Assembly (NCBI GenBank): GCA_051294375.1
Contig: CM119270.1
Span: 9,931,205-9,995,204, forward strand
Source: Paraspadella gotoi
Lineage: Eukaryota > Animalia > Chaetognatha
Length of the DNA stretch: 64,000 nt
Reading direction: 5' to 3'
Part shown: positions 1 to 64,000 of the stretch, one piece after another
Numbering within the stretch: the stretch's first letter is position 1
How the letters are laid out: each line of letters begins with the position of its first letter
Made by a program: the position numbers and the translations under genes
Notes under the pieces: generated by a model
What the model was told of the DNA's origin: nothing
The model's database searches: none
The model's input: the letters and a program-made list of their open reading frames with translations, nothing else

Positions 1-572
1 TTTTCGTTTTAAGGCAATTCCGTTGACGCATTGCTTGCGTCTGCTGATGGAGGATTTGGTCTTTCCGTGGCTGAGGCGAGTCTCACGTTTATATCATAAA
101 TCATTTAGAAAAGTTTTTCAATTTTATTTTCAAGAGATGCTGCGGATTTCGAGGCGGCGGCATCGTGAAAGGCATCGTCACGGTCGTTGTCATAATTTAT
201 ATAAAAATATATCATCGCAGGAGTATCAAGCCACCAAAATCGAATCGGATCGGAGGCTTGGGCGAAATGGAATCGCCGAATCCTGATTGGTCAAGCACGA
301 ACGGAATCGACCAATCAGCTTGCAGAATCATTGAATTGTAAATTTTACCCACGTTGCCGATCCTCTTCCCAAGATATAAATAGACTTAGCTTGTTCTAGT
401 TTCAGTAGAATTGATCAAGACTCCTGCGCGCGTCTCACCGTCACCTTTATTCTCAGAATAAAACTTCTTCTTCTTCTATATAAAATAGAATATATATATA
501 GCTAATAATATTTTGTGCCGCTCTTATTTTTAAAAAGTAATATATGGTGGAGTAAAATCTACCAATTCATCA

Positions 573-645
573 GCGGCCATTGGTGCCGGAGGCAAGTCAT
601 TCGCCTCCCAACCCAAAGGTCCGGGGATCTAGCCTGGTGATCGCC
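573..645 (+). ncRNA. tRNA-derived (Gly-like) Pol III head of family 1; not a functional tRNA
   Basis: Acceptor-like GCGGCCA/TGRTCGC, A-box-like TGGTGCCGGAGG, B-box GGTTCTAGYC in sister copies, TCGCCTCCCA reminiscent of tRNA-Gly; anticodon stem does not pair. Confidence 0.6.
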
Positions 646-891
646 TAGCAGTTAAGAGGGACTTCCGAACACATCATCAACAACAACACTTTCAGGCAAC
701 ATGCCTCAACCTGTTGATGCACTTTCCACCAACAACAATTCACAGAAGAGAAGCAAAAGTCTTCTCCCTATGGGAGTGGGGATGTATGGTGGACTAAAAT
801 CTACCAACCGTTTATCAGCGGCCATTGGTGCCCGAGGCAAGTCATTCGCCTCCTAACCCAAAGGTCCGGGGTTCTAGTCCGGTGGTCGTCT

Positions 892-958
892 AGAGGGATG
901 GGGCGCTTAATCCGCCTGTAACAGGGTGTTACCGCCTGATCCGAAGCTCAGGGATTGC
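892..958 (+). ncRNA. Type-P5 twister ribozyme fold, family 1 (5' P5 strand deleted in this copy)
   Basis: GAGG-GATGG-GGCGCT-T^AA-TCC-GCC-TGTAAC(loop)GTTAC-G-CCTGA-TCCGAAGC-TCAGG-GATTGC; predicted cleavage 908/909. Confidence 0.7.
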
Positions 959-1010
959 TTATATTGAACGGTTCTGTCACTAACATTTATTTTTTAAATT
1001 TTTATTCTAG

Positions 1011-1159
1011 GGACCGAAGGCAAGCCGTCCCTGTCTCAATTGTCAAAAATGATTTACACGAACGCGTTTATGGACGAAGTACAACGAATCTCATGTGTTG
1101 CCGATTCCGTCATTCCGCATAGATCCCTCAGTGACGCCACGATCTTCAACGGCTACACG
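1011..1159 (+). CDS. Cytochrome P450 (CYP2-clan-like), internal exon with K-helix ExxR
   Basis: tttattctag| acceptor, |gtgaaa donor; encodes GTEGKPSLSQLSKMIYTNAFMDEVQRISCVADSVIPHRSLSDATIFNGYT (EVQR = ExxR; PH motif). Upstream exons were not found in the window. Confidence 0.93.
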
Positions 1160-1800
1160 GTGAAAAACAATGAACCGACGTATTTATGTGTTTTTTATCG
1201 CGAATACGGTATTTTAATCGTCAGAATTAGTTGTCATTTAAAACTGTGCGACAGGGAAGCTTCACAAAGATTAAACCAGGGACGTCCAGAAATGGCAGTC
1301 GAGAAATGGCATTATTTTAGTAGCTCCTTGAGTACTCACAGAGCAATTTGGTCGGTCGGTTGGTCTGTCCGGCTCTCCGTCGATCTGTCAAGTCATTATG
1401 AATAATAATTGGCATGAGATCCTTTAATTAACTGTAATGTAGAAGATGAAAAATAGTAATAATAAAAGTGAGGAGAGGTGAAGAATTGTGAAGAATTATG
1501 ACGATGTAAGAGAAGTAGAAAAGAAGTGAGTCTAGCTCTCTCCTGATCCACTTTTATCATCGCCCGGACCAACTTGACCTTACGGTCGCCTCGGCGCTAT
1601 TACTGTGTCCGGTCAAACTAAGGTCTTTGCCAAAGCTCGGGCAAAGTGACCGTGTGGAAAAGACTGGCTCGGAGAAAGAGGAGAGAGGAAGGGTTTTGAG
1701 AGAGAGACCGGTGGTAAGTCGCCTCAATAACAACATGATCGCCTTGAGATGCTATCACAAAAAAAAAGTTAATTCGCCCAAACCCCATTTTTGTCTTCAG

Positions 1801-1958
1801 ATCACGAAAGAGGAAAGCGTCTGGGCGAACATTTGGGCAGCGCATCACGATCCCAACTTGTGGGACGAACCGGAGGAGTTTAGACCCGAACGATTCATTG
1901 ACGGCGAAGGAAGATATTCGAAAAATCCCAACCTCATCACATTTTCCGTCGGCGCGAG
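1801..1958 (+). CDS. Cytochrome P450 exon with PERF motif and start of heme-binding loop
   Basis: ttgtcttcag| ... gcgag|gtagaa; ITKEESVWANIWAAHHDPNLWDEPEEFRPERFIDGEGRYSKNPNLITFSVGAR. Confidence 0.95.
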
Positions 1959-2310
1959 GTAGAAATTTCTTTTTTTTTACTTTTAATACTCTGTAGTAAC
2001 GAATCATACATAACATTAATCCCAAAACTAACTCTCCCCTGCACTTCTCCCTAATTCAATCTAATTAGAACTAGAACACTAGGGCAGAAAGTATTTTTAA
2101 CCGTGGGGTTCACTCGATTTCCAGAAGACAACACTAACTTCTCTCTCCCCAACATAATAAAATGTGTTAAGTAACTCTGTTAATTATGTTTAAATAATTA
2201 AAATAATATAGAATATAAATAAGTTTTTTAAAATTAAGTGTCAAAAAGTATAACAAGTAATCTTTCAAGTTTTATATATGAGGAATATAACGAATTCTCA
2301 TCAATTTTAG

Positions 2311-2488
2311 GCGCTGCATCGGAGAAAAACTGGCGACAATGGAACAATTTCTTTTCACTGTTCGTCTCGTGCAGAGATTGGATTTTCGTTGCACGACAGA
2401 CTTGCCCGACACCTATGGAGAACTCACCCTCGCCCGTCATCCAGGATTTTATCAAGTCAAAGCTTCGACCAGACAATTTCATTCTTAA
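2311..2488 (+). CDS. Cytochrome P450 terminal exon with heme-ligand Cys
   Basis: caattttag|g cgc tgc atc gga gaa; the phase-2 join completes FSVGARRCIGEKLATMEQFLF (FxxGxRxCxG); ends ...STRQFHS-TAA at 2486-2488. Confidence 0.95.
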
Positions 2489-2803
2489 ACTTTTTTGGTA
2501 ATCTATATTTTTGATGCGTACGTATAGCCATTAACCAACAAAAACTGGTGAGAGTTCATTACTTTTGTATGCATTTAACAATATGTAAAGTAATGTTACA
2601 TAGTTTAAAAAATTCAAGTGTCATCAAATCGGATATCCGATTTGATGTCATAAAAGTAAAAACTTAATCATTGTTCCTGCTGGTTTCATCACAACTTTTT
2701 CGGAGACATATATGTATCCTGACTCAAATTCAAAAGTGGTTTTCGTTGTCCCTGATAATTATTTTCATTTAGTATGATAATACATAGATTTTAACCTGCA
2801 CGT

Positions 2804-3093
2804 TGTGGCGGTATATTCACACCGCCTCACGTCCACCATCCTACAGCCAAATCCATTGGCTCAGAGGGGGATCACACCATCCCAAGTGTAGTGTTCCATC
2901 CACAGTCCTAATGACTTCCCTCTGCGTTGGCAAAGCGAGACCGTCCTAGGGTAACCGCGCCAGTGACTGGAAGCGTCACTGAGGGTCAGAAGCCCCCAAA
3001 GCCAATAGCGAGATGCCCCATCCCAATGGGCATCACAGGCAACCCGGCTGTTGCCATAAGTGGTGAGCCCTACTATCGAACACGCAGCCTTCT
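2804..3093 (+). mobile_element. Twister-retrozyme-like family 2 copy (interrupted by a TIR element at 3094)
   Basis: Homologous to 18493-18725, 20058-20687(-) and 27042-27486; A-box-like TGGCTCAGAGGG 2857-2868, B-box-like GTTCCATCC 2893-2901. Confidence 0.88.
2926..3006 (+). ncRNA. Type-P5 twister ribozyme fold, family 2
   Basis: P5 GTTGGC/GCCAAT; AAA; P2' GCGA; GACCG; P1 TCCTAGGG; T^AA; P2 CCGC; GCC; P3 AGTGAC/GTCACT; G; P4 (A)GGG/CCC(C); L4 TCAGAAGC (TCGG in sister copies); predicted cleavage 2952/2953. Confidence 0.8.
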
Positions 3094-6093
3094 CAGTAGC
3101 GCGGAGCATAAATACAAGATATGATATATGACCTCTTGTGTCCCCTTAATTTTTTGTATTTGTTATAATACTAAGCCCCAAGATAAAAAAAATGAAAATT
3201 CGCTCGCTCAATTTTCCCATTCTATCGATTTTATTAAGCAATTTGATGCAAAAAAATTGTAAAAAAATAGCAAAATTTGATATCAAAGAAAGCTGATTAA
3301 GTTCACTTTTTTAAGTGAAATATTGCTAAAACAAAGAATTAAAACCCGTTTTCATCCATAAAAATTTAAAAAAATATGTTTATATAAATATTGAGTGATT
3401 TGAAAAGTATTTTCATAAAATATTGTTAAAAATTAAGCAAAATGGAAAATAAGTACCAAGCCACATAACGCAGTCAATATCCTTTTTAAAGCTTATAAAA
3501 GCTTTTAGTAGCTACATTAAACTTTATACAGCTTATAATAAGCTTTACTAAAAATATTAATTGACTTACCATAGGCCTTACCCATTACCACTCTCCCTCC
3601 CTTCCGTAGATCGCTCTGGCCGATCTGTCTTCTTTTTTTATCAAAATGAAAAAAATTCTCATGAAAGATTGGTTAGATCGTTTTAAATAAGAACTACCCT
3701 GTTAATTATTAGTACAATTAATAATAATAATAATAATAATAACTATTACAATTTGTTCAGCAAAATTAATTTTAGATCAGAAGATGTTTTATCACTATTT
3801 TCATAAACCTCTATCAATTTTAACATTTTGTTGGCTCATTTTAGTCTGTATAACAAGGATATTAATTTCTTACAATAAATAAATATAATCCTAAAATGTA
3901 TTGACACTCGTGGCGGCGTGTTGGCATGCCCATAGGGAGAAAAAGGGCTCGACGTCGACTACGCTTTGTTGGAAGCTTTATCTCTCTGATTCACTCACTC
4001 ACACACTCTCTCTCTCTCTCTATGAGTCTCTCTCTCTGAAGAGAACTTCTGTCTCAACGCTTGCGGTCCGGGCGTTTGAAGAGTCGCTCGTCCAAAAAAA
4101 TCGCTGAGAATTTCCCAAAAGTCTAAACGTTTATTCTCGGTGACAGAAGTGGCAAATACGTGACAATAACGTGACAAAATAAGTCGCGAAAAATAACCGT
4201 TTTCGGACGAGCAACGACTTTCCGAAGTGTGGTTCTAAAACGACTGAAAAGCGGATCATAAAAATTCTAAAAGTAAACGTTCAAAAATGAACAACGTTAT
4301 AAACGGGCCGACATTAAGAGAGAGAAAAAAATGACCCTAAAAAATGATACGAAAAACGAGGCGAATTTCTCTTCACTCTCTCTCTCTTTCACAACTTTAA
4401 ACTTGCCAATTTTTTGTAATTAAAACTACAAATATGCACTGATTGAAGAACGAAATGACGTTCAAAACATGTCAAATAATAAATAAATTCGTTGTGAAAA
4501 TCCGAAATTTCTAAATCTTTTACCAACGAAATGAAAGAAAAACCAACAGATTATGAAGACGAAAAAGAAAGTGAACTGGAATATCCCGATTTTTTTTATG
4601 TAAAGCATTGTTTACGAGCCTTTACGTCGACGTTTTTAACTCGTCAACACGTTTTTATTATAATAAACAAGTTTGAAACTTTGATCGTCGCCATTTTTAA
4701 AGTGAGTAAGAAAGTGGGGCAACTCAAACGTAAATGTTATTTTATTCTTCACATTCAATTGTCTTCGCGTAAAACGTTCGAGACAAGACCCAGTTATTGC
4801 CCCGTTGTCAGGTCCAATGGCTAGGTTTGTTTAAATGACATGACTGGCAAAGTTGGCTTAAGTTTGATAATCGCTATCGTTTTTATTTTCTGACCTTTTT
4901 TTTTTTTTAGCTAAAATATTTTCTAAATGCTTTTATTAACATAATAAAGTTTTGGGAACCTCTTACATATTTAGATATCATTTCCTCATTTAAAATATTT
5001 AATGATCAAAACATCATTCGTAAACTAGATGGATAACCACCAAAACATTGTGTTAGCCCAACTTGCGTGCTTTTGAAAGGGTTCAGCCATCCCGTGACAA
5101 GCGAGGCTTAGGCCTTGCGCGCCCAAAGGCCTGGCTATGGAAAATAGAGGTGGAGATTAAGCCAAAACACTCTGATCTTGAATAACCATTTTCATTTACT
5201 TAATTTTATTGTTGATATCAGTTTTAGTTTTTGACACTCTGCTTTAAAAGTGTTTTGTTTCATGCTTTTGTTTTTTATCATTTTTAATTGTGTCAAATAA
5301 GAGAGTTTTTAACATTTACAAACAATAGATTTGGTAAATATTAAAAATAATCTCTCTAACTCTGTTCTTATCTCAAACTCACTAAAATGGAAGAAAAAAA
5401 GAATATCAGACTTGACTTAAAGGCAACAATAGTGTAAAGTAGCCACCGTGGGTGAAATGCCTGATGCTTTTTATATCATAAACAAAACCTTTTTAATAAT
5501 TTATTTTTATTTTTGTTATATTATAAAAGTTTTAAACACCATTTGAATAAATACACAGATCCATAAATTTATTAGTTTTCTAATCGCCTTAGTTTATTAT
5601 TTCGCTTTATTTTTTGTGGTTCAAAAAAATGAAAAACTTTAAATATTAATAGATAAAGTAACTTTTTACAAATGAAAACAGCTATATAACTCCTTATTTC
5701 ATATATATTTGATTTCAACTATTTGATTAACCATCTTTCCTATTATTTGAATTTTTTGGTATTTTTCCCCCAAAATACAATTTTTTAATAATATTTAAAC
5801 ATTATTTGATACAAGTTTTTTATATTTATATAGTTGAAAAGAGTTTTAAATACTTGGATTTAGCTATATTTTAGAAAAATTAATAATACTAACCACTTTA
5901 ATTTTATTTTTAAATTTGCTATTTTTTTCGATTTTTTTGCATCTTATCGCATTATAAAATCAATAGAACGGGAAAATTGGCCAAGCGAATTTTTAATTTT
6001 TTGATCTTAGGGAATAGTTTACATGTGTTTCAAAAAATTAGGAGGGCACAAGATGTCCTTTATTATTTCTTGTATTTATACTCCGCGCTACTG
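3094..6093. mobile_element. 3.0-kb non-autonomous DNA transposon with long imperfect TIRs and 3-bp TSD
   Basis: Ends CAGTAGCGCGGAGCATAAATACAAGA / TCTTGTATTTATACTCCGCGCTACTG; inverted similarity continues ~350 bp; flanked by TCT on both sides; no transposase ORF seen. Confidence 0.85.
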
Positions 6094-9000
6094 TCTAGGG
6101 GAACGGTAAGTACTGTAGTTTAAACTCCAGCATGTGCAGCACTTTTTTAGGAAAAACCCCTTCTGAATCTATCAATCTATGAATGCTCTTTGTCTTACAG
6201 ACTGTTTGAAGGATACTACCAAACATGCTTATTAGAAACTGTGTTAAATGTTATGCCTTACCCTTTATGAAATTGGTACAACCAATATAAAAATTATCCA
6301 TCTTAAATAAATAGCTATCTTGCCCTGACTTGACAGCTGTGTGGCTTTAGGCCTCCATCACTCTTAAAATATATAGCATAGCAGTCCTACAGTCTTCAAT
6401 CAAACTCCTCACAGTGCTCGTTTATTCACTCCCAGAATTTACCTGGTCCCCTATCCAATGAAGTGAAAATTATTTCAGAAGAATTTTCAATTGTATGGAA
6501 AAACCATCCCTAATAGTATTAGACGGGGACATACGTATTGTAGTCCCACTAGCTCAAAATACAAGAGCTGAAATTTTATTCGTAATCTCTTAAGCATCAT
6601 CCATCTATAACTCATTTTTACGGTCCGTCGCTCCACCCCTCTAATATTGTCTCGGAGCACCACACTCTATATATGTCAGAACATCTAATTATGATAAATT
6701 ATGCCAAAAAAAATGATGTCGTCCTCCTCGTCCTGTCCGATCCGTCCCTTCGTCCGTCCGCCGTCCCACCTTAGCAATAAAAACACCACAATATACGTAT
6801 TGATGGATGGATTTAATCACCATTTTGTTCGTATAGTAGTGTGGTGATGAGCGATAGTGAAGTTCGATGGAACGTCGAGGAAATGAGTTAACATGGACAA
6901 TTACCACACACAATATTTTCACTATTTGAACACCAAGCTCTAACAGGGGGCTGATTGACTGAATATTGGGTAGAAGTATGTGATTGAAAGGAAATCAAGT
7001 TTCGATGGAATTAGTGTGAGTTAATGCACTTTATTAATGCAAAAAAACAATAAACTGAATCTTCTCATTTTGNNNNNNNNNNNNNNNNNNNNNNNNNTAA
7101 TACCAAAATAGCTATATAAAAAATGCGCTTATCTAATTCATATTGCGTATTAATATTGAAGATGAAATTCAAAAAATTCTTTAAATTTTAATAAAAATGA
7201 ACTCAAAGATTTTAATGAGAAATATCTTAATTTTAAACAAATAATAAATTAATCTTTTACAAGCGCGATTGAAAAAATTTGGCAAAATTGCCAATGAAAC
7301 AATTTAACATTATTTTGCCTTTCTTTATTCTTTAAATTATACTATGACGCCTCGCCCTTATTACTTCCGTTATACTGTTAGTGTTAGCCATCTTATTTTT
7401 TTAGCGTTAAAATAAAAAACTTAAACTTACAGTTAGCTATATTATTCTTGTGTATCTGTACATTACACTTACGTGATTATAGTGTTTTTTGTTCTTTAGC
7501 GTCTCCATGTCTTTTTGTGTATCTTTTAGCGTCTTCATTTTCGATTTTTAGTCTCTTTGTCGTGTTTTATTAGATCTTACATTACGTGATAGTGTTTTTT
7601 ATTCTTGTTGCTTCATGATTTTTTGTGTATCTGTTAGCCGTCTCATTTTTTTAATTAGTATCTTTTTCTGTTATCTGCTTACTTATCATATTTGATATTT
7701 CTATTCAATAGTAATTGGTCCCTCTGCCGTTATTAACTATTGATACAAATATAATTTTAGGAATGTTATATGTTATACTCCAGGCATTAAAGCTTATATG
7801 AACTTGTTTATAAAATTAAAACCGTTGAATATAAACATGTTTGTAATTTTTAGTTTATTTTTGCTCATGTTTTTCAATAATGCTTTTATATTTTCATGTT
7901 TTGTTCTTGTTTTCATATTTTTGTTTTTGTTTTTTACCATATTCTGTTGAACTTTTTATTAACATATTTTCGTTTATCTATTATATTTTTGTTTTGTTCT
8001 TTTTGTCATATTTTGTTTTTATTGTTTACGCATTATCAAAAAAAATAAATTACAATTTAAAATAAAACTATTGCTTTCTTGACATTTGACATTTTTCCGT
8101 TTTTTATTTTCCATTTATATTTTTACATTTGATCCTTAACACGTTCTTGAATTATTTTTTGATAGTTTTAGAATAGTTCATAAAGCAGTTATTAATGATT
8201 TAAACGTTAGTGTCGTTTTTTTTATTGAATTCAAATATGTAGTTTAGGTTATATACTTGTTTCTCCAGTCGATGAACGTCCTTGAACAATTATTTTTTAT
8301 AGTTTCTTATGAATTAGTTCCATAACATTTATTATATGATTTAAACGTTATTTTGTATATTCTTATCTGAATTGAGTCATAACATTTATTAATATTCTAT
8401 AAACGTTAGTCTTTTGTTTTTATTGAATTTCATATAACATAGTTTAGTTTTCCAGTCTTTTACACTGTTGACTGTTATGATTTGTTGTCAATATGTTTTG
8501 TATTAAGAAAAAAAAAAAAAAAAAAAATATTACTGTCGTCCGGTCAATCTAAGCGTCATGCCAAAGCTAGGCAAAGGACCGTGTTGAATTAGACCGGCAC
8601 GAGAAGAGAGGAGAAGAAGGTTAAGAGAGTAAGACGAGGTAAATAAGTCGCACTCTATATATATATTTGTCATCTCTTCTCTCTCTCTCATGCTACGATT
8701 CATGCCTGGATCGTTCTTTTTTTTGGAAATAATCTGATGATTTTTTTCTTTCTTAAAACTTTTATTAACATTTATTCCGCGCTTTTTTTCACATACAAAA
8801 TCCCAATTTTATCGAGATTTCTTCGGATTTTTGAATAAAATGTTTAAATATCTTACTTGCCACATTTTCAACCAACTATGTCGAGAACTGATGACCTAAT
8901 AGACGCTTTTGATTGCAACCGAAACGTTCGTATATAAAAAAAAATCAACTTGACCGAGATTAGTCGCCGGTTTGCTAGGGCAACGGATAACGATATACGG

Positions 9001-10829
9001 AGAGTGAACCTAATATTGCGTATCGTTGGCGGAAAACTTTCTGTCTCTCTCTCTCACCTCTCTCTCTCTTTCTCTCCTCTCTCTCCTTTCTCTTCTCCCT
9101 CTCTCTCTCTCTCTTTTTTTACAAAAAACATTTTTTAGCACTTTTTTTCACCACGACGAGCAAACGATATTAAACGATTCCAAGCTCTTCCTCTCTCTCT
9201 CTCTCTCTCTTCTTCTTCTCTTTCTATCTTTTTCTTCTCGTCTCTCTCTATCTTCTCTCCTCTCTCTCTCTCTCCCTCTCCTACTCCTCTCTCTCTCCTC
9301 TTCTCTCTCTCTCTTTCCCTCTCTCTCTCTACTATCTCTATTTTTATTTTTAGTCTCTTTTTTTTTCACCACCTCCACTCGGCGACGAGGTAAACGATTC
9401 CGGCAACTGCGGCAGGCGTCAGTCAGCTTCTTTCTCTCCTCTCTCTCCTCCTCTCTCTCCCTTTCTCTCTGTCGTCTCCTCTCTCTGTACGATCTCTAGA
9501 TAAGTAAAAAATATTAAAATGACATGGCAATTGTCACATGTCATCAGCTAATGTGACATGTAGCGATACCTGTATGTATGTAGTATCATTTTCTAAAAAA
9601 TAATTTTTTTTTTTTATTATTACTAGTAACTTATGGAGCCGTCGGCCCACTTTATGCAAATTATATCTAAAATAGGAGTCGAGAAGAGAAATATATCAAA
9701 ATAAACATTACTTTTTTTTATTCTGAATACAATTTGTACTATTATTAAATGTATAAATATTTTAAGGATATATTAATTCATTTTTATCTTTTAAAATAAT
9801 AAGATTATGTGGAGTTTTGTTAACTATTTATAAATTAATTAAATTAGAAATATAAAATTGAACCTCCGGTTGTTCTTCCTAAAAAAGAACAATAAAAATT
9901 TCATTCAAGCATTAACAATTTAATTAAAATGAGGAAAATAAATTTTTTTTTTGATAAGTAAAAAAAAATTGAAATCAAAAAATATCATTATCGTTAACTG
10001 AGTATGTTCAACTAGTATATTTTGTTAATAGGGATATTTATTTATTTCTATTCACGTCTAAATATTTTGTTGCGTCCTCTCTGTCCTCGCTCTCTCTCCG
10101 TCTCTTTTCTTTCTCTCTTGTGTGTCTCTCTCTTTGTCTCTCTCTGTCTCTCTATCTGTTGTCTGTCTCTCTCTGTATGATCTTTGCGGGGGGAAAAATT
10201 TCGGATTTTTTCCGTTTTTTTTTTAAAAAAAATTTTTTTCTTTGATTTATTTTTTTTTTTTTCTTAATTAAAAAAACTTTTATATCGCCATTTATTATTT
10301 ATCTCAATACAAGAATCCCAAAATACAAAACACTTACCTAGATTTCGTGGGTCGTGCGGGCAACGAGTAAACAATGTCAAGAACAATAAAAAAATCCAAT
10401 GACCCAATTTCACGACGCTTGCGAGGCAACGCGATAACGATATAAACGAATACCTATAATTGCGTTCTCGTTGTGGAAAATCTCTCTCCTCTCTCTCTTA
10501 TTTCCGCTCTCTTCTCTTGTCTCACTCTCTCTCCCTCTTTTCTCTCTCTCTCTCTCTCTCCTTCTCTCTCTCCTCTTTCTACTCCTTTTTTTGTTTATCA
10601 TAAAAAAAATTCTTATTAAGTTGTTTTGCTTTTCTTTTGATGGATCATGCATTGCCGAACCCGAGCCTTTGGTATTGAGGTAGGAGCTCGCGACTAGCTG
10701 CTCCTTTCTCCGGTACGATTCAGCTTCTCTCTCTCTTAAATTAGTATGTTCTTCTCGCTCTCTCTTCTCCGTCGCTGTTCTTCTGATTCTGATTTAGTGA
10801 CGTTCAGTCTCGTTCGTGTCTCTATATTC

Positions 10830-11768
10830 CAACTTGCATACTTTTTTTCAACTGCAATTTTTTTCAACTGCATAATTTTTTAACTTGCATAATTTGGGTT
10901 GTTGTGGTTTTAACTGCATAACTTTTTTTAACTTGCCATAATATTAACTTATATATATATATATTTTTATACTTGCATAATTTATATCTATAATTTTTCA
11001 ACTCGCATAATTTTTTCAACTCGCATATTTTTTTAATTTGCATAAATTTTTCAACTTGCATAATTTTTTTAACTTGCATAATTTTTCCAATTTGCATAAT
11101 TTTTTAATTTGCATAATTTTTTAACTTGCATAATTTTTCAACTTGCATAATTTTTTTCAACTTGCATAATTTTTTCAATTTGCATAATTTTTTTAACTTG
11201 CATAATTTTTTTAACTTGCATAATTTTTTCAATTTGCATAATTTTTTAAACTTGCATAATTTTTTTGAATTTGTATAATTTTTAAACTTGCATAATTTTT
11301 TAAATTGCATAATTTTTTCAACTTGTATATTTTTTTAACTTGCAGAATTTTTTAATTTGCATAATTTTTTCAACTTGCATTATTTTTAACTCTGTATAAT
11401 TGTTTCAACTTGCTATAATTTTTTCAACTTGCATAATTTTTTCAACTTTCATAATTTTTTCAACTTGTATGATTTTTTTAACTTGCATAATTTTTTAATT
11501 TGCATAATTTTTTAAATTGTATCTATTTTTCAACTTGTATAATTTTTAAACTTGCATAATTTTTTCAATTTGCATAATTTTTTCAACTTGCATTATTTTT
11601 TAACTTGCATAATTTTTCAACTTGCATAATTTTTCAATGCCATAATTTTTTCAACTTGCATAATTTTTTTAACTTGTATAATTTTTTTAACTGCATATTT
11701 TTTTTAATTTGCATAATTTTTTAATTGCATAATTTTTTCAACTTGCATAATTTTTTCAACTTGCATAA
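10830..11768. repeat. Tandem array of ~18-19-bp units (AACTTGCATAATTTTTTC)n
   Basis: About 50 visible units; related to the HINE internal unit AACTTGCATAATTTGGTC. Confidence 0.9.
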
Positions 11769-12822
11769 TATAGCAGTCAGTATTACTAAAAAAAAAAGAA
11801 GTTATAAAATTATTCTAATTGAGAAGGATACAACTGACCAGTAGCTAATAAAAGCATCATGAACAATTAATTAAAAACTATGTTTATTATGCTAAAAAAA
11901 ATTCAAAGTTATAAATTTTTTCATATATTTAATTATTTAAATTATTTATTTTCTATATCAAAACATAATCGTAATAAACTTCCTATATATGTATTTGAAG
12001 GCCTATATTAGGTAGGTAAGTCCCTTATAATATAAAATTTTTCTTCAATCATTTGGCATAGTTATAATTTTTTTTAATTTAAATTATTTGAAAAAAATTA
12101 AAATAATATTTTAATAAAGAAAATTAATTACAACTATTAAAGATAGAATAATGGTTATGGACTCAAAACGAAAGGAAATTGTTCATAGATTATAGATGAT
12201 GCATGATATTTTCATTTTTAAAAAAATTTAAACCATTTTTTAATTTTTTTTATTCTACTTTATTGATTTTATATAGCTAATTTTAATATTAATTTTAAAA
12301 AAAACTGTCATTAGGAAAAATTTGTTTACCCTTTTTTTGTGTAGCCCAAAGGTCCGGAAACATATCCCGGGACATCTCATTCTTGTGCACTCGATGCCGA
12401 TTAAATCGATGTAAAAAGGAACCGTGTATAAATATAATCACTGCGAAAATTAAAAAACATAAAATTATTTTTTTTACAAATTTAATGCTTCACTGATGGT
12501 ATGTTGTTCATAATTGACTTTTCGTATGTAACTTTCACTACGCCTTAATGGTCACGTGACCAATTTCCACCAATCACAGATCGCAATTTAAGATTCTTTT
12601 AAAAATTTTAAAATTTGCAGTAGATCCTGAATATTTTTTTGGAATTTATTATTGTGAAATCAAATAAAACTACATTGGGTAAAGGAATCACCGACAGGCA
12701 ACATATTTAGAAAAATTATATGTGCATATGATCCGCCCTAGGCCTGTCTATTGTACAATTTACACGAAAACGTGTTTAAAGAAAAGTCAAAACAATTGTA
12801 AAACAAATACTTGTAATTGTTA

Positions 12823-12965
12823 TCAAATGGGCATGAATACTTTAATGGCATCACGACATCGTGTCTGATTTGTTTGATTCACTGAACCAAGGAAAGTCGA
12901 CCGTTTTCCTGAGATTTCGCCATCTTCATCATCCTCTGTTTCGCAGCAACGGCCTCTTGATAATC
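12823..12965 (-). CDS. PRRT3/4-like terminal exon (putative)
   Basis: atgcag|ga LSRGRCCETEDDEDGEISG...KVFMPI-TGA; phase-compatible. Confidence 0.5.
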
Positions 12966-13383
12966 CTGCATTACAAATATTTCTTATGAAATTGGTACAA
13001 CCAATTATATATTATTAAAATTAATAAATAATCTATCTTGACCCCTGACTTTGGACAATGACATAGCAGGTCCCTGCAAGCTTTCAATCAAGACTCTCTC
13101 TCAGTTTCGTTTATTCACTCCTAAATTACCTGGCTTCCCTATCAATGAAGTGGTATAATGTTTTAAAGAATGTTTCAATTGTATGAAAAGTAGTATATTG
13201 TACTCCGCCCAGCATCAAAAATACAAGAAGCTGAATTTTATGAAAATTGGTACAACCAATATAAAAATTATCCATTCATTTAATAAATAATTATTTAGTA
13301 TGTTAATTATTTATTTAGTCTATAAACATTTTTAATTTAGGTTACGATTAATTCGTCAATGATTGAATATTAAAATATCTCAC

Positions 13384-13628
13384 CTTGAACGTTCTCACGT
13401 GAGAAAAAGTCTTGAAGGGGCGTGGAGATAGGAATGAGGGCGTGTGAAGGGCTGAGGCGCATTGAGGGCGTGGGGGCGCTGCGGGTTTGGGGGTCGGAGC
13501 GACGGGGAACAGAGGGGGTTGGCGAAGATTCCTGGCTCGACTCGGCGATGGTGGCGTGAGTGGGGGCGGGAGTGGTGAGGAAAGGGTGAAAGTCTTCGAG
13601 CGATCGACTTAATCGGTGGTTTAAGTAT
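13384..13628 (-). CDS. PRRT3/4-like exon 12 (Pro/Ser-rich)
   Basis: gttcag|a YLNHRLSRSLEDFHPF...FFSRENVQ g|gtgaga; phase-compatible. Confidence 0.6.
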
Positions 13629-14026
13629 CTGAACATTTAATAAAAAAATAAAGAAAAAATAATAAATAGTGGAGATTCTGAGTATTATTATATAAGAAAG
13701 AAAATAAAATCGACGGACGAATTCTTTAAAAATTCCATTGCCCGATAAGAAATTATTTTGAATTCTTCTTTGTATTGTTTTGTTTACCAATGTAACCAAA
13801 GTTTCTCTCTCTATAAAAATGAATGCCACTTTGTACAATTAGCCAATTCGATTACATTCGCTTTTCTGATTTCAATAAATCGATTCAACTCATTTTGTTC
13901 GCCATTTTTATCTCAAGTTAAGCGTTGCTCAATTATCTACATAACATGAATCACATGAGCCCATTCACCCAAATTTTTCCAAGCATTTTCCATCTCACCT
14001 CTCCTCACACACCCCGACTCCCTCAC

Positions 14027-14165
14027 CCGCTTTCCAGTCCCGACTCTGCATCGAATGGTCCCTCCAGCTGCTGACCCAAGAGACTCTTTCTCGATCGAGC
14101 GCCGACGCCGACGCGAGAACAGGAGCCTCGTTGGGGAATGGCCAGGCCGAGACCGCGGTTCTCGC
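14027..14165 (-). CDS. PRRT3/4-like exon 11
   Basis: catccag|gc ENRGLGLAIPQRG...DAESGLES gg|gtgagg; open in the required phase. Confidence 0.6.
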
Positions 14166-14354
14166 CTGGATGGAGGAAAGGGAGAGGAAAGGGAGGAAAG
14201 GGAAGAGGAAAATATAGGGAAAAGATTGGACAAAGGAAGAAAGGAGAGACGAAAAAGGGAGAAAGAAAGGGAGAAAAAAAGAAAAAGGAGAAATTTATAA
14301 AGGAGAAGAAAAAAGGAAAAACGAAGGAGAAAAAAACGAGTTGAAAATGAAGTC

Positions 14355-15038
14355 AACAAGTTTGAGCAAACAATGTCGGATCTGCCTACGATAATTAAGT
14401 GGTAATAAGCTAACTTGGTTAACTTGCATAATTTAATCAACTTGCATTATTTGGTCAACTAGCATAATTTGGTCAACTGACATAATTTTGTCAGCTGGCA
14501 TAATTTGGTCAACTGACATAATTTGGTCAACTGACAAAATTTGGTCAACTGACAAAATTTGGTCAACTTACAAAATTTGGTCAACTGACAAAATTTGGTC
14601 AACTGACAAAATTTGGTCAACTGACATAATTTGGTCAACTGACATAATTTGGTCAACTGACTTAATTTGTTTAACTGACTTAATTTATTTAACTGATTTA
14701 ATTTGTTTAACTGACATAATTTGGTTAACTGTCATAATTTGTTCAACTGACATAATTTGGTAAACTGACATAATTTGGTTATATCCATCTCAATCACAGT
14801 TTCCTACCTACACACAAAATTTCATACCAATCCATCCATCCAATCACGAGTAATTGGAGTTTTTTGCTAAGGGTGGACGGACGAAAGGACGGATGGATGG
14901 ACATTTTTTTGCATAATTTATCATAGTTCGAGGTTCTGTTATGATAATAATTATTTACCGACAATATTTTGGGGTGGGACCGACGGACCGACAAAGTGAA
15001 TTATAGAGTCGGAATCTGCTGATTAGCAAATCTGACTA
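14355..15038 (-). mobile_element. HINE/DINE-1-like (Helentron-associated) element with 18-bp internal array
   Basis: 5' hairpin of the AGTCGGATCTGC-TTATCA-GCAGATCCCGACT type, GTCC microsatellite, 3' subTIR GCAGATCCGAC plus GTTTG-CT-CAAAC stem-loop, T-rich insertion site; array (CATAATTTGGTCAACTGA)n at ~14415-14780. Confidence 0.8.
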
Positions 15039-15110
15039 AAAAAAGGGGAAGACAGAAAAGGGTGAAAGATTTAAAAGAATAAAAGGAGAGAAAAAAGAGA
15101 AGGAAAAAAA

Positions 15111-15143
<33 letters not shown>

Positions 15144-15162
15144 ATCTCTCTATCTAACCCAC

Positions 15163-15296
15163 CCGAGAGCGTGAGAAGGCCTTGCTTGTTCAACTCCCTC
15201 TCTATCGAGTCCGAGATGGAACAGGACGGAGGACGAAACGTCCAAGTTGCCTCCGATTTGATGGAACGCAAATCCGCTTCGCTGTCGAGACCAAAT
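15163..15296 (-). CDS. PRRT3/4-like exon 10 (FRPPS motif)
   Basis: tttttag|a FGLDSEADLRSIKSEATWTFRPPSCSISDSIERELNKQGLLTLS g|gtgggt. Confidence 0.72.
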
Positions 15297-15357
15297 CTAA
15301 AAAAAGATTGTTCAATCAAAACAAAACGATGGAGCAATCAAAACCACTCGAGCTTAC

Positions 15358-15632
15358 CTGTCAACCAACGGCCCTCCTCCGTCTAGCGAAGTCATCATCA
15401 TCTTTTCACTCTTCCTCCTCATTTCCTCCTCCTCTTCCTCTTCCTCGATTCCAAGGCGCCCATGTCCTAACCCGGCATCTTTTTTAAAAATGGCGCCGGT
15501 GGGAAAACCAGGTTCGAATCCGGCGTTGTCGACGCGGAATCTAGGGGCGACGTGGTGGAACCGGGCGCGGTCCTGGTCGACCTCGGGCAGTTCGTTTTCG
15601 TCCGGAGTGGAACAACTGTTGCCTTCGCCGCT
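15358..15632 (-). CDS. PRRT3/4-like exon 9
   Basis: SGEGNSCSTPDENELPEV...GGGPLVD ag|gtaagc; acceptor is weak (aaaaag|) so the start is approximate; small extra exons at 15860-16050 cannot be excluded. Confidence 0.6.
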
Positions 15633-16069
15633 CTTTTTGGGGGTCGGGGGGAAAGGGGGGAGGAAATGAAAATAGTGCACTGGTGGTCAATGTTCAAATC
15701 GTCAAATATTGAAAATAATTTTTATTTTCAATAATTTTTATTTAATTTTTTTTTAATTATTGGGTATTTGGTTTTGAATTCTTGTTTTTTTTAATTTCTC
15801 TATCTCTATCTCTCTCTCTCTCTCTTTTTTTTTTTATTTCTTTCTTTTTTTCCTCGCCAACCTTTTGAAGTGGATACATTGGTAGACGCGTCAAAACAGC
15901 GCCAATCAAATTCCGAGAGATGAACCTCCGCTTCATCTTGACTTTTCTTTCTTTCTTTTTTTCTTTCTCTCTTTCTCTCATCACAGAAGATAGCTCGATT
16001 CCATTTCGGTGATTTCTCCCCGAGCTTCTGATCCGGTTCCATCTCTGTATCTTCTGTGATGCTCTCTTG

Positions 16070-16440
16070 CTTTATTTCTCTCTTTCATTATTTCTTTATT
16101 TTTTTATTTCCTTATTTCTTTATTTCATTATTTCATTATTTCATTATTTCATTATTTCATTATTTCATTATTTCTATATTTCTATATTTCTATATTTCTA
16201 TATTTTTTATTTCTTTATTTCTGTATTTCTGTATTTCTTTATTTCTATATTTCTTTATTTCTTTATTTCTTTATTTCTATATTTCTATATTTCTATATTT
16301 CTTTATTTCTTTATTTTTATATTTCTTTATTTCTTTATTTATTTATTTATTTATTTTTTTTTTATTTTTTTATTTTTTTATTTTTTTATTTCTTTATTTC
16401 TTTATTTCTTTCTTTCAATTATTTTTTCTTTTTTTTTCTT
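16070..16440. repeat. 8-bp-type minisatellite (TATTTCTT/TATTTCAT/TATTTCTA)n
   Basis: Direct reading; explains the spurious F/I/S/L/Y-rich ORFs. Confidence 0.85.
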
Positions 16441-16819
16441 CCTTTCTTTCTTTATCGATTTACTTTATTTATTTTTCTTATTTTGGAAGACAATTTTTGG
16501 CTCAGAGACATTTTTCAGCCAAAACAAAAACATCAGAGACCGAAAAAATCGATACAAAAACGATCAGTATTTATAGAGGTCAATCGCATCATCGACACGG
16601 GTTCATTTTCCCGATGGCATGAAACCCTTCTTCTCATTGGTCGGTTCCGATGGTGATTCGTCTAATGAGAGAATCCTCGGCGAATTATATCAGAGTCGCG
16701 GATCCGATTCCAACTTTGGTTCCGATTCCCTTTTCGATGAGTAGGCCAATCCGTGTCTCACCTTACACCAACCAACTACCACCCAAAGATTCACCCAACA
16801 TCCCCTCACCCACCCTTAC

Positions 16820-16919
16820 CTCTCCGTCCAAGTCCAAGCGGATAAATCCGTCTTGAACAACGAGTAGGGATTTTGTGACCGACTTTGTCGCTGACGCCGT
16901 CGACCCTGGCGTCGCGCAT
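16820..16919 (-). CDS. PRRT3/4-like exon 8
   Basis: cacag|a CATPGSTASATKSVTKSLLVVQDGFIRLDLDGE|gtaagg; in phase with exon 7. Confidence 0.72.
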
Positions 16920-17304
16920 CTGTGGAGGAATTTCGATTACCTAAATTTCATTTGCATATTGGAGAAAAATAGCTTTAGGTCTAACCTAGTTTCAAAGTGT
17001 GATATGAAACTATTAGTCGTTTAAATTCGTTCATCTTTAATTTACGTAGAATGATGGGTTTAAACCTAATTGGCATTAAAAAGAAATCTATCAATTTGAT
17101 AAGGATAATGGATTGAAAAATAGCAGCAGTGAAAATTTTGCAATTTGTGACACAAATTGTGTAAAAACTATAGTAAAAGCAAAATGTTCAAGTTGTCAGT
17201 ATAATCTTCAAGCTAAATAGTCGATTCCGTCATTACTTTTGAGTTAAGAAAAATGTTGGTCTTAAAAAAAATATTTGTTAGAAATTAAGTTTTAAAAAGT
17301 CTAC

Positions 17305-17575
17305 TTCGTCGCCGCCATTTCTGTCACCCACCTTGACGTGGTGTAGTCAATCGTCGTGGCGCAGTGAGTCTCCATGGTGGCGCAGCGATCATCTTCCTCG
17401 CTTGGAGTTGGAGACGCGCGGGAAAAGTCACGATGGTGACGCAACTTGTGCCCCAAACCAGAAGTTGGCGTGGAGTCGTAACTGAACGGAGACGAGTGGT
17501 GAGAGCGGCGGGGGGTGTCGACGACGTCGTGACGCTGCATTCCCCTGCAGGTGGCGCAGCAGAAGCCGCAGCAGC
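17305..17575 (-). CDS. PRRT3/4-like exon 7 (Cys cluster, cytoplasmic tail)
   Basis: caacag|GCCGFCCATCRGMQRHDVV...EMAAT aa|gtagac. Confidence 0.75.
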
Positions 17576-18010
17576 CTGTTGGAGGAAAGGTGGAGGAAAA
17601 ATGGAGAAGAGAGAGATATTAAGGGAAATAATTAAATAAATTCAATAAATTCAATAAATAATATAATATATATATATATATATAAAATATATAAAATTTC
17701 ATAATATATAATAATCGAAAAACTAGAAACGTGAATAAAAATAAAACAAAACAAAACTAAACCAAAATAATAAGAATTTGAATTTCGACGGGATTCGGAT
17801 TTAGATTTTATCTGTTCTTTGGTCGTCGGTTGTCAGAGAAACCGTCTCCCTTGGGAGAATGATCCAGCAAATTATATTAGTTATAATATTCATAATGTTT
17901 ACAGAGTTATATGGCGAAAATGCAAACCATAGATGATTGCAATATGTTTTCCAACGTTTTAAATGCCAAGAAACTCAAGTCAGGAAAACAAATTCTCAAT
18001 GGGGAGAGAA

Positions 18011-18090
<80 letters not shown>

Positions 18091-18095
18091 GAGAG

Positions 18096-18127
<32 letters not shown>

Positions 18128-18269
18128 TCTAAGAAAAGATGACGGCTGCAACAAAATTGTCAAAGAGACGAAAAGACATAGGTGAAAACCAGACAGACGG
18201 ACTGACCGATAGAGACGGAGAGATTTAAATCCAAACAGCCATGACATCCACACAGACCTCTTAACGAAC

Positions 18270-18438
18270 CTGGATAAGGATTCTTCGGTCGGTGTCTGAG
18301 AAGGAGATTTGCCGCGACGACGACGAAGATAATGAAGACGACTTCGAGGGAGCGCATGACCGAATGGAAGCACCACCAGAGGAACGGGGAAGGGGGCGCT
18401 CGATTGAGCACACCGTAGACAAAAAGCATGCCGAACAC
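18270..18438 (-). CDS. PRRT3/4-like exon 6 (TM7)
   Basis: ccctag|VFGMLFVYGVLNRAPPSPFLWWCFHSVMRSLEVVFIIFVVVAANLLLRHRPKNPYP g|gttcgt. Confidence 0.85.
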
Positions 18439-18492
18439 CTAGGGAGTTCAAGAGAAAGAGTACAGAAGGCTTCGTATTATAAAATGAGGTAC

Positions 18493-18725
18493 TATGGTGG
18501 TATATTCACACCACCTCACGTCCTCGATCGTTCAGCCAATACCATTGACTCAGAGGGGGGACACACCATCCCAGGCGTTGCGTTCCATCCACAGTCCTAA
18601 CGACTTCCCTCTGCGTCCTAGGGTAACCGCACCAGTGACTGGATGCGTCACTGAGGGTCGGAAACCCCCAAAGCCAACAGTGAGATGCCCCATCCCAATG
18701 GGCATCACAGGCAACGCGGCTGTTG
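18493..18725 (+). mobile_element. Family 2 copy with 17-nt deletion through the ribozyme core
   Basis: ctgcgt[tggcaaagcgagaccgt]cctaggg; deletion between CGT microhomologies. Confidence 0.85.
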
Positions 18726-18872
18726 TGACCAGAACTTGTTCCGAGAAAACTGCTGGACCAAATTTATTGATCCTTATGTGAATACAAATAGAACTATCGA
18801 GGCGAATTTCAATATTTGACCTCTGAGCTTCCCAAGACCCCTCCAGCTCCCGTTTTCGGGTGCAATCCTTAC

Positions 18873-18970
18873 TTTTTATCGAGCCATGACCGGCGAAGCC
18901 GGTTCAGGCTCTATAATGTTTTAGGATTGCTTCTTTGTGACGTCGTCGTCGTCGTCACGCTGTTTTTATA
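18873..18970 (+). mobile_element. 5' end of a second HINE-like family
   Basis: TTTTTATCGAG..ACCGGCGAAGCCGGT hairpin, CTATAAT, (GTC)n; inverted relative at ~31745-31847. Confidence 0.5.
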
Positions 18971-20057
18971 TAAAAACTACTGCGCTTTTATAGTTTTGGC
19001 TGGGACTTACCGTTTTTTTTAAATAAAAATTATTATGAATTACAATGAAGTATTATAAAAGTGTGCCATCATAGTAAGTTAAAAATTTAGATATGGCTTC
19101 TTATCTTGAAATAGCTTTGATATTTTCTTATACATTTGTTGTTTTAATTTTTTTGTTTGAATTTCCACTTCATTATTATTTACTGCAATATGCCAAATGA
19201 GATTATAGTACTCATTATAATATCCAAATTAGTATATAGAAATGCTTTAATCTAATTTACATATTGCAGAATTTAATATTGAAGATGAAATTCAAAAAAA
19301 TTTTTTAAATCTATAATAAAAATGGGAACTCCAAATAACTTTTTAATGTACTAATTCATAAGAAACTATAAAATATAACGTTCAAGAACATTCAAAATTC
19401 AAATTTTTAAACCAAAAAATCAAGAAACAAAAGACACAAACGTTTAATGGACTCATCAATAAAATATTATGAACTAATTCATAAGAAACTATAAAATACA
19501 AGAACAAATACAAATACAAGAACGTTCAAAATTCAAATTTTAAACCAAAAAATATGAAAACAAAGACAAAAACAAAAAAATAAAGCATAAACGAAAAACA
19601 ACGTTAATAAAAACAAGAACAAAATAAAAAATATAAAGCATAAATGAAATATACCTAAAATGTATAATTATAATGTGTTAAAGTAAAGGCAAAAAATAGG
19701 AATTTTTTTTTATAAAAAATTTTTAATAATCGTAAAACGTCAAGGTTTTATTTTTATAAAACGTCATTATAAGTATTTAATGCTTAGTGTATAAATATAC
19801 CAAAAATTTATAATAAAATGTGTTAAAGTAAAGGGCAGAGGACCACAATGCTATTAATAGAATAAAAAACTACAATCAATATATTATATATCTACATATA
19901 TACAACACACATATACAGTACATATATATATAAGCACGCAAATCAACAGAAAGGAGACACTTATAAAAACTAAAGACGCTCAATAAAAAACAAAGAAGAA
20001 AAAAGACGCTAAAACGAAATGAGACCTACAAGAGACGCTAAAAAACAAATGAGTATC

Positions 20058-20687
20058 TTATGCAACAGGTTGCTGTGATGGCATTGGGATGGGCATTTAC
20101 TGTTGGTTGGGGGCTTAACGACTCATAGCATCCAGTACTGGCGCGGACCAGGCGGTCCGCTTTGCAAGCAAGATGGGATCATTAGGACTGTGGATGGATA
20201 TAAGTGGGATGTGTGCCACCCTGAGCCAATGTTTGGCTGAACGATCGTGGAGTGAGCGGTTGTGTATATACCCCACAGGATCGGCAAGACTCACTCAGTC
20301 CTCAAGCCTGAGAGGTGTTGGACAGACTGGTACCAAGTGGGAGAGAGAGGAGAGAGCTGCAGTTGTGGGGGCATATCGGTTTGTCGTAGCGTACCCCAGG
20401 GGCATAGGCGTTTGTCTACTACCCAATCAGCAGGCAATAGCTTTATACTAAATTCTTTCATATACTCACCCACTTTGCAACAGCCTTGCTGTATCCCATT
20501 GGGATGGGGCATCCTCAACTGTTGGCTTTCTTCCACCCTCATTACCCATCCATCACTCCCTTACCTACTCTCGCTTTGCAACCAAAAGGAAGTGCAAAGG
20601 ACTGTTGATTGGAACAATATGCCTGGGTTTTTCCCACCTACCAAATATTTGGCTGAACATTTGGATGGAGGCTGTGAATAACCGCCA
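20058..20687 (-). mobile_element. Family 2, degenerate head-to-tail tandem (~1.5 units)
   Basis: cattgggatggg(g)cat at ~20082 and ~20497; tttggctgaac at ~20232 and ~20648 (period ~415 nt). Confidence 0.75.
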
Positions 20688-21357
20688 AAAATATCAACGT
20701 ATCACGTATCACGCTAATAAAAACAAAGAAAATAAAAAATAAAAAGACGCTAATAAAAATAATGAATAATAATAATAAAAACAAAGATGCTAATAAACAT
20801 ACCACATAAAAATAAAAATGTGGTCCCACAATACCTACAATACATCTAAAATTTCATTCAAGATAAAAAATTTTTAAGATGAGGAAATGAAATTTATTTG
20901 AATAAGTAAAAAAAATATTTGGAAGTCAAAAATATCATAGTCGTTAACTGATTATTGTCAACTATATATTTTGTTAATAGAGATTATAATTTTTTGACCG
21001 TTATTATTGAAAATAGTTTAGCCTTATAGCGACGAGTTTTCATTTCATACAATCAATATCAATCTCATTAATTTTCAATAATATGCAAAAAAATAAGGTT
21101 TTCAACCTCATTTTGAACTAGATGAACAAAAGACTTCAGTCTTATTTCAATTGAAAAAAAAATAGAAAGTTAATTGATGCTTAATCACACTCTAATAAAA
21201 CAATTTTATTTTTATCACGCCACTTTTTTTTAATACAAAATCCCAAATTTATTTCCGAGATTTTCGTGGATTTTTATTTTTTACCTTCTAAAAACTTTTA
21301 TTATTATTTTATTATTCTCTCTATATTTCTCTCTCAATCAACTCTCTGTCGCTCTCT

Positions 21358-21403
<46 letters not shown>

Positions 21404-21414
21404 ATTAACTCATC

Positions 21415-21660
21415 ACGTCAATGAATGACTAGCATCGCATCAATGAATGACTATCATCGCATCATATGAATGACTATCATCGCATCAATGAATGATTATC
21501 ATCCGATCAATGAAGGACTATCATCGCATCAATGAATGATTATCATCGCATCAATGAATGACTATCATCGCATCCATCATTTGGTTATCCATCGCATCAA
21601 TCCTTCGGTTATCATCGCATCAATATTTGGTTATCATCGCATCAATATTTGGTTATCATC
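21415..21660. repeat. 20-bp tandem repeat (GACTATCATCGCATCAATGA-type)
   Basis: About 12 units; inverted relatives at ~24880-24975 and ~29270-29530. Confidence 0.8.
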
Positions 21661-24114
21661 AAAAGTAGGCCTGCGATTCCTATTGCTTTTAAGATTTTTT
21701 AGCCCGGATCGCTTTCGGTTTCGAGTGCACATCACTTCCTTCCTTTAGAAATTTTACATTTGTTATTATTTATAAAAATATTCTCTTGAGACATGTAATT
21801 CATTCAACAATCTTTTTTGTTAACAAATAACAACTGAAATTTTTACTATGAAAACTTGTAAGATTTGTAAGATTGTAAGAATCGTTTGAGTGGAAATTAC
21901 TTTAAATGAAAAAACAAAAAACCTGTTTCCCTATTTGCTTTTTTCTTTTTTATTAAATGTAAATACAAGCTGCATTAATTATTCAATTAATCAATTAATT
22001 AATCAAAAAATCAATTAACTAATCAACTAATCAATCAAAAAATTAATTAATCAATTAATTTATCAATCAACTAATTAATAATTTTATTTATCAATAAATT
22101 ATTAAAAAAACCAATTAATTAATTAATCAATCAATTGATCAATCAATTAAACAATGTCAGTATTATCATTGTCGTCATCTCCAACGTCATTTTTGCTTTT
22201 GTCCTTATCAGTGACCTGACAAAAAGACCTAAAAACTAACAGGCCTGATATGAATTTCATTTAATTGATCAATCAATAATTCAATTAATCACGATGGTGA
22301 TATCCTCGTCGTCATCATCATCATCATGGTCGTCATTTCTTTTGTCATAATGAAAAGACGAAAAAACAAACAAGTTTGAGCTAACAATGCCAAAACTGAT
22401 CAGTTAATTAATTATTCAATCAATTAATCAACAACAACTAGTATTTACATTGGCTGAGAAAAAGGTCAGCCATAACAAGGTCGGGTAAGAACAGGTCATT
22501 CTTATTGACCATTACTGTACTACGGGTCACAAAGTACAAAGACTTCATCGTCGTCTTTTTCATTGTATTCGTCGTCGTTGTCGTCTTTGTTAAAACCTAA
22601 ATGTTCTATGTTAATCTTTTAATTAATCAATATGTCATTAATTAATTATTAATTACCGCTAATGATCGTGGGCAGATCCGGCATTGTTTGCTCAAACTTG
22701 TTTATTAATAATTTAGATTTATTTATTTTATATATATTTTTTTATTTGCTTTTTTGTTCAGTGCGAGAGGGGAAAAAAAAAGAAGAGAAAGAGAGAGGGA
22801 GAGAGTTTGTTAGAGATATAAGTATGTATAAGCACAATATTATGCAATATTGCCAATAAAGCAGATCAATCTTTTTGGTTCAAACTAGTTTGTAACATGA
22901 AAAACCTTATGGATTTAAAAAAAAGTAGACTTAAATTTAAAGAAAAACAACAAAAATATAATAAATAAAATTTTTAGTTTTATTGAATTTAAAAAAGCTT
23001 AATTTATATTTTAATTTAACTTATAACTACAGTTTTTTCATATAAAAAAAATCTTTTGTTCAGCTCAGATTTTATTTCAATATATTAAAAAGAATAATTA
23101 AAAAATTAAATGTAATTTTTTTCATCGTGAATTTTTTTTTCATTTTGTTGTGTTTAAAATAACAAAAGTTTAAAATTGTTTTTAACAACGATTTACAATG
23201 TATTAAAAAATCGTTGTTGAAAGCAATTTCAAACTTCTTCTATTAGTAATTTTTTTCATTGATTCTCGACCAAAGAGAAAGAGAGAACAAAAAAAAACCA
23301 AAAAATAAAAGAAGAAAATAAGAAAAAGTGAATAAAAATATTAAGAGAAAACAATTTTAAATGTTGAAATCAAGAAAGAGCAGGGGGTTGCAAAGATTTT
23401 AATACATTAAATACCTTTCATTTCTAACCAATAAAAACAAATGACCAGGAAGCAAACACGCAGGGTTATTATAGGTTCCGGGTTCAATCCTTCATTCTCA
23501 ATTTTTTTATCGCTCCTGGTTTCGGGTTCTTCAAAAATCGGCCGCTTCCACACTCCACAGTGTTCGCTTACGCTTTCCGGATCGCGTCCACATCTCTGGT
23601 TTAAAACTTCAATACTGATGCTACTATTTTTTTTTAAAAATGAACAAAACATTTTTAGCCTTTTTTGGCCTCCCAGGGGTCCAACCCCAGGGCCATGTAT
23701 CTCTGGTCAGGGGTTGAATATCAAAATTCGCCTCGATAGTTCCATTTATATTGTCATTAGCACTCTAAATGTAAAATTTCATGAAATTCGATTGGGTAGT
23801 TTGGTGGGAACAGATTCTGGTAACAAAAAAGGGGTACTGTGGACGACACAAGTTTCAGAGTAAGAATGATTTATTCTTCAACAAGGTTAAAAACGATATC
23901 AATAAAAGGCTCAGATGCTAAGTCAAAAACAATAGATATTTACAAGGTCAAAGTTTGACCATAAAGAGAAATGAGGGAAAACGGTCGAGGGTAAGGTTGG
24001 CAAGTTCGGTTTTGACCAAGGTTGCGTGTTGTAGTTGTTCGTCCACAGTACCTCATTTTATAATATGCAGCCTTCTGTAAATGTGTGAGAGAGAGAGAGA
24101 GAGAGAGACATTAC

Positions 24115-24210
24115 TTGCGTTGCCCCCATGAGGATTTGCGCTAAAGCGGCGACGACAGCGACGTCTAACGCTGGAGAGACGCAACACGAACAGGAACGAT
24201 CTCTCTCGTA
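24115..24210 (-). CDS. PRRT3/4-like exon 5 (TM6)
   Basis: ttcag|YERDRSCSCCVSPALDVAVVAALAQILMGATQ|gtaatg. Confidence 0.83.
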
Positions 24211-24529
24211 CTGAAAGGGAGAAAAAATAAATGATGCTTGATCTTTTAATTTTCATTTAAATTTACATATGTACGATACATATAAATTATTTTTCATTTA
24301 TTTTAAATTTTGAAAATGGTATTACGTAAAAGACGATCAGGACGGGCGCGAGGAGCGAGGGTAAGCCCTAAATCGACTCAACTGTTTACAAATCCTCAAT
24401 TTCCCAATCCCACTGAGCGTTAATCGAAAACGGGGGATAATACAATTGAAGAGATTTGTCTCCAATCCCTTTTCGTCCTCACATGAGAAGAATACACCAT
24501 TAACACTCACACTTCACACCCACACTCAC

Positions 24530-24649
24530 CTGCTTCGCCCTGTTTTTGGCGGCGACGACGACGAAAGCTCTTTTGATCACGTGATGACTCGCCAAGAAAA
24601 TCAGTGTGAGGATCATGGACCACAAGACGTAAAACCCTTGCGCCGCCCA
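24530..24649 (-). CDS. PRRT3/4-like exon 4 (TM5)
   Basis: cttag|WAAQGFYVLWSMILTLIFLASHHVIKRAFVVVAAKNRAKQ|gtgagt. Confidence 0.85.
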
Positions 24650-25054
24650 CTAAGTAGATAATGTGTTAAAATATTTGTGAGAAAAATAAACTATTAATTA
24701 AATAACAAGAACGGTAATTCCAATGTGATGCGCCGCAGTGACTTTATTTTCACATGTATTTCCCTTTGATGACATATGACATGACATGACTAAAAAACAG
24801 AAACAAAAAATCTTAAAGGAATAGTGATCTCACCAGACGAGAGGAGGAAATAAAGAAATAAAAAAAGAAAGACAAAAAATTGATGCGATGATAACCAATA
24901 ATCAATAATTGATGCGATGATAACCAAATGATTGATGCGATGATAATCATTCATTGACGCGATGAATCATTCATCGTAAATAAAACAATATGAGTGAGAG
25001 AGAGAGAGAGAAAGAGAGAGAGATATATAGAAGGAGAGAGAGAAAGAAAGAGAA

Positions 25055-25460
25055 AACAAGTTTGTGCAAACAATGTCGGATCTGCCTACGATAATTAAGT
25101 GGTAATAAGCTAACGTGGTCAACTTGCATAATTTAATCAACTTGCATAATTTGGTCAACTGACATAATTTGGTTAACTGACTAAATTTGGTCTACTGACA
25201 TAATTTGGTCAACTGACATAATTTGGTCAACTGACATAATTTGATCAATTAAGATAATTTGGTCAACCGGCATAATTTGGTCAACTGGCATAATTTTATC
25301 AACTGGCCTAATTTGGTCAACTTGCATAATTTGGTCAACAGGCATAATTTGGTGAACTTGCAGAACTTGATCAACTTGCAGAATTTGGTCAACTGGCATA
25401 ATTTGGTCAACTTTAAGAATTTGGTCAACTGGCATATTTTTGTCAATTGGCATAATTTGG

Positions 25461-25491
<31 letters not shown>

Positions 25492-26206
25492 GAGAGAGAT
25501 AGAGAGAGAGAAACTTTAAAAAATACAAAAAAATGTGTCTTTTGGTTTTCTAATTTGAACTCTTTTCCACTCCTACGATTCCATCAAAAAATTTATATCC
25601 AGCTTTATCACATACTTTCCTACCCACACACAAAATTCAATTTCGATTTATCTATCCAATTTTTAATAAACATAATAATTATGTGTAAATTTAAGTAAAA
25701 ATACTTCAAGTAAATATGACTTTTGTTTTTTCCATTTTAACTCATTTCCACTCGCACGATTCCATCGAAACTTTAAATCCAGCTTAATCACACACTTTCC
25801 TACCATCATACAAAATTGCAAGTCAGTTGCCATATCCACTCATGAGCAATAGTGAAATATATTTTTTTGTTTTTTCCATTTAAACCAATTTCCACTCGCA
25901 CGATTCCCTCGAAACTTCATATCCATCTCAATCACACAGTTTCCTACCCACACACAAAATTTCATACCAATCCATCCATCCAATCACGAGTAATTAGAGT
26001 TTTTTGCTAAGGTGGTATGGACGGACAGACAGACAGACAGACAGGCAGACAGACAGATGGACGGACATCATTTTTTTTGCATAATTTATCATAATTAAAT
26101 GTTCTGACATGATATAAGTGTGTGCCCGACAATATTGAGGGGGCGGACCGACGGACCGACAAAGTGAATTATAGAGTCGGGATCTGCTGATAAGCAGATC
26201 CGACTA
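25055..26206 (-). mobile_element. HINE/DINE-1-like element
   Basis: Same termini; 18-bp array ~25115-25465. Confidence 0.82.
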
Positions 26207-27041
26207 AAAAGAAGTCCAACTGTAAGAGATGATTTCAATGATTTTTCAATCTCATTTACATATTGCAGTATTAAATCTAAATTAGACTATTTTCATTTTG
26301 AAATTTTCCGACTAAAAAGAAGTCCAACTGTAAGAGATGATTATTTAATATGATCTTAAATGAGATTTTTCAATCTCATTTACATATTACAGTATTAAAT
26401 CTAAATTAGACTATTTTCATTTTGAAATTTTTGGGAACAAACACGTTCCAGGCAAAGTGCAAGAATGATTGGAACACCGTACCTTCATAAGCGACGGCAC
26501 TTTTACTCGCAAGTGGCAACTCTCTTTCCTCTTCCTTTCTCATTTTCTCATTTCCTTGAATTTGGTAATACTTCTATTCTAGGGCCGAGAAATCTTCCTC
26601 ACCCACTCCGCCCCCCCTCAGTGAATCAGGGAATCCTTGTCTTCCTAATGGGCGGAGCTCTTCTAAATTGTTTCATCACCGTCGGAGGCCGAAGTGAAAA
26701 TCGGGGAAGAGAAAGACGTGAGATTCGCTAATCGGAGCAAAGAAAAAGAAAAAGTAGGAGGAAAGGGGAGAGGAATAAGATTTAAGAAATAGGAGGAAAT
26801 AGGAGTCATTAAAGTAATACTTATAAAAAATATATAAGTACTCTGTTATGTAGTTCTCTTTGTCAATATTTTGGCGACAACAACAACGACAACAACAACG
26901 ACAATAACAACGACAACAACAACAACGACTCTTTTTGCTATCGTCGTTTTTCTCTCTGAAAATGATTTTGATCATTACATGTTGTAAATATATTCGTGAA
27001 ACATCTTATTTTTTCTTAAAATTCCTGCTAATTCATTTACC

Positions 27042-27486
27042 TAAGTGGTGAACCCTACCATCGAACACGCAACCTTCTCAGGATATGCTACGACAAACGC
27101 CTATGCCCCCACAACTCGCGCTCTCTCTCTCTCTCTCTCTCCCACTATGGTAACAGTCCTGTCAGACACCTCTCAGACTTGAGGAACCTGAGTGATGTCT
27201 TGGCCCGGGGATCCTGTGGTGGTATATTCACACCAACTAACGTCCACGATCGTTCAGCCAATACCATTGGCTCAGAGGGGGAACACACCATCTCAGGCGT
27301 TGTGTTTAATCCACACTCCACACAGTCCACAGTCCTAACGACTTTCCTCTGCGTTGGCAAATCGAGACCGTCCTAGGGTAACCGCGCCAGTGACTGGATT
27401 CGTCATTGAAGGTCGGAAGCCCCCAAAGCCAACAGTGAGAAGCCCCATCCCAATGGGCATCACAGGCAACCCGGCTGTTGCCATAA
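27042..27486 (+). mobile_element. Family 2, one complete unit (445 nt) with terminal TAA redundancy
   Basis: Starts TAAGTGGTGAACCCTACC and ends GTTGCCATAA; these two ends are contiguous in the 2804-3093 copy (TTGCCATAAGTGGTGAGCCC). Confidence 0.9.
27353..27433 (+). ncRNA. Type-P5 twister ribozyme fold, family 2 (T1 intact)
   Basis: GTTGGC-AAA-TCGA-GACCG-TCCTAGGG-T^AA-CCGC-GCC-AGTGAC..GTCATT-G-AAGG-TCGGAAGC-CCCC-AAA-GCCAAC; predicted cleavage 27379/27380. Confidence 0.8.
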
Positions 27487-28138
27487 TATCGTCTTTTTGG
27501 TTGTCATTGCGTTCATTTTATTTTTGTTAGCACTTCCTTGTGATGTCTCAAGTTTAAGTGAAAGCTATACGAAGAAAACCCCCCCAAAAAAAAATATTGA
27601 AAAAGGAAGTGTAACGAATATTAAATAATTAAAAGAGTAAAATCTAAACATGTAAAAATCAACGGTTTTAAAGGAAAATAAAAACAAAAAGAAAAGAAAG
27701 AAATCAACTTCAAGATATTGAATGGAAGAAGATCGAGAGAAGAAATTCAGAGATGTAAATTCGGCAAAGAAGGAGATTGAAAGGGAAGAAAAGGAGAATA
27801 TGGATTCAAAGAGGCGGAGTCAATTAGTGAAAAAAAAAACACCCTACTAAAAAAATAAAAAATTAAAATAAAATATAAGCTAAAAAAAGACTACATAAAC
27901 TTAGGTAGTAGAAAATTCTTTCTTTGCCTCACGACATCATCATCCTCTCATGAGCGACTCTGTCCTCTTATCATAACTTTCACTTTAGTTTAATAGGAAA
28001 AAGAGGCGCTTTTTCGATGATTAAAGAACCTTTTTAAATAATTTTTTTTTCGACTCGAAAGATGGCGAAGAGGATTTTTTAAAGCTGAAGTTTTCTTTTT
28101 TGGGTTTGCTCCATAACCGTGTTCAAGATTTATCACAG

Positions 28139-28217
<79 letters not shown>

Positions 28218-28242
28218 GAGAGAGAGAGACTTTTCCAATCAC

Positions 28243-28365
28243 CTGCAAAAAATGAAAAGTTTTAAAGATGGCGGCGATGACGACGCAGGACATCGTGACG
28301 AGAAAGTGGAAGGTTGTGACGGTCATCACAGTCGCCGGATGTTTGAGTCCGTGAAGCAAGGAAGT
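28243..28365 (-). CDS. PRRT3/4-like exon 3 (TM4)
   Basis: ttcag|TSLLHGLKHPATVMTVTTFHFLVTMSCVVIAAIFKTFHFLQ|gtgatt, phase 0-0. Confidence 0.85.
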
Positions 28366-30424
28366 CTGAAAGAGGAGAACAATTTTATGTTTTACAGTTG
28401 ATTTTTTTTTGTTTAGTATACTAATCTAAAAAGTCAGGGGTGAAATAATCCTTAAGTTACGCTGACAAGTTTGAAAGAAGGAATACCTATTACTTTTACC
28501 ATTCGTACTTCTCTTTCATTTCAAAACAGCAATTGATTATTAAATATTCGGGATCACACGCATTTTTTTCAATTTATAAAAAAATAGAAAATCGCGAACT
28601 GTGATTGGTCAATATTGGTCATCTGACCTTAAAATCTTTGTATTTTAAAGATTTTTTTTAGGATAAAAAGTTATTTGGAATGAATATTTCGCACAAAACA
28701 ATTGACAAAGATTTTGATAAATGTCTATGAATGAGTTGTATTCATTGTATTTCCAAGTGTTAACTGAAGTTTAGCCTAACAATGGCCAGCGCCGCAACTT
28801 TCATAGTTTTAATTTTGCTTCCCGAATCAGATTCAGTCCCACATTTATTGATGTAGAAAAATAAAACTTAAAAAATCGACAAAACCAATCGCTATCCTTG
28901 GAAAGAAAAGACCTACCATTAAATTTGCCAAAAACGATGAATGAAAAAAAAATCTTGAAAAGATACAGGATCCTCGAACGAGACCTTACATGTCAAAGAA
29001 ATTAATGAAAAGTAACTATAATCTAATTTGCATATTGCAGTAAATCATAATGATGTGAAAAATTCAAACAAAAAAATACTTGAATCGATATAAAAAAAAA
29101 TAAATACACATTTCAGCTGCTCACATAATGGAACTTGATAACTAGAAACATTGTTTGATAGTTTAAAACCATAAACCGGCAAAAAAAAAGATAGAAATTT
29201 ATTTTTTATTTTTGAGAGAAGATTATTAGAAGAGAAGTGGCGAGCGAGTTTCGCCTCGACTATGGTACGATGATAATTAATACATCTGAATGAGATGATA
29301 AGCATTCATTGACGTTATGATAATCATTCATTGATGTGATGATAACCATAGTGATTGATTGACTGATTGATATAATAGTAATTGATGGATGTAATAGTAA
29401 TTGATTGATTTTATGTAATTGTAATTGATTGATGTAATAGTAATTTATTTAATGCGGATGATAACCAATAATTGATGCGATGATAACCAAAAATTGATGC
29501 AATCATTGACGCGACTGAGTCATTCATTCGTAAATAAAACAAACAAACCGTGTGTGAGTGAGAGAGAGAGAGAAAGAGAGAGAGAGAGTGTACGAACTTT
29601 GTTTCCAAACATAAAAACATATTCTGACTAATCTCAGAAGCCGTAAAATAAATCCACGAAAAACTCGGATTGTAAATTTGGGATTTTGTATTGAGAAAAA
29701 AGCGCGGAATAAATGGCCGATAATAAAAGTTTTTAGAAAGGAGAAAAATAATCAGAATTTTCGAAAAACGCACGATCACGCAAGAGTCGTACAAGAGAGA
29801 GAGACAGAGAGAGAGACCGAGAGAGAGACACACAGAGAGAGAGAGCAAAGAAGAGAGAGAGACACAGAGAGAGAGACACAGAGAGAGAGACACAGAGAGA
29901 GAGAAAGAGAAAGCTGGACAGCTGCTGGACAGCCGCTTCAGAACTGAACTCGTTTTTAGACGAATCTGAATAGGGTCGAACTCCTTTCCTTTCTATAAAT
30001 AAATATTAAAAAATAAATACTTGGGTATAGAGTCATATAAGAAATTTTTTGTACATTGAAAGTATAATTAAAAATGTATAAATTTTCGTTTGAGCATGTT
30101 CCCAAACTAAATTTTTGACCCACCCCTTTGAGAGGGGCTTACCCTATTCGAAGAAAAAATAATCAGAGAGGAAGAGAGATAAAAGTGGAGAGAGAGAGAG
30201 AGAGATAGAGAGAAGCTGGACAGCTGCTGGACCGCCGCTGCAGAGCTGAACTCGTTTTCGAAGAATCTGAGTAGGGCCAAACTCTTTTCCTTTCTATAAA
30301 TAAATATTAAAAATAAATATTTGGTATAGAGCCATATAAGAAATTTTTTGTACATTGAAAGTATACTTAAAAATGCATAAATTTCCGTTTGAGCATGTTC
30401 CCATACTAAATTTTTTATTCACCC

Positions 30425-31030
30425 ATTGAGAGTAGCGGGAGCCGACCAAATTCAAATTTTAATGGGAACAGCATTAAACTAATTCATTATTGGTATTAAT
30501 TATTGTTAAAATATTTTTTTGCAAAAATGTTCCGAACCATGAGTAATTCGCTAATTAATATTATTATATGTCTATATAATGTTAAAATTTTTTGGATATT
30601 TTAAGTTTTTTTAATTGATTCTGATAGAGCTTAAAAAGTTAAGCAAAAAATATAATTACAACTTTTTAAAATTTTGATGTTTTATTACTAAAAATTAGTA
30701 AAAACTGCTAAAATCATCGGATGATGATGATGATGATGATTTTTTAAGGTTTTTCTCAATTTTAACCCACTTATCATCAAAATATTGGAAAAAGAATTAT
30801 ACTTTGTGTAGATAACTTTTCATAAGCTATTTGAATCTGCTTTTAAAAATAAAAAATTCCAAAAAAAATTTTTGACATTTCCTATCTATAAATAAATATT
30901 AAAAAATTAATTACTAATGCTTCTTGCCATTTTAGAAAATTTTGCTCCATTGAAAGTTTTCTCAGAAATGTATGAAGTTTCATTTGGAAGGTTCCCAAAT
31001 CAAACTTCTGACCCACCCCATTGACGAAGT
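30425..31030 (+). repeat. ~600-bp AT-rich dispersed repeat (MITE-like)
   Basis: Reverse-complement near-identical copies at ~55508-56113 and ~61173-61775. Confidence 0.7.
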
Positions 31031-32146
31031 CTTCCTATTGAGAGGGCTTCCCCTATTCAGAAGAAAAAAAGAGAGAAAGAGAGAGCGACATATAATTAAA
31101 AGAGAGATAGAGAAAAGCCTGACAGCCGCTGGAAACAGAAGCAGCAGCGATGGAGAAAAAGAGAAGAGAGAGCGCGACATATTATTAAGAGAGAGAAAAG
31201 CTCAACAGCCCTTTTACTCTTACCTAACAAGTAAATACCTATGGCGCCCGAGGGAGCGCAAACGCCTCCCCAATCTGAAGGACTCGGGTTCGCGCCCTTG
31301 TGAAGCATACAAGAAAAGCGGAAAAAAAGAAAAAGAAAAAAGGGAGAATGGATGGTAAACTGCTGTGCGGCATCGTCCTTAATATTGGTGAGCCCACAAT
31401 ATATATATATATATATATAAATATAATTTTTTTTGTTAAAAAGAGAGAGAAGAGAGAGAGAGAGAGAGAGATAGAAGGAAGCTGACGATGCTGCACGACG
31501 CTGCAGAGCCAGAACTCGTTTTTAGACAAATCAAGAAGAAAAAAGAGAGAAGAGAGAGAGAGCACATATAATTAAAAGAAAGAGAGAGCGGAAAGAGACA
31601 TATAATTAAAAGGTTTTTGTTTTATAAATAAAAATAAACAAATAGGAATATTGATATGAAACATGGGAATATTAAAGATCCTGATGATTAGAAGCCATAT
31701 ATAAATTTCCTATGATATCACACTTTTAGAAGCCACGATTGCAAAAAAGCGTGACGCAGACGACGACGACGACGACTACGGCACAAAGAAGCAAAAGCGA
31801 ATTATTATAGAGACACGACCGGCTTCGCCCGGTCTGTCTCGATAAAAATATCTTGTTTTGATTTTCATTTCATTCAACTGCAAATGAGAAACCAAAAATA
31901 CCCGTGTTACATCTTTCTCTCTCTCTCTCTCACTCATGACATAGATCCACTAGGAGTCCAGTAAAATTGATTTTGTATCAGGCATATAAACTCTCTTTCT
32001 CTCTATATTTTAAAAACGTCTGGTGAATGATAGGACATATAAGGAATAATTTATAACAGGGTCTCACAAGTTAATTACAATTAAAATAAAATGATACAGA
32101 GTTGACCGATATTGAACCTTATCACCCATTCATCGACTTGGGTTTT

Positions 32147-33374
32147 TAGTCGGATCTGCTTATCAGCAGATTCCGACCCTATAAATCACTTTGTCGGTCC
32201 GTCGGTCCCACCCCAAAATATTGTCGGTAAATCATTATTATCATATCAGAACGTCGAATTATGATAAATTATGCAAAAAAATTCCATCCGTCCGTCCGTC
32301 CAATTACTCGTGATTGGATGGATGGATTGGTATGAAATTTTGTGTGTGGGTAGGAAACTGTGTGATTGAGATGGATATGAAGTTTCGATGGAATCGTCCG
32401 AGTGGAAATTGGTTTAAATGGAAAAAACAAAAAAATCTATTTCACTATTTGAACGCCAATTGCTCATGAGTGGATAGGGCAAGTGACTTGATATTTGTAT
32501 GATGGTAGGAAAGTGAGTAATTGAGCTGGATATAAAGTTTCGATGGAATCGTGCGAGTAGAAATGAGTTAAAATGGAAAAAAACAAAAATCATATTTACT
32601 TGAAACATTTTTACTTAAATTTACTCATAATTATTATGTTTATTAAAAATAGTGAAACAAGTAATTTGCAAATTTTCATAGACAAATTGAAAATGAATTT
32701 TGTTTGTGGGTAGGAAAGTATGTGATAAAGCTGGATATAAATTTCTTGATGGAATCGTAGGAGTGGAAAAGAGGTCAAACCAAAAGACACATTTATTTGA
32801 ATTTTTTAAAGTTTCTCTCTCTCTATCTCTCTCTGATTGATTGATTGATTGATTGACCAAATTATGCCAATTGAAAAAAATATGCCAGTTGATCAAATTC
32901 TGCAAGTTGACCAAATTATGCCAGTTGACCAAATTATGCCAGTTGACCAAATTCTGCAAGTTGACCAAATTATGCCAGTTGACCAAATTATGCCAGTTGA
33001 TAAAATTATGCCAGTTGATAAAATTATGCCAGTTGACCAAATTATGCCGGTTGACCAAATTATGTTAATTGACCAAATTATGTCAGTTGACCAAATTATG
33101 CCAGTTGACCAAATTTTGTCAGTTGAACAAATTATGTCAGTTAACCAAATTATATCAGTTAACCAAATTATGTCAGTTGACCAAATTATATCAGTTAACC
33201 AAATTATGTCAGTTGACCAAATTATGCAAGTTGATTAAATTATGCAATTTGACCAAGTTAATTATCATAATTATAATCATCATTATTATAATCATCATTA
33301 TTATCATAATTATTATCATCATCAATTATCATAATTATCATAGGCAGATCCGATATTGTTTGCTCAAACCTGTT
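32147..33374 (+). mobile_element. HINE/DINE-1-like element
   Basis: Same termini; 18-bp array ~32852-33257. Confidence 0.82.
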
Positions 33375-36300
33375 TTTAATTAGAAGCATTATCTTGTCCC
33401 TTTCCAGACGATAGCGCAGCCGACAACAAAAGCTGAGCTGTTTTGGTATCAAAGAAGCCCAGGGCATTATTTTTTACTCTTTAAATCTTTCTCACTCTTT
33501 CACAATTTCCTATCTCTTTTTCATGTCTTTGTAAGTTCTTTTAATGCTTGCTTGTGAAGCAAGAAAAATACTTTACAATCTATGAAATAATAATTAATTT
33601 TTTTATTTATTCAATTTAGAGACCTTTCATTAGGCAATTATAACATTTGGGATAGAGAGGAACATAAAGAGAGAAAGAAAAAAAAATTTGAATTAAATTA
33701 TGTATCTTAATCTCATTTGCATATTATAATTTGCATATAGTAAAAAATGCCTAATGTGTGTAATAGTTATAAAAAGTTAGTTTCATTTTTTCATTCTAGT
33801 CTATGACTAGTAACGAAATAACCGAGAGGTAAACCTTAACTCCTTACTCGATCCGCCTTATTACAAATAAAGTACGATTTTTAATTCTTCAGCATTAATC
33901 ATTCTTCTTGTCAGACTTTGAAGAATCTGACCGCGCTTCGTCCGAGTAAAAAAATATGAGGGCGAAGGAGGAAGGAATCTTGTGACTTGCGACGAGAACG
34001 TGAAAGGAAAGAAAGAAACTAATCTTTTTTGACCTCGAGTCTCGGGAGGAAAAAGAGGAAGAAAAAAATTAAATATAAAAAGAGTAAAAACTAAAGAGAA
34101 AAGAAATAAAATTTAAAAAAGAGGGAAAAATGAATTTAGCGAAAATTGGTCAGAAAATGACTAGGGCAGTGATTTCTATCGAGGAATTGAGCAAAAAAAA
34201 CCACTTTTTGCAATATTGCTAGAATATTACCTACAAAATTAATTAAATTGCAACCCGAAGACAAAGTGGGCTAGACTACGGATTAATTGAAGGAAATAGT
34301 TAGTAATATTTTAAATTAGCCTCCATATTAGTAATTATACTTTCGTTTCAAATTTTGTCTCTTCTAAATTTATCTCAAGTTCCAACAGTTATATATTTCA
34401 ATAGCATTCCCAGAAACTCAGCGGCTATTTTGTATAACATTTTGTTCTAAAGTAGAATAAAACAACAGAAGAAGAACGAGAGGGAGCCGAAGATTTAATA
34501 CATCTCCATTTTTAGGATCTCAAGGGAGCTAAGAAAGCAATATTTTAACACTGTTTGATTTATTAATAACCAAACTTTGGCAATTCTCACCAATTATTTC
34601 GAGGAATATACTTCAAAAACTAGATTAGACAGATTATGCAATAGATCCAGCTCTCTATCCGTCATTCTTTGAGCGGCCACAAGACCACGTTTACGCAACA
34701 ATTTTGCTCACGTTCTACGTTACGGAGTCAGCCTCGAATGGTTATCGTACTACGGATGAGCTGTATAGTTGTCGCGAGTTGATAGGAGTGAGTAATATAA
34801 TGATTTATTTGTTTCTTTGTCTCATATGATATAAGCAATGCAGTGAAAGTGAAGTAAATTTTTTTCCTTAAAACGTTTGTGTATTTTAGTTTTTTTATTA
34901 TCTTACCTCTCTGACATTAAGATATATGATGTATGATGAAAAAGAAAACAATTTTTGATGCTTTCTACTCTGAATCAACCAATAACATTAACCTAAAAGC
35001 TAAATATTATATAAATCATGACATTTTTCTTATAATGTCTCAGATCTATTATGTCAAGCTGGCTAATGACTGATATAATAGTTTCACGACAGTCCTACTG
35101 ATCAGTGCGTAGGGGTCGTGCCGAAACAACATCTTATCTCATCTTTTCTTCTTGAATTTCCTCCAATCAATAGATTGAGTCTCCAACCGACTCGGCAAAA
35201 GAATATTTTATTTCATGATTAGATACAATATTCTTTCGAATTTTTTCGACACTATATTTATCTATATTTCTATACTTATATTATTATACTATATATGTCT
35301 ATCTATCTATCATATTATAAATTTATTCTCCCTATTTTATATATATATATATATATATAACATTAATCTTATATATCTATATTCGACTTGTCAATTATTA
35401 TTTTTCTGTCTTCCTATTTTTAAATTTATTTCTTCGTCTATTATATATCTATACGGTTGAAACTATATCTATATATTGTAACAGAGATGGATAGATATCA
35501 CGAGTGGTACAGAGAGCAGATTAATTGGCTATAATATAGTTATTATCAAATCTCCCTTTATCGAGGGGAACCGTACCTAAAGAAATAAAAATACTGAGCT
35601 AAAACGATATATATACTTTATCAGTATATATAATATATCTATATATCTATATCTTATATTTACGATTACTTTATTCTATCTCTTATCGGACTGCTCTCTA
35701 CGATCCGAGATATTAAAATCACTACCAAAATTTCAAACAAACAAACAAACAAAAATGTACTTCTCGCGCACTATTGTCCGTAACCGCACGCCAAGAGAGA
35801 ATGACCGTCGTGCAAAACTGTGCCGCCGCGCAGCCATGAGGGAACGGCCGTTGCGGAGGCTATGGATGCACGCGGAAGTGCAGAGGTCTGAGCCATCATG
35901 CGGAGCACACCGAAAGATGGATTCGAAATACATTCTTTTATACACGAAAACGCCGGCAACCGACAGCGATCCGTGGACGAAGAGACGACCGAGCACGCGA
36001 TTGATCGAGAACATTCTACAACCACATGATGCATCCTTCAATCGGCTCCGCGAATCAGGGCGTCGACGTGCGGAAGATGAGTCGATCATGACTTTCACCC
36101 TCTGAATTGACCCGCTGCCAGGACGACACACGCCCACCGCTGTTTCGACCGACGAAGACAGGAGACCTCTTTGCCGAGGTTATGAGGGCCGACGAATCGG
36201 CTGACGCGTCCGTTGGAAACCGTGCGCCGCCCGACTGTCTACCATTTTCCGACGCCAATTCTGCCGGCGCCAACATCGACCACGGTCTCCGTCCGCCGAG

Positions 36301-37524
36301 AAGCCGCACGCCGCCGCTTCGCGGAGCTATTCTCTGGTCCGCTGGGATGCCACGATTTCGTCTCTGATTCGAATCCCCGAATGCAACAACACTACCACCG
36401 AATCATTAGGAAATGGAGCGTACCGTAGAGGGCCGTGGCCGACGCCGAACGCGAACCCATTTCCGCGGGAAGGAGTCTTCGCACGTCTTTGGGCTTATCG
36501 AATGCGTTCTTGCCATGCAGCCGCCGCCGCCCGCCGCCCAGGACTTTGCTTCGAGAGTCCTGCGCCCCGGGATTCCATACACCACTTGCTTTACTTAAAT
36601 TTTAGTTTTATTATTAATTATTAGAGCGATACTGCGCTTGAGCTGAATGATGAATCGAATGTCATTTACGTGAGGATTTTATGTTCCTTCTTCTACTGCA
36701 TGTACATGAATGTCCGAATTCTATTAGCGTCGGTGATCCTGTGAAGGCATTTCCAATGACATAGAAATAAAAGGTAGACAAGTGGTTACCTTATTCCCGT
36801 TCTCCAGGAGAGGCCGCAATTCATACCTAGCCATGGACCAGACCGACTGAAAATCGAAATCGAAATTTTGTACAAAACTTACGCTTTTTGTCGACTCTAG
36901 AGTTAGGTTGTCATACCTGGCTTAGCTTATAGATATAACATTATTGTGTCGTCTCATCATACCGTCAACTTTTACAATATGCCGCCCGGATCATCTTATC
37001 GCAGAAAGTTTGGCAACACGACGCGACGGAAACAATTAGAAAATTCGAAAATAGGTAAACACGCTGCTGCCTAAAAAATTTTCGCGATATTCTATTTCAT
37101 TCATCTTAGCAAATAACAGCGCATGTAGAGCGTATATCCCTACCAAACAACAACTCTTTCCCTTCTGCAGGAGAAACCGAAAGCTGACAAATGAATTTAA
37201 TTTCTGAAACACGAGGCCCTTGTTTGTACAAAATTCTAACCAATAATCACAAAATAAATTCCAATGAGTCAAGAACATCTTCCCCTTAGAATCTTTTTTG
37301 CGCCCTGGATCCCTGAAGGTGGAATGCCGCTGCACCCTGCAGGGGTCTGAAACTCCAAGAAGCAAACAAATCGCCTGCAGCGGATGCAGCTCCTGCTACA
37401 CCAACGTCAAACGGTTGTGAGAGCCCACCAAAAGGCCTAAGGGTTGTTGAGAGGCACCAAAAGGGCTAAGGGTTGTGAGGAGGCCACCAATATATCTATG
37501 GTTGTGAAGGCACCTAATATTATA

Positions 37525-37624
37525 NNNNNNNNNNNNNNNNNNNNNNNNNNNNNNNNNNNNNNNNNNNNNNNNNNNNNNNNNNNNNNNNNNNNNNNNNNNN
37601 NNNNNNNNNNNNNNNNNNNNNNNN
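37525..37624. other. Assembly gap (100 N); other gaps at 7073-7097, 52813-52822, 55366-55375, 62729-62753
   Basis: N runs. Confidence 1.
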
Positions 37625-40600
37625 TTACCATGAAAAATCGTTTTTAGTTTCTTCTTAATTAAGAATGATATCGTATTTGGAATGATCGTCGTAAAAGAAA
37701 TCATGTCTTACTGTATATTGAAAGCATAGAAATTCACCCAGAGACTTCTATGTTATAAAGAGAAGATAACTATAACCAACCGTTTTTTTAAATAAAGGGT
37801 GTTTCATATTTATCAGTGGGAAAAAAAGAAATAATAGTTAGTAAAGTTCCAAATTCATTGTTGAAAATACCCAAATAGAAATCACTGCCCTAGATTTTCT
37901 GATATTTTCTTTTTTGCGTAGCCACTACCCACAGACATTTCGACATGAAGCCATATAAACAATTCTGAGACTATAAAGTTTTTTGTGAACTTAAATTTTT
38001 TCAATTCATAAATAAATAACTTATGACACAATGAAAAATAACGTGGCGAAACGGTCTCGTGCTGATTTTGTCCCTTTAAAATTGTTTCTGAGCCAAATTA
38101 ATTGATCATTACTTTTGGTAATATGTGCGATATACACTACTGGACATTACTGTATCTGACCATAACCCTTGACCATCAACAAAAAAGCTAACAAGATCAA
38201 AAATAGTAAAAAAGATGATGCAATATAGCTCGAAACGCTTACAAAATTTTAGACCATTGCTTTTATAAATGCAAAAAAAATATTAATATTATTAAAACAA
38301 AACTTTAACGATAACCTAATAGTTAACCGAGACCAAGATGAATATTTTTTTACCCATCATTTCCTCAATTTATATGAATCATTTGTTTGTAATTAGCACA
38401 TTAATCTAAATAACAATATGACAAATTCATTTTCAATTTTCTTTATGAATGGGAAGTTTTCTCTGCTTACTCCCCTTGTGTCTAATTATTTAATATTTTA
38501 AAGGTATTTTCAAAAACCTTATATAATTACTATATTTTTCACTTTTTTTCAATTCTTTCAAACAAAAACAAATCATAAAAACATTTTACATTAATAAAAA
38601 ATTGATTGAATGATTTTGGAAAAAAATATTTTGAAACTTGAGAATAATGGATTATGAGTCAGGAAAAAAATTTTGCAATTCTAAAAAAATCAGCCTCTAG
38701 CCTTTCAATTTTTCTAAAGGCTGTTTTTTTTATTTTTTTGATATTTTGATTTTCTATGCAAAACCATTATTCTCAATGAGCATAGGTCGGACGAAATTTT
38801 TTCCCAACAATTTGAAAAAATTTCAACTTTTCTAATTAGGCTTTTTGGGGGAAATAAAAAATAAATTATTATATGATGGGTACATCTGAAAGTGATATGT
38901 CTCTATATGACAAAAAAATTTTTTCAAGTTTATTTTTGAAATTTAAGTATTGTACCAATAGAAATAAGTGAGATACTCCTGCTTTGCCAAAATTTTTATT
39001 TAACAAAGATTTGTACTGCGTAATTTAAAAAAAGTTATTTTTTTAAATAACTTTTGAAAGAAAAGAAGTAGCAAGGTGGATGTGGTATCAAATTAAAGCC
39101 CTAATCATGGGACACCTTTCTAAAGAGTTTTATTAAATTAAATCCATAAACTTTACACAGCTTTTGTTTAAATCAGAGTTAAAAGTATAACAGTTTTTTG
39201 CTTTAAAAATTTCAATGAAGGCATATGAAATTTTTTTCTTTTCTTTTTATAATTTGAAAAATTACATTTTGTTTATTATTAATTTTTTTTATTCCATAAA
39301 ATTAGTTATATTTTTCAGTTAAAGTAAAAAAACAAGCAAAAATTTATGTTATAGCTTGATAAAATGTATTTTTAAATATTAAAAATAATAAATACAAAAA
39401 TGTTTTCAGCTTGATATAAACAGTCTGGACATCTACCTTCTTGTCTGTGAAAAAAAAATTGTCATTTTTCATTATCTTTAACTGCAAACTAAAAGCTTGA
39501 CACCACTGCTTGTTTATCATAATAAAGTTGTAAAAAATTATATAGCTGGTAACATATTTGACAAAGCAAAACATTATTGTGTTAAATTGTATTGATAATT
39601 TTTTTTTTAAATATAGCAAGGAATTTAATTCTATTATTTATCATCCATTTTAATTAAGAAAAAATATTTCTCGTAATAGCCCATTGGAAAGGGTTCATTG
39701 ACTGACTTAATGATAAAATTTTTTAGATTTCTTTACTGCCCCCATTTCACAAGATATAAAAGGTCATGGTTATCATGTCAATAAGTCCAGATTATCTGTA
39801 CCCTTTCTGCAACCTGCATTCCAAATTTTATTTTTTTCCCTTTCAAATGTATTAAATAAAAAAATTATTTGAGAGAACAATCGGCATGGAGGATGCCATT
39901 GGTAAGCCTTAGTTACCCCACTTCCCGATCAAATTTTTAAATGAGGTTTTTTTTCGCTCTATTTGAGACATAACACCAACTATTAGTACTATTATTTTTT
40001 TTCTATTACAATTCTATGAATAAATATGAATAAGTAACTTTTTTTAAAAATTTATTATCTTTCACCCTATATTCAGTCATATCTAAAAAACAAAAAAAGA
40101 TTTTGCATTGATATTTTGGATATCAACATATGAAACTATAACGTTTCAAAAAATAAAAAGAATATAATAATATTGAACAGTGAATTTTTTTTATGCACGG
40201 AACAGTAACGTTACGCCATTTTTCATTGTTTCTTATTGACAAAATTCTCCAAAAACTGATGCTAAAAATTAAAATTAAAGACCTTTTAAGGAAATATTTT
40301 TAAAAGAGAGAAAAAATACGTCAACTCAAGACCTAAAACGTTTCGCATATCTCCCGCATCATGTTTTTTCAAGAGTTTCTTTCCTAATTTTCCATCGCCG
40401 AAAGAAATCACAAATTAGATTTATATTTGATGAACAGCAAAAAAGTTTGGGAAAAAGAAAAAAAGACTTAGTGGAAAAAGTAATGAATAAAAAAGTCTGA
40501 ACGAATAAAAGGAAAAAAATTTCTGACCTCAAAATACATTTTTAAGTGAAAAACTACGAGCATAAAAAAAAAAAGAAAAGAAAAAAACATGAATAATTTC

Positions 40601-41124
40601 TTTAAACATTAATTAGACGTTCTTATCCCATCTCCGGTTTTGCATATCATCATTCAAATTATTTTCGCTTCACGCTTGAGTTGGATTCCACAAATAGTTG
40701 CCACAGGAAGACCCTATTCAGGCCCATCCAAAGTTTAAACCGTTTATTCTAATCAAATATTGTTAAATATAATTATATTTTAAAAGGATTTTGACATTCT
40801 TTCCTCTCTCGTTTCTCAGATTCTTCTCAGAACAAAGAAATGTTTCGCATTTCAAATTCAAATCTGAAAAAAAATGTTTGTCGTTCGTCTTAATTAAAAA
40901 AAAGATTGTGACTCAGAATCTAAACTTCGTTTCTGTGACGGGGACCTGTCACTTCTCTACGATTTCACCCCCTCCATCCCCCACCCCCCCTTTCGTGTTA
41001 CACATCATCTCCTCCGGCGATTCGAAGTTGTCTCTCGATGCGTGAGAAATGTTAACGACAACGAATTTCGAGTTTATGTACCATCGAAAAATATTACTAC
41101 TATACTAGTAACGTAGAATATCAT

Positions 41125-41158
41125 CATTTTCATCCTCATCATCAATCATCCATCATCA

Positions 41159-41235
<77 letters not shown>
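41125..41235. repeat. (CAT)n microsatellite
   Basis: Direct reading; other long SSRs are (GA)n at ~18003-18123 and ~28148-28229. Confidence 0.95.
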
Positions 41236-41302
41236 GCCGAGTCCTGAAAAATAGGGATGGCTTCGGTCAGCAGTACTAGCCCTAAAAAAACCTTTTCCTC
41301 AC

Positions 41303-41513
41303 CTTGGCGGCGACCAAAAGCACGACGAAGAGAAGGTGGAAGGCGCCGGCGCCGCAGGGCAGCGCTGCCGCGACGACGGCGTCGTGGAGCCACGCCGGAA
41401 ATCGATTTTCGGCGTTGTAGGCGTCTATGTAGAGAGACGCCGACCGCGCCGCCGAGAGGAGGAGGAGGAAGAGGTGGGAGAAGACGAGACAGATGCGGCC
41501 GGCGAATGGGTGA
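41303..41513 (-). CDS. PRRT3/4-like exon 2 (TM2-TM3)
   Basis: cacag|t HPFAGRICLVFSHLFLLLLSAARSASLYIDAYNAENRFPAWLHDAVVAAALPCGAGAFHLLFVVLLVAAK|gtgagg. Confidence 0.88.
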
Positions 41514-44087
41514 CTGTGGTGGATGGGAGTGTGGGGAAGAGTGGGGAATGCGTGGGGAAGAGTGGGGAATGTGTAAGGCGGATTAAGATGTGGGCAGGGT
41601 GGGAAGGATGTGGAAAAAAAAGGAAAAATGTGGGATGATTGAAAAGGCGGCTCTCTAACAGCGTACTTTAACATCAAGAAAAAACTATTGAGTGAAATAA
41701 TCACGAAAAAAAGGACAAAAAATAAATAATTGAACAAAAGTAAAGAAAAAAAGCAAACATCGACCCAACAGCTGCACATCCGAATCATTAGAATTCTTTC
41801 CTTCGGTTTAATCGTCTGCTGTTCATCTCTTCATCTCCACCTGTCGAGTGACGATCGATCTGTCCATGTCAAACCTTTGACCCCTAGAGCAATTTTTCAA
41901 AAGCTTCTCGAAGAGTTTTTAACCATAAAAAAAACTAGAAGCAACAATCCAGTCTTAATAAATAAATAAATTAATAGATCTCTATTTTGTTAAATAAAAT
42001 AGTGAAATAATAATACCGTGTACCTTTTTAAATGTACAATCCTACATTTTTTTTAATTATACCTCAGTACAATAATAAATGAAATAACAGACTGATCGAA
42101 AATTATTTTTTGAGTCAGGTAAAAGACGTGATTACTGATTGTAATTATAAAGCTCTAGCGTATTGAACTTGAATATACATTAAAGAAAGTTTTTCCCCCA
42201 GGAGTCTGAAATCGAAGTCTCCAAGATTTCTTTCAAGTCTCAATCAGAGCGCGATTAGTAATTAAAACCTTTTTCGATCTTCTTACTAGATCTCCTACCG
42301 CCTAGTAAGCAGGTAAGGAATGAAGAATCAAGATGCTTTAAAGAGTAAGAACTGTTTTGGTTGTATATTAAAACATTTGTATCAATTGTCCTATTGTTCT
42401 ATTATTTTTAATTTTCTTAAATTCTGTTGTAGCATTTAGTATCGGCAGCGTTTGCTTCCTGGTCGATGTACTATTGATGTGTCGTTTGATGTTATTGCTT
42501 TGCCAGTTACGTTTTCGTTGGCGTCATCATCGTTTACGTCGTCCTCTTCAAGATATCCGTCATTCTAATAACTGTCAAAAACCATTTTTCCAACAATACG
42601 GAACACTTCAACGGGTGACGAGGTAAGCTGAAGGTAAGGAAGAAAGAAGTAAAAACAAAAGCGTTACAATATCGTCGCAAACGCTAAGCGATTGCGACGA
42701 TAAAAATGACTCAAAGAAACACACGAGTAAGTAATAGGTAGGTGATAGGTAAGGTAAGTTCGACTCTGGCGGTTGGCGTTTATTGGACGGGACTGGTTGT
42801 CGCTGTCGATTGGTAAATTCAAATCATTTTGGATGAAAGAGGTCATAGGTGATTGAAGACTACTAATGTCTACTAATTATCTGCAGTCGAGAGAAACAAT
42901 TTTTACCTTAATCAGCTCTCATTTGCAAAGTCTGACTTGGTTCGATTTAATTGGCTTCAACTCAGATACTGGGCGTACCTTTCTCTGCCCCCAAGCGGCG
43001 ATAAGCGCGGGCCCCCGGGGCGTTTGCTCCAAACCCGTGGTAGTGGTGGCCTTTTTTGGTAGTTGTTTTTCGTGTGATGAAAGCTTTAAGAGTAAGCTAA
43101 AGAAGTGTAAATGGTGGAGTGATTGATCGCTATATCGAGGATCGATACTTAAACTTGAAGAAGCTTCTTGACGGAGAGTTGGTGTAGTACATGAAGTTTA
43201 AGAGGAAAGTTCGATATAAGGAAATGTAGGGCGCGAGCGAGAGAGATCTGGCGCGGGGGATCTCGTTTTTATTGTCGATCGAAAGCCCACAAATCTTTTG
43301 ACAAAAAGACCGAATAAGATCAGATTCACAATCGATCTTGACTCCACCTCGTGTGCTAGTTAAGTATCCCTTTAATTAAATATCCTAATTTAATTATACC
43401 ATCTTTTACTTAATTTAAACTACATCGACCTATATGTGACAGCAAATATTTGCATGCATGTAAATTCAACACATAGTTAAATGATTAATCATATATACAT
43501 ATGTTAATGATATATCATAAACGAGGAGAAAAAAAGAAATTAGGTCACCAATAATGATCATCCTCAGATTAATCGAGTCAAGCCGCTTTGCTGTTTGCAT
43601 TAAAGAAAAAAGGCCGATCGACGCATCCACTCACGATCGAAATATTTGGAAACGACAAAAGAGGCTTTTAACCTAAAAAAGTGGAAAAGGCCAAGGTGAA
43701 GACTGAAGACCCTTTCACTGACTCTGAGCCCGAGGAGGCGCGGGATCAAAGGCAAGTGACCGATAAAAAGGGGGGAGGCGACAAAAGGCGAACGACTAGA
43801 TCGTCAAGTCAACAAACGTCGACAGATATCAACAAATGTCAACAGATGCGAGTAGATTCGATAATCGACGAAACCACGTTTATTTTGTCTTTAGGGATTC
43901 AGCGCTCAGCAGTGTTAAAGGCCTAGAGATGAAGAAATAAAACTATCAATCAATCAATTTATGATTTAATAGATCATTGAATTAAATAGAAATATTACTA
44001 AATCAAGGGATTGTTTACTAAATAAATGGTTATTTACTAAATGAATGGACTATTTACTAAATGAATGGACTATTGACTAAATTAAAA

Positions 44088-44127
<40 letters not shown>

Positions 44128-44149
44128 TATCAATCTATCAATAAATCAC

Positions 44150-44388
44150 CTGAAGCACAGCCGTATGACGCTAAAAAGAGCCATGAGGCCGACGAAGGCG
44201 AAGGCGGCGACGCCGGCCCATCGATGAGCCGTCCAGGCGACGCCGAGTTGGTCGATGGCGGCGTCGAAATCCGGCGTCGGATCGGGAATCGGAAGTCCGA
44301 ATAGCGACGTCGGCGGCGTGCCGGCGTTGAGCGACGTCGTGGGTGGCGTGGTCGCCGGTGGAGGCGGCGTCGCGCCGCTGGACGTCAT
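44150..44388 (-). CDS. PRRT3/4-like exon 1 (Pro/Thr-rich stalk, TM1)
   Basis: MTSSGATPPPPATTPP...PIPDPTPDFDAAIDQLGVAWTAHRWAGVAAFAFVGLMALFSVIRLCF; donor ag|gtgatt; upstream acceptor at 44414. Confidence 0.85.
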
Positions 44389-45235
44389 GGTTGAGTTCGA
44401 CCCCAAAAAATTATCTGGAGGAGAAAGAGAAAGAGGAGAAGTCAAGTGGCGAGGATAAAATTAAAGGAAGTCTGACCTCGGGTCGGCTTATTTTTTTTTT
44501 AAGTTTTATTGTCGGTCGTCGTCGTCGTCGTTCTTGTTCGTTTTTGACAATTTATTCACGGGTACATAAAACACTTCAACAAAAAAATAGTTTTTGAAAC
44601 GTAAAGTTTTGAGGAACTTGAAGTGTAAAAACAAGGAATTTAAAATGAAAAAACCGTTTCGAGTTTTTAATCGGCAATTCTCCGCTACAGGAATTCGCGG
44701 GCGCCGCGATATCAAACTGAGAATTACAAAAAAAGATTTATTTCGGTTTTCGTTCGTTTGAAGGAGAAAAAAATCGCGGGATTTATAGATATTTGATGTC
44801 GTTGATCTCTTATAAATATATCCGGTGTTTACGGCTCGAGGACAGAAACGTGTGGAATCTGTAGATTTATCGCGAGGGTGGCTAAAATAGATGATCTAAA
44901 TAAGATATAGGTTTGCTGTAGCTTGTCTGTAGGTTTAATCGCTTTTTAATGTGCGAATGTACATCGAATTTATTTATTGAGGTAGACGTTTACGACAGAA
45001 AAAGTGCAAAGATTTAAATTTTTCCCCTTCCTTTTTAAAATATTTATGGGCGAAAAAATCTCTAATTAGTTTAACACCTGGGGCAAAAAAACCTAGTTAC
45101 CAAGTATTTGTAAATAAAGTGTATTAATATTAAAATAGCTCGAAATAATTATAAAAACATTATTAGTGTCCTGTTCTTAGATAAAAATGAATATGAATGC
45201 AGATGCTTGAAGGCGTATTCATCTTTTTTAAGGAA

Positions 45236-46256
45236 AACAAGTTTGAGCAAACAATGTCGGATCTGCCTACGAAAACTAATTAATTAATTAATCGATTAAT
45301 TAATTAATTAATTAATTTTAATATTTAATATTTAATAATTAATTATAAATTTATATACAGCTTAACATATCGATGTCCTTAAAATAAAGTAAATGTGACT
45401 TATATTTTTTCAATTTAAACTCATTTCCACTGGCAACATTTCGTCAAAACTTTACATCTAGCTTCTTTCACAAACTTTCCTTCCCGCTCACAAAATTTTA
45501 TCTCAATCTATTATGGATTAAAATAAGTAAAAAGAGTCAAGTAAATATGACTCTATTTTTTTCATTTAAACTCATTTCCACTCAGCCAATCACGAGTTAT
45601 TGGGGCTTTTTGCTAAGGTAGGACAGATGGACGGATTGATTGACTGATTAATAAATTAGTGATTAATTAATTTACTAATTGATTAATTAACTGATTAATT
45701 ATTTGATTTTTAATACATCCTGCATATACATTTAATATAAAAGGAAAAAAATCATAATCAATTAGTGAAACAGGTTTTTTGTTTTTTTTTAATTTAAACT
45801 CATTTCCACTCAAACTATTCCATCGAAACTTGATTTCCTGTTCAATCACACACTTTCCTATTCACATACAAAATTCCAGGTAATCAGCCCATCCACTCAT
45901 GAGCAATTGGTGTTCAAATAGTGAATATATTTTTTTGTTTTTTCCATTTAAACTCATTTCCACATGGACGATTCCATCGAAACTTCATACCAGCTCAATC
46001 ACACACTTACCTATCCACACACAAAATTTTATTCAAATCCATCCATCCATCACGAGTAATTGGTGTTTTTTGCTAAGGTGGCACGGACGGACGGACAGAC
46101 GGACGGACGGACGGACATCATTTTTTTTGCATAATTTATCATAATTCGATGTTCTGACATGATATAAGTTAGTGCCCGACAATATTGAGGGGGCGGACCG
46201 ACGGACCGACAAAGTGAATTATAGAGTCGGGATCTGCTGATAAGCAGATCCAACTA
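45236..46256 (-). mobile_element. HINE/DINE-1-like element (subfamily without 18-bp array)
   Basis: Same termini; internal ~130-150-bp subrepeats (aaactcatttccac...). Confidence 0.82.
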
Positions 46257-47258
46257 AAAAAAAGAGAAAATTCTTCAGTGTCCGATGTTACTGTCAAAAC
46301 TTATTTTGTCTTTCGCGGGAGATTTTTTTTTTTTAAGGAAAAACCTTCACAAAAACAGATTCACGTTTCGAAAAAAAAAAGTTAGGAATTGGCGGCGATG
46401 GTTTCGAACCTCTCATCCCCGGGGGTGTGGAGGAGGAGGAGGAGGAGGGGGAAGTTGAGGTTGAGCCTGGTCCGAGAGTCAGAAAAGTTAAAGACGTGAA
46501 AAGTGTCCGTGGTCGAACCGCGCATCTGATTAAATCAAGAGAAGCGAAGATGACCGATCCGTGATTTGGTAATCGAGTCGTTGATGTGTTGGTAAGAAAA
46601 TAAAAGATTTGGTGCTAAGAATTGAGGGATCGGGTGATGCTGGAGATCCGATAAGGATATATCGACGATAACCAATTAAAAGGACGGGTTCATGATGAAA
46701 TGTTAACTTGCATCGAAAGAAAGAAATCATTGTTGTGGTGATCGACAACTTGGTGATTGGTGAATCGGTGATACGGTGATCCGGTGATTCGGCCCATCCC
46801 TTATATCCGGGATCTTTCAAGGGCCAAACAAATTCGCGAGCCGTGAGTGAGTCACCCGTGAATCGATAGAGATACCGGAGGAGGAGGACGAGACCGGTTG
46901 GGCTTTTTTTATTCTTTTGGTCGTCGTCGTCTTCTTTGGCTTCGTCTTCATCGTCGTCGTCGTTTTCGTTGTCAGCGTCATCGTCCGTTTGGCGGTTGAA
47001 AAGTGGCCGAGCGAGTCTCCCCGAAAGGTTGATGCATTTAAAGTTTATTTTAAAAAAATAATTTTTTGAAATCGGAGAATGAATCGAAATTATGCGAATT
47101 TAACCGAAGAGGTCATAGAAAGTTCGATGAAATGATACTTTTTTATTAGGATCCGAATTTTTTTGGGAGAGAAAGTTGTTTTCCTCTTCCTTCTAATTAC
47201 GCGAACTCAAATTTGATACGAAATAAGAATTTTTATTTTACGATTTTGTTTCTTTTTT

Positions 47259-48321
47259 TAGTCGGACCTGCTTATCAGCAGATCCCGACTCTATAATTCA
47301 CTTTGTCGGTCCGTCGGTCCGCCCCCTCAATATTGTCGGGCACTAGCTTATATCATGTCAGAACATCGAATTATGATAAATTATGCAAAAAAAATTATGT
47401 CCGTCCGTCTGTCCGTCCGTCCGTCCGTCCGTCCGTCCGTCCGTCCGTCCGTCCGTCCGTCCGTCCGTCCGTCCGTCCGTCCGTCCGTCCCACCTTAGCA
47501 AAAAACACCAATTACTCGTGATTGGATGGATGGATTTGAATGAAATTTTGTGTGTGGGTAGGGAAGTGTGTGATTGAGCTGGATATAAAGTTTCCATGGA
47601 ATCGTCTCAGTGGAAATAAGCTTAAATGGAAAAAACAAAAAAATATAGTTCACTATTTGAACACCAATTGCTCATGAGTGTCAATCAATCCATCCATCCG
47701 TCCCACCTTAGCAAAAAGCCCCAATAACTCATGATTGGCTGGTTGGATCGGAATAAAATTTTATGTATGCGTAGGAACATGTGTGATGAAGCTGGATATA
47801 AAGTTTTGACGGAATCATGTGAGTGGATATGAGTTTAAATGGAAAAAACAAAAAAACAAAAAGGCGTTTACTAAAATCTTTTTACTTATTTTAACCAATA
47901 ATTGGATGAATAGATTGAGTTCAAATTTTGTGTGTGGGTAGGAAAATGTGTGATGAAGCTTGATATAAAGTTTCGGTATGAGTGGAAATGAGTTTAAATG
48001 AAAAAAATATGAGTCACATTTAGTTGACTCTTTTTACTTATTTCAACCCATAATAGATTGAGATGAAATTTTGTTAGCGGGAAGGAAAGTTTGTGAAGAA
48101 GTTAGATATAAAGTTTTGACGGAATTGTGCCAGTGGAAATGAGTTTAAATGGAAAAAATATAAGTCACATTTACTTTATTTTAAGGACATCTATGATGAT
48201 AAGCTGTATATAAAATAATAATTAATTATTAAATATTAAAATTAATTAATTAATTAATCGATTAATTAATTAATTAATTAATTTTCGTAGGCAGATCCGA
48301 CATTGTTTGCTCAAACTTGTT
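47259..48321 (+). mobile_element. HINE/DINE-1-like element with expanded (GTCC)n
   Basis: Same termini; (GTCC)n at ~47400-47490. Confidence 0.82.
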
Positions 48322-49441
48322 TTTTTTTTATTGTTTTTGAGCTGAAGAAAATGATGATGAATCGAGAAAAAATGTAGTTGAACAGAAGAAACCAGTTTTT
48401 GATTTTCGCTGTCTTTAAAACGAAATTGCGTCAGGTGACCGGGTTTTGTGTTTTGACTTCGTTAGGGGGTGTCAAGAGAATTTTGACCCAGGTCATGGTT
48501 ATGAAGCTTGGAGATGATGAGATGGTGAGATGGAAAATATAAGGTTTTAGTTTAGGTTATAAAACTACTAAACGATAAAAATAATCTACTTAGACTTCTG
48601 AACATAGAACTGATTCTTCCTAAATCAGACACAAATTTACTAAATTTGCTGAATATTTCGATTAACGAATCTTCTTTGTGATAAAACGGAGATAGATGCA
48701 AAACCTCACGATCTTCGTCGATCAAATGTCACTCCCTTCCTTTCAGGGGGCGTCATGGAATTTCGTCGTCGCCCACATTTTTTTGTCCTTCATTCGGAGG
48801 CGGAATAAGTTTGATATTGAAAAGACAATGAGATAAAAGTCGCGAAACACTTTTCTTCTTTTTTATAATCGGGAAGTTTTGAATTTCCGGGAAGTGAGAA
48901 ATAAGAAATCCGCTCCATCTGTTATCTTTATTAACAATTTATTAAAAACGGAATCAGTTTCATCGGCTAATCGGTTTATCAATTTTTATTCGGGGGAGGA
49001 GGTTGGGGGGGCAGGTGGAGGGTGTTTGGGGGGGTAGGCGGAGATTGGGGGGGTGGTAGGAAGGGGTTGGGGCGGCTGGGGGTGGAGGTTGTGGCGGTGG
49101 GAGGAGGTAGGAGGGAGGTAAAGAAGAATGTTGAGCGTCTCGTGTTTCTCATTAAAATTTTTCTTCGTTCTGGTTCCAAGGAAAAAAAACTTTGTAAGCA
49201 ACAGATTAAGTTTCCCCTTTTATTTTTGTTTTTTAAAAAAATGGTCTTATGACGACAACGACGACGACGACGACGACTTCGACAAGGATGGCATCGTAGA
49301 ATGAAGAGAGCAGTATCCATCAGAAGATAACTTAATTTATGTAAGTTTTTAGTTTTTTATGTTCGGATTTAGGATTAGGTGAGGGTTAGTGGTTACTAAC
49401 TGGTGAGGGTTGGGGATTGATTTATAGGTTCGGCTACAGAC

Positions 49442-49540
49442 TGAAGAGACAGTAATTATTGTTATGTGACAGAACCGTTCAATATAAGAAGTCACTGAGC
49501 TTCGGATCAGGCTGTAACACCGAGCTACAGGCGGGTTAAG
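49442..49540 (-). mobile_element. Family 1 fragment: 3' half of twister plus tail
   Basis: CTTAACCCGCCTGTAGCTCGGTGTTACAGCCTGATCCGAAGCTCAG...ATTACTGTCTCTTCA. Confidence 0.85.
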
Positions 49541-50549
49541 GTCCGGGATCACTAAATTCAAATTATAATTAGGCTAAAACCGACCTCGGATTTCGAAAGG
49601 ATAGCTCCTGACGATTCCGAAAATGTATTCACTTTACTATTTTTTCAAAGGCGTCATCGTTTTTTCGATTTTTTTGGTACTATATAAAATAAAAGAAACC
49701 TATTTGAAGAGTTGCAGCCCAAACGGTAAGGCGGTTTCTCATGAAATTTGACATGAATTACCTTTAGGTCACGAACTCCAATTCTATGAAAAGATACTTT
49801 CAAAATTTGCCTTCCTTCATAGAAAATTTGATTATTTTAGTCAATTTTTGGGATTAATTCCTTGATATTTTTGAAACAAAAAACATTTTTCCAAAAACGC
49901 GCTCATAGAATCTCCCCCACCTTTCTTTTCTTGCCCAAGATATTTTTTTCTTCAAGAAGAGTCCAGCGGTTTGAGCTGCAACTTCGTCAAGAAAATTAAA
50001 TTCTGTACTCATTATTTTTGCAAGATTCACCACAACATACACAAGCACGGGATGTGATGATGGAGTTCGTTCAACGCCGATGTCTTAAAAAAATGGCTTA
50101 CTGTTTTTAATTTTATTAATTCAGATTTGATTTTTTTTCAGAGATGATATAAACATTTACATAAAGTAAAAAGTCAAATGGAAATAAATTTGATAAGTTT
50201 TTTAACTCATAAAATTCATAAAAGCATTTAAGACTTATTAGTGATACAACTCCAAGTATGTACTTGTACCAAAAGAAGAATTAAAAATAAGAAGTAGAAA
50301 TTGAGCTTACTGTAAAGAATAAGTTTTAAGTTAAAAATTTGGTAGTAGAAATTTAGTTTATATTTAAAAAATCTTTTTCTCTTGAAAATTTAGTTTTACC
50401 GAAGAAAAAATTTTGTTTAAAATTTTATGAACATTTTAGGTAGATTTTTAAAAGTTTTTGATTATTTTCTAATAGAAAACCTCTTATAAGATGTGAGAAA
50501 ATGATTAAGATACAGTAAATAAATATTTCTACAATTTTAGGTTGAGTGA

Positions 50550-51066
50550 TCCCTCTTAACTGCTAGGCAACTACCGGGCTAGAACCCCGGACCTTTGAGT
50601 TGGGAGGCGAATGACTTGCCTTCGGCACCAATAGCCGCTGATGAATGGTTTAGTCCACCATACATCCCCCCCTCCCGTAGGGAGAAGTCTGTTGCATCTC
50701 TTCAGTGAATTGTTGTTGTTGGTAAAAAGTTCATCACCAAGTTGAGGCATGTCGCCTGATGTGTTGTTGGCGGAAAGTGCATCGACAGGTTGAGGCATGT
50801 CGCCTGAAAGCGTCGTTGTTGCTCTTGTATTCGGAAGTCGAGCTCACCAATGAAGAGACAGTAATTATTGTTATGTGTTAATGACAGAACTGTTCAATAT
50901 AAACGGTCCCTGAGCTTCGGAACAGGCTGTAACACCGAGTTACAGGCGGGTTAAGCGCCCCGTTCCTCTTAACTGCTAGGCGACCACCAGGCTAGAACCC
51001 CGGACCTTTGGGTTAGGAGGCGAATGACTTGCCTGATGAATAGTTGGTGGATTTTAGTCCACCATA
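50550..51066 (-). mobile_element. Twister-retrozyme-like family 1, ~1.3-unit copy (head - twister - tail - spacer - head)
   Basis: Unit period 404 nt here (TATGGTGGAC at 51066 and again at 50662); block order is a circular permutation of 543-986. Confidence 0.88.
50903..50976 (-). ncRNA. Type-P5 twister ribozyme fold, family 1
   Basis: GCAGTT-AA-GAGG-AACGG-GGCGCT-T^AA-CCC-GCC-TGTAAC-TCGGT-GTTACA-G-CCTGT-TCCGAAGC-TCAGG-GACCGT; presumed catalytic G is A in this copy; predicted cleavage 50953/50952. Confidence 0.72.
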
Positions 51067-52661
51067 AGACTTTGTTTAAATATTAATGTTAAAATACAGG
51101 ATAAAGGAACAGAAATGGAGAAGAGAGCAAAAATTCTATATCTTTGTCTCACTGCCGTTTTCTACCAAAATCTGCATTGGCATGAGGGGCTATAGAAGAT
51201 CATCCGTGTAAATATTAAAATTCAAGTTCGATTTATAAAAAAAAATTAATTAATTAATTATTTAAATAAATAAATAAATAAATAAAGAAAAATTAATTAA
51301 TTAATTAATTAAATAATTAAATAAACATTTTCAAAAAAATGAATGAAATGAATGAATGAATGAATGAATGAATGAATGAATATAGGAATGAGTCAATTTT
51401 GGAATGAATGAATTAAGGGATTTAGACGATATTGTTATGAATATTGAAGACGAGGACGACGACAACGACGACGATGACGATATTGACACCGACGATCGTG
51501 CCGCCTTTTTCTCTCATCTCTCTCGGGGAACATCTGGAAAAAAAGGAAAGCAAACGGAAAACGTAAACAAAGAATTTTTTTGGTTTTGGATGCGATTTCC
51601 AGATAATCCCGTCACCGGAAGTGACGTTTCATGCAAATTTAAACCAAACACGATGAGAAGCAAAACTAGACGGGGGATGAAATAAAAAAAACATCAACAA
51701 CATCAACGACGAAGATAACGACAAAAAAAAAACAAGAACAACAGTGTTGTTCAACGACGACGACGATAACCCAGCCAGATGAAATCGTAAACCTCGAAGA
51801 CCACATGTATGCGTTTTGAGGAGATTCAAATCGCGAAACAAAAATAAGATTCAAGAGTTTTTTTTTGAAGTTTTGGGTTTGTTTTTTTTTTTTTTTTTTT
51901 TTTTAAACTTTTTTCTTATTTTAGTTTGTATTTTTGGAGGGGGAGGCCAGACCAGAGGAGGAGGGCTTTTTTTTTCTCTCTCTCTTCCTCTGCGGGCTTC
52001 GTAATTCATATCGACCACCGCCCTGTTTTCTCTTAACTTTTACGTTTTTTTTCTTTGTTTCTTCTTTTCTCTCCTTCGCCTCAGATATTGAGAATTTTTT
52101 TAATTCTGCACATTTTTTTTTCTTTTCTGTTTAATTCAAATCGTTTGACGCGGAGAAAAAAAGAGAAGCAGGGAATTGGAAAGGAAGATAGAAAAGAAAA
52201 AACCAAGGGAATCTAATAGTGGTAGAAACAATGAAATAGGAAGTTAAAGTCTCCGTGTAGGAAAAAGCACAATAGTAGAGTAGAAAGAGCTAAAAACTAG
52301 AAAATTAGCAGTTTAAAAATATTTGTAATCTTGGTAGTCTTTCTAACAAATTGCCCCAGTTCCTCAGCCCCGAACGCGAAGAAACCGGGAACGGATCCCA
52401 CATTTTTGGCCCAGCTGTTGTCTTGAAACGCACGAAAGGTTTAAGAAAAAAACTTCACAAACTTTTAACGATCTTCGGACTTCTAAAAAAAATATAATCC
52501 AAATCATATTGAAAATCCCAAACTTCTTTTTTCAATTTAATTTCGGGGAAGAATGAGCAGAATTTCGAATCTAAAAAGATAATCAAGAAAGGCAAGCGCG
52601 ATCAATCGTTTCGACAACGAGAGCGGTTCAATTTTCGGATGGGAAAGCAATTGTCAGTTTT

Positions 52662-53790
52662 TAGTCGGATCTGCTTATAAGCAGATCCCGACACTATAAT
52701 TCACTTTGTCGATAAGGTCGGTCCGCCCCCTCAATCTTGTCGGGCATTAACTTATTTCATGTCAGAACATAAGTTATGCAAAAAAAAAACGATGTCCGCC
52801 CGCCCGTCCGTCNNNNNNNNNNCAATTGACCTGAAATTTTGTATGTGGGTAGGAACATATTTGATTAAGCTGGAAATCAAGTTTCGATGGATCTTTTGAG
52901 TGGAAATGAGTTTAAATGGAAAAAAACAAAAAACCTGTTTCACAAATTGATTATGCTTCTTTTTCTTTTTATATTAAATGTAAATGCAACTCAATAGGGT
53001 GAGTCAAAAATTTAGAGTGAATACATGCTCAAACGAATATTTAGACATTTTTAAGAATACTTTCAATGAACAAAAATTTATAATATGGCCCTATACTCTA
53101 GTAATTAATTTTTTAATATTTATTTATAAACAGGAAAGGCCAAAAATTTTTTTAGAATTTTTAAATTTTAAGACCAGATTCAGATAGCTCATACAAAGTA
53201 TAATTCTTTTTTAAATATTTTTACGATAAGTGTGTCAAAAATAAGAAAAACGTAAAAAATTATCATCTTTCGATGAATTTATCAGTTTTTTTATATTTTC
53301 ACTTAGAAAACGTAAGAATTTTTAAAAGCTGTAATTATATTTCTTGTTTAACTTTTTATGCTATATCAGAATGCAAAAAATTTTAAGATTTTAAAAAAAT
53401 ATTTTTTGCTCTATATAGTAATATAATATTTTTTAATTAGGCTAGTACCCTCAGAAGAAAGCATTTTTGACAAAAAATATTTTAATACCATAATCTATGG
53501 TCATGATAGATTATTTTAACGCTGTATACATTAGCATTTAAATTTCATTGGCTATTGCTAATGCAAGATGTATAAATTAATCAAAATAATTAATCAGTTA
53601 ATTAATTTATTAGTCAATTAATTAATCAATTTTTAATTAATCAGTCAATTAATCAATCAAAACAAACATTTCGGATCAAGTTAATTATTTAATAAACTAA
53701 TTAATTAATTAACTTGAATTAATTCATTATTAATTATTTAATTACCGATATTGATCGTGGGCAGATCCGACATTGTTTGCTCAAACTTGT
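52662..53790 (+). mobile_element. HINE/DINE-1-like element with a nested AT-rich insertion (~52995-53560)
   Basis: Same termini; duplicated at 58135-59462. Confidence 0.75.
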
Positions 53791-56286
53791 AACGTTAAAG
53801 AACGCGTAATGATATTAATAATTATTGGCAGATTTAAACATTTACCTTACAAAAAACCTTTAAAATGAATAATAGAAATATTTTTTAAAAATATTTTACC
53901 GTCTTAAACCTGAAATTTTTTTCAAGTGTGTGCAGTGCACTGTGCAGTCAATATTTCTAAAAAAGTAAAGGAAACATAGATAATTTAAAATAGAACCGAA
54001 TGAGACGGAGTCGAAGTTGTATTTTTTTTTTTGAGGCTTATTTTTTTGACGTCATCTGATGCTTCTTTCTGTTTTTCTGAGTCTCTTTTCTTTCGATCCG
54101 TCGGTTTTATTTATTTTCCGCCTTCCAGTTTTTCAATATTCTTTTGTTTGATTTTAATTGTCGAATCCAATCTCTTTAGTTTTTTTATATCTTACCACGC
54201 ACTTAGGCGTCTTCGGCATGCATTTTTAATCGTAGAAAGTATTTAACAGTCGAATGAATAGCTTTTATATCTAAAAAAATAATACAAGTTCAACGTAATT
54301 AGTGATCGATATGTAAACAAATCTGGCCGTGTAAACAGATATTTCAAAATAGAATATTCTGCTTCATATTTGATTTCTCGGTCAAAATGTGCCGACTTTA
54401 ACTTCTTCTGAGATGGTTTTGAAAATAGGGAACGTCCACCTGGATCCCCTTACGATTTTCTCAAAACACGAAACAGGAAGAAGAAAATTCACCTCTAAAA
54501 ATTGATCACATGAGAGCGAGAGGGAGAGTCATGAATCGTCTTGGGAAATTACCCATGCTCTCTTTCACAAGAAACACGGAAATATAAGGAATGGAGAAAG
54601 AAATAGAAAGAGAGAAAGAGAGCGAGAGAGAGAGAGAGATTTTCATTCCAATATTCTCTTGTCGTCCCATTTCTTATAATTTTACTTTCTTCGACGTATT
54701 AAAAGAAAAAAAATAGATACGATCCCAAAATACAACAATTTTCAAATCAATCGGTTAGTTTACAAAAACAAAAAACAAAAACATAATCAAAATAAAAATA
54801 AAGAAAACATAAGGTAGGTTAATTATCTTCTTCCCCAAAATATTCGGTCGTCCCACAAAAATTCGAAATATTTTTTTTATCGTTAAATTTCTCGGTCTGA
54901 GTTTTCCCCGAATATTTTTACGGGTTTTTCACGGAAAGATGATGAAAGAAGCGACGAGGGCCGAAGACAGGGGAGAAGGTTTGTTTATTGACATTCGAGC
55001 CAATCATTCACTATTTTACGCTCATTTCTCTTCCCCCTTTTTTTTCAAGTAATATTTTTTTTATTATAAAGGAATGTTGACTAATTTACGTTTTATAGAC
55101 AGCCATGAAAATCAATTTTTTAAAAATGAGATGAAGAGAGAGGAGTCAAGGAGAGAAGAGGGTTTCATTAATTAATTAATTAATTTTTGGCCAACTTCAT
55201 TAAAAAAAAATTTAAGTAAAATTCTTTACAGTGAATAGTTGATTAATCAAATCCCAGATCTTCATCGACGAAAAATTGAGAAAGGACGAAAAATTGTTTT
55301 TCTATCTTTGATGTAGAAGAAAAAAAATCGTTTTGGTGAATTTGAGTTTCTCTCTCTCTTTCTCTNNNNNNNNNNCTCTCTCTCTTCTCTTCAAAAACAT
55401 TTTTCTCCCAACAAGGCCGCAGGTACAACGCGTCTCATGTAGATCAATAGGTCAAAGAAAAGTAGGTTTACTGTATTATGGGCAAAAGCTTTATTAGGTT
55501 AGAGCCAAACTTCGTCAATGGGGTGGGTCAGAAGTTTGATTTGGGAACCTTTCCAAATGAAACTTCATACATTTCTGAGAAAACTTTCAATGGAGCAAAA
55601 TTTTCTAAACTGGCAAGAAGCATTAGTAATTAATTTTTTAATATTTATTTATAGATAGGAAATGTCAAAAAATTTTTTTTGAATTTTTTTATTTTTAAAA
55701 GCAGATTCAAATAGCTTATGAAGTTATTTACACAAAGTATAAATCTTTTTTCAATATTTTGATGATAAGTGGGTTAAAATTGAGAAAAACCTTAAAAAAT
55801 CATCATCATCATCATCATCCGATGATTTTAGCAGTTTTTCCTAATTTTTAGTAATAAAACATCAAAATTTTAAAAAGTTGTAATTATATTTTTTGCTTAA
55901 CTTTTTAAGCTCTATCAGAATCAATGAAAAAAACTTAAAATATCCAAAAACAATTTTTAACATTATATAGCAATATAATAATATTAATTAGCGAATTACT
56001 CATGGTTCGGAACATTTTTTGCAAAAAAAAATTTTAACACAATAATTAATACCAATAATAGATTAGATTAATGCTGTTCCCATTAAAATTTGAATTTGGT
56101 CGGCTCCCGCTAATTTTGGTTTGGGTTCCTTCATGCCAACGATCTTCTTACCCAGTGGGCGGATTTCCAGGAGGCTCTTTTTGTTCTTTCCCCGGGACCC
56201 AAACCCATCTTCCCTGAGGCCCAAACATGTCTGGATGCATCTTTAATTTGTCCTAAACAGCAAAGTGACAAAGTAAATATAAAAAA

Positions 56287-56322
<36 letters not shown>

Positions 56323-56326
<4 letters not shown>

Positions 56327-56540
56327 GAAGAGACAGTAATTATTGTTATGTTTAATGACAGAACTGTTCAATATAACGGTCCCTGAGCTTCGGAAACAGG
56401 CCTGTAACACCGGATTACAGGCGGGTTAAGCGCCCCGTTCCTCTTAACTGCTAGGGCGACCACCAGGCTAGAACCCCGGCCTTGGGTTAGGAGGCGAATG
56501 ACTTGCCTGATGAATAGTTGGTGGATTTTTGTCCACCATA
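56323..56540 (-). mobile_element. Family 1 copy inside the second unit of the 5.4-kb duplication
   Basis: Near-identical to 50848-51066. Confidence 0.85.
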
Positions 56541-58134
56541 AGACTTTTGTTTAAATATAATGTTAAAATACAGGATAAAGGAACAGAAATGGAGAAGAGA
56601 GATCTATTTGTCTCACTGCCGTTTTCTACCAAAATCTGCATTGGCATGAGGGCTATAGAAGATCATCCGTTGTAAATATTAAAATTCAAGTTCGATTTAA
56701 AAAAAAAATTAATTAATTAATTATTTAAATAAATAAATAAATAAATAAAGAAAAAAATTAATTAATTAATTAATTAAATTAATTAATATAAACATTTCAA
56801 AAAATGAATGAATGAATGAATGAATGAATGAATGAATGAATGAATGAATGAATGAATGAATGAATATAGGAATGAGTCAATTTTGGAATGAATGAATTAA
56901 GGGATTTAGACGATATTGTTATGAATATTGAAGACGAGGACGACGACAACGACGACGATGACGATATTGACACCGACGATCGTGCCGCCTTTTTCTCTCA
57001 TCTCTCTCGGGGAACATCTGGAAAAAAAGGAAAGCAAACGGAAAACGTAAACAAAGAATTTTTTTGGTTTTGGATGCGATTTCCAGATAATCCCGTCACC
57101 GGAAGTGACGTTTCATGCAAATTTAAACCAAACACGATGAGAAGCAAAACTAGACGGGGGATGAAATAAAAAAAACATACAACAACATCAACGACGAAGA
57201 TAACGACAAAAAAAAAAACAAGAACAACAGTGTTGTTCAACGACGACGACGATAACCCAGCCAGATGAAATCGTAAACCTCGAAGACCACATGTATGCGT
57301 TTTGAGGAGATTCAAATCGCGAAACAAAATAAAGATTCAAGAGTTTTTTGATTTTGGTTGTTTTGTTTTTTTTTTTTTTTTTTTAAACTTTTTTCTTATT
57401 TTAGTTTGTATTTTTGGAGGGGGAGGCCAGACCAGAGGAGGAGGGCTTTTTTTTTCTCTCTCTCTTCTCTGCGGGCTTCGTAATTCATATCGACACCGCC
57501 CTGTTTTCTCTTAACTTTTACGTTTTTTTTCTTTGTTTCTTCTTTTCTCTCCTTCGCCTCAGATATTGAGAATTTTTTAATTCTGCACATTTTTTTTTCT
57601 TTTCTGTTTAATTCAAATCGTTTGACGCGGAGAAAAAAAGAGAAGCAGGGAATTGGAAAGGAAGATAGAAAAGAAAAAACAAGGGAATCTAATAGTGTTA
57701 GAAACAATGAAATAGGAAGTTAAAGTCTCCGTGTAGGAAAAAGCACAATAGTAGAGTAGAAAGAGCTAAAAACTAGAAAATTAGCAGTTTAAAAATATTT
57801 GTAATCTTGGTAGTCTTTCTAACAAATTGCCCCAGTTCCTCAGCCCGAACGCGAAGAAACCGGGAACGGATCCCACATTTTTGGCCCAGCTGTTGTCTTG
57901 AAACGCACGAAGGTTTAAGAAAAAAAACTTCACAACTTTTAACGATCTTCGGACTTCTAAAAAAAATATAATCCAAATCATATTGAAAATCCCAAACTTC
58001 TTTTTTCATTTTAATTTCGGGGAAGAATGAGCAGAATTTCGAATCTAAAAAGATAATCAGAAAGGCAAGCGCGATCAATCGTTTCGACAACGAGAGCGGT
58101 TCAATTTTCGGATGGGAAAGCAATTGTCAGTTTT

Positions 58135-59462
58135 TAGTCGGATCTGCTTATAAGCAGATCCCGACACTATAATTCACTTTGTCGATAAGGTCGGTCGCCC
58201 CCTCAATCTTGTCGGCATTAACTTATTTCATGTCAGAACATAAGTATGCAAAAAAAAAACGATGTCCGCCCGCCCGTCCGTCCGTCCGTCCGTCCGTCCG
58301 TCCGTCCGACCTTAACAAAAACACCGATTACTCGTGATTGGATGGATGGATTGGAATTTGTATGTGGTTAGGGAAGTGTGAGATTGAGCTGGATATGAAG
58401 TTTCGATGGAATCATCCGAGTGGAAATGAGTTTAAATGGAAAAAACAAAAAAATATATCTCATTATTATTTGAACACCAATTACTCATGAAAGGATGGGG
58501 CAATTGACCTGAAATTTTGTATGTGGGTAGGAACATATTTGATTAAGCTGGAAATCAAGTTTCGATGGATCTTTTGAGTGGAAATGAGTTTTAAATGGAA
58601 AAAAACAAAAAACCTGTTTCACAAATTGATTATGCTCTTTTCTTTTTATATTAAATGTAAATGCAACTCATAGGGTGAGTCAAAAATTTAGAGTGAATAC
58701 ATGCTCAAACGAATATTTAGACATTTTTAAGAAACTTTCAATGAACAAAAATTTATAATATGGCCCTATACTCTAGTAATTAATTTTTTTAATATTTATT
58801 TATAAACAGGAAAGGCCAAAAATTTTTTTAGAATTTTAAATTTTAAGACCAGATTCAGATAGCTCATACAAAGTATAATTCTTTTTTAAATATTTTTACG
58901 ATAAGTGTGTCAAAAATAAGAAAACGTAAAAAATTATCATCTTCGATGAATTTATCAGTTTTTTTATATTTTCACTTAGAAAACGTAAGAATTTTTAAAA
59001 GCTGTAATTATATTTCTTGTTTAACTTTTTATGCTATATCAGAATGCAAAAAATTTTAAGATTTTTAAAAAAATATTTTTTGCTCTATATAGTAATATAA
59101 TATTTTTTAATTAGGCTAGTAGCCTCAGAAGAAAGCATTTTTGACAAAAAATTTTTAATACCATAATCTATGGTCATGATAGATTATTTTAACGCTGTAT
59201 ACATTAGCATTTAAATTTCATTGGCTATTGCTAATGCAAGATGTATAAATTAATCAAAATAATTAATCAGTTAATTAATTTATTAGTCAATTAATTAATC
59301 AATTTTTAATTAATCAGTCAATTAATCAATCAAAAAAACATTTTCGGATCAAGTTAATTATTTAATAAACTAATAATTAATTAACTTGAATTAATTCATT
59401 ATTAATTATTTAATTACCGATATTGATCGTGGGCAGATCCGACATTGTTTGCTCAAACTTGT
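58135..59462 (+). mobile_element. HINE/DINE-1-like element (duplicate of 52662-53790)
   Basis: Same termini and nested insertion. Confidence 0.75.
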
Positions 59463-61012
59463 ACGTTAAAGAACGCGTAATGATATTAATAATTATTGGC
59501 AGATTTAAACATTTACCTTACAAAAAACTTTAAAATGAATAATAGAAATATTTTTTAAAAATATTTTACCGTCTTAAACCTGAAATTTTTTTCAAGTGTG
59601 TGCAGTGCACTGTGCAGTCAATATTTCTAAAAAAAGTAAAGGAAACATAGATAATTTAAAATAGAACCGAATGAGACGGAGTCGAAGTTGTATTTTTTTT
59701 TTTTGAGGCTTATTTTTTTGACGTCATCTGATGCTTCTTTCTGTTTTTCTGAGTCTCTTTTCTTTCGATCCGTCGGTTTTATTTATTTTCCGCCTTCCAG
59801 TTTTTCAATATTCTTTTGTTTGATTTTAATTGTCGAATCCAATCTCTTTAGATTTTTTTATATCTTACCACGCACTTAGGCGTCTTCGGCATGCATTTTT
59901 AATCGTAGAAAGTATTTAACAGTCGAATGAATAGCTTTTATATCTAAAAAATAATACAAGTTCAACGTAATTAGTGATCGATATGTAAACAAATCTGGCC
60001 GTGTAAACAGATATTTCAAAAATAGAATATTCTGCTTCATATTTGATTTCTCGGTCAAAATGTGCCGACTTAACTTCTCTGAGATGGTTTTGAAAAATAG
60101 GGAACGTCCACCTGGATCCCCTTACGATTTTCTCAAAACACGAAACAGGAAAAGAGAAAATCACCTCTAAAAATTGATCACATGAGAGCGAGAGGGAGAG
60201 TCATGAATCGTCTTGGGAAATTACCCATGCTCTCTTTTCACAAGAAACACGGAAATATAAGGAATGGAGAAAGAAATAGAGAAGAGAGAAAGAGAGCGAG
60301 AGAGAGAGAGAGATTTTCATTCCAATATTCTCTTGTCGTCCCTTTTCTTATAATTTTACTTTCTTCGACGTATTAAAGAAAAAAATAGATACGATCCCAA
60401 AATACAACAATTTTCAAATCAATCGGTTAGTTTACAAAAACAAAAAACAAAAAACATAATCAAAATAAAAATAAAGAAAACATAAGGTAGGTTAATTATC
60501 TTCTTCCCCAAAATATTCGTTCGTCCACAAAAATTCGAAATATTTTTTTATCGTTAAATTTCTCGGTCTGAGTTTTCCCCGAATATTTTTACGGGTTTTT
60601 CACGGAAGATGATGAAAGAAGCGACGAGGCCGAAGACAGGGGAGAAGGTTTGTTTATTGACATTCGAGCCAATCATATCACTATTTTACGCTCATTCTCT
60701 TCCCCCTTTTTTTTCAAGTAATATTTTTTTATTATAAAGGAATGTTGACTAATTTACGTTTTATAGACAGCCATGAAAATCAATTTTTTAAAAATGAGAT
60801 GAAGAGAGAGGAGTCAAGGAGAGAGAGGGTTTCATTAATTAATTAATTAATTTTTGGCCAACTTCATTAAAAAAAAATTTAAGTAAAATTCTTTACAGTG
60901 AATAGTTGATTAATCAAATCCCAGATCTTCATCGACGAAAAATTGAGAAAGGACGAAAAATTGTTTTTCTATCTTTGATGTAGAAGAAAAAAATCGTTTT
61001 GGTGAATTTGAG

Positions 61013-61045
<33 letters not shown>

Positions 61046-63559
61046 TCCTTCTCTTCAAAAACATTTTTTCCCAACAAGGCCGCAGGTACAACGCGTCTCA
61101 TGTAGATCAATAGGTCAAAGAGAAAAGTAGGTTTACTGTATTATGGGCAAAAGCTTTATTAGGTTAGAGCCAAACTTGTCAATGGGGTGGGTCAGAAGTT
61201 TGATTTGGGAACCTTTCCAAATGAAACTTCATACATTTCTGAGAAAAACTTTCAATGGAGCAAAATTTCTAAACTGGCAAGAAGCATTAGTAATTACATT
61301 TTTTAATATTTATTTATAGATAGGAAATGTCAAAAAATTTTTTTTTGAATTTTTTATTTTTAAAAGCAGATTCAAATAGCTTATGAAGTTATTTACACAA
61401 AGTATAATCTCTTTTTCAATATTTTGATGATAAGTGGGTTTAAAATTGAGAAAAACCTTAAAAAATCATTCATCATCATCATCATCTGATGATTTTAGCA
61501 GTTTTTACTAATTTTAGTAATAAAACATCAAAATTTTAAACAGTTGTAATTATATTTTTTGCTTAACTTTTTAAGCTCTATCAGAATCAATTAAAAAAAC
61601 TTAAAACATCCACCAAAAAATTTTTGACATTATATAGCAATATAATAATATTAATTAGCGAATTACTCATGTTTCGGAACATCTTTGCCAAAAAATATTT
61701 TAACACAATAATTAATACCAATAGGATTAGTTTATGCTGTTCCCATTAAAATTTGAATTTGGTCGGCTACCGCTAATTAGGTTTGTTAATTTGTCGGACG
61801 ACGGCCTCCGACCCGACAGCGAAAACCCATTATGCGATAGAAACCAGTGTTGTGAGCGTTTCCAATGGAAACCTAACCCCGCGGGGAAAATTCGGGTGAG
61901 AAAGGGAAAGTAAAAGGAAAGAGACAAGGAAAGAAGAAAATTAGGGAGGGGAGAAATGGCAAATAATATATAAGGGCCAAAAGAAATAAAAAGAAAATGA
62001 TATTTTAAAAATCCTGTGTACGAACACTTGCCGTGTGCTCGTATAGCCGCCTCTGCTTTCGCCGCCGTCGCGCCGCTACGGAGGACCGTCGTCCTCCACG
62101 TCCCTTGCTGACGCCTCCGGAAAGTGGGCGTGGCCGCTCTGGCGCCGTTTGCGCATGCGCCGAAAACGTCGGCTCGCCGGTGATGAGAGAGTAATCGGCG
62201 AGGTTGTCGTCACCCGAGTGTGGTCGAATGGGATTGGCCACAAGTCCGTCCACAAGTCTATGACGGAGCTAGTCTGAAACCACGAGCGTGTCCACGAGTC
62301 CCGAGTGTGGTCTCACAGTGGGCTCTATGGCCACAATGACTCTGTCTTGAAAACGGTATCGAAAGGTGACGTGACGTGACGTGAAGTGTCCTAAAGCCTC
62401 GTAAAAGGCAGTTGGTGACGGGTGGAAAGTCCTTTAGAATCTAATTGGCCTAGATATATCTGGTAAGAAAAGAAAATAGGAGTGTTAATCTCCTAAGAAG
62501 AGGAAAAAAGACATCTATCGGCAGAAACGGTAAATAACAAAAGGCAAACAAATAAATGGGGAAAAGGGGGACATATCTCTACCCCCACCTCCAGCGCTCT
62601 ATCAGAAGGCGGTGGAAAAACTCCAACGAAAACCACTCTGATCTGGAAGGGCAGTGTTAAAGCATTGGCCAAGAGGAAGTGAAAGAATCAAGAAAGGGAA
62701 GAGAAGAATCAAGATAGATGTAAGAAGANNNNNNNNNNNNNNNNNNNNNNNNNGAATAAGATCGAGGGAAAAAGAAAAAATAAATAAAATGTCAAAATAA
62801 ATGAAAAAAAATAAAAGGGGAAAAGGAAGAAAATGTTTTTATTATTGTATTTATGCCTGTCAGAAACCGCTTTACTTTTAATTTTATGTGATTGAATCTT
62901 TCTAACGTTTGAATGTCACAATATCAAAGTAAATAAAGATCATCGAAATAAAATTTTCTTTTGAGCGTACGCGTCGAATTTCTAAACAGAACGATCAGTT
63001 GAGCAGACAATAAAAAAAAATAATTTCCAAATGGTAAAATCGAACGTTTCAAGATGGATACTACAAGCTAATAGATAAAAACGAATGGATAAAATTTTAA
63101 AAACGAGACTATAATACAACAGCATCCATGGAACAATTTCCGGTCTTTGGCTGCAATGTCGCAACAGAATCAGCTTCAATGTTCTTTCTGACGAGCGCCA
63201 GGCCGCGTCTGGCCCGCCGTAAGTCGGCGGGGGCGCGGACTTGGGCGCCTCGTCTCTTTTAAAGATCGTGGGTTGGTTCTCGTCTTTGCTAAAAATGGTT
63301 CTCCCCCGCCGGAATGAGCTCCGGCATCGAGGGGGAAGGAAGGAGCTGAGCAAGGGTTTCGGTGACCAAGAAAGGATCTGTTGTCGGTTGGCGCCACAGT
63401 TGTCGACAAAGTTGTTGGGCTTATTGTTTGAGACTCGCAAAATTTCACTGTTTTTTGTTTTACGGAAGTCACAAAACCGATAATCTTTCACCATCTTTTG
63501 CATCGACTGTACTAAACGAAAGTCGTCAAGTAAGTCAACGATATATGTACTATTTGGTA

Positions 63560-64000
63560 AATCTTCAACAATCTCGGCGGTCATGCGCGCGCAATCCACG
63601 TCCTCACCGCCTTTCCCATCTCTGGGTCCGATCAAAGTCCAGCCGAACATCGTATTGATGGCTACCGGCTGGTCTCGCGAACCTCGTCGAACCTCTCCAT
63701 CAATCCAAGTGTAGGCGTAGTTTGCCGGGAGGAGCACGCCGACCTCCTTGTCAGGGAGGTTGGGGAACGTTACCCCCTTGAGATGAGGCTTGTCGACCAC
63801 ATCTGCATCGCACGGCGGGAGGTCGTCCTCCGAAGTCAGTAAACATCCCACAATCGCTTTCCTGATAGAAAGAGAAAAAGTTCCATTAAGTGGTTCAATA
63901 TTAAAATCAGCAACTTTCTTGTCTACAATAACATCACTATCTAAAGTTTGAATTCTCATATTTACATCATTACAAGTTATACTTAGATCGTTGGCAATGT
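63560..64000 (-). mobile_element. BEL/Pao LTR-retrotransposon pol fragment (region after the aspartic protease)
   Basis: KPHLKGVTFPNLPDKEVGVLLPANYAYTWIDGEVRRGSRDQPVAINTMFGWTLIGP fits the Pao-type HL..l.fp.....v.lL..........r.G....P.A..T.fGW.l.Gp pattern; similarity is lost after ~63560. Confidence 0.8.

What the first reader, a model, noticed from the sequence alone, without database searches (positions are those of the whole stretch)
27042..27486. Candidate new system: twister-ribozyme retrozymes with Pol III heads, two families in one window
Seen: two ~0.4-kb repeat families with little shared sequence (family 1 at 543, 49442, 50550, 56323; family 2 at 2804, 18493, 20058, 27042) have the same layout: TGGTGG hairpin, A/B-box head, type-P5 twister fold, structured spacer. 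Copies are head-to-tail or circularly permuted, have no ORF, LTR, poly-A tail or clear TSD, and the consensus units lack T4+ runs despite the T-rich genome. Established: animal non-LTR retrozymes (newt satellite 2, Schistosoma SM-alpha and relatives) are tandem non-coding units carrying hammerhead ribozymes, processed to monomeric and circular RNAs; twister ribozymes are known in the 5' region of Schistosoma Perere-3 retrotransposons. Inference: read-through Pol III multimers are cut by twister into 5'-OH/2',3'-cyclic-phosphate monomers, circularised (e.g. by RtcB) and reinserted by a borrowed RT. I do not know of a described twister-plus-tRNA-head retrozyme, but I cannot search the literature.
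Basis: partly seen in the sequence, partly recalled or inferred. Interest (0 to 1): 0.95.

Follow-up and report, generated by a model that had tools for sequence, protein, structure and literature searches.

The report
Animal mini-LTR retroelements carrying twister ribozymes
This genome, likely an animal's, holds two gene-less repeat families that each carry a tRNA-type promoter motif followed by a twister-ribozyme fold, and the family measured genome-wide has fixed ends, so they are likely miniature LTR retrotransposons whose RNA would cut itself in both end repeats and possibly close into a circle, a design my literature searches found only for plants and with a different ribozyme.

Summary
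The repeats and the type-P5 twister folds are real. Family 2 copies are not freely permuted tandem units. Contigs of four public runs show fixed ends at 27215 (TG) and 27485 (CATA). The 271-nt body has 2.5-11 times the depth of the 171-nt spacer, and its flanks are biased to ATAT in a fixed register. In both families the spacer opens with a TGG motif pairing 11-12 of 13 nt with tRNA-Trp; in family 1 it closes with a purine tract. Three window loci read body-spacer-body. This is the layout of Helenus-type TRIMs (tRNA promoter in the LTR, Gypsy-mobilised), here with a twister in each LTR. Against a published twister the pseudoknot shows compensatory changes; Rfam stays far below threshold. In both families P1 is a short palindrome, which suggests the two LTR ribozymes cut as a pair. 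Two published Trp-primed Helenus LTRs hold an unremarked hammerhead in the same slot. Direct TSDs, cleavage, Pol III transcription, circles and the helper are untested, and a Penelope/Naiad-dependent reading remains. Verdict: new variant, likely an animal LTR retrozyme.

The parts
27044..27214 (+). Family 2 internal region (171 nt, non-coding, with a (CT)n run); its 5' LTR is missing at this locus
   Evidence: Joint 27483->27042 in 4, 4, 2 and 0 contigs of runs X3, X1, X7, X9; depth 2.5-11 times below the body
27046..27058 (+). Family 2 primer-binding-site-like motif TGGTGAACCCTAC, 2 nt after the LTR end in intact junctions
   Evidence: Pairs 11 of 13 with the honeybee tRNA-Trp 3' end printed in Fig. 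S2 of PMC10886601 (compared by eye); same motif at 3061-3073
27207..27211 (+). Short purine run GGGGA, 3 nt before the LTR (weak PPT candidate)
   Evidence: Sequence; weaker than in family 1
27215..27485 (+). Family 2 LTR-like body, TGTGG...GCCATA (271 nt here, including a private 16-nt insertion)
   Evidence: Loose ends of contigs pile at 27215 (39, 39, 37 contigs in X3, X1, X7) and at 27485-27489 (223 in X3)
27268..27312 (+). A box (27268-27278) and B-box-like motif (27304-27312, decayed in this copy); short spacing, no cloverleaf
   Evidence: Coordinates; majority letters at 27307-27308 match copies 2804 and 18493; no sense-strand ARAGORN call at 70% or above
27353..27433 (+). Type-P5 twister fold, predicted cut 27379/27380; this copy has private changes in P2 (27362), P3 (27406) and P4 (27410)
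   Evidence: Descriptor; the majority letter restores a Watson-Crick pair at all 3 sites, and no variant of 10% or more falls on a core position in 4 runs
27371..27378 (+). 8-nt palindromic P1 linker UCCUAGGG
   Evidence: No stable hairpin; homodimer -11.0 kcal/mol; 4 of 264 8-mers of the LTR are self-complementary
2804..3096 (+). Family 2: 5' LTR (2804-3058, twister 2926-3006) plus primer site and 38 nt of internal region, cut off by another repeat
   Evidence: Rfam twister-P1 16.7 bits on 2958-3001; MFE fold recovers P5, P2, P3 and P4 unaided
18493..18725 (+). Family 2 solo LTR; 17-nt deletion in the twister 5' strand; last 5 nt missing; 5' flank GTAC
20059..20689 (-). Family 2 decayed full element: LTR (20689 to ~20475), internal region, LTR (20277-20059)
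   Evidence: First LTR aligns to 2804-3075 from the 5' terminus into the primer site, score 193 against a best shuffle of 43 in 300; second LTR and internal region
541..991 (+). Family 1 element in a cytochrome P450 region: LTR 541-661 (deleted from the twister through the primer site), internal region, purine tract 772-782, LTR 783-991 (about 25 nt short)
   Evidence: P450 exons downstream
818..890 (+). Family 1 tRNA-like head (Arg-CCT-like), A box 826-837, B box 870-880
   Evidence: ARAGORN at 80% threshold
894..965 (+). Family 1 twister core, predicted cut 908/909, 6-nt palindromic linker 902-907; P2 one base short; the 5' strand of P5 is deleted in this copy
   Evidence: Best descriptor hit, score 21; homodimer -8.3 kcal/mol, no hairpin; alignment
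50550..51066 (-). Family 1 element: LTR (51066-50851, A box deleted), primer site 50849-50837, internal region, 12-purine tract 50676-50665, second LTR from 50664 broken off about 10 nt before the cut site
   Evidence: the primer site pairs 12 of 13 with tRNA-Trp of Fig. S2 (by eye)
49442..49540 (-). Family 1 LTR 3' half (twister P2-P4 to the LTR end CA)
56323..56540 (-). Family 1 LTR, duplicate of the 51066 copy inside a ~5.5-kb segmental or assembly duplicate; not an independent insertion
   Evidence: Self-BLAST, 93-99% over 50848-56123 against 56323-61785

Best explanation
Both families are likely miniature non-autonomous LTR retrotransposons (Helenus-type TRIMs) whose LTR carries a tRNA-type promoter motif followed by a type-P5 twister fold, and whose RNA is predicted to be cut in both LTRs and would probably be circularised before reverse transcription. 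Shown: the body-spacer-body layout, fixed family-2 ends, the primer-site-like motif, the family-1 purine tract and the twister fold. Inferred steps: (1) Pol III starts at the A/B boxes of the 5' LTR and, meeting no T run, reads through the internal region and the 3' LTR. (2) The two twisters cut, most likely as a pair whose palindromic P1 linkers anneal, so solo LTRs would cut poorly. This frees a ~430-440-nt U5-PBS-internal-PPT-U3 RNA with 5'-OH and cyclic-phosphate ends and no terminal repeat (R). (3) A host RtcB-type ligase closes it. (4) The RT of a Gypsy-type helper, primed by tRNA-Trp, runs across the joint instead of making a strand transfer. (5) Integrase inserts LTR-internal-LTR at 4-bp ATAT-like sites, and LTR-LTR recombination leaves the solo bodies that dominate. 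Odds: LTR class about 0.7; twister active about 0.8 (family 2) and 0.6 (family 1); circle as template about 0.45; paired cutting about 0.5.
For: Ends and proportions. Fixed 5' end at 27215 and 3' end at 27485, with AT-rich loose flanks. Body:spacer depth 2.5, 4.2, 11.1 and 5.5 in four runs (the tool warns this is no copy number), whereas a plain tandem unit predicts about 1. Three window loci read body-spacer-body and none has three bodies. Terminal 6-bp inverted repeat TGTGGC/GCCATA using the majority letter at 27220.

Target. After the 3' end, A, T, A, T follow in at least 62, 52, 60 and 60% of X3 contigs against 33% background, and 43 of 223-252 carry ATAT. The 5' flank consensus ends in ATAT in 3 of 3 runs listed at 27215.

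Primer site and PPT. The motif starts 1-2 nt after the body, is 18 of 23 identical between the two otherwise unrelated spacers, and pairs 11-12 of 13 with tRNA-Trp. An 11-12-nt purine tract abuts the family-1 LTR. Animal Helenus have this plan, 4-bp TSDs, Gypsy-type primer sites and LTR:internal ratios above 2. The two Trp-primed Helenus LTRs of Synergus start TGTGG and carry a full type-III hammerhead just 3' of the tRNA part (read by eye).

Twister. Against Table 1 of PMC8501958 the T1 pseudoknot has two compensatory changes in family 2 (L4 GUCGGAAGC with GACCG) and one in family 1. In X3, 10 sites vary at 10-90% in the 138 nt before the twister and 2 inside it, both in the P3 loop (counted by eye). 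Palindromic P1 in both families, with different sequences.
Against: No target-site duplication is seen directly. The only window locus with both ends (20059-20689) is decayed and gives at best 3 of 4. Listed 3' ends outnumber 5' ends (223 against 39 in X3). The reference's private changes near its 5' end explain part of this (22 X1 contigs break at 27243 with the LTR start as their loose letters), but 769 rows were not shown. The family-2 PPT is only 5 purines and its 3' end is TA, not CA (such ends occur in Helenus Data S1). Both primer sites mispair at position 7 with the honeybee tRNA, and the host tRNA is unknown. Family-1 ends were not measured genome-wide, and both of its two-LTR loci have broken 3' LTRs. 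No Rfam twister model comes near threshold. Family-1 P2 is one base short; family-2 P2 begins with C.A. The predicted circle of this copy is no more stable than shuffles (z -0.28, 56% paired), unlike the more than 70% paired retrozyme RNAs. No Gypsy or other RT piece among 25 of the 64 window ORFs scanned. Unchecked notes of this scan place palindrome-armed P5 twisters in Naiad (Penelope-like) repeats.
Confidence: 0.6

Rival explanations
1. The families are non-LTR parasites of a Penelope-like (Naiad) element. The body is a pseudo-LTR with twister; the helper RT starts at a fixed internal site (the CATA end) on linear or circular RNA, and the TGG motif is an RT-binding signal, not a primer site.
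For: 3' ends are the more numerous listed boundary. AT-rich flanks. Truncated copies in the window. Animal hammerhead retrozymes are linked to PLEs (abstract of bioRxiv 10.64898/2026.07.22.740005). Three unchecked notes report palindromic P5 twisters in Naiad tails. SM-alpha pairs a Pol III promoter with a hammerhead.
Against: A fixed 5' end at TG, 42-53 nt upstream of the A box and so not a usual Pol III start (recalled geometry). Terminal inverted 6-mer. tRNA-Trp match in both families. Family-1 purine tract abutting the body. ATAT in fixed register on both flanks. Body:spacer above 2. No arrays of more than two bodies in the window. Non-LTR retrozymes lack LTR, PBS and PPT and have longer TSDs.
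Confidence: 0.2
2. They are Helenus-type TRIMs, but replicate by ordinary strand transfer. The twister (perhaps captured from a Naiad or RTE element) only trims one end of the RNA, or is dispensable, and no circle is needed.
For: All LTR evidence above. Most published Helenus LTRs have no room for a ribozyme after the tRNA part (supplement parts 1, 5-9). An uncut or singly cut transcript keeps a repeat of about 100 nt or more, enough for strand transfer. The circle is not unusually structured.
Against: The core is invariant across runs while upstream LTR sites vary. Two divergent families keep the fold with compensatory changes and independent palindromes. A second ribozyme class sits in the same slot in Synergus Helenus.
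Confidence: 0.15
3. The body is an ordinary SINE or a MITE with 6-bp inverted ends, and the spacer and twister likeness are incidental.
For: Body alone is the commonest form, with fixed ends and a tRNA-type head. No Rfam support.
Against: No simple-repeat or A tail. The shared primer-like motif and the body-spacer-body loci are unexplained. Compensatory pseudoknot changes, and a descriptor score above all 20 shuffles for the two best copies.
Confidence: 0.05

Closest known systems
Helenus (TRIMp3), Kojima 2024, PMC10886601 (main text parts 1-4 and 6 of 6; supplement parts 1 and 5-10 of 11, plus two motif searches of the whole file)
   Same: Short non-coding LTR-internal-LTR plan; A/B boxes in the LTR; TGG primer site 0-few nt after the LTR; PPT; many solo LTRs; 4-bp TSD and Gypsy dependence in animals; a tRNA-Trp-primed lineage with TGTGG starts.
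   Different: The paper names no ribozyme in Helenus. In most LTRs I saw, the tRNA part is near the 3' end and followed by a T run. Here it is followed by a twister and no T4 run. Six twister-loop motif searches of its Data S1 gave only 2 hits, both in internal regions (line breaks can hide matches).
Helenus-2_SyJa and Helenus-2_SyUm (Synergus wasps; Data S1 of PMC10886601)
   Same: tRNA-Trp primer site, TGTGG start, similar LTR size, and a ribozyme fold just 3' of the tRNA part (my reading by eye; not stated in the paper).
   Different: Type-III hammerhead with loop-loop pairing instead of a twister; longer internal region.
Plant LTR retrozymes (Cervera et al. 2016, PMC4918200, passages read)
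   Same: Ribozyme in each LTR, PBS and PPT, 4-bp TSD, solo LTRs, Ty3/Gypsy helper, cut-to-cut RNA circularised by a host ligase.
   Different: Hammerhead type III, tRNA-Met primer, no Pol III boxes reported, larger, highly self-paired RNA; circles shown there, untested here.
Animal non-LTR retrozymes and Schistosoma SM-alpha (PMC7229834, PMC6765202, PMC7761336, passages; bioRxiv 10.64898/2026.07.22.740005, abstract and word search)
   Same: Small non-coding units with a self-cleaving ribozyme; Pol III promoter in SM-alpha; amphibian and PLE hammerheads cut as dimers through short palindromic stems.
   Different: Type-I hammerheads, dimers to 62-mers, no LTR, PBS or PPT, longer TSDs, PLE-linked.
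Twister T-variants of Perere-3 (Liu et al. 2021, PMC8501958; abstract, sections 3, 5, 17)
   Same: Same catalytic core order; the family-1 P3 resembles the Schistosoma P3; weak or absent P1 tolerated.
   Different: Type-P1 at the 5' end of an autonomous RTE, with the cut as the insertion boundary; here type-P5, internal, and copies span the cut.

Membership tests
Helenus (TRIMp3) | Two LTRs around a short non-coding internal region, under about 1 kb | tested here: met
   Body-spacer-body at 20059-20689, 541-991 and 50550-51066, all decayed or broken; fixed family-2 ends and body:spacer 2.5-11
Helenus (TRIMp3) | tRNA-derived A and B boxes in the LTR | tested here: met
   Family 1: ARAGORN call in 2 of 4 heads at 80%. 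Family 2: box motifs only, short spacing, 0 of 3 sense-strand calls at 70% or above
Helenus (TRIMp3) | Primer-binding site complementary to a tRNA 3' end just after the 5' LTR | tested here: inconclusive
   12 of 13 (family 1) and 11 of 13 (family 2) against honeybee tRNA-Trp of Fig. S2; host tRNA not available (no genome held; no tRNA in window)
Helenus (TRIMp3) | Polypurine tract before the 3' LTR | tested here: inconclusive
   Clear in family 1 (772-782; 50676-50665), 5 purines only in family 2
Helenus (TRIMp3) | 4-bp target-site duplication (animal members) | tested here: inconclusive
   ATAT bias in fixed register on both flanks across contigs; no clean TSD at any window locus
Helenus (TRIMp3) | Gypsy helper with matching primer site | not testable with these tools
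   No genome held; none among 25 window ORFs scanned
Plant LTR retrozyme | Hammerhead ribozyme in each LTR | tested here: not met
   The fold is a twister; no hammerhead hit in Rfam scans
Plant LTR retrozyme | tRNA-Met primer site | tested here: not met
   Best match among the tRNAs printed in Fig. S2 is Trp
Plant LTR retrozyme | Highly self-paired cut-to-cut RNA | tested here: not met
   One diverged copy: 56% paired, z -0.28 against 60 shuffles
Plant LTR retrozyme | Linear and circular cut-to-cut RNA in tissue | not testable with these tools
   No run on record as RNA; contigs cannot show ends or circles
Animal non-LTR retrozyme | Type-I hammerhead | tested here: not met
Animal non-LTR retrozyme | Tandem multimers without LTR, PBS or PPT | tested here: not met
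   At most two bodies per window locus; primer-like and purine motifs present; body:spacer above 2; arrays elsewhere in the genome not excluded
Twister ribozyme, type P5 | Core order P5-P2'-GA-T1'-P1-U^AA-P2-GC-P3-P4-L4(AAGC)-P4'-P5' with both pseudoknots | tested here: met
   compensatory T1 changes; family-1 P2 has 3 bases instead of 4; P5-type order recalled from Roth et al. 2014 (not read) and the figure legend
Twister ribozyme, type P5 | P1 helix of at least 2 bp | tested here: inconclusive
   Family 2: 2 bp with a 3-4-nt loop at best. Family 1: no hairpin possible. Both form 6-8-bp self-duplexes
Twister ribozyme, type P5 | Rfam twister model at gathering score | tested here: not met
   Best 16.7 against 67.2 bits, twister-P1, 1 of 5 scans
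Twister ribozyme, type P5 | Site-specific self-cleavage at U^A | not testable with these tools
   Bench test
SINE (tRNA-derived) | Simple-repeat or A-rich 3' tail, with the 5' end at the tRNA start | tested here: not met
   Sharp 3' end CATA; 5' end lies 42-53 nt before the A box

The most novel reading that the evidence does not exclude
Animals have LTR retrozymes: Pol III-driven, tRNA-Trp-primed mini LTR elements in which a ribozyme slot behind the promoter (twister here, hammerhead in Synergus) replaces the R repeat. The two LTR twisters cut only as a domain-swapped pair through a palindromic P1, so only two-LTR transcripts yield a unit-length RNA, which is circularised and reverse-transcribed without strand transfer.
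Probability: 0.25. Interest if true: 0.88.

Novelty: new variant of a known kind. Interest (0 to 1): 0.74.

Why it matters
It would join three lines kept apart in the papers I read: Helenus TRIMs (Pol III promoter, no ribozyme described), plant LTR retrozymes (hammerhead, circles) and eukaryotic twisters, whose one shown role is 5' processing of an RTE element. It would give an animal LTR retrozyme and a twister-based retrozyme, neither found in my 10 searches. It offers a 0.7-kb system to test whether cleavage plus ligation can stand in for the first strand transfer, and whether twisters, like hammerheads, work as obligate dimers. It also predicts that Rfam misses many such twisters and that other Helenus-like LTRs hide ribozymes; the Synergus hammerhead can be checked at once.

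Tried and rejected
No whole genome is held. Family-1 ends, copy ratios and flanks were not obtained genome-wide, so the fixed-end claim for family 1 rests on window copies only.

The run search listed 10 holders in 4 studies, with no RNA holder listed. X9 is only guessed to be RNA; its cover and its lack of the LTR-PBS joint are no evidence on expression.

Exact-pattern scans for family-2 motifs found 0 loci in metagenome, viral (28) and prokaryote genome collections (71). A homologue search with a P450 exon gave no hit at E 1e-8 or better, so the host is placed only as a likely animal (clan-2-like P450 exons). Rfam scans of family-1 copies gave no twister.

Rejected: (a) that copy 49540 starts exactly at the cut site (13 of 19 upstream letters still match, so the boundary is ambiguous); (b) absence of T4 as proof of read-through selection; (c) an unusually stable circle; (d) a Pol III start at the 5' end (different and long distances to the A box); (e) 56323 as an independent copy; (f) empty-site paralogues for TSD reading: of 10 flanks tested only 18493 had an adjacent one, and it gave the 5' side only. 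Look-ups of earlier notes by place and by sequence were empty.

Supplements not seen that may bear: Helenus Data S1 parts 2-4 and Table part 11 (covered only by motif search), the Liu 2021 T-variant lists, and the bioRxiv preprint's files. Roth 2014, Ferbeyre 1998 and Lunse 2017 were not read, only cited through reviews.

Full report
Observation. The window is 64 kb of AT-rich DNA (GC 25-45% per 2 kb) with split cytochrome P450 exons, so the host is likely an animal; it was not placed further. BLAST of the named copies confirms both families and adds a fifth family-2 piece at 20465-20627. The 56323 copy belongs to a near-identical duplicate of 50848 onward and is not independent. The 27042-27486 stretch is one spacer followed by one body. 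The 2804 copy is one body followed by the first 38 nt of the spacer.

The twister. Rfam finds no twister in the whole window or in 27040-27490, none in two family-1 copies, and 16.7 bits (gathering 67.2) for the P3-P4 part at 2958-3001. A descriptor written after seeing the copies ranks family 1/2 copies as the top 5 hits; 0 of 20 shuffles reach 19, shuffle maxima are 15-18. The stronger test is comparison with Table 1 of Liu et al., where loop L4 GUCCCAAGC pairs with GAGGG. Family 2 has GUCGGAAGC with GACCG, two compensatory changes in the pseudoknot, which a covariance model does not score. Family 1 has one such change. The MFE fold of the natural 2926-3006 copy recovers P5, P2, P3 and P4. 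In contigs of four runs the three stem changes private to the 27042 copy (27362, 27406, 27410) revert to pairing letters in 97-99.7% of X3 depth. No variant of 10% or more falls on a core position. In X3, 10 sites vary at 10-90% in the 138 nt upstream and 2 within the 81-nt fold, both in the P3 loop; the last 52 nt of the body also show none (counted by eye). Weak points: family-1 P2 is one base short, family-2 P2 starts with C.A, and most window copies are damaged.

P1 is a palindrome. Between the T1 strand and the cut site family 2 has UCCUAGGG and family 1 GGCGCU. Neither forms a stable hairpin; they self-pair at -11.0 and -8.3 kcal/mol; 4 of 264 and 8 of 200 windows of the LTRs are self-complementary. 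A hairpin stem is partly self-complementary by nature, so this is suggestive only. Hammerheads of PLEs and amphibian retrozymes cut as dimers through short palindromic stems, and twisters cut inefficiently without P1. I infer a domain-swapped pair between the two LTRs of one transcript. A search for twister + dimer + palindromic listed 11 papers, none on this by title or abstract. Unchecked notes of this scan reached the same idea for Naiad elements; they are leads, not support.

The ends. Laying X3, X1, X7 and X9 on 26960-27560 gave loose AT-rich flanks at 27215 (39, 39, 37 contigs; not listed for X9) and at 27485-27489 (85, 66, 29 and 43 in X3). A further 22 X1 contigs break at 27243 with the LTR start as their loose letters. 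The table shows 24 rows and hides 769, so shares cannot be given, and listed 3' ends outnumber 5' ends. The joint from body end to spacer start is in 4, 4, 2 and 0 contigs. Body depth is 2.5, 4.2, 11.1 and 5.5 times spacer depth (not a copy number). After the 3' end the letters A, T, A, T follow in at least 62, 52, 60 and 60% of X3 contigs against 33% background; 43 of 223-252 carry ATAT. The 5' flank consensus ends in ATAT in X3, X1 and X7 (same organism, not independent). Window flanks at family-2 ends are ACGT, GTAC and TATT (5') and ATAT and AGAT (3'). This fits a 4-bp duplication of an ATAT-like target, but no window locus shows a clean one. Family-1 ends were not measured across the genome; in the window 2 of its 3 independent loci begin at the same TATGG and 2 of 3 show the same CA at the body end.

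The spacer. In both families it opens 1-2 nt after the body with TGG and a motif 18 of 23 identical between families. Against the tRNA 3' ends printed in Fig. S2 of Kojima 2024 it pairs 12 of 13 (family 1) and 11 of 13 (family 2) with tRNA-Trp, both mispairing at position 7; the published Trp-primed Helenus pairs over the same 13 nt. Family 1 ends its spacer with an 11-12-nt purine tract directly before TG; family 2 has 5 purines plus 3 nt. Three loci read body-spacer-body: 20689-20059 (first body score 193 against a best shuffle of 43 in 300), 541-991 and 51066-50550. None has three bodies.

The head. ARAGORN calls a tRNA in 2 of 4 family-1 heads at 80% threshold (Arg-CCT, Gly-CCC) and in 0 of 3 family-2 heads on the sense strand at 70% or above. 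Family 2 has a good A box and a one-mismatch B box with short spacing. The 5' end lies 42-53 nt before the A box, so it is not a usual Pol III start (recalled geometry). T4 runs are absent from 5 of 6 copies, which is rare in the window (35 of 1224 slices) but common in shuffles of the copies.

Mechanism. Shown: layout, ends, motifs, fold. Inferred: Pol III read-through from the 5' LTR; cuts in both LTRs, probably concerted; a ~430-440-nt RNA with no R repeat; ligation by an RtcB-type enzyme (shown for hammerhead retrozymes in vitro); tRNA-Trp-primed reverse transcription across the joint by a Gypsy-type RT; integration with a 4-bp TSD; solo LTRs by recombination. This explains why copies span the cut site yet have fixed ends, which a circle copied by target priming would not give. 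Against the circle: this copy's unit folds no better than 60 shuffles (z -0.28, 56% paired), and an uncut or singly cut RNA could replicate by ordinary strand transfer. No RNA evidence could be had.

Comparison. Kojima 2024 defines Helenus as TRIMs with tRNA-like A/B boxes in the LTR, PBS, PPT, 4-bp TSDs and Gypsy-type primer sites in animals. The word ribozyme occurs once, in a reference title. Its Data S1 shows LTRs starting TGTGG or TATA and ending CATA or TA. Six twister motif searches gave 2 hits, both in internal regions. By eye I saw no twister in parts 1 and 5-9, but the two Synergus Trp-primed LTRs hold a full type-III hammerhead behind the tRNA part; the other 3 of 5 CTGATGAG hits are fungal and were not examined further. 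Plant retrozymes have the ribozyme-in-LTR plan with hammerheads and tRNA-Met. Animal retrozymes are non-LTR, hammerhead, PLE-linked. Twisters are described at RTE 5' ends.

Novelty. Ten full-text searches were run: twister ribozyme + retrozyme (13 papers); twister + SINE + tandem + self-cleaving ribozyme + tRNA (5); twister + circRNA + metazoan + tandem repeats + hammerhead (7); twister ribozyme + Penelope-like + non-autonomous (8); twister + LTR retrotransposon + TRIM + ribozyme (3); TRIM + animal + solo LTR + tRNA (5); twister + dimer + palindromic (11); Helenus + ribozyme (2); type-P5 + twister (2); and ribozyme + non-autonomous LTR + Gypsy + Pol III + circular RNA, 4 of 5 terms (10). In the listings and the passages I read, none describes a twister in an LTR, an animal LTR retrozyme or a ribozyme in Helenus. 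The library lacks most subscription papers and Repbase.

Verdict. Observation partly confirmed, interpretation partly supported. It works most likely like a plant LTR retrozyme, it is built like Helenus, and it belongs to neither retrozyme family by their hammerhead criterion. New variant of a known kind; best explanation 0.6, Penelope rival 0.2, LTR without circle 0.15, SINE or MITE 0.05; interest 0.74.

Noticed in passing
PMC10886601 Data S1, Helenus-2_SyJa-LTR and Helenus-2_SyUm-LTR: Both published LTRs contain, 3' of the tRNA part, a complete type-III hammerhead read by eye: GUC site, 7-bp stem I, CUGAUGA, 4-bp stem II, GAAA, 6-bp stem III, and 12-nt complementarity between loops I and II. 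The paper's text does not mention it. These are the tRNA-Trp-primed families.
   Followed up: partly
window 50848-56123 and 56323-61785: Tandem ~5.5-kb duplicate at 91-99% identity with many small indels: a young segmental duplication or an uncollapsed haplotype.
   Followed up: partly
window 998-1405 and 1747-1962 (+): Two cytochrome P450 exons (Pfam p450; best solved relatives CYP17, CYP1A2, CYP2R1); the family-1 element at 541-991 lies just upstream, probably in an intron.
   Followed up: partly
window 47255-48206, 58130-58665, 32142-33260, 25055-26214, 45387-46264, 14355-15037, 52657-52988: Abundant repeat family with ~155-210-bp internal tandem units, (GTCC)n runs and an 18-bp minisatellite; resembles Helentron-associated (DINE-1-like) elements from memory.
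   Followed up: no
window 24020-24079 (-): A paralogue of the 5' flank of the 18493 solo LTR continues, after the same GTAC, into a decayed copy of the family-2 primer-site region, as if the 5' LTR had been cleanly lost; 27042 also lacks its 5' LTR almost exactly.
   Followed up: partly
window 27215-27240, 2804-2828, 785-808: Both families open with a 6-7-bp hairpin at the LTR start, and family 2 ends in two small hairpins (about 27444-27480); their role is unexplained.
   Followed up: no
window 661 and 50550: Two independent family-1 LTRs break off about 10 nt before the predicted cut site; at 661 the break joins to the end of the primer site through a 3-nt microhomology.
   Followed up: no
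window 3094-3373 and 5816-6093: Inverted pair of another ~280-bp repeat; one copy truncates the family-2 element at 3096.
   Followed up: no
window 4498-4821 (+) and 44149-44460 (-): Possible exons: a weak SRR1 match (E 0.008, below cut-off), and a proline-rich stretch with a hydrophobic helix and no Pfam match.
   Followed up: no

Follow-up and report, generated by a model that had tools for sequence, protein, structure and literature searches.

Short self-complementary P1 segments in LTR-borne twister-like motifs of two mini-retrotransposon families may allow dimer-assisted cutting

Hammerhead ribozymes with very short closing stems are described, in the available portions of the reports cited here, as partners in dimers: the axolotl retrozyme hammerhead HHR_Amex1, with 1 bp and a palindromic tetraloop, cuts 6% as a monomer and far more as a dimer (PMC7229834), and Penelope hammerheads, whose short stem III loops are palindromic, likewise form dimers (PMC6765202). 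Among invertebrate hammerheads, the majority cut alone (PMC7761336). The host ligase RtcB was further reported to circularise animal retrozyme RNA in vitro (PMC7229834). The motifs analysed here, from one stretch of 64,000 nt of Paraspadella gotoi DNA (the window), resemble the double hammerheads of ASBVd, axolotl and Penelope in a closing stem of 1-2 bp, a palindromic tetraloop, tandem copies and a predicted shared helix (PMC7229834, PMC6765202, PMC7761336), but differ from them in having a twister fold instead of the hammerhead fold and in standing in two LTR copies instead of long arrays.

Unlike the closing stem in this parallel, stem P1 of twister ribozymes is reported to be dispensable: as far as the available parts of the sources go, twisters without P1 cleave at a near wild-type rate (PMC5408937), and in natural twisters the length, stability and defects of P1 are without effect on cleavage (PMC11662667); the cleavage of P1-less twisters has also been called inefficient (PMC8501958). 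Twister dimers appear in the available part of PMC5408937 only as a crystal artefact, and that of PMC13725137 describes tandem ribozymes in RNA viruses without a twister dimer. Neither a dimer-dependent twister nor a twister-bearing TRIM was found in the literature searched, outside of which most subscription papers lie. When compared with RF02684, whose consensus has a P1 of 8 bp with a 4-nt loop and no P3, the window motifs are alike in the order and letters of GA, T1, U^AA, T2, L4, P2, P4 and P5, but their P1 has 6-8 nt and a P3 hairpin is present. A reduced P1 within a retroelement is likewise seen in the Schistosoma T-variant twisters of Perere-3 / RTE (PMC8501958); these, however, are of the open-ended P1 type, lie at the 5' end of autonomous non-LTR elements and take P1 partly from the target site, and no closed palindromic loop is described for them in the available part of that paper.

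As to the elements that carry the motifs, plant LTR retrozymes, according to the accessible portion of PMC4918200, are likewise non-coding and share the LTR-internal-LTR layout with one ribozyme per LTR, a PBS (here a PBS-like box), a PPT (here weak in family 2) and a predicted circle between the cut sites; 4-bp TSDs and solo LTRs are also shared, with the reservation that no matched TSD pair occurs in the window copies. They differ in carrying a type III hammerhead and a Met PBS, whereas the window elements have a twister-like motif, internal Pol III-like boxes, a Trp-like PBS and a shorter unit. Helenus TRIMs (TRIMp3, PMC10886601, available in part) are short animal TRIMs with tRNA-like A/B boxes in the LTR, a PBS, a PPT and a 4-bp TSD, to which the window elements offer A- and B-box-like words, a PBS-like box, a PPT that is clear in family 1 and weak in family 2, and no matched TSD pair, and their primers include tRNA-Trp, in line with the Trp-like PBS here. 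In contrast, the accessible part of that paper describes no ribozyme in Helenus, and its LTRs run TG..CA, whereas the window families run TA..CA and TG..TA and match the boxes in part. Six twister L4 words gave five matches in the Helenus supplement, none of them in a twister-like setting by eye. In the internal consensus of Helenus-3_EuAn-I (wasp), CTGA...GAAA words look by eye like part of a hammerhead-type motif (PMC10886601), and published Helenus families may hide further ribozymes.

The window motifs sit in the LTRs of two short non-coding mini-retrotransposon families. The first-pass annotation had assumed a multimeric transcript; a full element does place two motifs in one predicted transcript, but by its LTR-internal-LTR layout and not as a long multimer. 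Since each LTR holds one motif, a full element would have exactly two twisters, ~370-440 nt apart. LTR-internal-LTR layouts were located at 51066-50551, 540-990 and 20700-20047, all incomplete or degraded, and two intact motifs stand together in no window element.

Family 2 is represented on the plus strand by a 3' LTR (27215..27485) whose 5' LTR is missing and whose ends match the commonest of the loose contig ends listed. Upstream of its twister-like motif lie an A-box-like word (27268-27279) and a degenerate B-box-like one (27304-27312), both putative Pol III promoter elements, and the LTR is preceded by an internal region (27046..27214, +) that starts with a PBS-like TGG box (27046-27058) and has a weak purine run before the LTR. 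The LTR at 2804..3059 (+) carries a motif at 2926-3006 and is followed by a PBS-like box and an internal region cut off at ~3096, and that at 18495..18725 (+) lacks 17 nt over P5/P2/GA and keeps its P1 segment at 18616-18623. A degraded LTR-internal-LTR element on the minus strand (20047..20700) has broken motifs.

Family 1 comprises an element at 540..990 (+) with a partial 5' LTR, an internal region, a PPT (772-782) and a 3' LTR from 785, in which A-box-like (826-837, +) and B-box-like (871-879, +) words are accompanied by tRNA-like arms. On the minus strand, an LTR with both ends (50851..51066) contains a motif at ~50977-50903 whose general-base position, 50964, departs from the family; it continues into a PBS-like box (50849-50837), an internal region and a PPT (50676-50665) within 50551..50850, and a 3' LTR from 50662 to 50551 that breaks off immediately ahead of the P1 segment. 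The minus-strand LTR at 56325..56540 (P1 segment 56434-56429) is probably a local duplicate, since its flanks are shared with the 51066 copy. A further minus-strand copy (49433..49540) retains just the 3' half, running roughly from the predicted cut site to where the LTR ends; first-strand DNA copied from a cut RNA would have this span, and the case is a single one. The start of this copy at 49540, within 3 nt of the cut site, was considered as evidence of cutting and rejected because the upstream letters are still LTR-like. The family 1 LTR copies at 648-660 (+) and 50551 (-) end at the same point, within T1 and just before P1, and the 648-660 break looks like a deletion that joins the PBS region via a short common word.

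In both families a PBS-like TGG box stands 1-2 nt after the LTR, and 11 of its 13 letters equal the honeybee tRNA-Trp PBS of the Helenus supplement in a comparison made by eye. The PPT is clear in family 1, directly before the next LTR, and weak in family 2. The A and B boxes were found with one mismatch allowed, the B box reading GGTTC in family 1 and TGGCT in family 2, and ARAGORN found no tRNA. Both families are dispersed repeats whose ends are fixed: among the loose contig ends listed, most pile up at 27215 and 27485-89 in family 2 and at 51066 and 50851 in family 1; the majority letters of the flanks are ATAT-like at both ends, with a matched 4-bp TSD pair in no window copy. The LTR ends, TA..CA (51066/50851) and TG..TA (27215/27485), comprise one canonical and one TA end each. 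The two families do not match by BLAST and differ in the letters of T1, P3, P4 and P5, but share the LTR start and the PBS box; they are only two lineages, perhaps related. A lack of T4 runs in the elements was considered as a signal and discarded, being not significant against shuffles.

In the public run X1, 5564 contigs match family 2 and 5382 match family 1, and the summed depth is near 10^6 over the families as against 17-47 for the single contigs listed; this contig depth, which is no copy number as such, points to very many copies of both families. The variant table for family 1, complete down to 1%, lists nothing between 50939 and 50961, an interval that takes in the P1 segment, cut site, P2 and T2, and for family 2 no variant lies in 27363-27394 among those listed. 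Since 20 of 183 positions of family 1 are polymorphic, so that a clean 6-mer has a chance of 0.5 and a clean 23-mer one of 0.07, the constancy of the segment does not show selection. Under a second organism label (X10), family 1 is present in three contigs, for which no change within the segment is listed; this may be carry-over. Among 10 runs, one of them an RNA run only by guess, no RNA run was listed as holding the elements, which has no bearing on their expression. No relatives of the motifs were found in metagenome, prokaryote and viral scans of partial coverage.

The motifs follow the order P5-P2-GA-T1-[P1]-U^AA-P2-GC-P3-P4-L4-P4-P5, which is the type-P5 twister permutation, and the core letters GA, U^AA, GC and L4 U-C-N-N-A-A-G-C are present in P5 order. 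In the P5-type twister-like motif of family 2 at 27353..27433 (+), these are P5 (27353-58/27428-33), P2 (27362-65/27382-85), GA (27366-67), T1 (27368-70, with L4), the predicted cut 27379^27380, T2 (27386-87), P3 (27388-27408), P4 (27411-12/27421-22) and L4 (27413-20), with P2 and P4 weakened in this copy; the family 1 motif at 897-952 (+) has its predicted cut at 908^909 and an 8-nt gap over the 5' strand of P5. A search with the core pattern gave five window matches in the two families, compared with a mean of 0.22 in 200 block shuffles, of which 4 had at least two core matches, P3, P4 and P5 being left uncounted. The twister-like core is beyond chance, and two of the five core-matching copies deviate at the general-base letter. 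T1 and L4 read CGG and CCG in family 1 and CCG and CGG in family 2, both sides being changed and the pairing kept; T1 pairs at 3/3 positions in four copies and at 2/3 in the 2926-3006 motif, which has one T1 mismatch, and T2 has 2 bp. All of P5, P2, P3 and P4 appear in the unconstrained monomer fold of the 2923-3009 copy; P2 has only 2-3 bp with a C.A mismatch, and the stems are weaker in other copies. In place of the stable P1 hairpin of a type-P5 twister, 1-2 bp with positive energies were found. The Rfam twister gave no match in the window at the gathering threshold, at E<=5 or locally at E<=10, and the same library recovered 2 of 3 phage twister loci; the window motifs are natural twister-like motifs missed by Rfam. 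No third twister family was found within the window.

The P1 segment of family 2, UCCUAGGG at 27371..27378 (+), is self-complementary and has further copies at 2944-2951 and 18616-18623, the DNA letters TCCTAGGG being read at 27371-27378 and 2944-2951. That of family 1, GGCGCU at 902-907 (+; GGCGCT as DNA), has further copies on the minus strand at 50959-50954 and 56434-56429. The segments at 27371-27378, 2944-2951 and 902-907 are each flanked by GA-NNG and U^AA, and those of both families self-pair end to end with terminal G.U pairs, as the first-pass annotation had read them; three further copies exist beyond those it listed. For UCCUAGGG, a homoduplex energy of -10.0 kcal/mol was calculated for the full 8 bp and -11.0 kcal/mol at best, as against +2.7 kcal/mol for the cis hairpin of 2 bp and a CUAG tetraloop; for GGCGCU, the homoduplex has -8.3 kcal/mol and the cis hairpin, 1 bp with a GCGC loop, +5.6 kcal/mol. 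The bonus of the CUAG loop is small (3.7 kcal/mol, where the average is 4.1 kcal/mol; 60th of 256). Because the families have room for 2 bp plus CUAG and 1 bp plus GCGC, and because the letters of any stem necessarily complement each other, the extra palindrome, and with it the extra information, is confined to the four letters of the loop. A random 4-nt loop is palindromic with a chance of 1 in 16, or 0.14 when G.U is allowed, and palindromic tetraloops occur in 4 of 32 control twisters, two of the four being near-identical. Palindromes in two of two families then have a joint chance of ~0.004-0.02, or of 0.06-0.14 for the second given the first; picked after looking, they are suggestive and no proof. 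The family 2 segment also matches the PBS box of its family over 6 bp, which was set aside as being at chance level by a rough estimate.

To set the length of P1 against a norm, controls were drawn from pattern scans of viral contigs, which gave 550 core matches in 603 loci. Fifty-seven distinct control twisters passed the P2 and P4 checks with P1 unfiltered, the shortest P1 being 14 nt, and removal of three (two unstructured, one double parse) left 54 from 45 loci. The P1 segment was 14-42 nt long, with a median of 22, in all 54 of these phage P5-type twisters, so the window segments of 6 and 8 nt are unusually short; as phage motifs from partial scans whose patterns favoured CCN:NGG T1 letters, the controls give a norm and no limit. 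The earlier statement that there is no room for a normal P1 holds against these 14-42-nt controls, but family 2 does fit 2 bp and a tetraloop, and family 1 fits 1 bp. When a P1 of 3-13 nt was sought directly in all 744 loci, the core matched 211 times; P4 accompanied 8 of these matches, and P2 as well a single, marginal one. The viral scans for short P1, two of which covered 21 and 11 of 64 parts, yielded no convincing case; two further viral scans covered 46 and 40 of the 64 parts. With a loose pattern, 0 of 117 loci from 3/64 parts of the metagenome scan passed the helix filter, and none of the 21 loci of the prokaryote genome scan had a P4 of at least 3 bp. Six phage contigs (L368, L398, L443, L448, L376 and L389) carry 2-3 P5-type twisters within ~1.2 kb, each with a long P1 hairpin of its own.

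Four window copies, which are decayed, were modelled as they lie, with pseudoknots and Mg2+ outside the model. With a 30-nt spacer, the strand-swapped pair was favoured over two cis native folds by 4.0, 7.6, 5.5 and 6.7 kcal/mol, and with a 300-nt spacer by 4.0-6.7 kcal/mol; since any palindrome pairs in a co-fold, this gain speaks for feasibility only. The gap between native-compatible and free ensembles was 12.3, 6.6, 18.8 and 14.3 kcal/mol in the monomers and 10.4, 3.7, 16.2 and 10.9 kcal/mol per motif when swapped, compared with 0.6-9.0 (median 4.2) kcal/mol in the controls. The best-folding copy showed the shared P1 in its unconstrained dimer fold, its gap falling from 6.6 to 3.7, near the control median, whereas in the other three of four copies the swapped native fold still lay 10.4-16.2 kcal/mol above the misfolds, beyond the control maximum of 9.0; these copies may stay misfolded in the models partly because of private changes. 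For the GGGU of the 27 kb copy (27376-79), pairing with 27419-22 has a probability of 0.8. The shared P1 that had been suggested earlier is favoured in these folding models, with one correction: a 6-8-bp duplex between closed 6-8-nt loops should be impossible as a kiss, so the 5' halves would have to swap.

On this basis we tentatively propose, at somewhat less than even confidence, that the palindromic P1s let two LTR motifs pair and cut faster than a lone copy, an expected help from pairing and no absolute licence. Pol III would transcribe from the 5' LTR through both motifs; a single motif would fold weakly, and two motifs would swap their P5, P2 and T1 strands and share a P1 of 6-8 bp, such that in each core one copy would supply the P5, P2, GA and T1 strands and its partner everything else, in the style of double hammerheads. 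Two cuts would release a unit of 370-440 nt, whose ends may be held for ligation, as a single core would contain both the first motif's 3' half and its partner's 5' half; a host ligase could then make a circle bearing one weak twister, and a helper LTR retrotransposon could carry out reverse transcription from the PBS.

Both families are self-complementary despite differing letters and lengths, and the family 1 hexamer, worthless as a cis hairpin (+5.6), reaches -8.3 kcal/mol as a duplex; the axolotl retrozyme and the Penelope hammerheads offer a precedent. Against the proposal, there are only two lineages, ~400 nt of transcription would separate the folding of the first motif from the synthesis of the second, cutting on contact could also destroy co-packaged circles, and the family 2 layout of 2 bp plus a tetraloop is, by analogy, that of invertebrate hammerheads that cut well alone. 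A strict version, in which the twisters cut only as a pair and the one-twister circle is spared as the template for reverse transcription, appears unlikely. Such licensing with protection of the circle had been put forward in the first-pass annotation; the short P1, the self-complementarity, the two motifs of one predicted transcript, the folding models and the axolotl hammerhead's need for dimers partly support it, but its strict form is made less likely by the near wild-type cleavage of P1-less twisters and the harmlessness of P1 defects. As P1-less constructs have free ends and the window motifs a closed loop, this dispensability may not carry over.

Each twister may instead work alone, with P1 shrunk as dispensable, the segment a small loop and the palindromes incidental, which we hold to be possible rather than probable. 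It would fit the reported dispensability of P1 (PMC5408937 and PMC11662667, in their available parts), the 2923-3009 copy, which forms P5, P2, P3 and P4 freely with its gap of 6.6 inside the control range, and the palindromic tetraloops of 4 of 32 ordinary controls, given a feature picked after looking. It fits less well with a P1 shorter than that of any control, with palindromes in two of two families at a joint chance of ~0.004-0.02, and with the small bonus of the CUAG loop. Palindromes in retroviral and Ty1 RNAs, linked to RNA dimerisation and packaging, offer another parallel: the segment could be a dimerisation or co-packaging signal for a helper particle, placed in a tolerant twister loop without control over cutting. 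This would explain the palindromes while P1 stays dispensable, and packaging of the RNA would follow from the LTR, PBS-like and PPT features of the elements. We consider it distinctly unlikely, however: the segment abuts the cut site without spare letters for a kissing complex, so that pairing would probably remodel the ribozyme anyway, and it is partly buried in cis misfolds in three of the four modelled copies.

It is quite improbable, in our judgement, that the short P1 and its G-rich neighbours simply damp or kill the ribozyme, so that uncut transcripts keep their terminal repeats for ordinary LTR replication and the motif is an attenuated end-former or a relic. The monomer gaps of 12.3, 14.3 and 18.8 kcal/mol in three of four copies and the GGGU pairing of the 27 kb copy are consistent with damping, as is the finding that, among the loose ends listed, the commonest contig ends lie at the LTR ends, away from the cut site; Helenus elements, too, are described without ribozymes in the available text. 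Yet two diverged families keep the core letters and four helices, their respective T1 pairings being CGG:CCG and CCG:CGG, and private changes of the window copies inflate the folding gaps.

With regard to the proposed dimer-assisted cutting, activity in the pair but not in the lone motif would mean that the dimer gating of hammerheads had evolved once more in twisters, giving a copy-number switch for making stable RNA circles in a class whose P1 was thought dispensable. Should the palindrome be incidental, the range of LTR retrozymes would still widen, from hammerheads in plants to a Pol III-type TRIM with an LTR twister in an animal host.

Around the elements, no reverse transcriptase or integrase Pfam match was found among the 126 scanned of 352 open frames of at least 55 aa, and a 338-codon open frame (62985-63998, -), whose first half we take to resemble the protease region of BEL/Pao LTR retrotransposons, is without a Pfam match at E<=1. 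Several kb are duplicated locally, the copies lying ~5.5-5.7 kb apart (50851-51400/56325-56900 and 53575-54639/59248-60313), with a repeated ORF, AATT arrays and an LTR copy. Related 18-bp minisatellite arrays occur on both strands at 10831-11769, 14411-14779, 25116-25464 and 32853-33260 and may represent a mobile repeat. Three cytochrome P450 exons (1037-1162, 1801-1959 and 2291-2485, +), for which CYP17, CYP1A2 and CYP2R1 are the nearest solved structures, are closely preceded on their own strand by the family 1 element at 540-990 and closely followed by the family 2 copy at 2804.

Follow-up and report, generated by a model that had tools for sequence, protein, structure and literature searches.

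Analysis of a 64-kb stretch of DNA (the window, meaning the whole stretch that was analysed) suggests that the sequence at 49438-51070 on the minus strand is a short non-coding LTR retrotransposon, a TRIM of the Helenus type, which carries a predicted P5-permuted twister ribozyme in its LTR and would spread in the manner of a plant retrozyme. We give this reading, which is drawn from sequence, a probability of roughly 0.58. Apart from a 1,009-bp insertion the element (element C) measures ~620 bp, made up of an LTR of 216 nt, an internal region of 186 nt and an LTR of 214 nt, and no ORF of at least 120 aa overlaps it. Its features are the following.

51067-51070, minus strand: left target-site duplication (TSD) GTCT, identical to 49438-49441, in a register that presumes loss of the first TG (2 nt) of the LTR
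50851-51066, minus strand: 5' LTR, 216 nt, ending in CTCTTCA and sharing 93% identity with both halves of the 3' LTR
51045-51064, minus strand: 7-bp hairpin at the LTR start (folding z -2.96)
50979-51034, minus strand: remnant of a tRNA-like head, identified by alignment, with box B and T-arm retained and 18 nt including box A deleted
50903-50976, minus strand: P5-permuted twister motif, predicted cut 50953/50952, found with a descriptor and a phage-only covariance model
50954-50959, minus strand: self-complementary linker of 6 nt where stem P1 would be expected (self-duplex of 6 bp, -8.3 kcal/mol)
50837-50850, minus strand: tRNA-Trp-like primer-binding site (PBS), 12 of 14 nt equal to the PBS of Gypsy-32_NVi and Helenus-2_SyJa (by-eye comparison with the supplement of PMC10886601)
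50665-50850, minus strand: internal region, 186 nt, containing a duplication of 48 nt and sharing 88% identity with what is left of the internal region of element A, a second insertion
50665-50676, minus strand: polypurine tract (PPT) seen in the sequence, 12/12 purines, abutting the TG of the 3' LTR
50554-50664, minus strand: left part of the 3' LTR, comprising a tRNA-like head of 73 nt (50638-50566) and the initial twister strands
49545-50553, minus strand: 1,009-bp insertion with 9-bp terminal inverted repeats, splitting the 3' LTR within the twister
49442-49544, minus strand: right part of the 3' LTR, with the rest of the twister, predicted cut 49538/49537, ending in CTCTTCA
49438-49441, minus strand: right target-site duplication GTCT

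The insertion separates 50664-50554 from 49544-49442, which together make up one LTR. The insertion is AT-rich, has no clear TSD and occurs as a single copy in the window; it is probably a non-autonomous DNA transposon. The ends of the LTR are found repeatedly: the start TGTATGG follows directly on a purine tract at 50664 in element C and at 783 in element A, and CTCTTCA is present at 50851 and at 49442. Both 3' LTRs have the TG and both LTRs of element C are closed by CA. The 5' LTRs start off the norm, with TA in element A and with the TG missing in element C. More generally, the outer LTR starts at 541, 18493 and 51066 read TA or lack the TG, and the inner starts next to the PPT retain it. 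The 4-bp TSD was seen in one case, element C; the right end of element A is eroded. The hairpin at the LTR start has its equivalent in the copy at 541-575 (folding z -3.66). A first reading of the sequence as a ~405-bp tandem satellite was rejected after the PBS, PPT and TSD had been recognised, and so was a reading of 49540-49442 as strong-stop cDNA beginning at the cut site, since this segment is the far half of the split LTR.

These boundaries also bear on the initial annotation, in which the tRNA-like part was regarded as a SINE-like promoter. That assignment is not upheld, and a tRNA-headed SINE or a tandem non-LTR retrozyme similar to Sm-alpha is very improbable. The ~410-nt head-to-tail spacing, with a Pol III head beside a ribozyme, resembles Sm-alpha of schistosomes (PMC6765202). 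However, a PBS abuts the CA end and a PPT abuts the TG start of the repeat, a 4-bp TSD flanks the whole, the head lies ~30 nt inside the TG...CA repeat instead of at the 5' terminus, and there is no poly-A or LINE-type tail. The metazoan non-LTR retrozymes are described as lacking LTRs, PBS and PPT (PMC7229834, PMC7761336).

What the initial annotation stated on the layout of the head is borne out. On the minus strand it ends with GGTGGTCGCC at 50979, followed by TA and by the P5 strand GCAGTT at 50976-50971, and the coupling of a Pol III-type head to a predicted self-cleaving twister holds as anatomy. The 18 nt lost from the head of the 5' LTR of element C include box A; heads of 73 nt remain at 50638-50566 and at 818-890. 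Box B reads GGTTC and box A reads TGGTG, against TRGCY in most Helenus elements. ARAGORN called no tRNA in the window at default settings and Rfam gave no tRNA in family 1 (the family of elements A and C) at E ≤ 1 or E ≤ 10. With relaxed thresholds, ARAGORN drew a 73-nt cloverleaf with a 7-bp acceptor stem and a T-arm in two of the three undeleted heads. The label 'Gly' given to the head earlier is insecure: one head was called Gly(CCC) and another Arg(CCT), at relaxed thresholds that yield 10 and 33 calls window-wide.

Element A and a duplicate of the 5' LTR of element C are the further family-1 sequences of the window.

541-985, plus strand: element A, the second family-1 insertion (alignment, repeat ends, descriptor)
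541-662, plus strand: 5' LTR of element A, with its 3' half and the PBS deleted
772-782, plus strand: PPT of element A, 10/11 purines
783-985, plus strand: 3' LTR of element A, end eroded
893-958, plus strand: twister of element A, catalytic G kept, 5' strand of P5 deleted
56323-56540, minus strand: duplicate of the 5' LTR of element C, 98% identical, inside a duplicated block of ~5.5 kb

The six family-1 fragments, at 543-662 and 785-985 on the plus strand and at 49442-49540, 50552-50662, 50850-51066 and 56323-56555 on the minus strand, represent four LTR copies of two independent insertions and one assembly duplicate. No intact copy is present in the window. The LTRs of a pair are 92-93% identical, so the insertions are old, and the copies in the window are probably dead. 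All evidence at the family level comes from the 64-kb window. Searches for family-1 relatives beyond it gave no match in viral contigs, one match of 34 nt (E 0.6) in phages and nine matches in metagenomes, which lie in high-GC contexts, lack the stems and Rfam support and were taken as chance.

The window itself is AT-rich, dense in microsatellites and interrupted by five N gaps. It contains P450 exons whose best solved relatives are the animal enzymes CYP17, CYP1 and CYP2, so that the host is likely an animal. A homologue search with the P450 exon gave no match, and the Atlas placed it no more narrowly than as a eukaryotic P450. Element A lies in sense orientation ~25 nt ahead of the splice acceptor of a cytochrome P450 gene (998-1962, plus strand); if this site is intronic, an active twister there would cut the P450 pre-mRNA. 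The segments 50848-56123 and 56323-61785 form the ~5.5-kb duplication, with 96-97% identity and many small gaps; it probably represents either a second haplotype or an error of the assembly. A minisatellite of 18 bp is found at several places in both orientations, together with a repeat of ~170 nt that is associated with it (14283-14834, 24983-25516 and 32795-33332; 32300-32472 and 47508-47680).

After GCAGTT, the twister motif of family 1 reads on the minus strand, in this order, GAGG, (G/A)A, CGG, GGCGCT, T^AA, CCC, GC, a P3 of 7 bp, P4 and the loop TCCGAAGC. The motifs of the consensus core given in the initial annotation are found at the place named there, but that core is a composite, which is not present as a whole in any single copy. 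Likewise, the 3' strand of P5, given as GAYTGC, reads GACCGT in the copy at 50903-50976, where five of the six pairs form, two of them G.U. The description of P2 as ~2 bp plus a C.A pair was confirmed, with an alternative pairing of 3 bp with a bulged A (2-3 pairs in all). T1 and T2 are complementary, so that both pseudoknots can be drawn, and the core, T1, T2, P3 and P4 are in register with the Rfam P5 consensus and with the schistosome examples in PMC8501958. The conserved core (N^AA, GC, loop UCNNAAGC and GA before T1') is complete in the 3' LTR of element A and is changed by G to A in the 5' LTR of element C. The copy at 50903-50976 is likely inactive as judged from its sequence, because an A replaces the catalytic G (50964) and the closing pair of P4 is broken. 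Three non-duplicate LTR copies retain the loop, and in all three it reads TCCGAAGC. In every copy that keeps the positions concerned, P4 is closed by A-U, P2 has the C.A pair or the bulge, and no P1 stem is present.

Compared with the type-P5 twister (RF02684), the family-1 motif shares the order P2'-GA-T1'-UAA-P2-GC-P4-L4, the core residues at undamaged positions and the complementarity of T1 and T2. It differs in having a P3 and a real P5 stem and in falling below Rfam detection, and two of its traits are unusual: the palindromic P1 linker of 6 nt and the A-U pair closing P4. On account of the Rfam score and of the pair closing P4, we class the motif as a predicted twister variant.

The resemblance to a twister exceeds chance. 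A generic P5-twister descriptor, written after the sequence had been seen, recovers 18 of 18 Rfam-confirmed phage loci. In the window it matches family-1 copies only, namely 893 in strict form and 893 and 50968 with the catalytic G relaxed. With P3 required, 500 shuffles of the whole window gave 0 strict matches and 1 relaxed match (without P3, 2 strict and 10 relaxed), and no match was obtained when the LTR was shuffled 100,000 times. A covariance model built from eight phage twisters, which contained no window sequence, was used to search 128 kb at E ≤ 10. Its six matches were four family-1 copies and one twister of a second family (family 2, below), all in the proposed register, and one unrelated site; the copy at 50903-50976 ranked first of the six with the best E-value, 0.12, and the family-2 twister ranked second. 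As a set these model matches are suggestive; singly they are not significant. A fortuitous likeness to a twister inside a real repeat is accordingly the least probable of the explanations considered, hardly to be credited. No curated model passes (Rfam gave no family-1 twister at E ≤ 1 or E ≤ 10, and the thresholds of RF02684 and RF03160 were not reached) and the E-values of single copies are 0.1-6, as a chance likeness would have it; the shuffles speak against it, and the same architecture was found again in the second family. Minimum free energy folds of single twister or head copies were no better than those of shuffled sequences (z -0.1 to -1.2).

Twisters known from nature give a yardstick for the deviations of family 1. 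In the literature, the G-C pair closing P4 is essentially invariant and P2 consists of four pairs; a P2 with more or fewer pairs than this may upset the active site (PMC5408937). Among 67 credible unique P5 motifs from phages and prokaryotes, in proportions shaped by the search patterns and by a filter that demanded a P1 stem, the P2 strand is 3 nt long in 37, the variable T1 pair has the G-C form in 8 and P4 has 4-7 pairs. A phage scan for a 3-nt P2 gave 44 loci, and 17 of the 20 submitted to Rfam were above threshold. The view that a 3-nt P2 is disabling is weakened by such Rfam-passing phage twisters, and with 37 of 67 the short P2 remarked on in the initial annotation is not unusual. In IMG/VR, phage contigs hold clusters of type-P5 twisters, as many as five in 1.5 kb, and in many of these P2 is 3 bp long, against 4 bp in the consensus. 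The A-U pair closing P4 fared differently: none of the six loci (four unique) found in a phage scan for it is a credible twister. The P1 linker is 12-25 nt long in 32 of 33 unique P5 motifs, against 6 nt in family 1. The six loci from a first phage scan with GAAGG were dismissed as chance.

These deviations are at the centre of the main rival explanation, according to which the element is an ordinary Helenus-type TRIM that uses a normal terminal repeat for strand transfer, and its twister a captured relic which was already inactive as family 1 spread. We regard such a vestigial ribozyme as unlikely, but as deserving more weight than the other alternatives. The A-U at a near-invariant position, the C.A pair or bulge in P2 and the missing P1 stem are what a relic would show, and Rfam misses the family-1 motif. 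It has been argued that a ribozyme behind a small-RNA head would cut that head off, at a cost (PMC5786205), and most of the Helenus LTRs inspected in the supplement of PMC10886601 show no ribozyme by eye. The loop TCCGAAGC, unaltered in all non-duplicate LTR copies that retain it, stands against a relic, as does the lack of a T4 run in any of the eight LTR pieces of the window. Further counter-evidence concerns the second family, which is represented by four copies.

2804-3056, plus strand: family-2 LTR with twister at 2926-3006, predicted cut 2952/2953, palindromic P1 linker of 8 nt; a Trp-like PBS comes directly after the LTR
18493-18731, plus strand: family-2 LTR
20060-20690, minus strand: degraded family-2 copy
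27215-27483, plus strand: family-2 LTR with twister at 27353-27433, preceded by an internal region (from 27042)

The LTR of family 2 starts with TG and a hairpin and ends with CA, after which a Trp-like primer site follows. Its twister occupies the same slot and is cleaner than that of family 1, with a 6-bp P5, a 4-nt P2, a G-C pair closing P4 and a linker of 8 nt. No same-strand BLAST match better than E 3 was found between the two families. Six pairs are nevertheless changed on both sides and still paired, of which P5 accounts for three, P3 for two and T1 for one, in a comparison for which the P5 strands of family 1 were drawn from different copies. Both families thus keep all twister pairings, including both pseudoknots, by compensatory changes, which argues against a relic. 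Each family-2 copy has lesions of its own and none passes the descriptor. With Rfam the only match to family 2 was twister-P1 at E 8.1 (27215-27483), far below threshold, and a model built from family 2 only scored family 1 at E 1.6, ranked below one junk match. The tRNA-like part of family 2 has a degenerate box A and T-arm and was not called by ARAGORN, and no clean purine tract precedes its 3' LTR.

The linkers that replace P1 are fully self-complementary in both families, with 6 pairs (-8.3 kcal/mol) in family 1 and 8 pairs, counted by inspection, in family 2 (-11.0 kcal/mol). In the window 2.9% of 6-mers and 1.1% of 8-mers are self-complementary, and the joint background is ~0.5% for inner linker pairs that are dispensable to a monomer hairpin. 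As a monomer, P1 of family 1 would consist of a single G.U pair capped by a palindromic tetraloop. In amphibian retrozymes, hammerheads whose stem is 1 bp long and carries a palindromic tetraloop cleave efficiently as dimers (PMC7229834). The palindromes of both families therefore point to cleavage as a dimer, and the dimer activity at which the initial annotation hinted fits the palindromic linker. Activity as a monomer is possible as well, because P1 is dispensable for twister cleavage (PMC5408937), and a dimer may thus be unneeded.

Under the retrozyme-like reading, Pol III would start at the A and B boxes of the head in the 5' LTR, or read-through would supply the RNA, and the Pol III transcript would continue through the 3' LTR, since a T4 run is absent from all 8 LTR pieces. 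The predicted twister would cut at U^A in both LTRs and so release a unit of ~400 nt (406 nt for element C without the insertion). This unit would begin with a 5'-OH, end in a cyclic phosphate and lack a terminal repeat. P1, with 1 bp in the monomer and 6 bp in the dimer, would probably be completed by pairing between the two LTR copies, as in double hammerheads. A host RtcB-type ligase would close the circle, and, with tRNA-Trp as its primer, a Gypsy reverse transcriptase would travel round it, rebuild both LTRs and integrate the product with a 4-bp duplication. By analogy with plant retrozymes, for which cuts in both LTRs, circularisation and copying by Gypsy enzymes are described (PMC4918200, PMC7761336, PMC5680766), such a cycle with a Trp primer may be ascribed to family 1 at the same odds as the reading as a whole; less confidence attaches to the need for a dimer, and likewise to the circle.

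An active twister might instead merely trim linear RNA, as a terminator or a 5' processor, the palindrome being a dimerisation or packaging signal for a helper particle and no circle being formed. Palindromic dimer signals do occur in retroelement RNAs. The LTR lacks a T4 terminator, P1 is dispensable for cleavage, and twisters process the 5' end of the linear RNA of Perere-3 (PMC8501958), all of which would suit such trimming. However, with both LTRs cut at the same position, strand transfer would have no terminal repeat to use, a problem that plant retrozymes solve with a circle (PMC7761336). Linear trimming is consequently considered rather improbable, less so than a SINE or a chance likeness.

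The retrozyme-like reading joins parts that are already known from Helenus elements, LTR retrozymes, Sm-alpha and RTE twisters; their combination was not found in the literature covered. With the Helenus TRIMs (TRIMp3; PMC10886601) the element shares a non-coding sequence of <1.3 kb, two LTRs with a tRNA-like sequence, a PBS, a PPT and a 4-bp TSD. Animal Helenus elements are described with 4-bp TSDs and a Gypsy-type PBS, and Helenus-2_SyJa and Helenus-2_SyUm have the Trp-type PBS also found in Gypsy-32_NVi (PMC10886601). Family 1 differs from them by the twister in the LTR, by box A TGGTG and by an LTR ending in TTCA. The LTR consensuses of these two wasp elements in the supplement of PMC10886601 appear by eye to contain, in the slot that the twister takes in family 1, a complete type III hammerhead directly after the tRNA-like part, with the core, three stems (7, 4 and 6 pairs) and loops that are complementary to each other over 12 nt. 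In the text of PMC10886601 no ribozyme is named in Helenus, the word appearing in one reference title only. A search of the supplement with short motifs, from which motifs split across lines could escape, found neither an LTR with a twister loop nor a match to family 1. Both Ajax LTRs in this supplement contain an 11-nt word that family 1 has at its predicted cut site, and show no twister stems by eye.

The plant LTR retrozymes (PMC4918200, PMC7761336) likewise have a ribozyme in both LTRs, are non-autonomous and carry a PBS, a PPT and a 4-bp TSD, and in family 1 the predicted ribozyme occupies corresponding positions in the two LTRs and these signals are present as well. A Gypsy helper and a unit RNA running from cut to cut would be further points of likeness, which for family 1 are predictions. 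The differences are a likely animal host, a twister instead of a type III hammerhead (no hammerhead core was found in the 64-kb window), a Trp instead of a Met primer, a tRNA-like head in the LTR and a unit of ~400 nt against 600-1000 nt. Sm-alpha and the metazoan non-LTR retrozymes (PMC6765202, PMC7229834) resemble family 1 in a Pol III head beside a ribozyme and in a unit of 170-400 nt; unlike family 1 they have hammerheads and no LTR, PBS or PPT. The weak palindromic stem is shared with the amphibian retrozymes, whose stem needs the dimer (PMC7229834). The twister variants of Perere-3, an RTE element (PMC8501958), are also twisters in an animal retroelement, with a similar start of P3; they are of the P1 type, and the element, which is coding and non-LTR, carries them at its 5' end. 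In the literature covered, which lies outside most subscription papers and Repbase notes, we found no twister in an LTR and no natural dimeric twister.

We propose, tentatively and with less than even odds, that animals have LTR retrozymes, in the form of Pol III TRIMs that have taken different ribozymes into the same slot of the LTR, behind a tRNA-like promoter (a twister in the two families of the window, a type III hammerhead in gall-wasp Helenus), and that natural 'double twisters' exist, in which a palindromic P1 forms only between LTR copies and a full-length transcript brings about its own excision as a circle of ~400 nt. If the reading is true, an LTR element in which a tRNA-like head precedes a twister joins the Helenus and retrozyme classes. 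Eukaryotic twisters would then gain a role outside RTE elements, with these sequences as candidates for dimer-cleaving twisters. The reading also predicts overlooked ribozymes in the LTRs of TRIMs that have already been catalogued.
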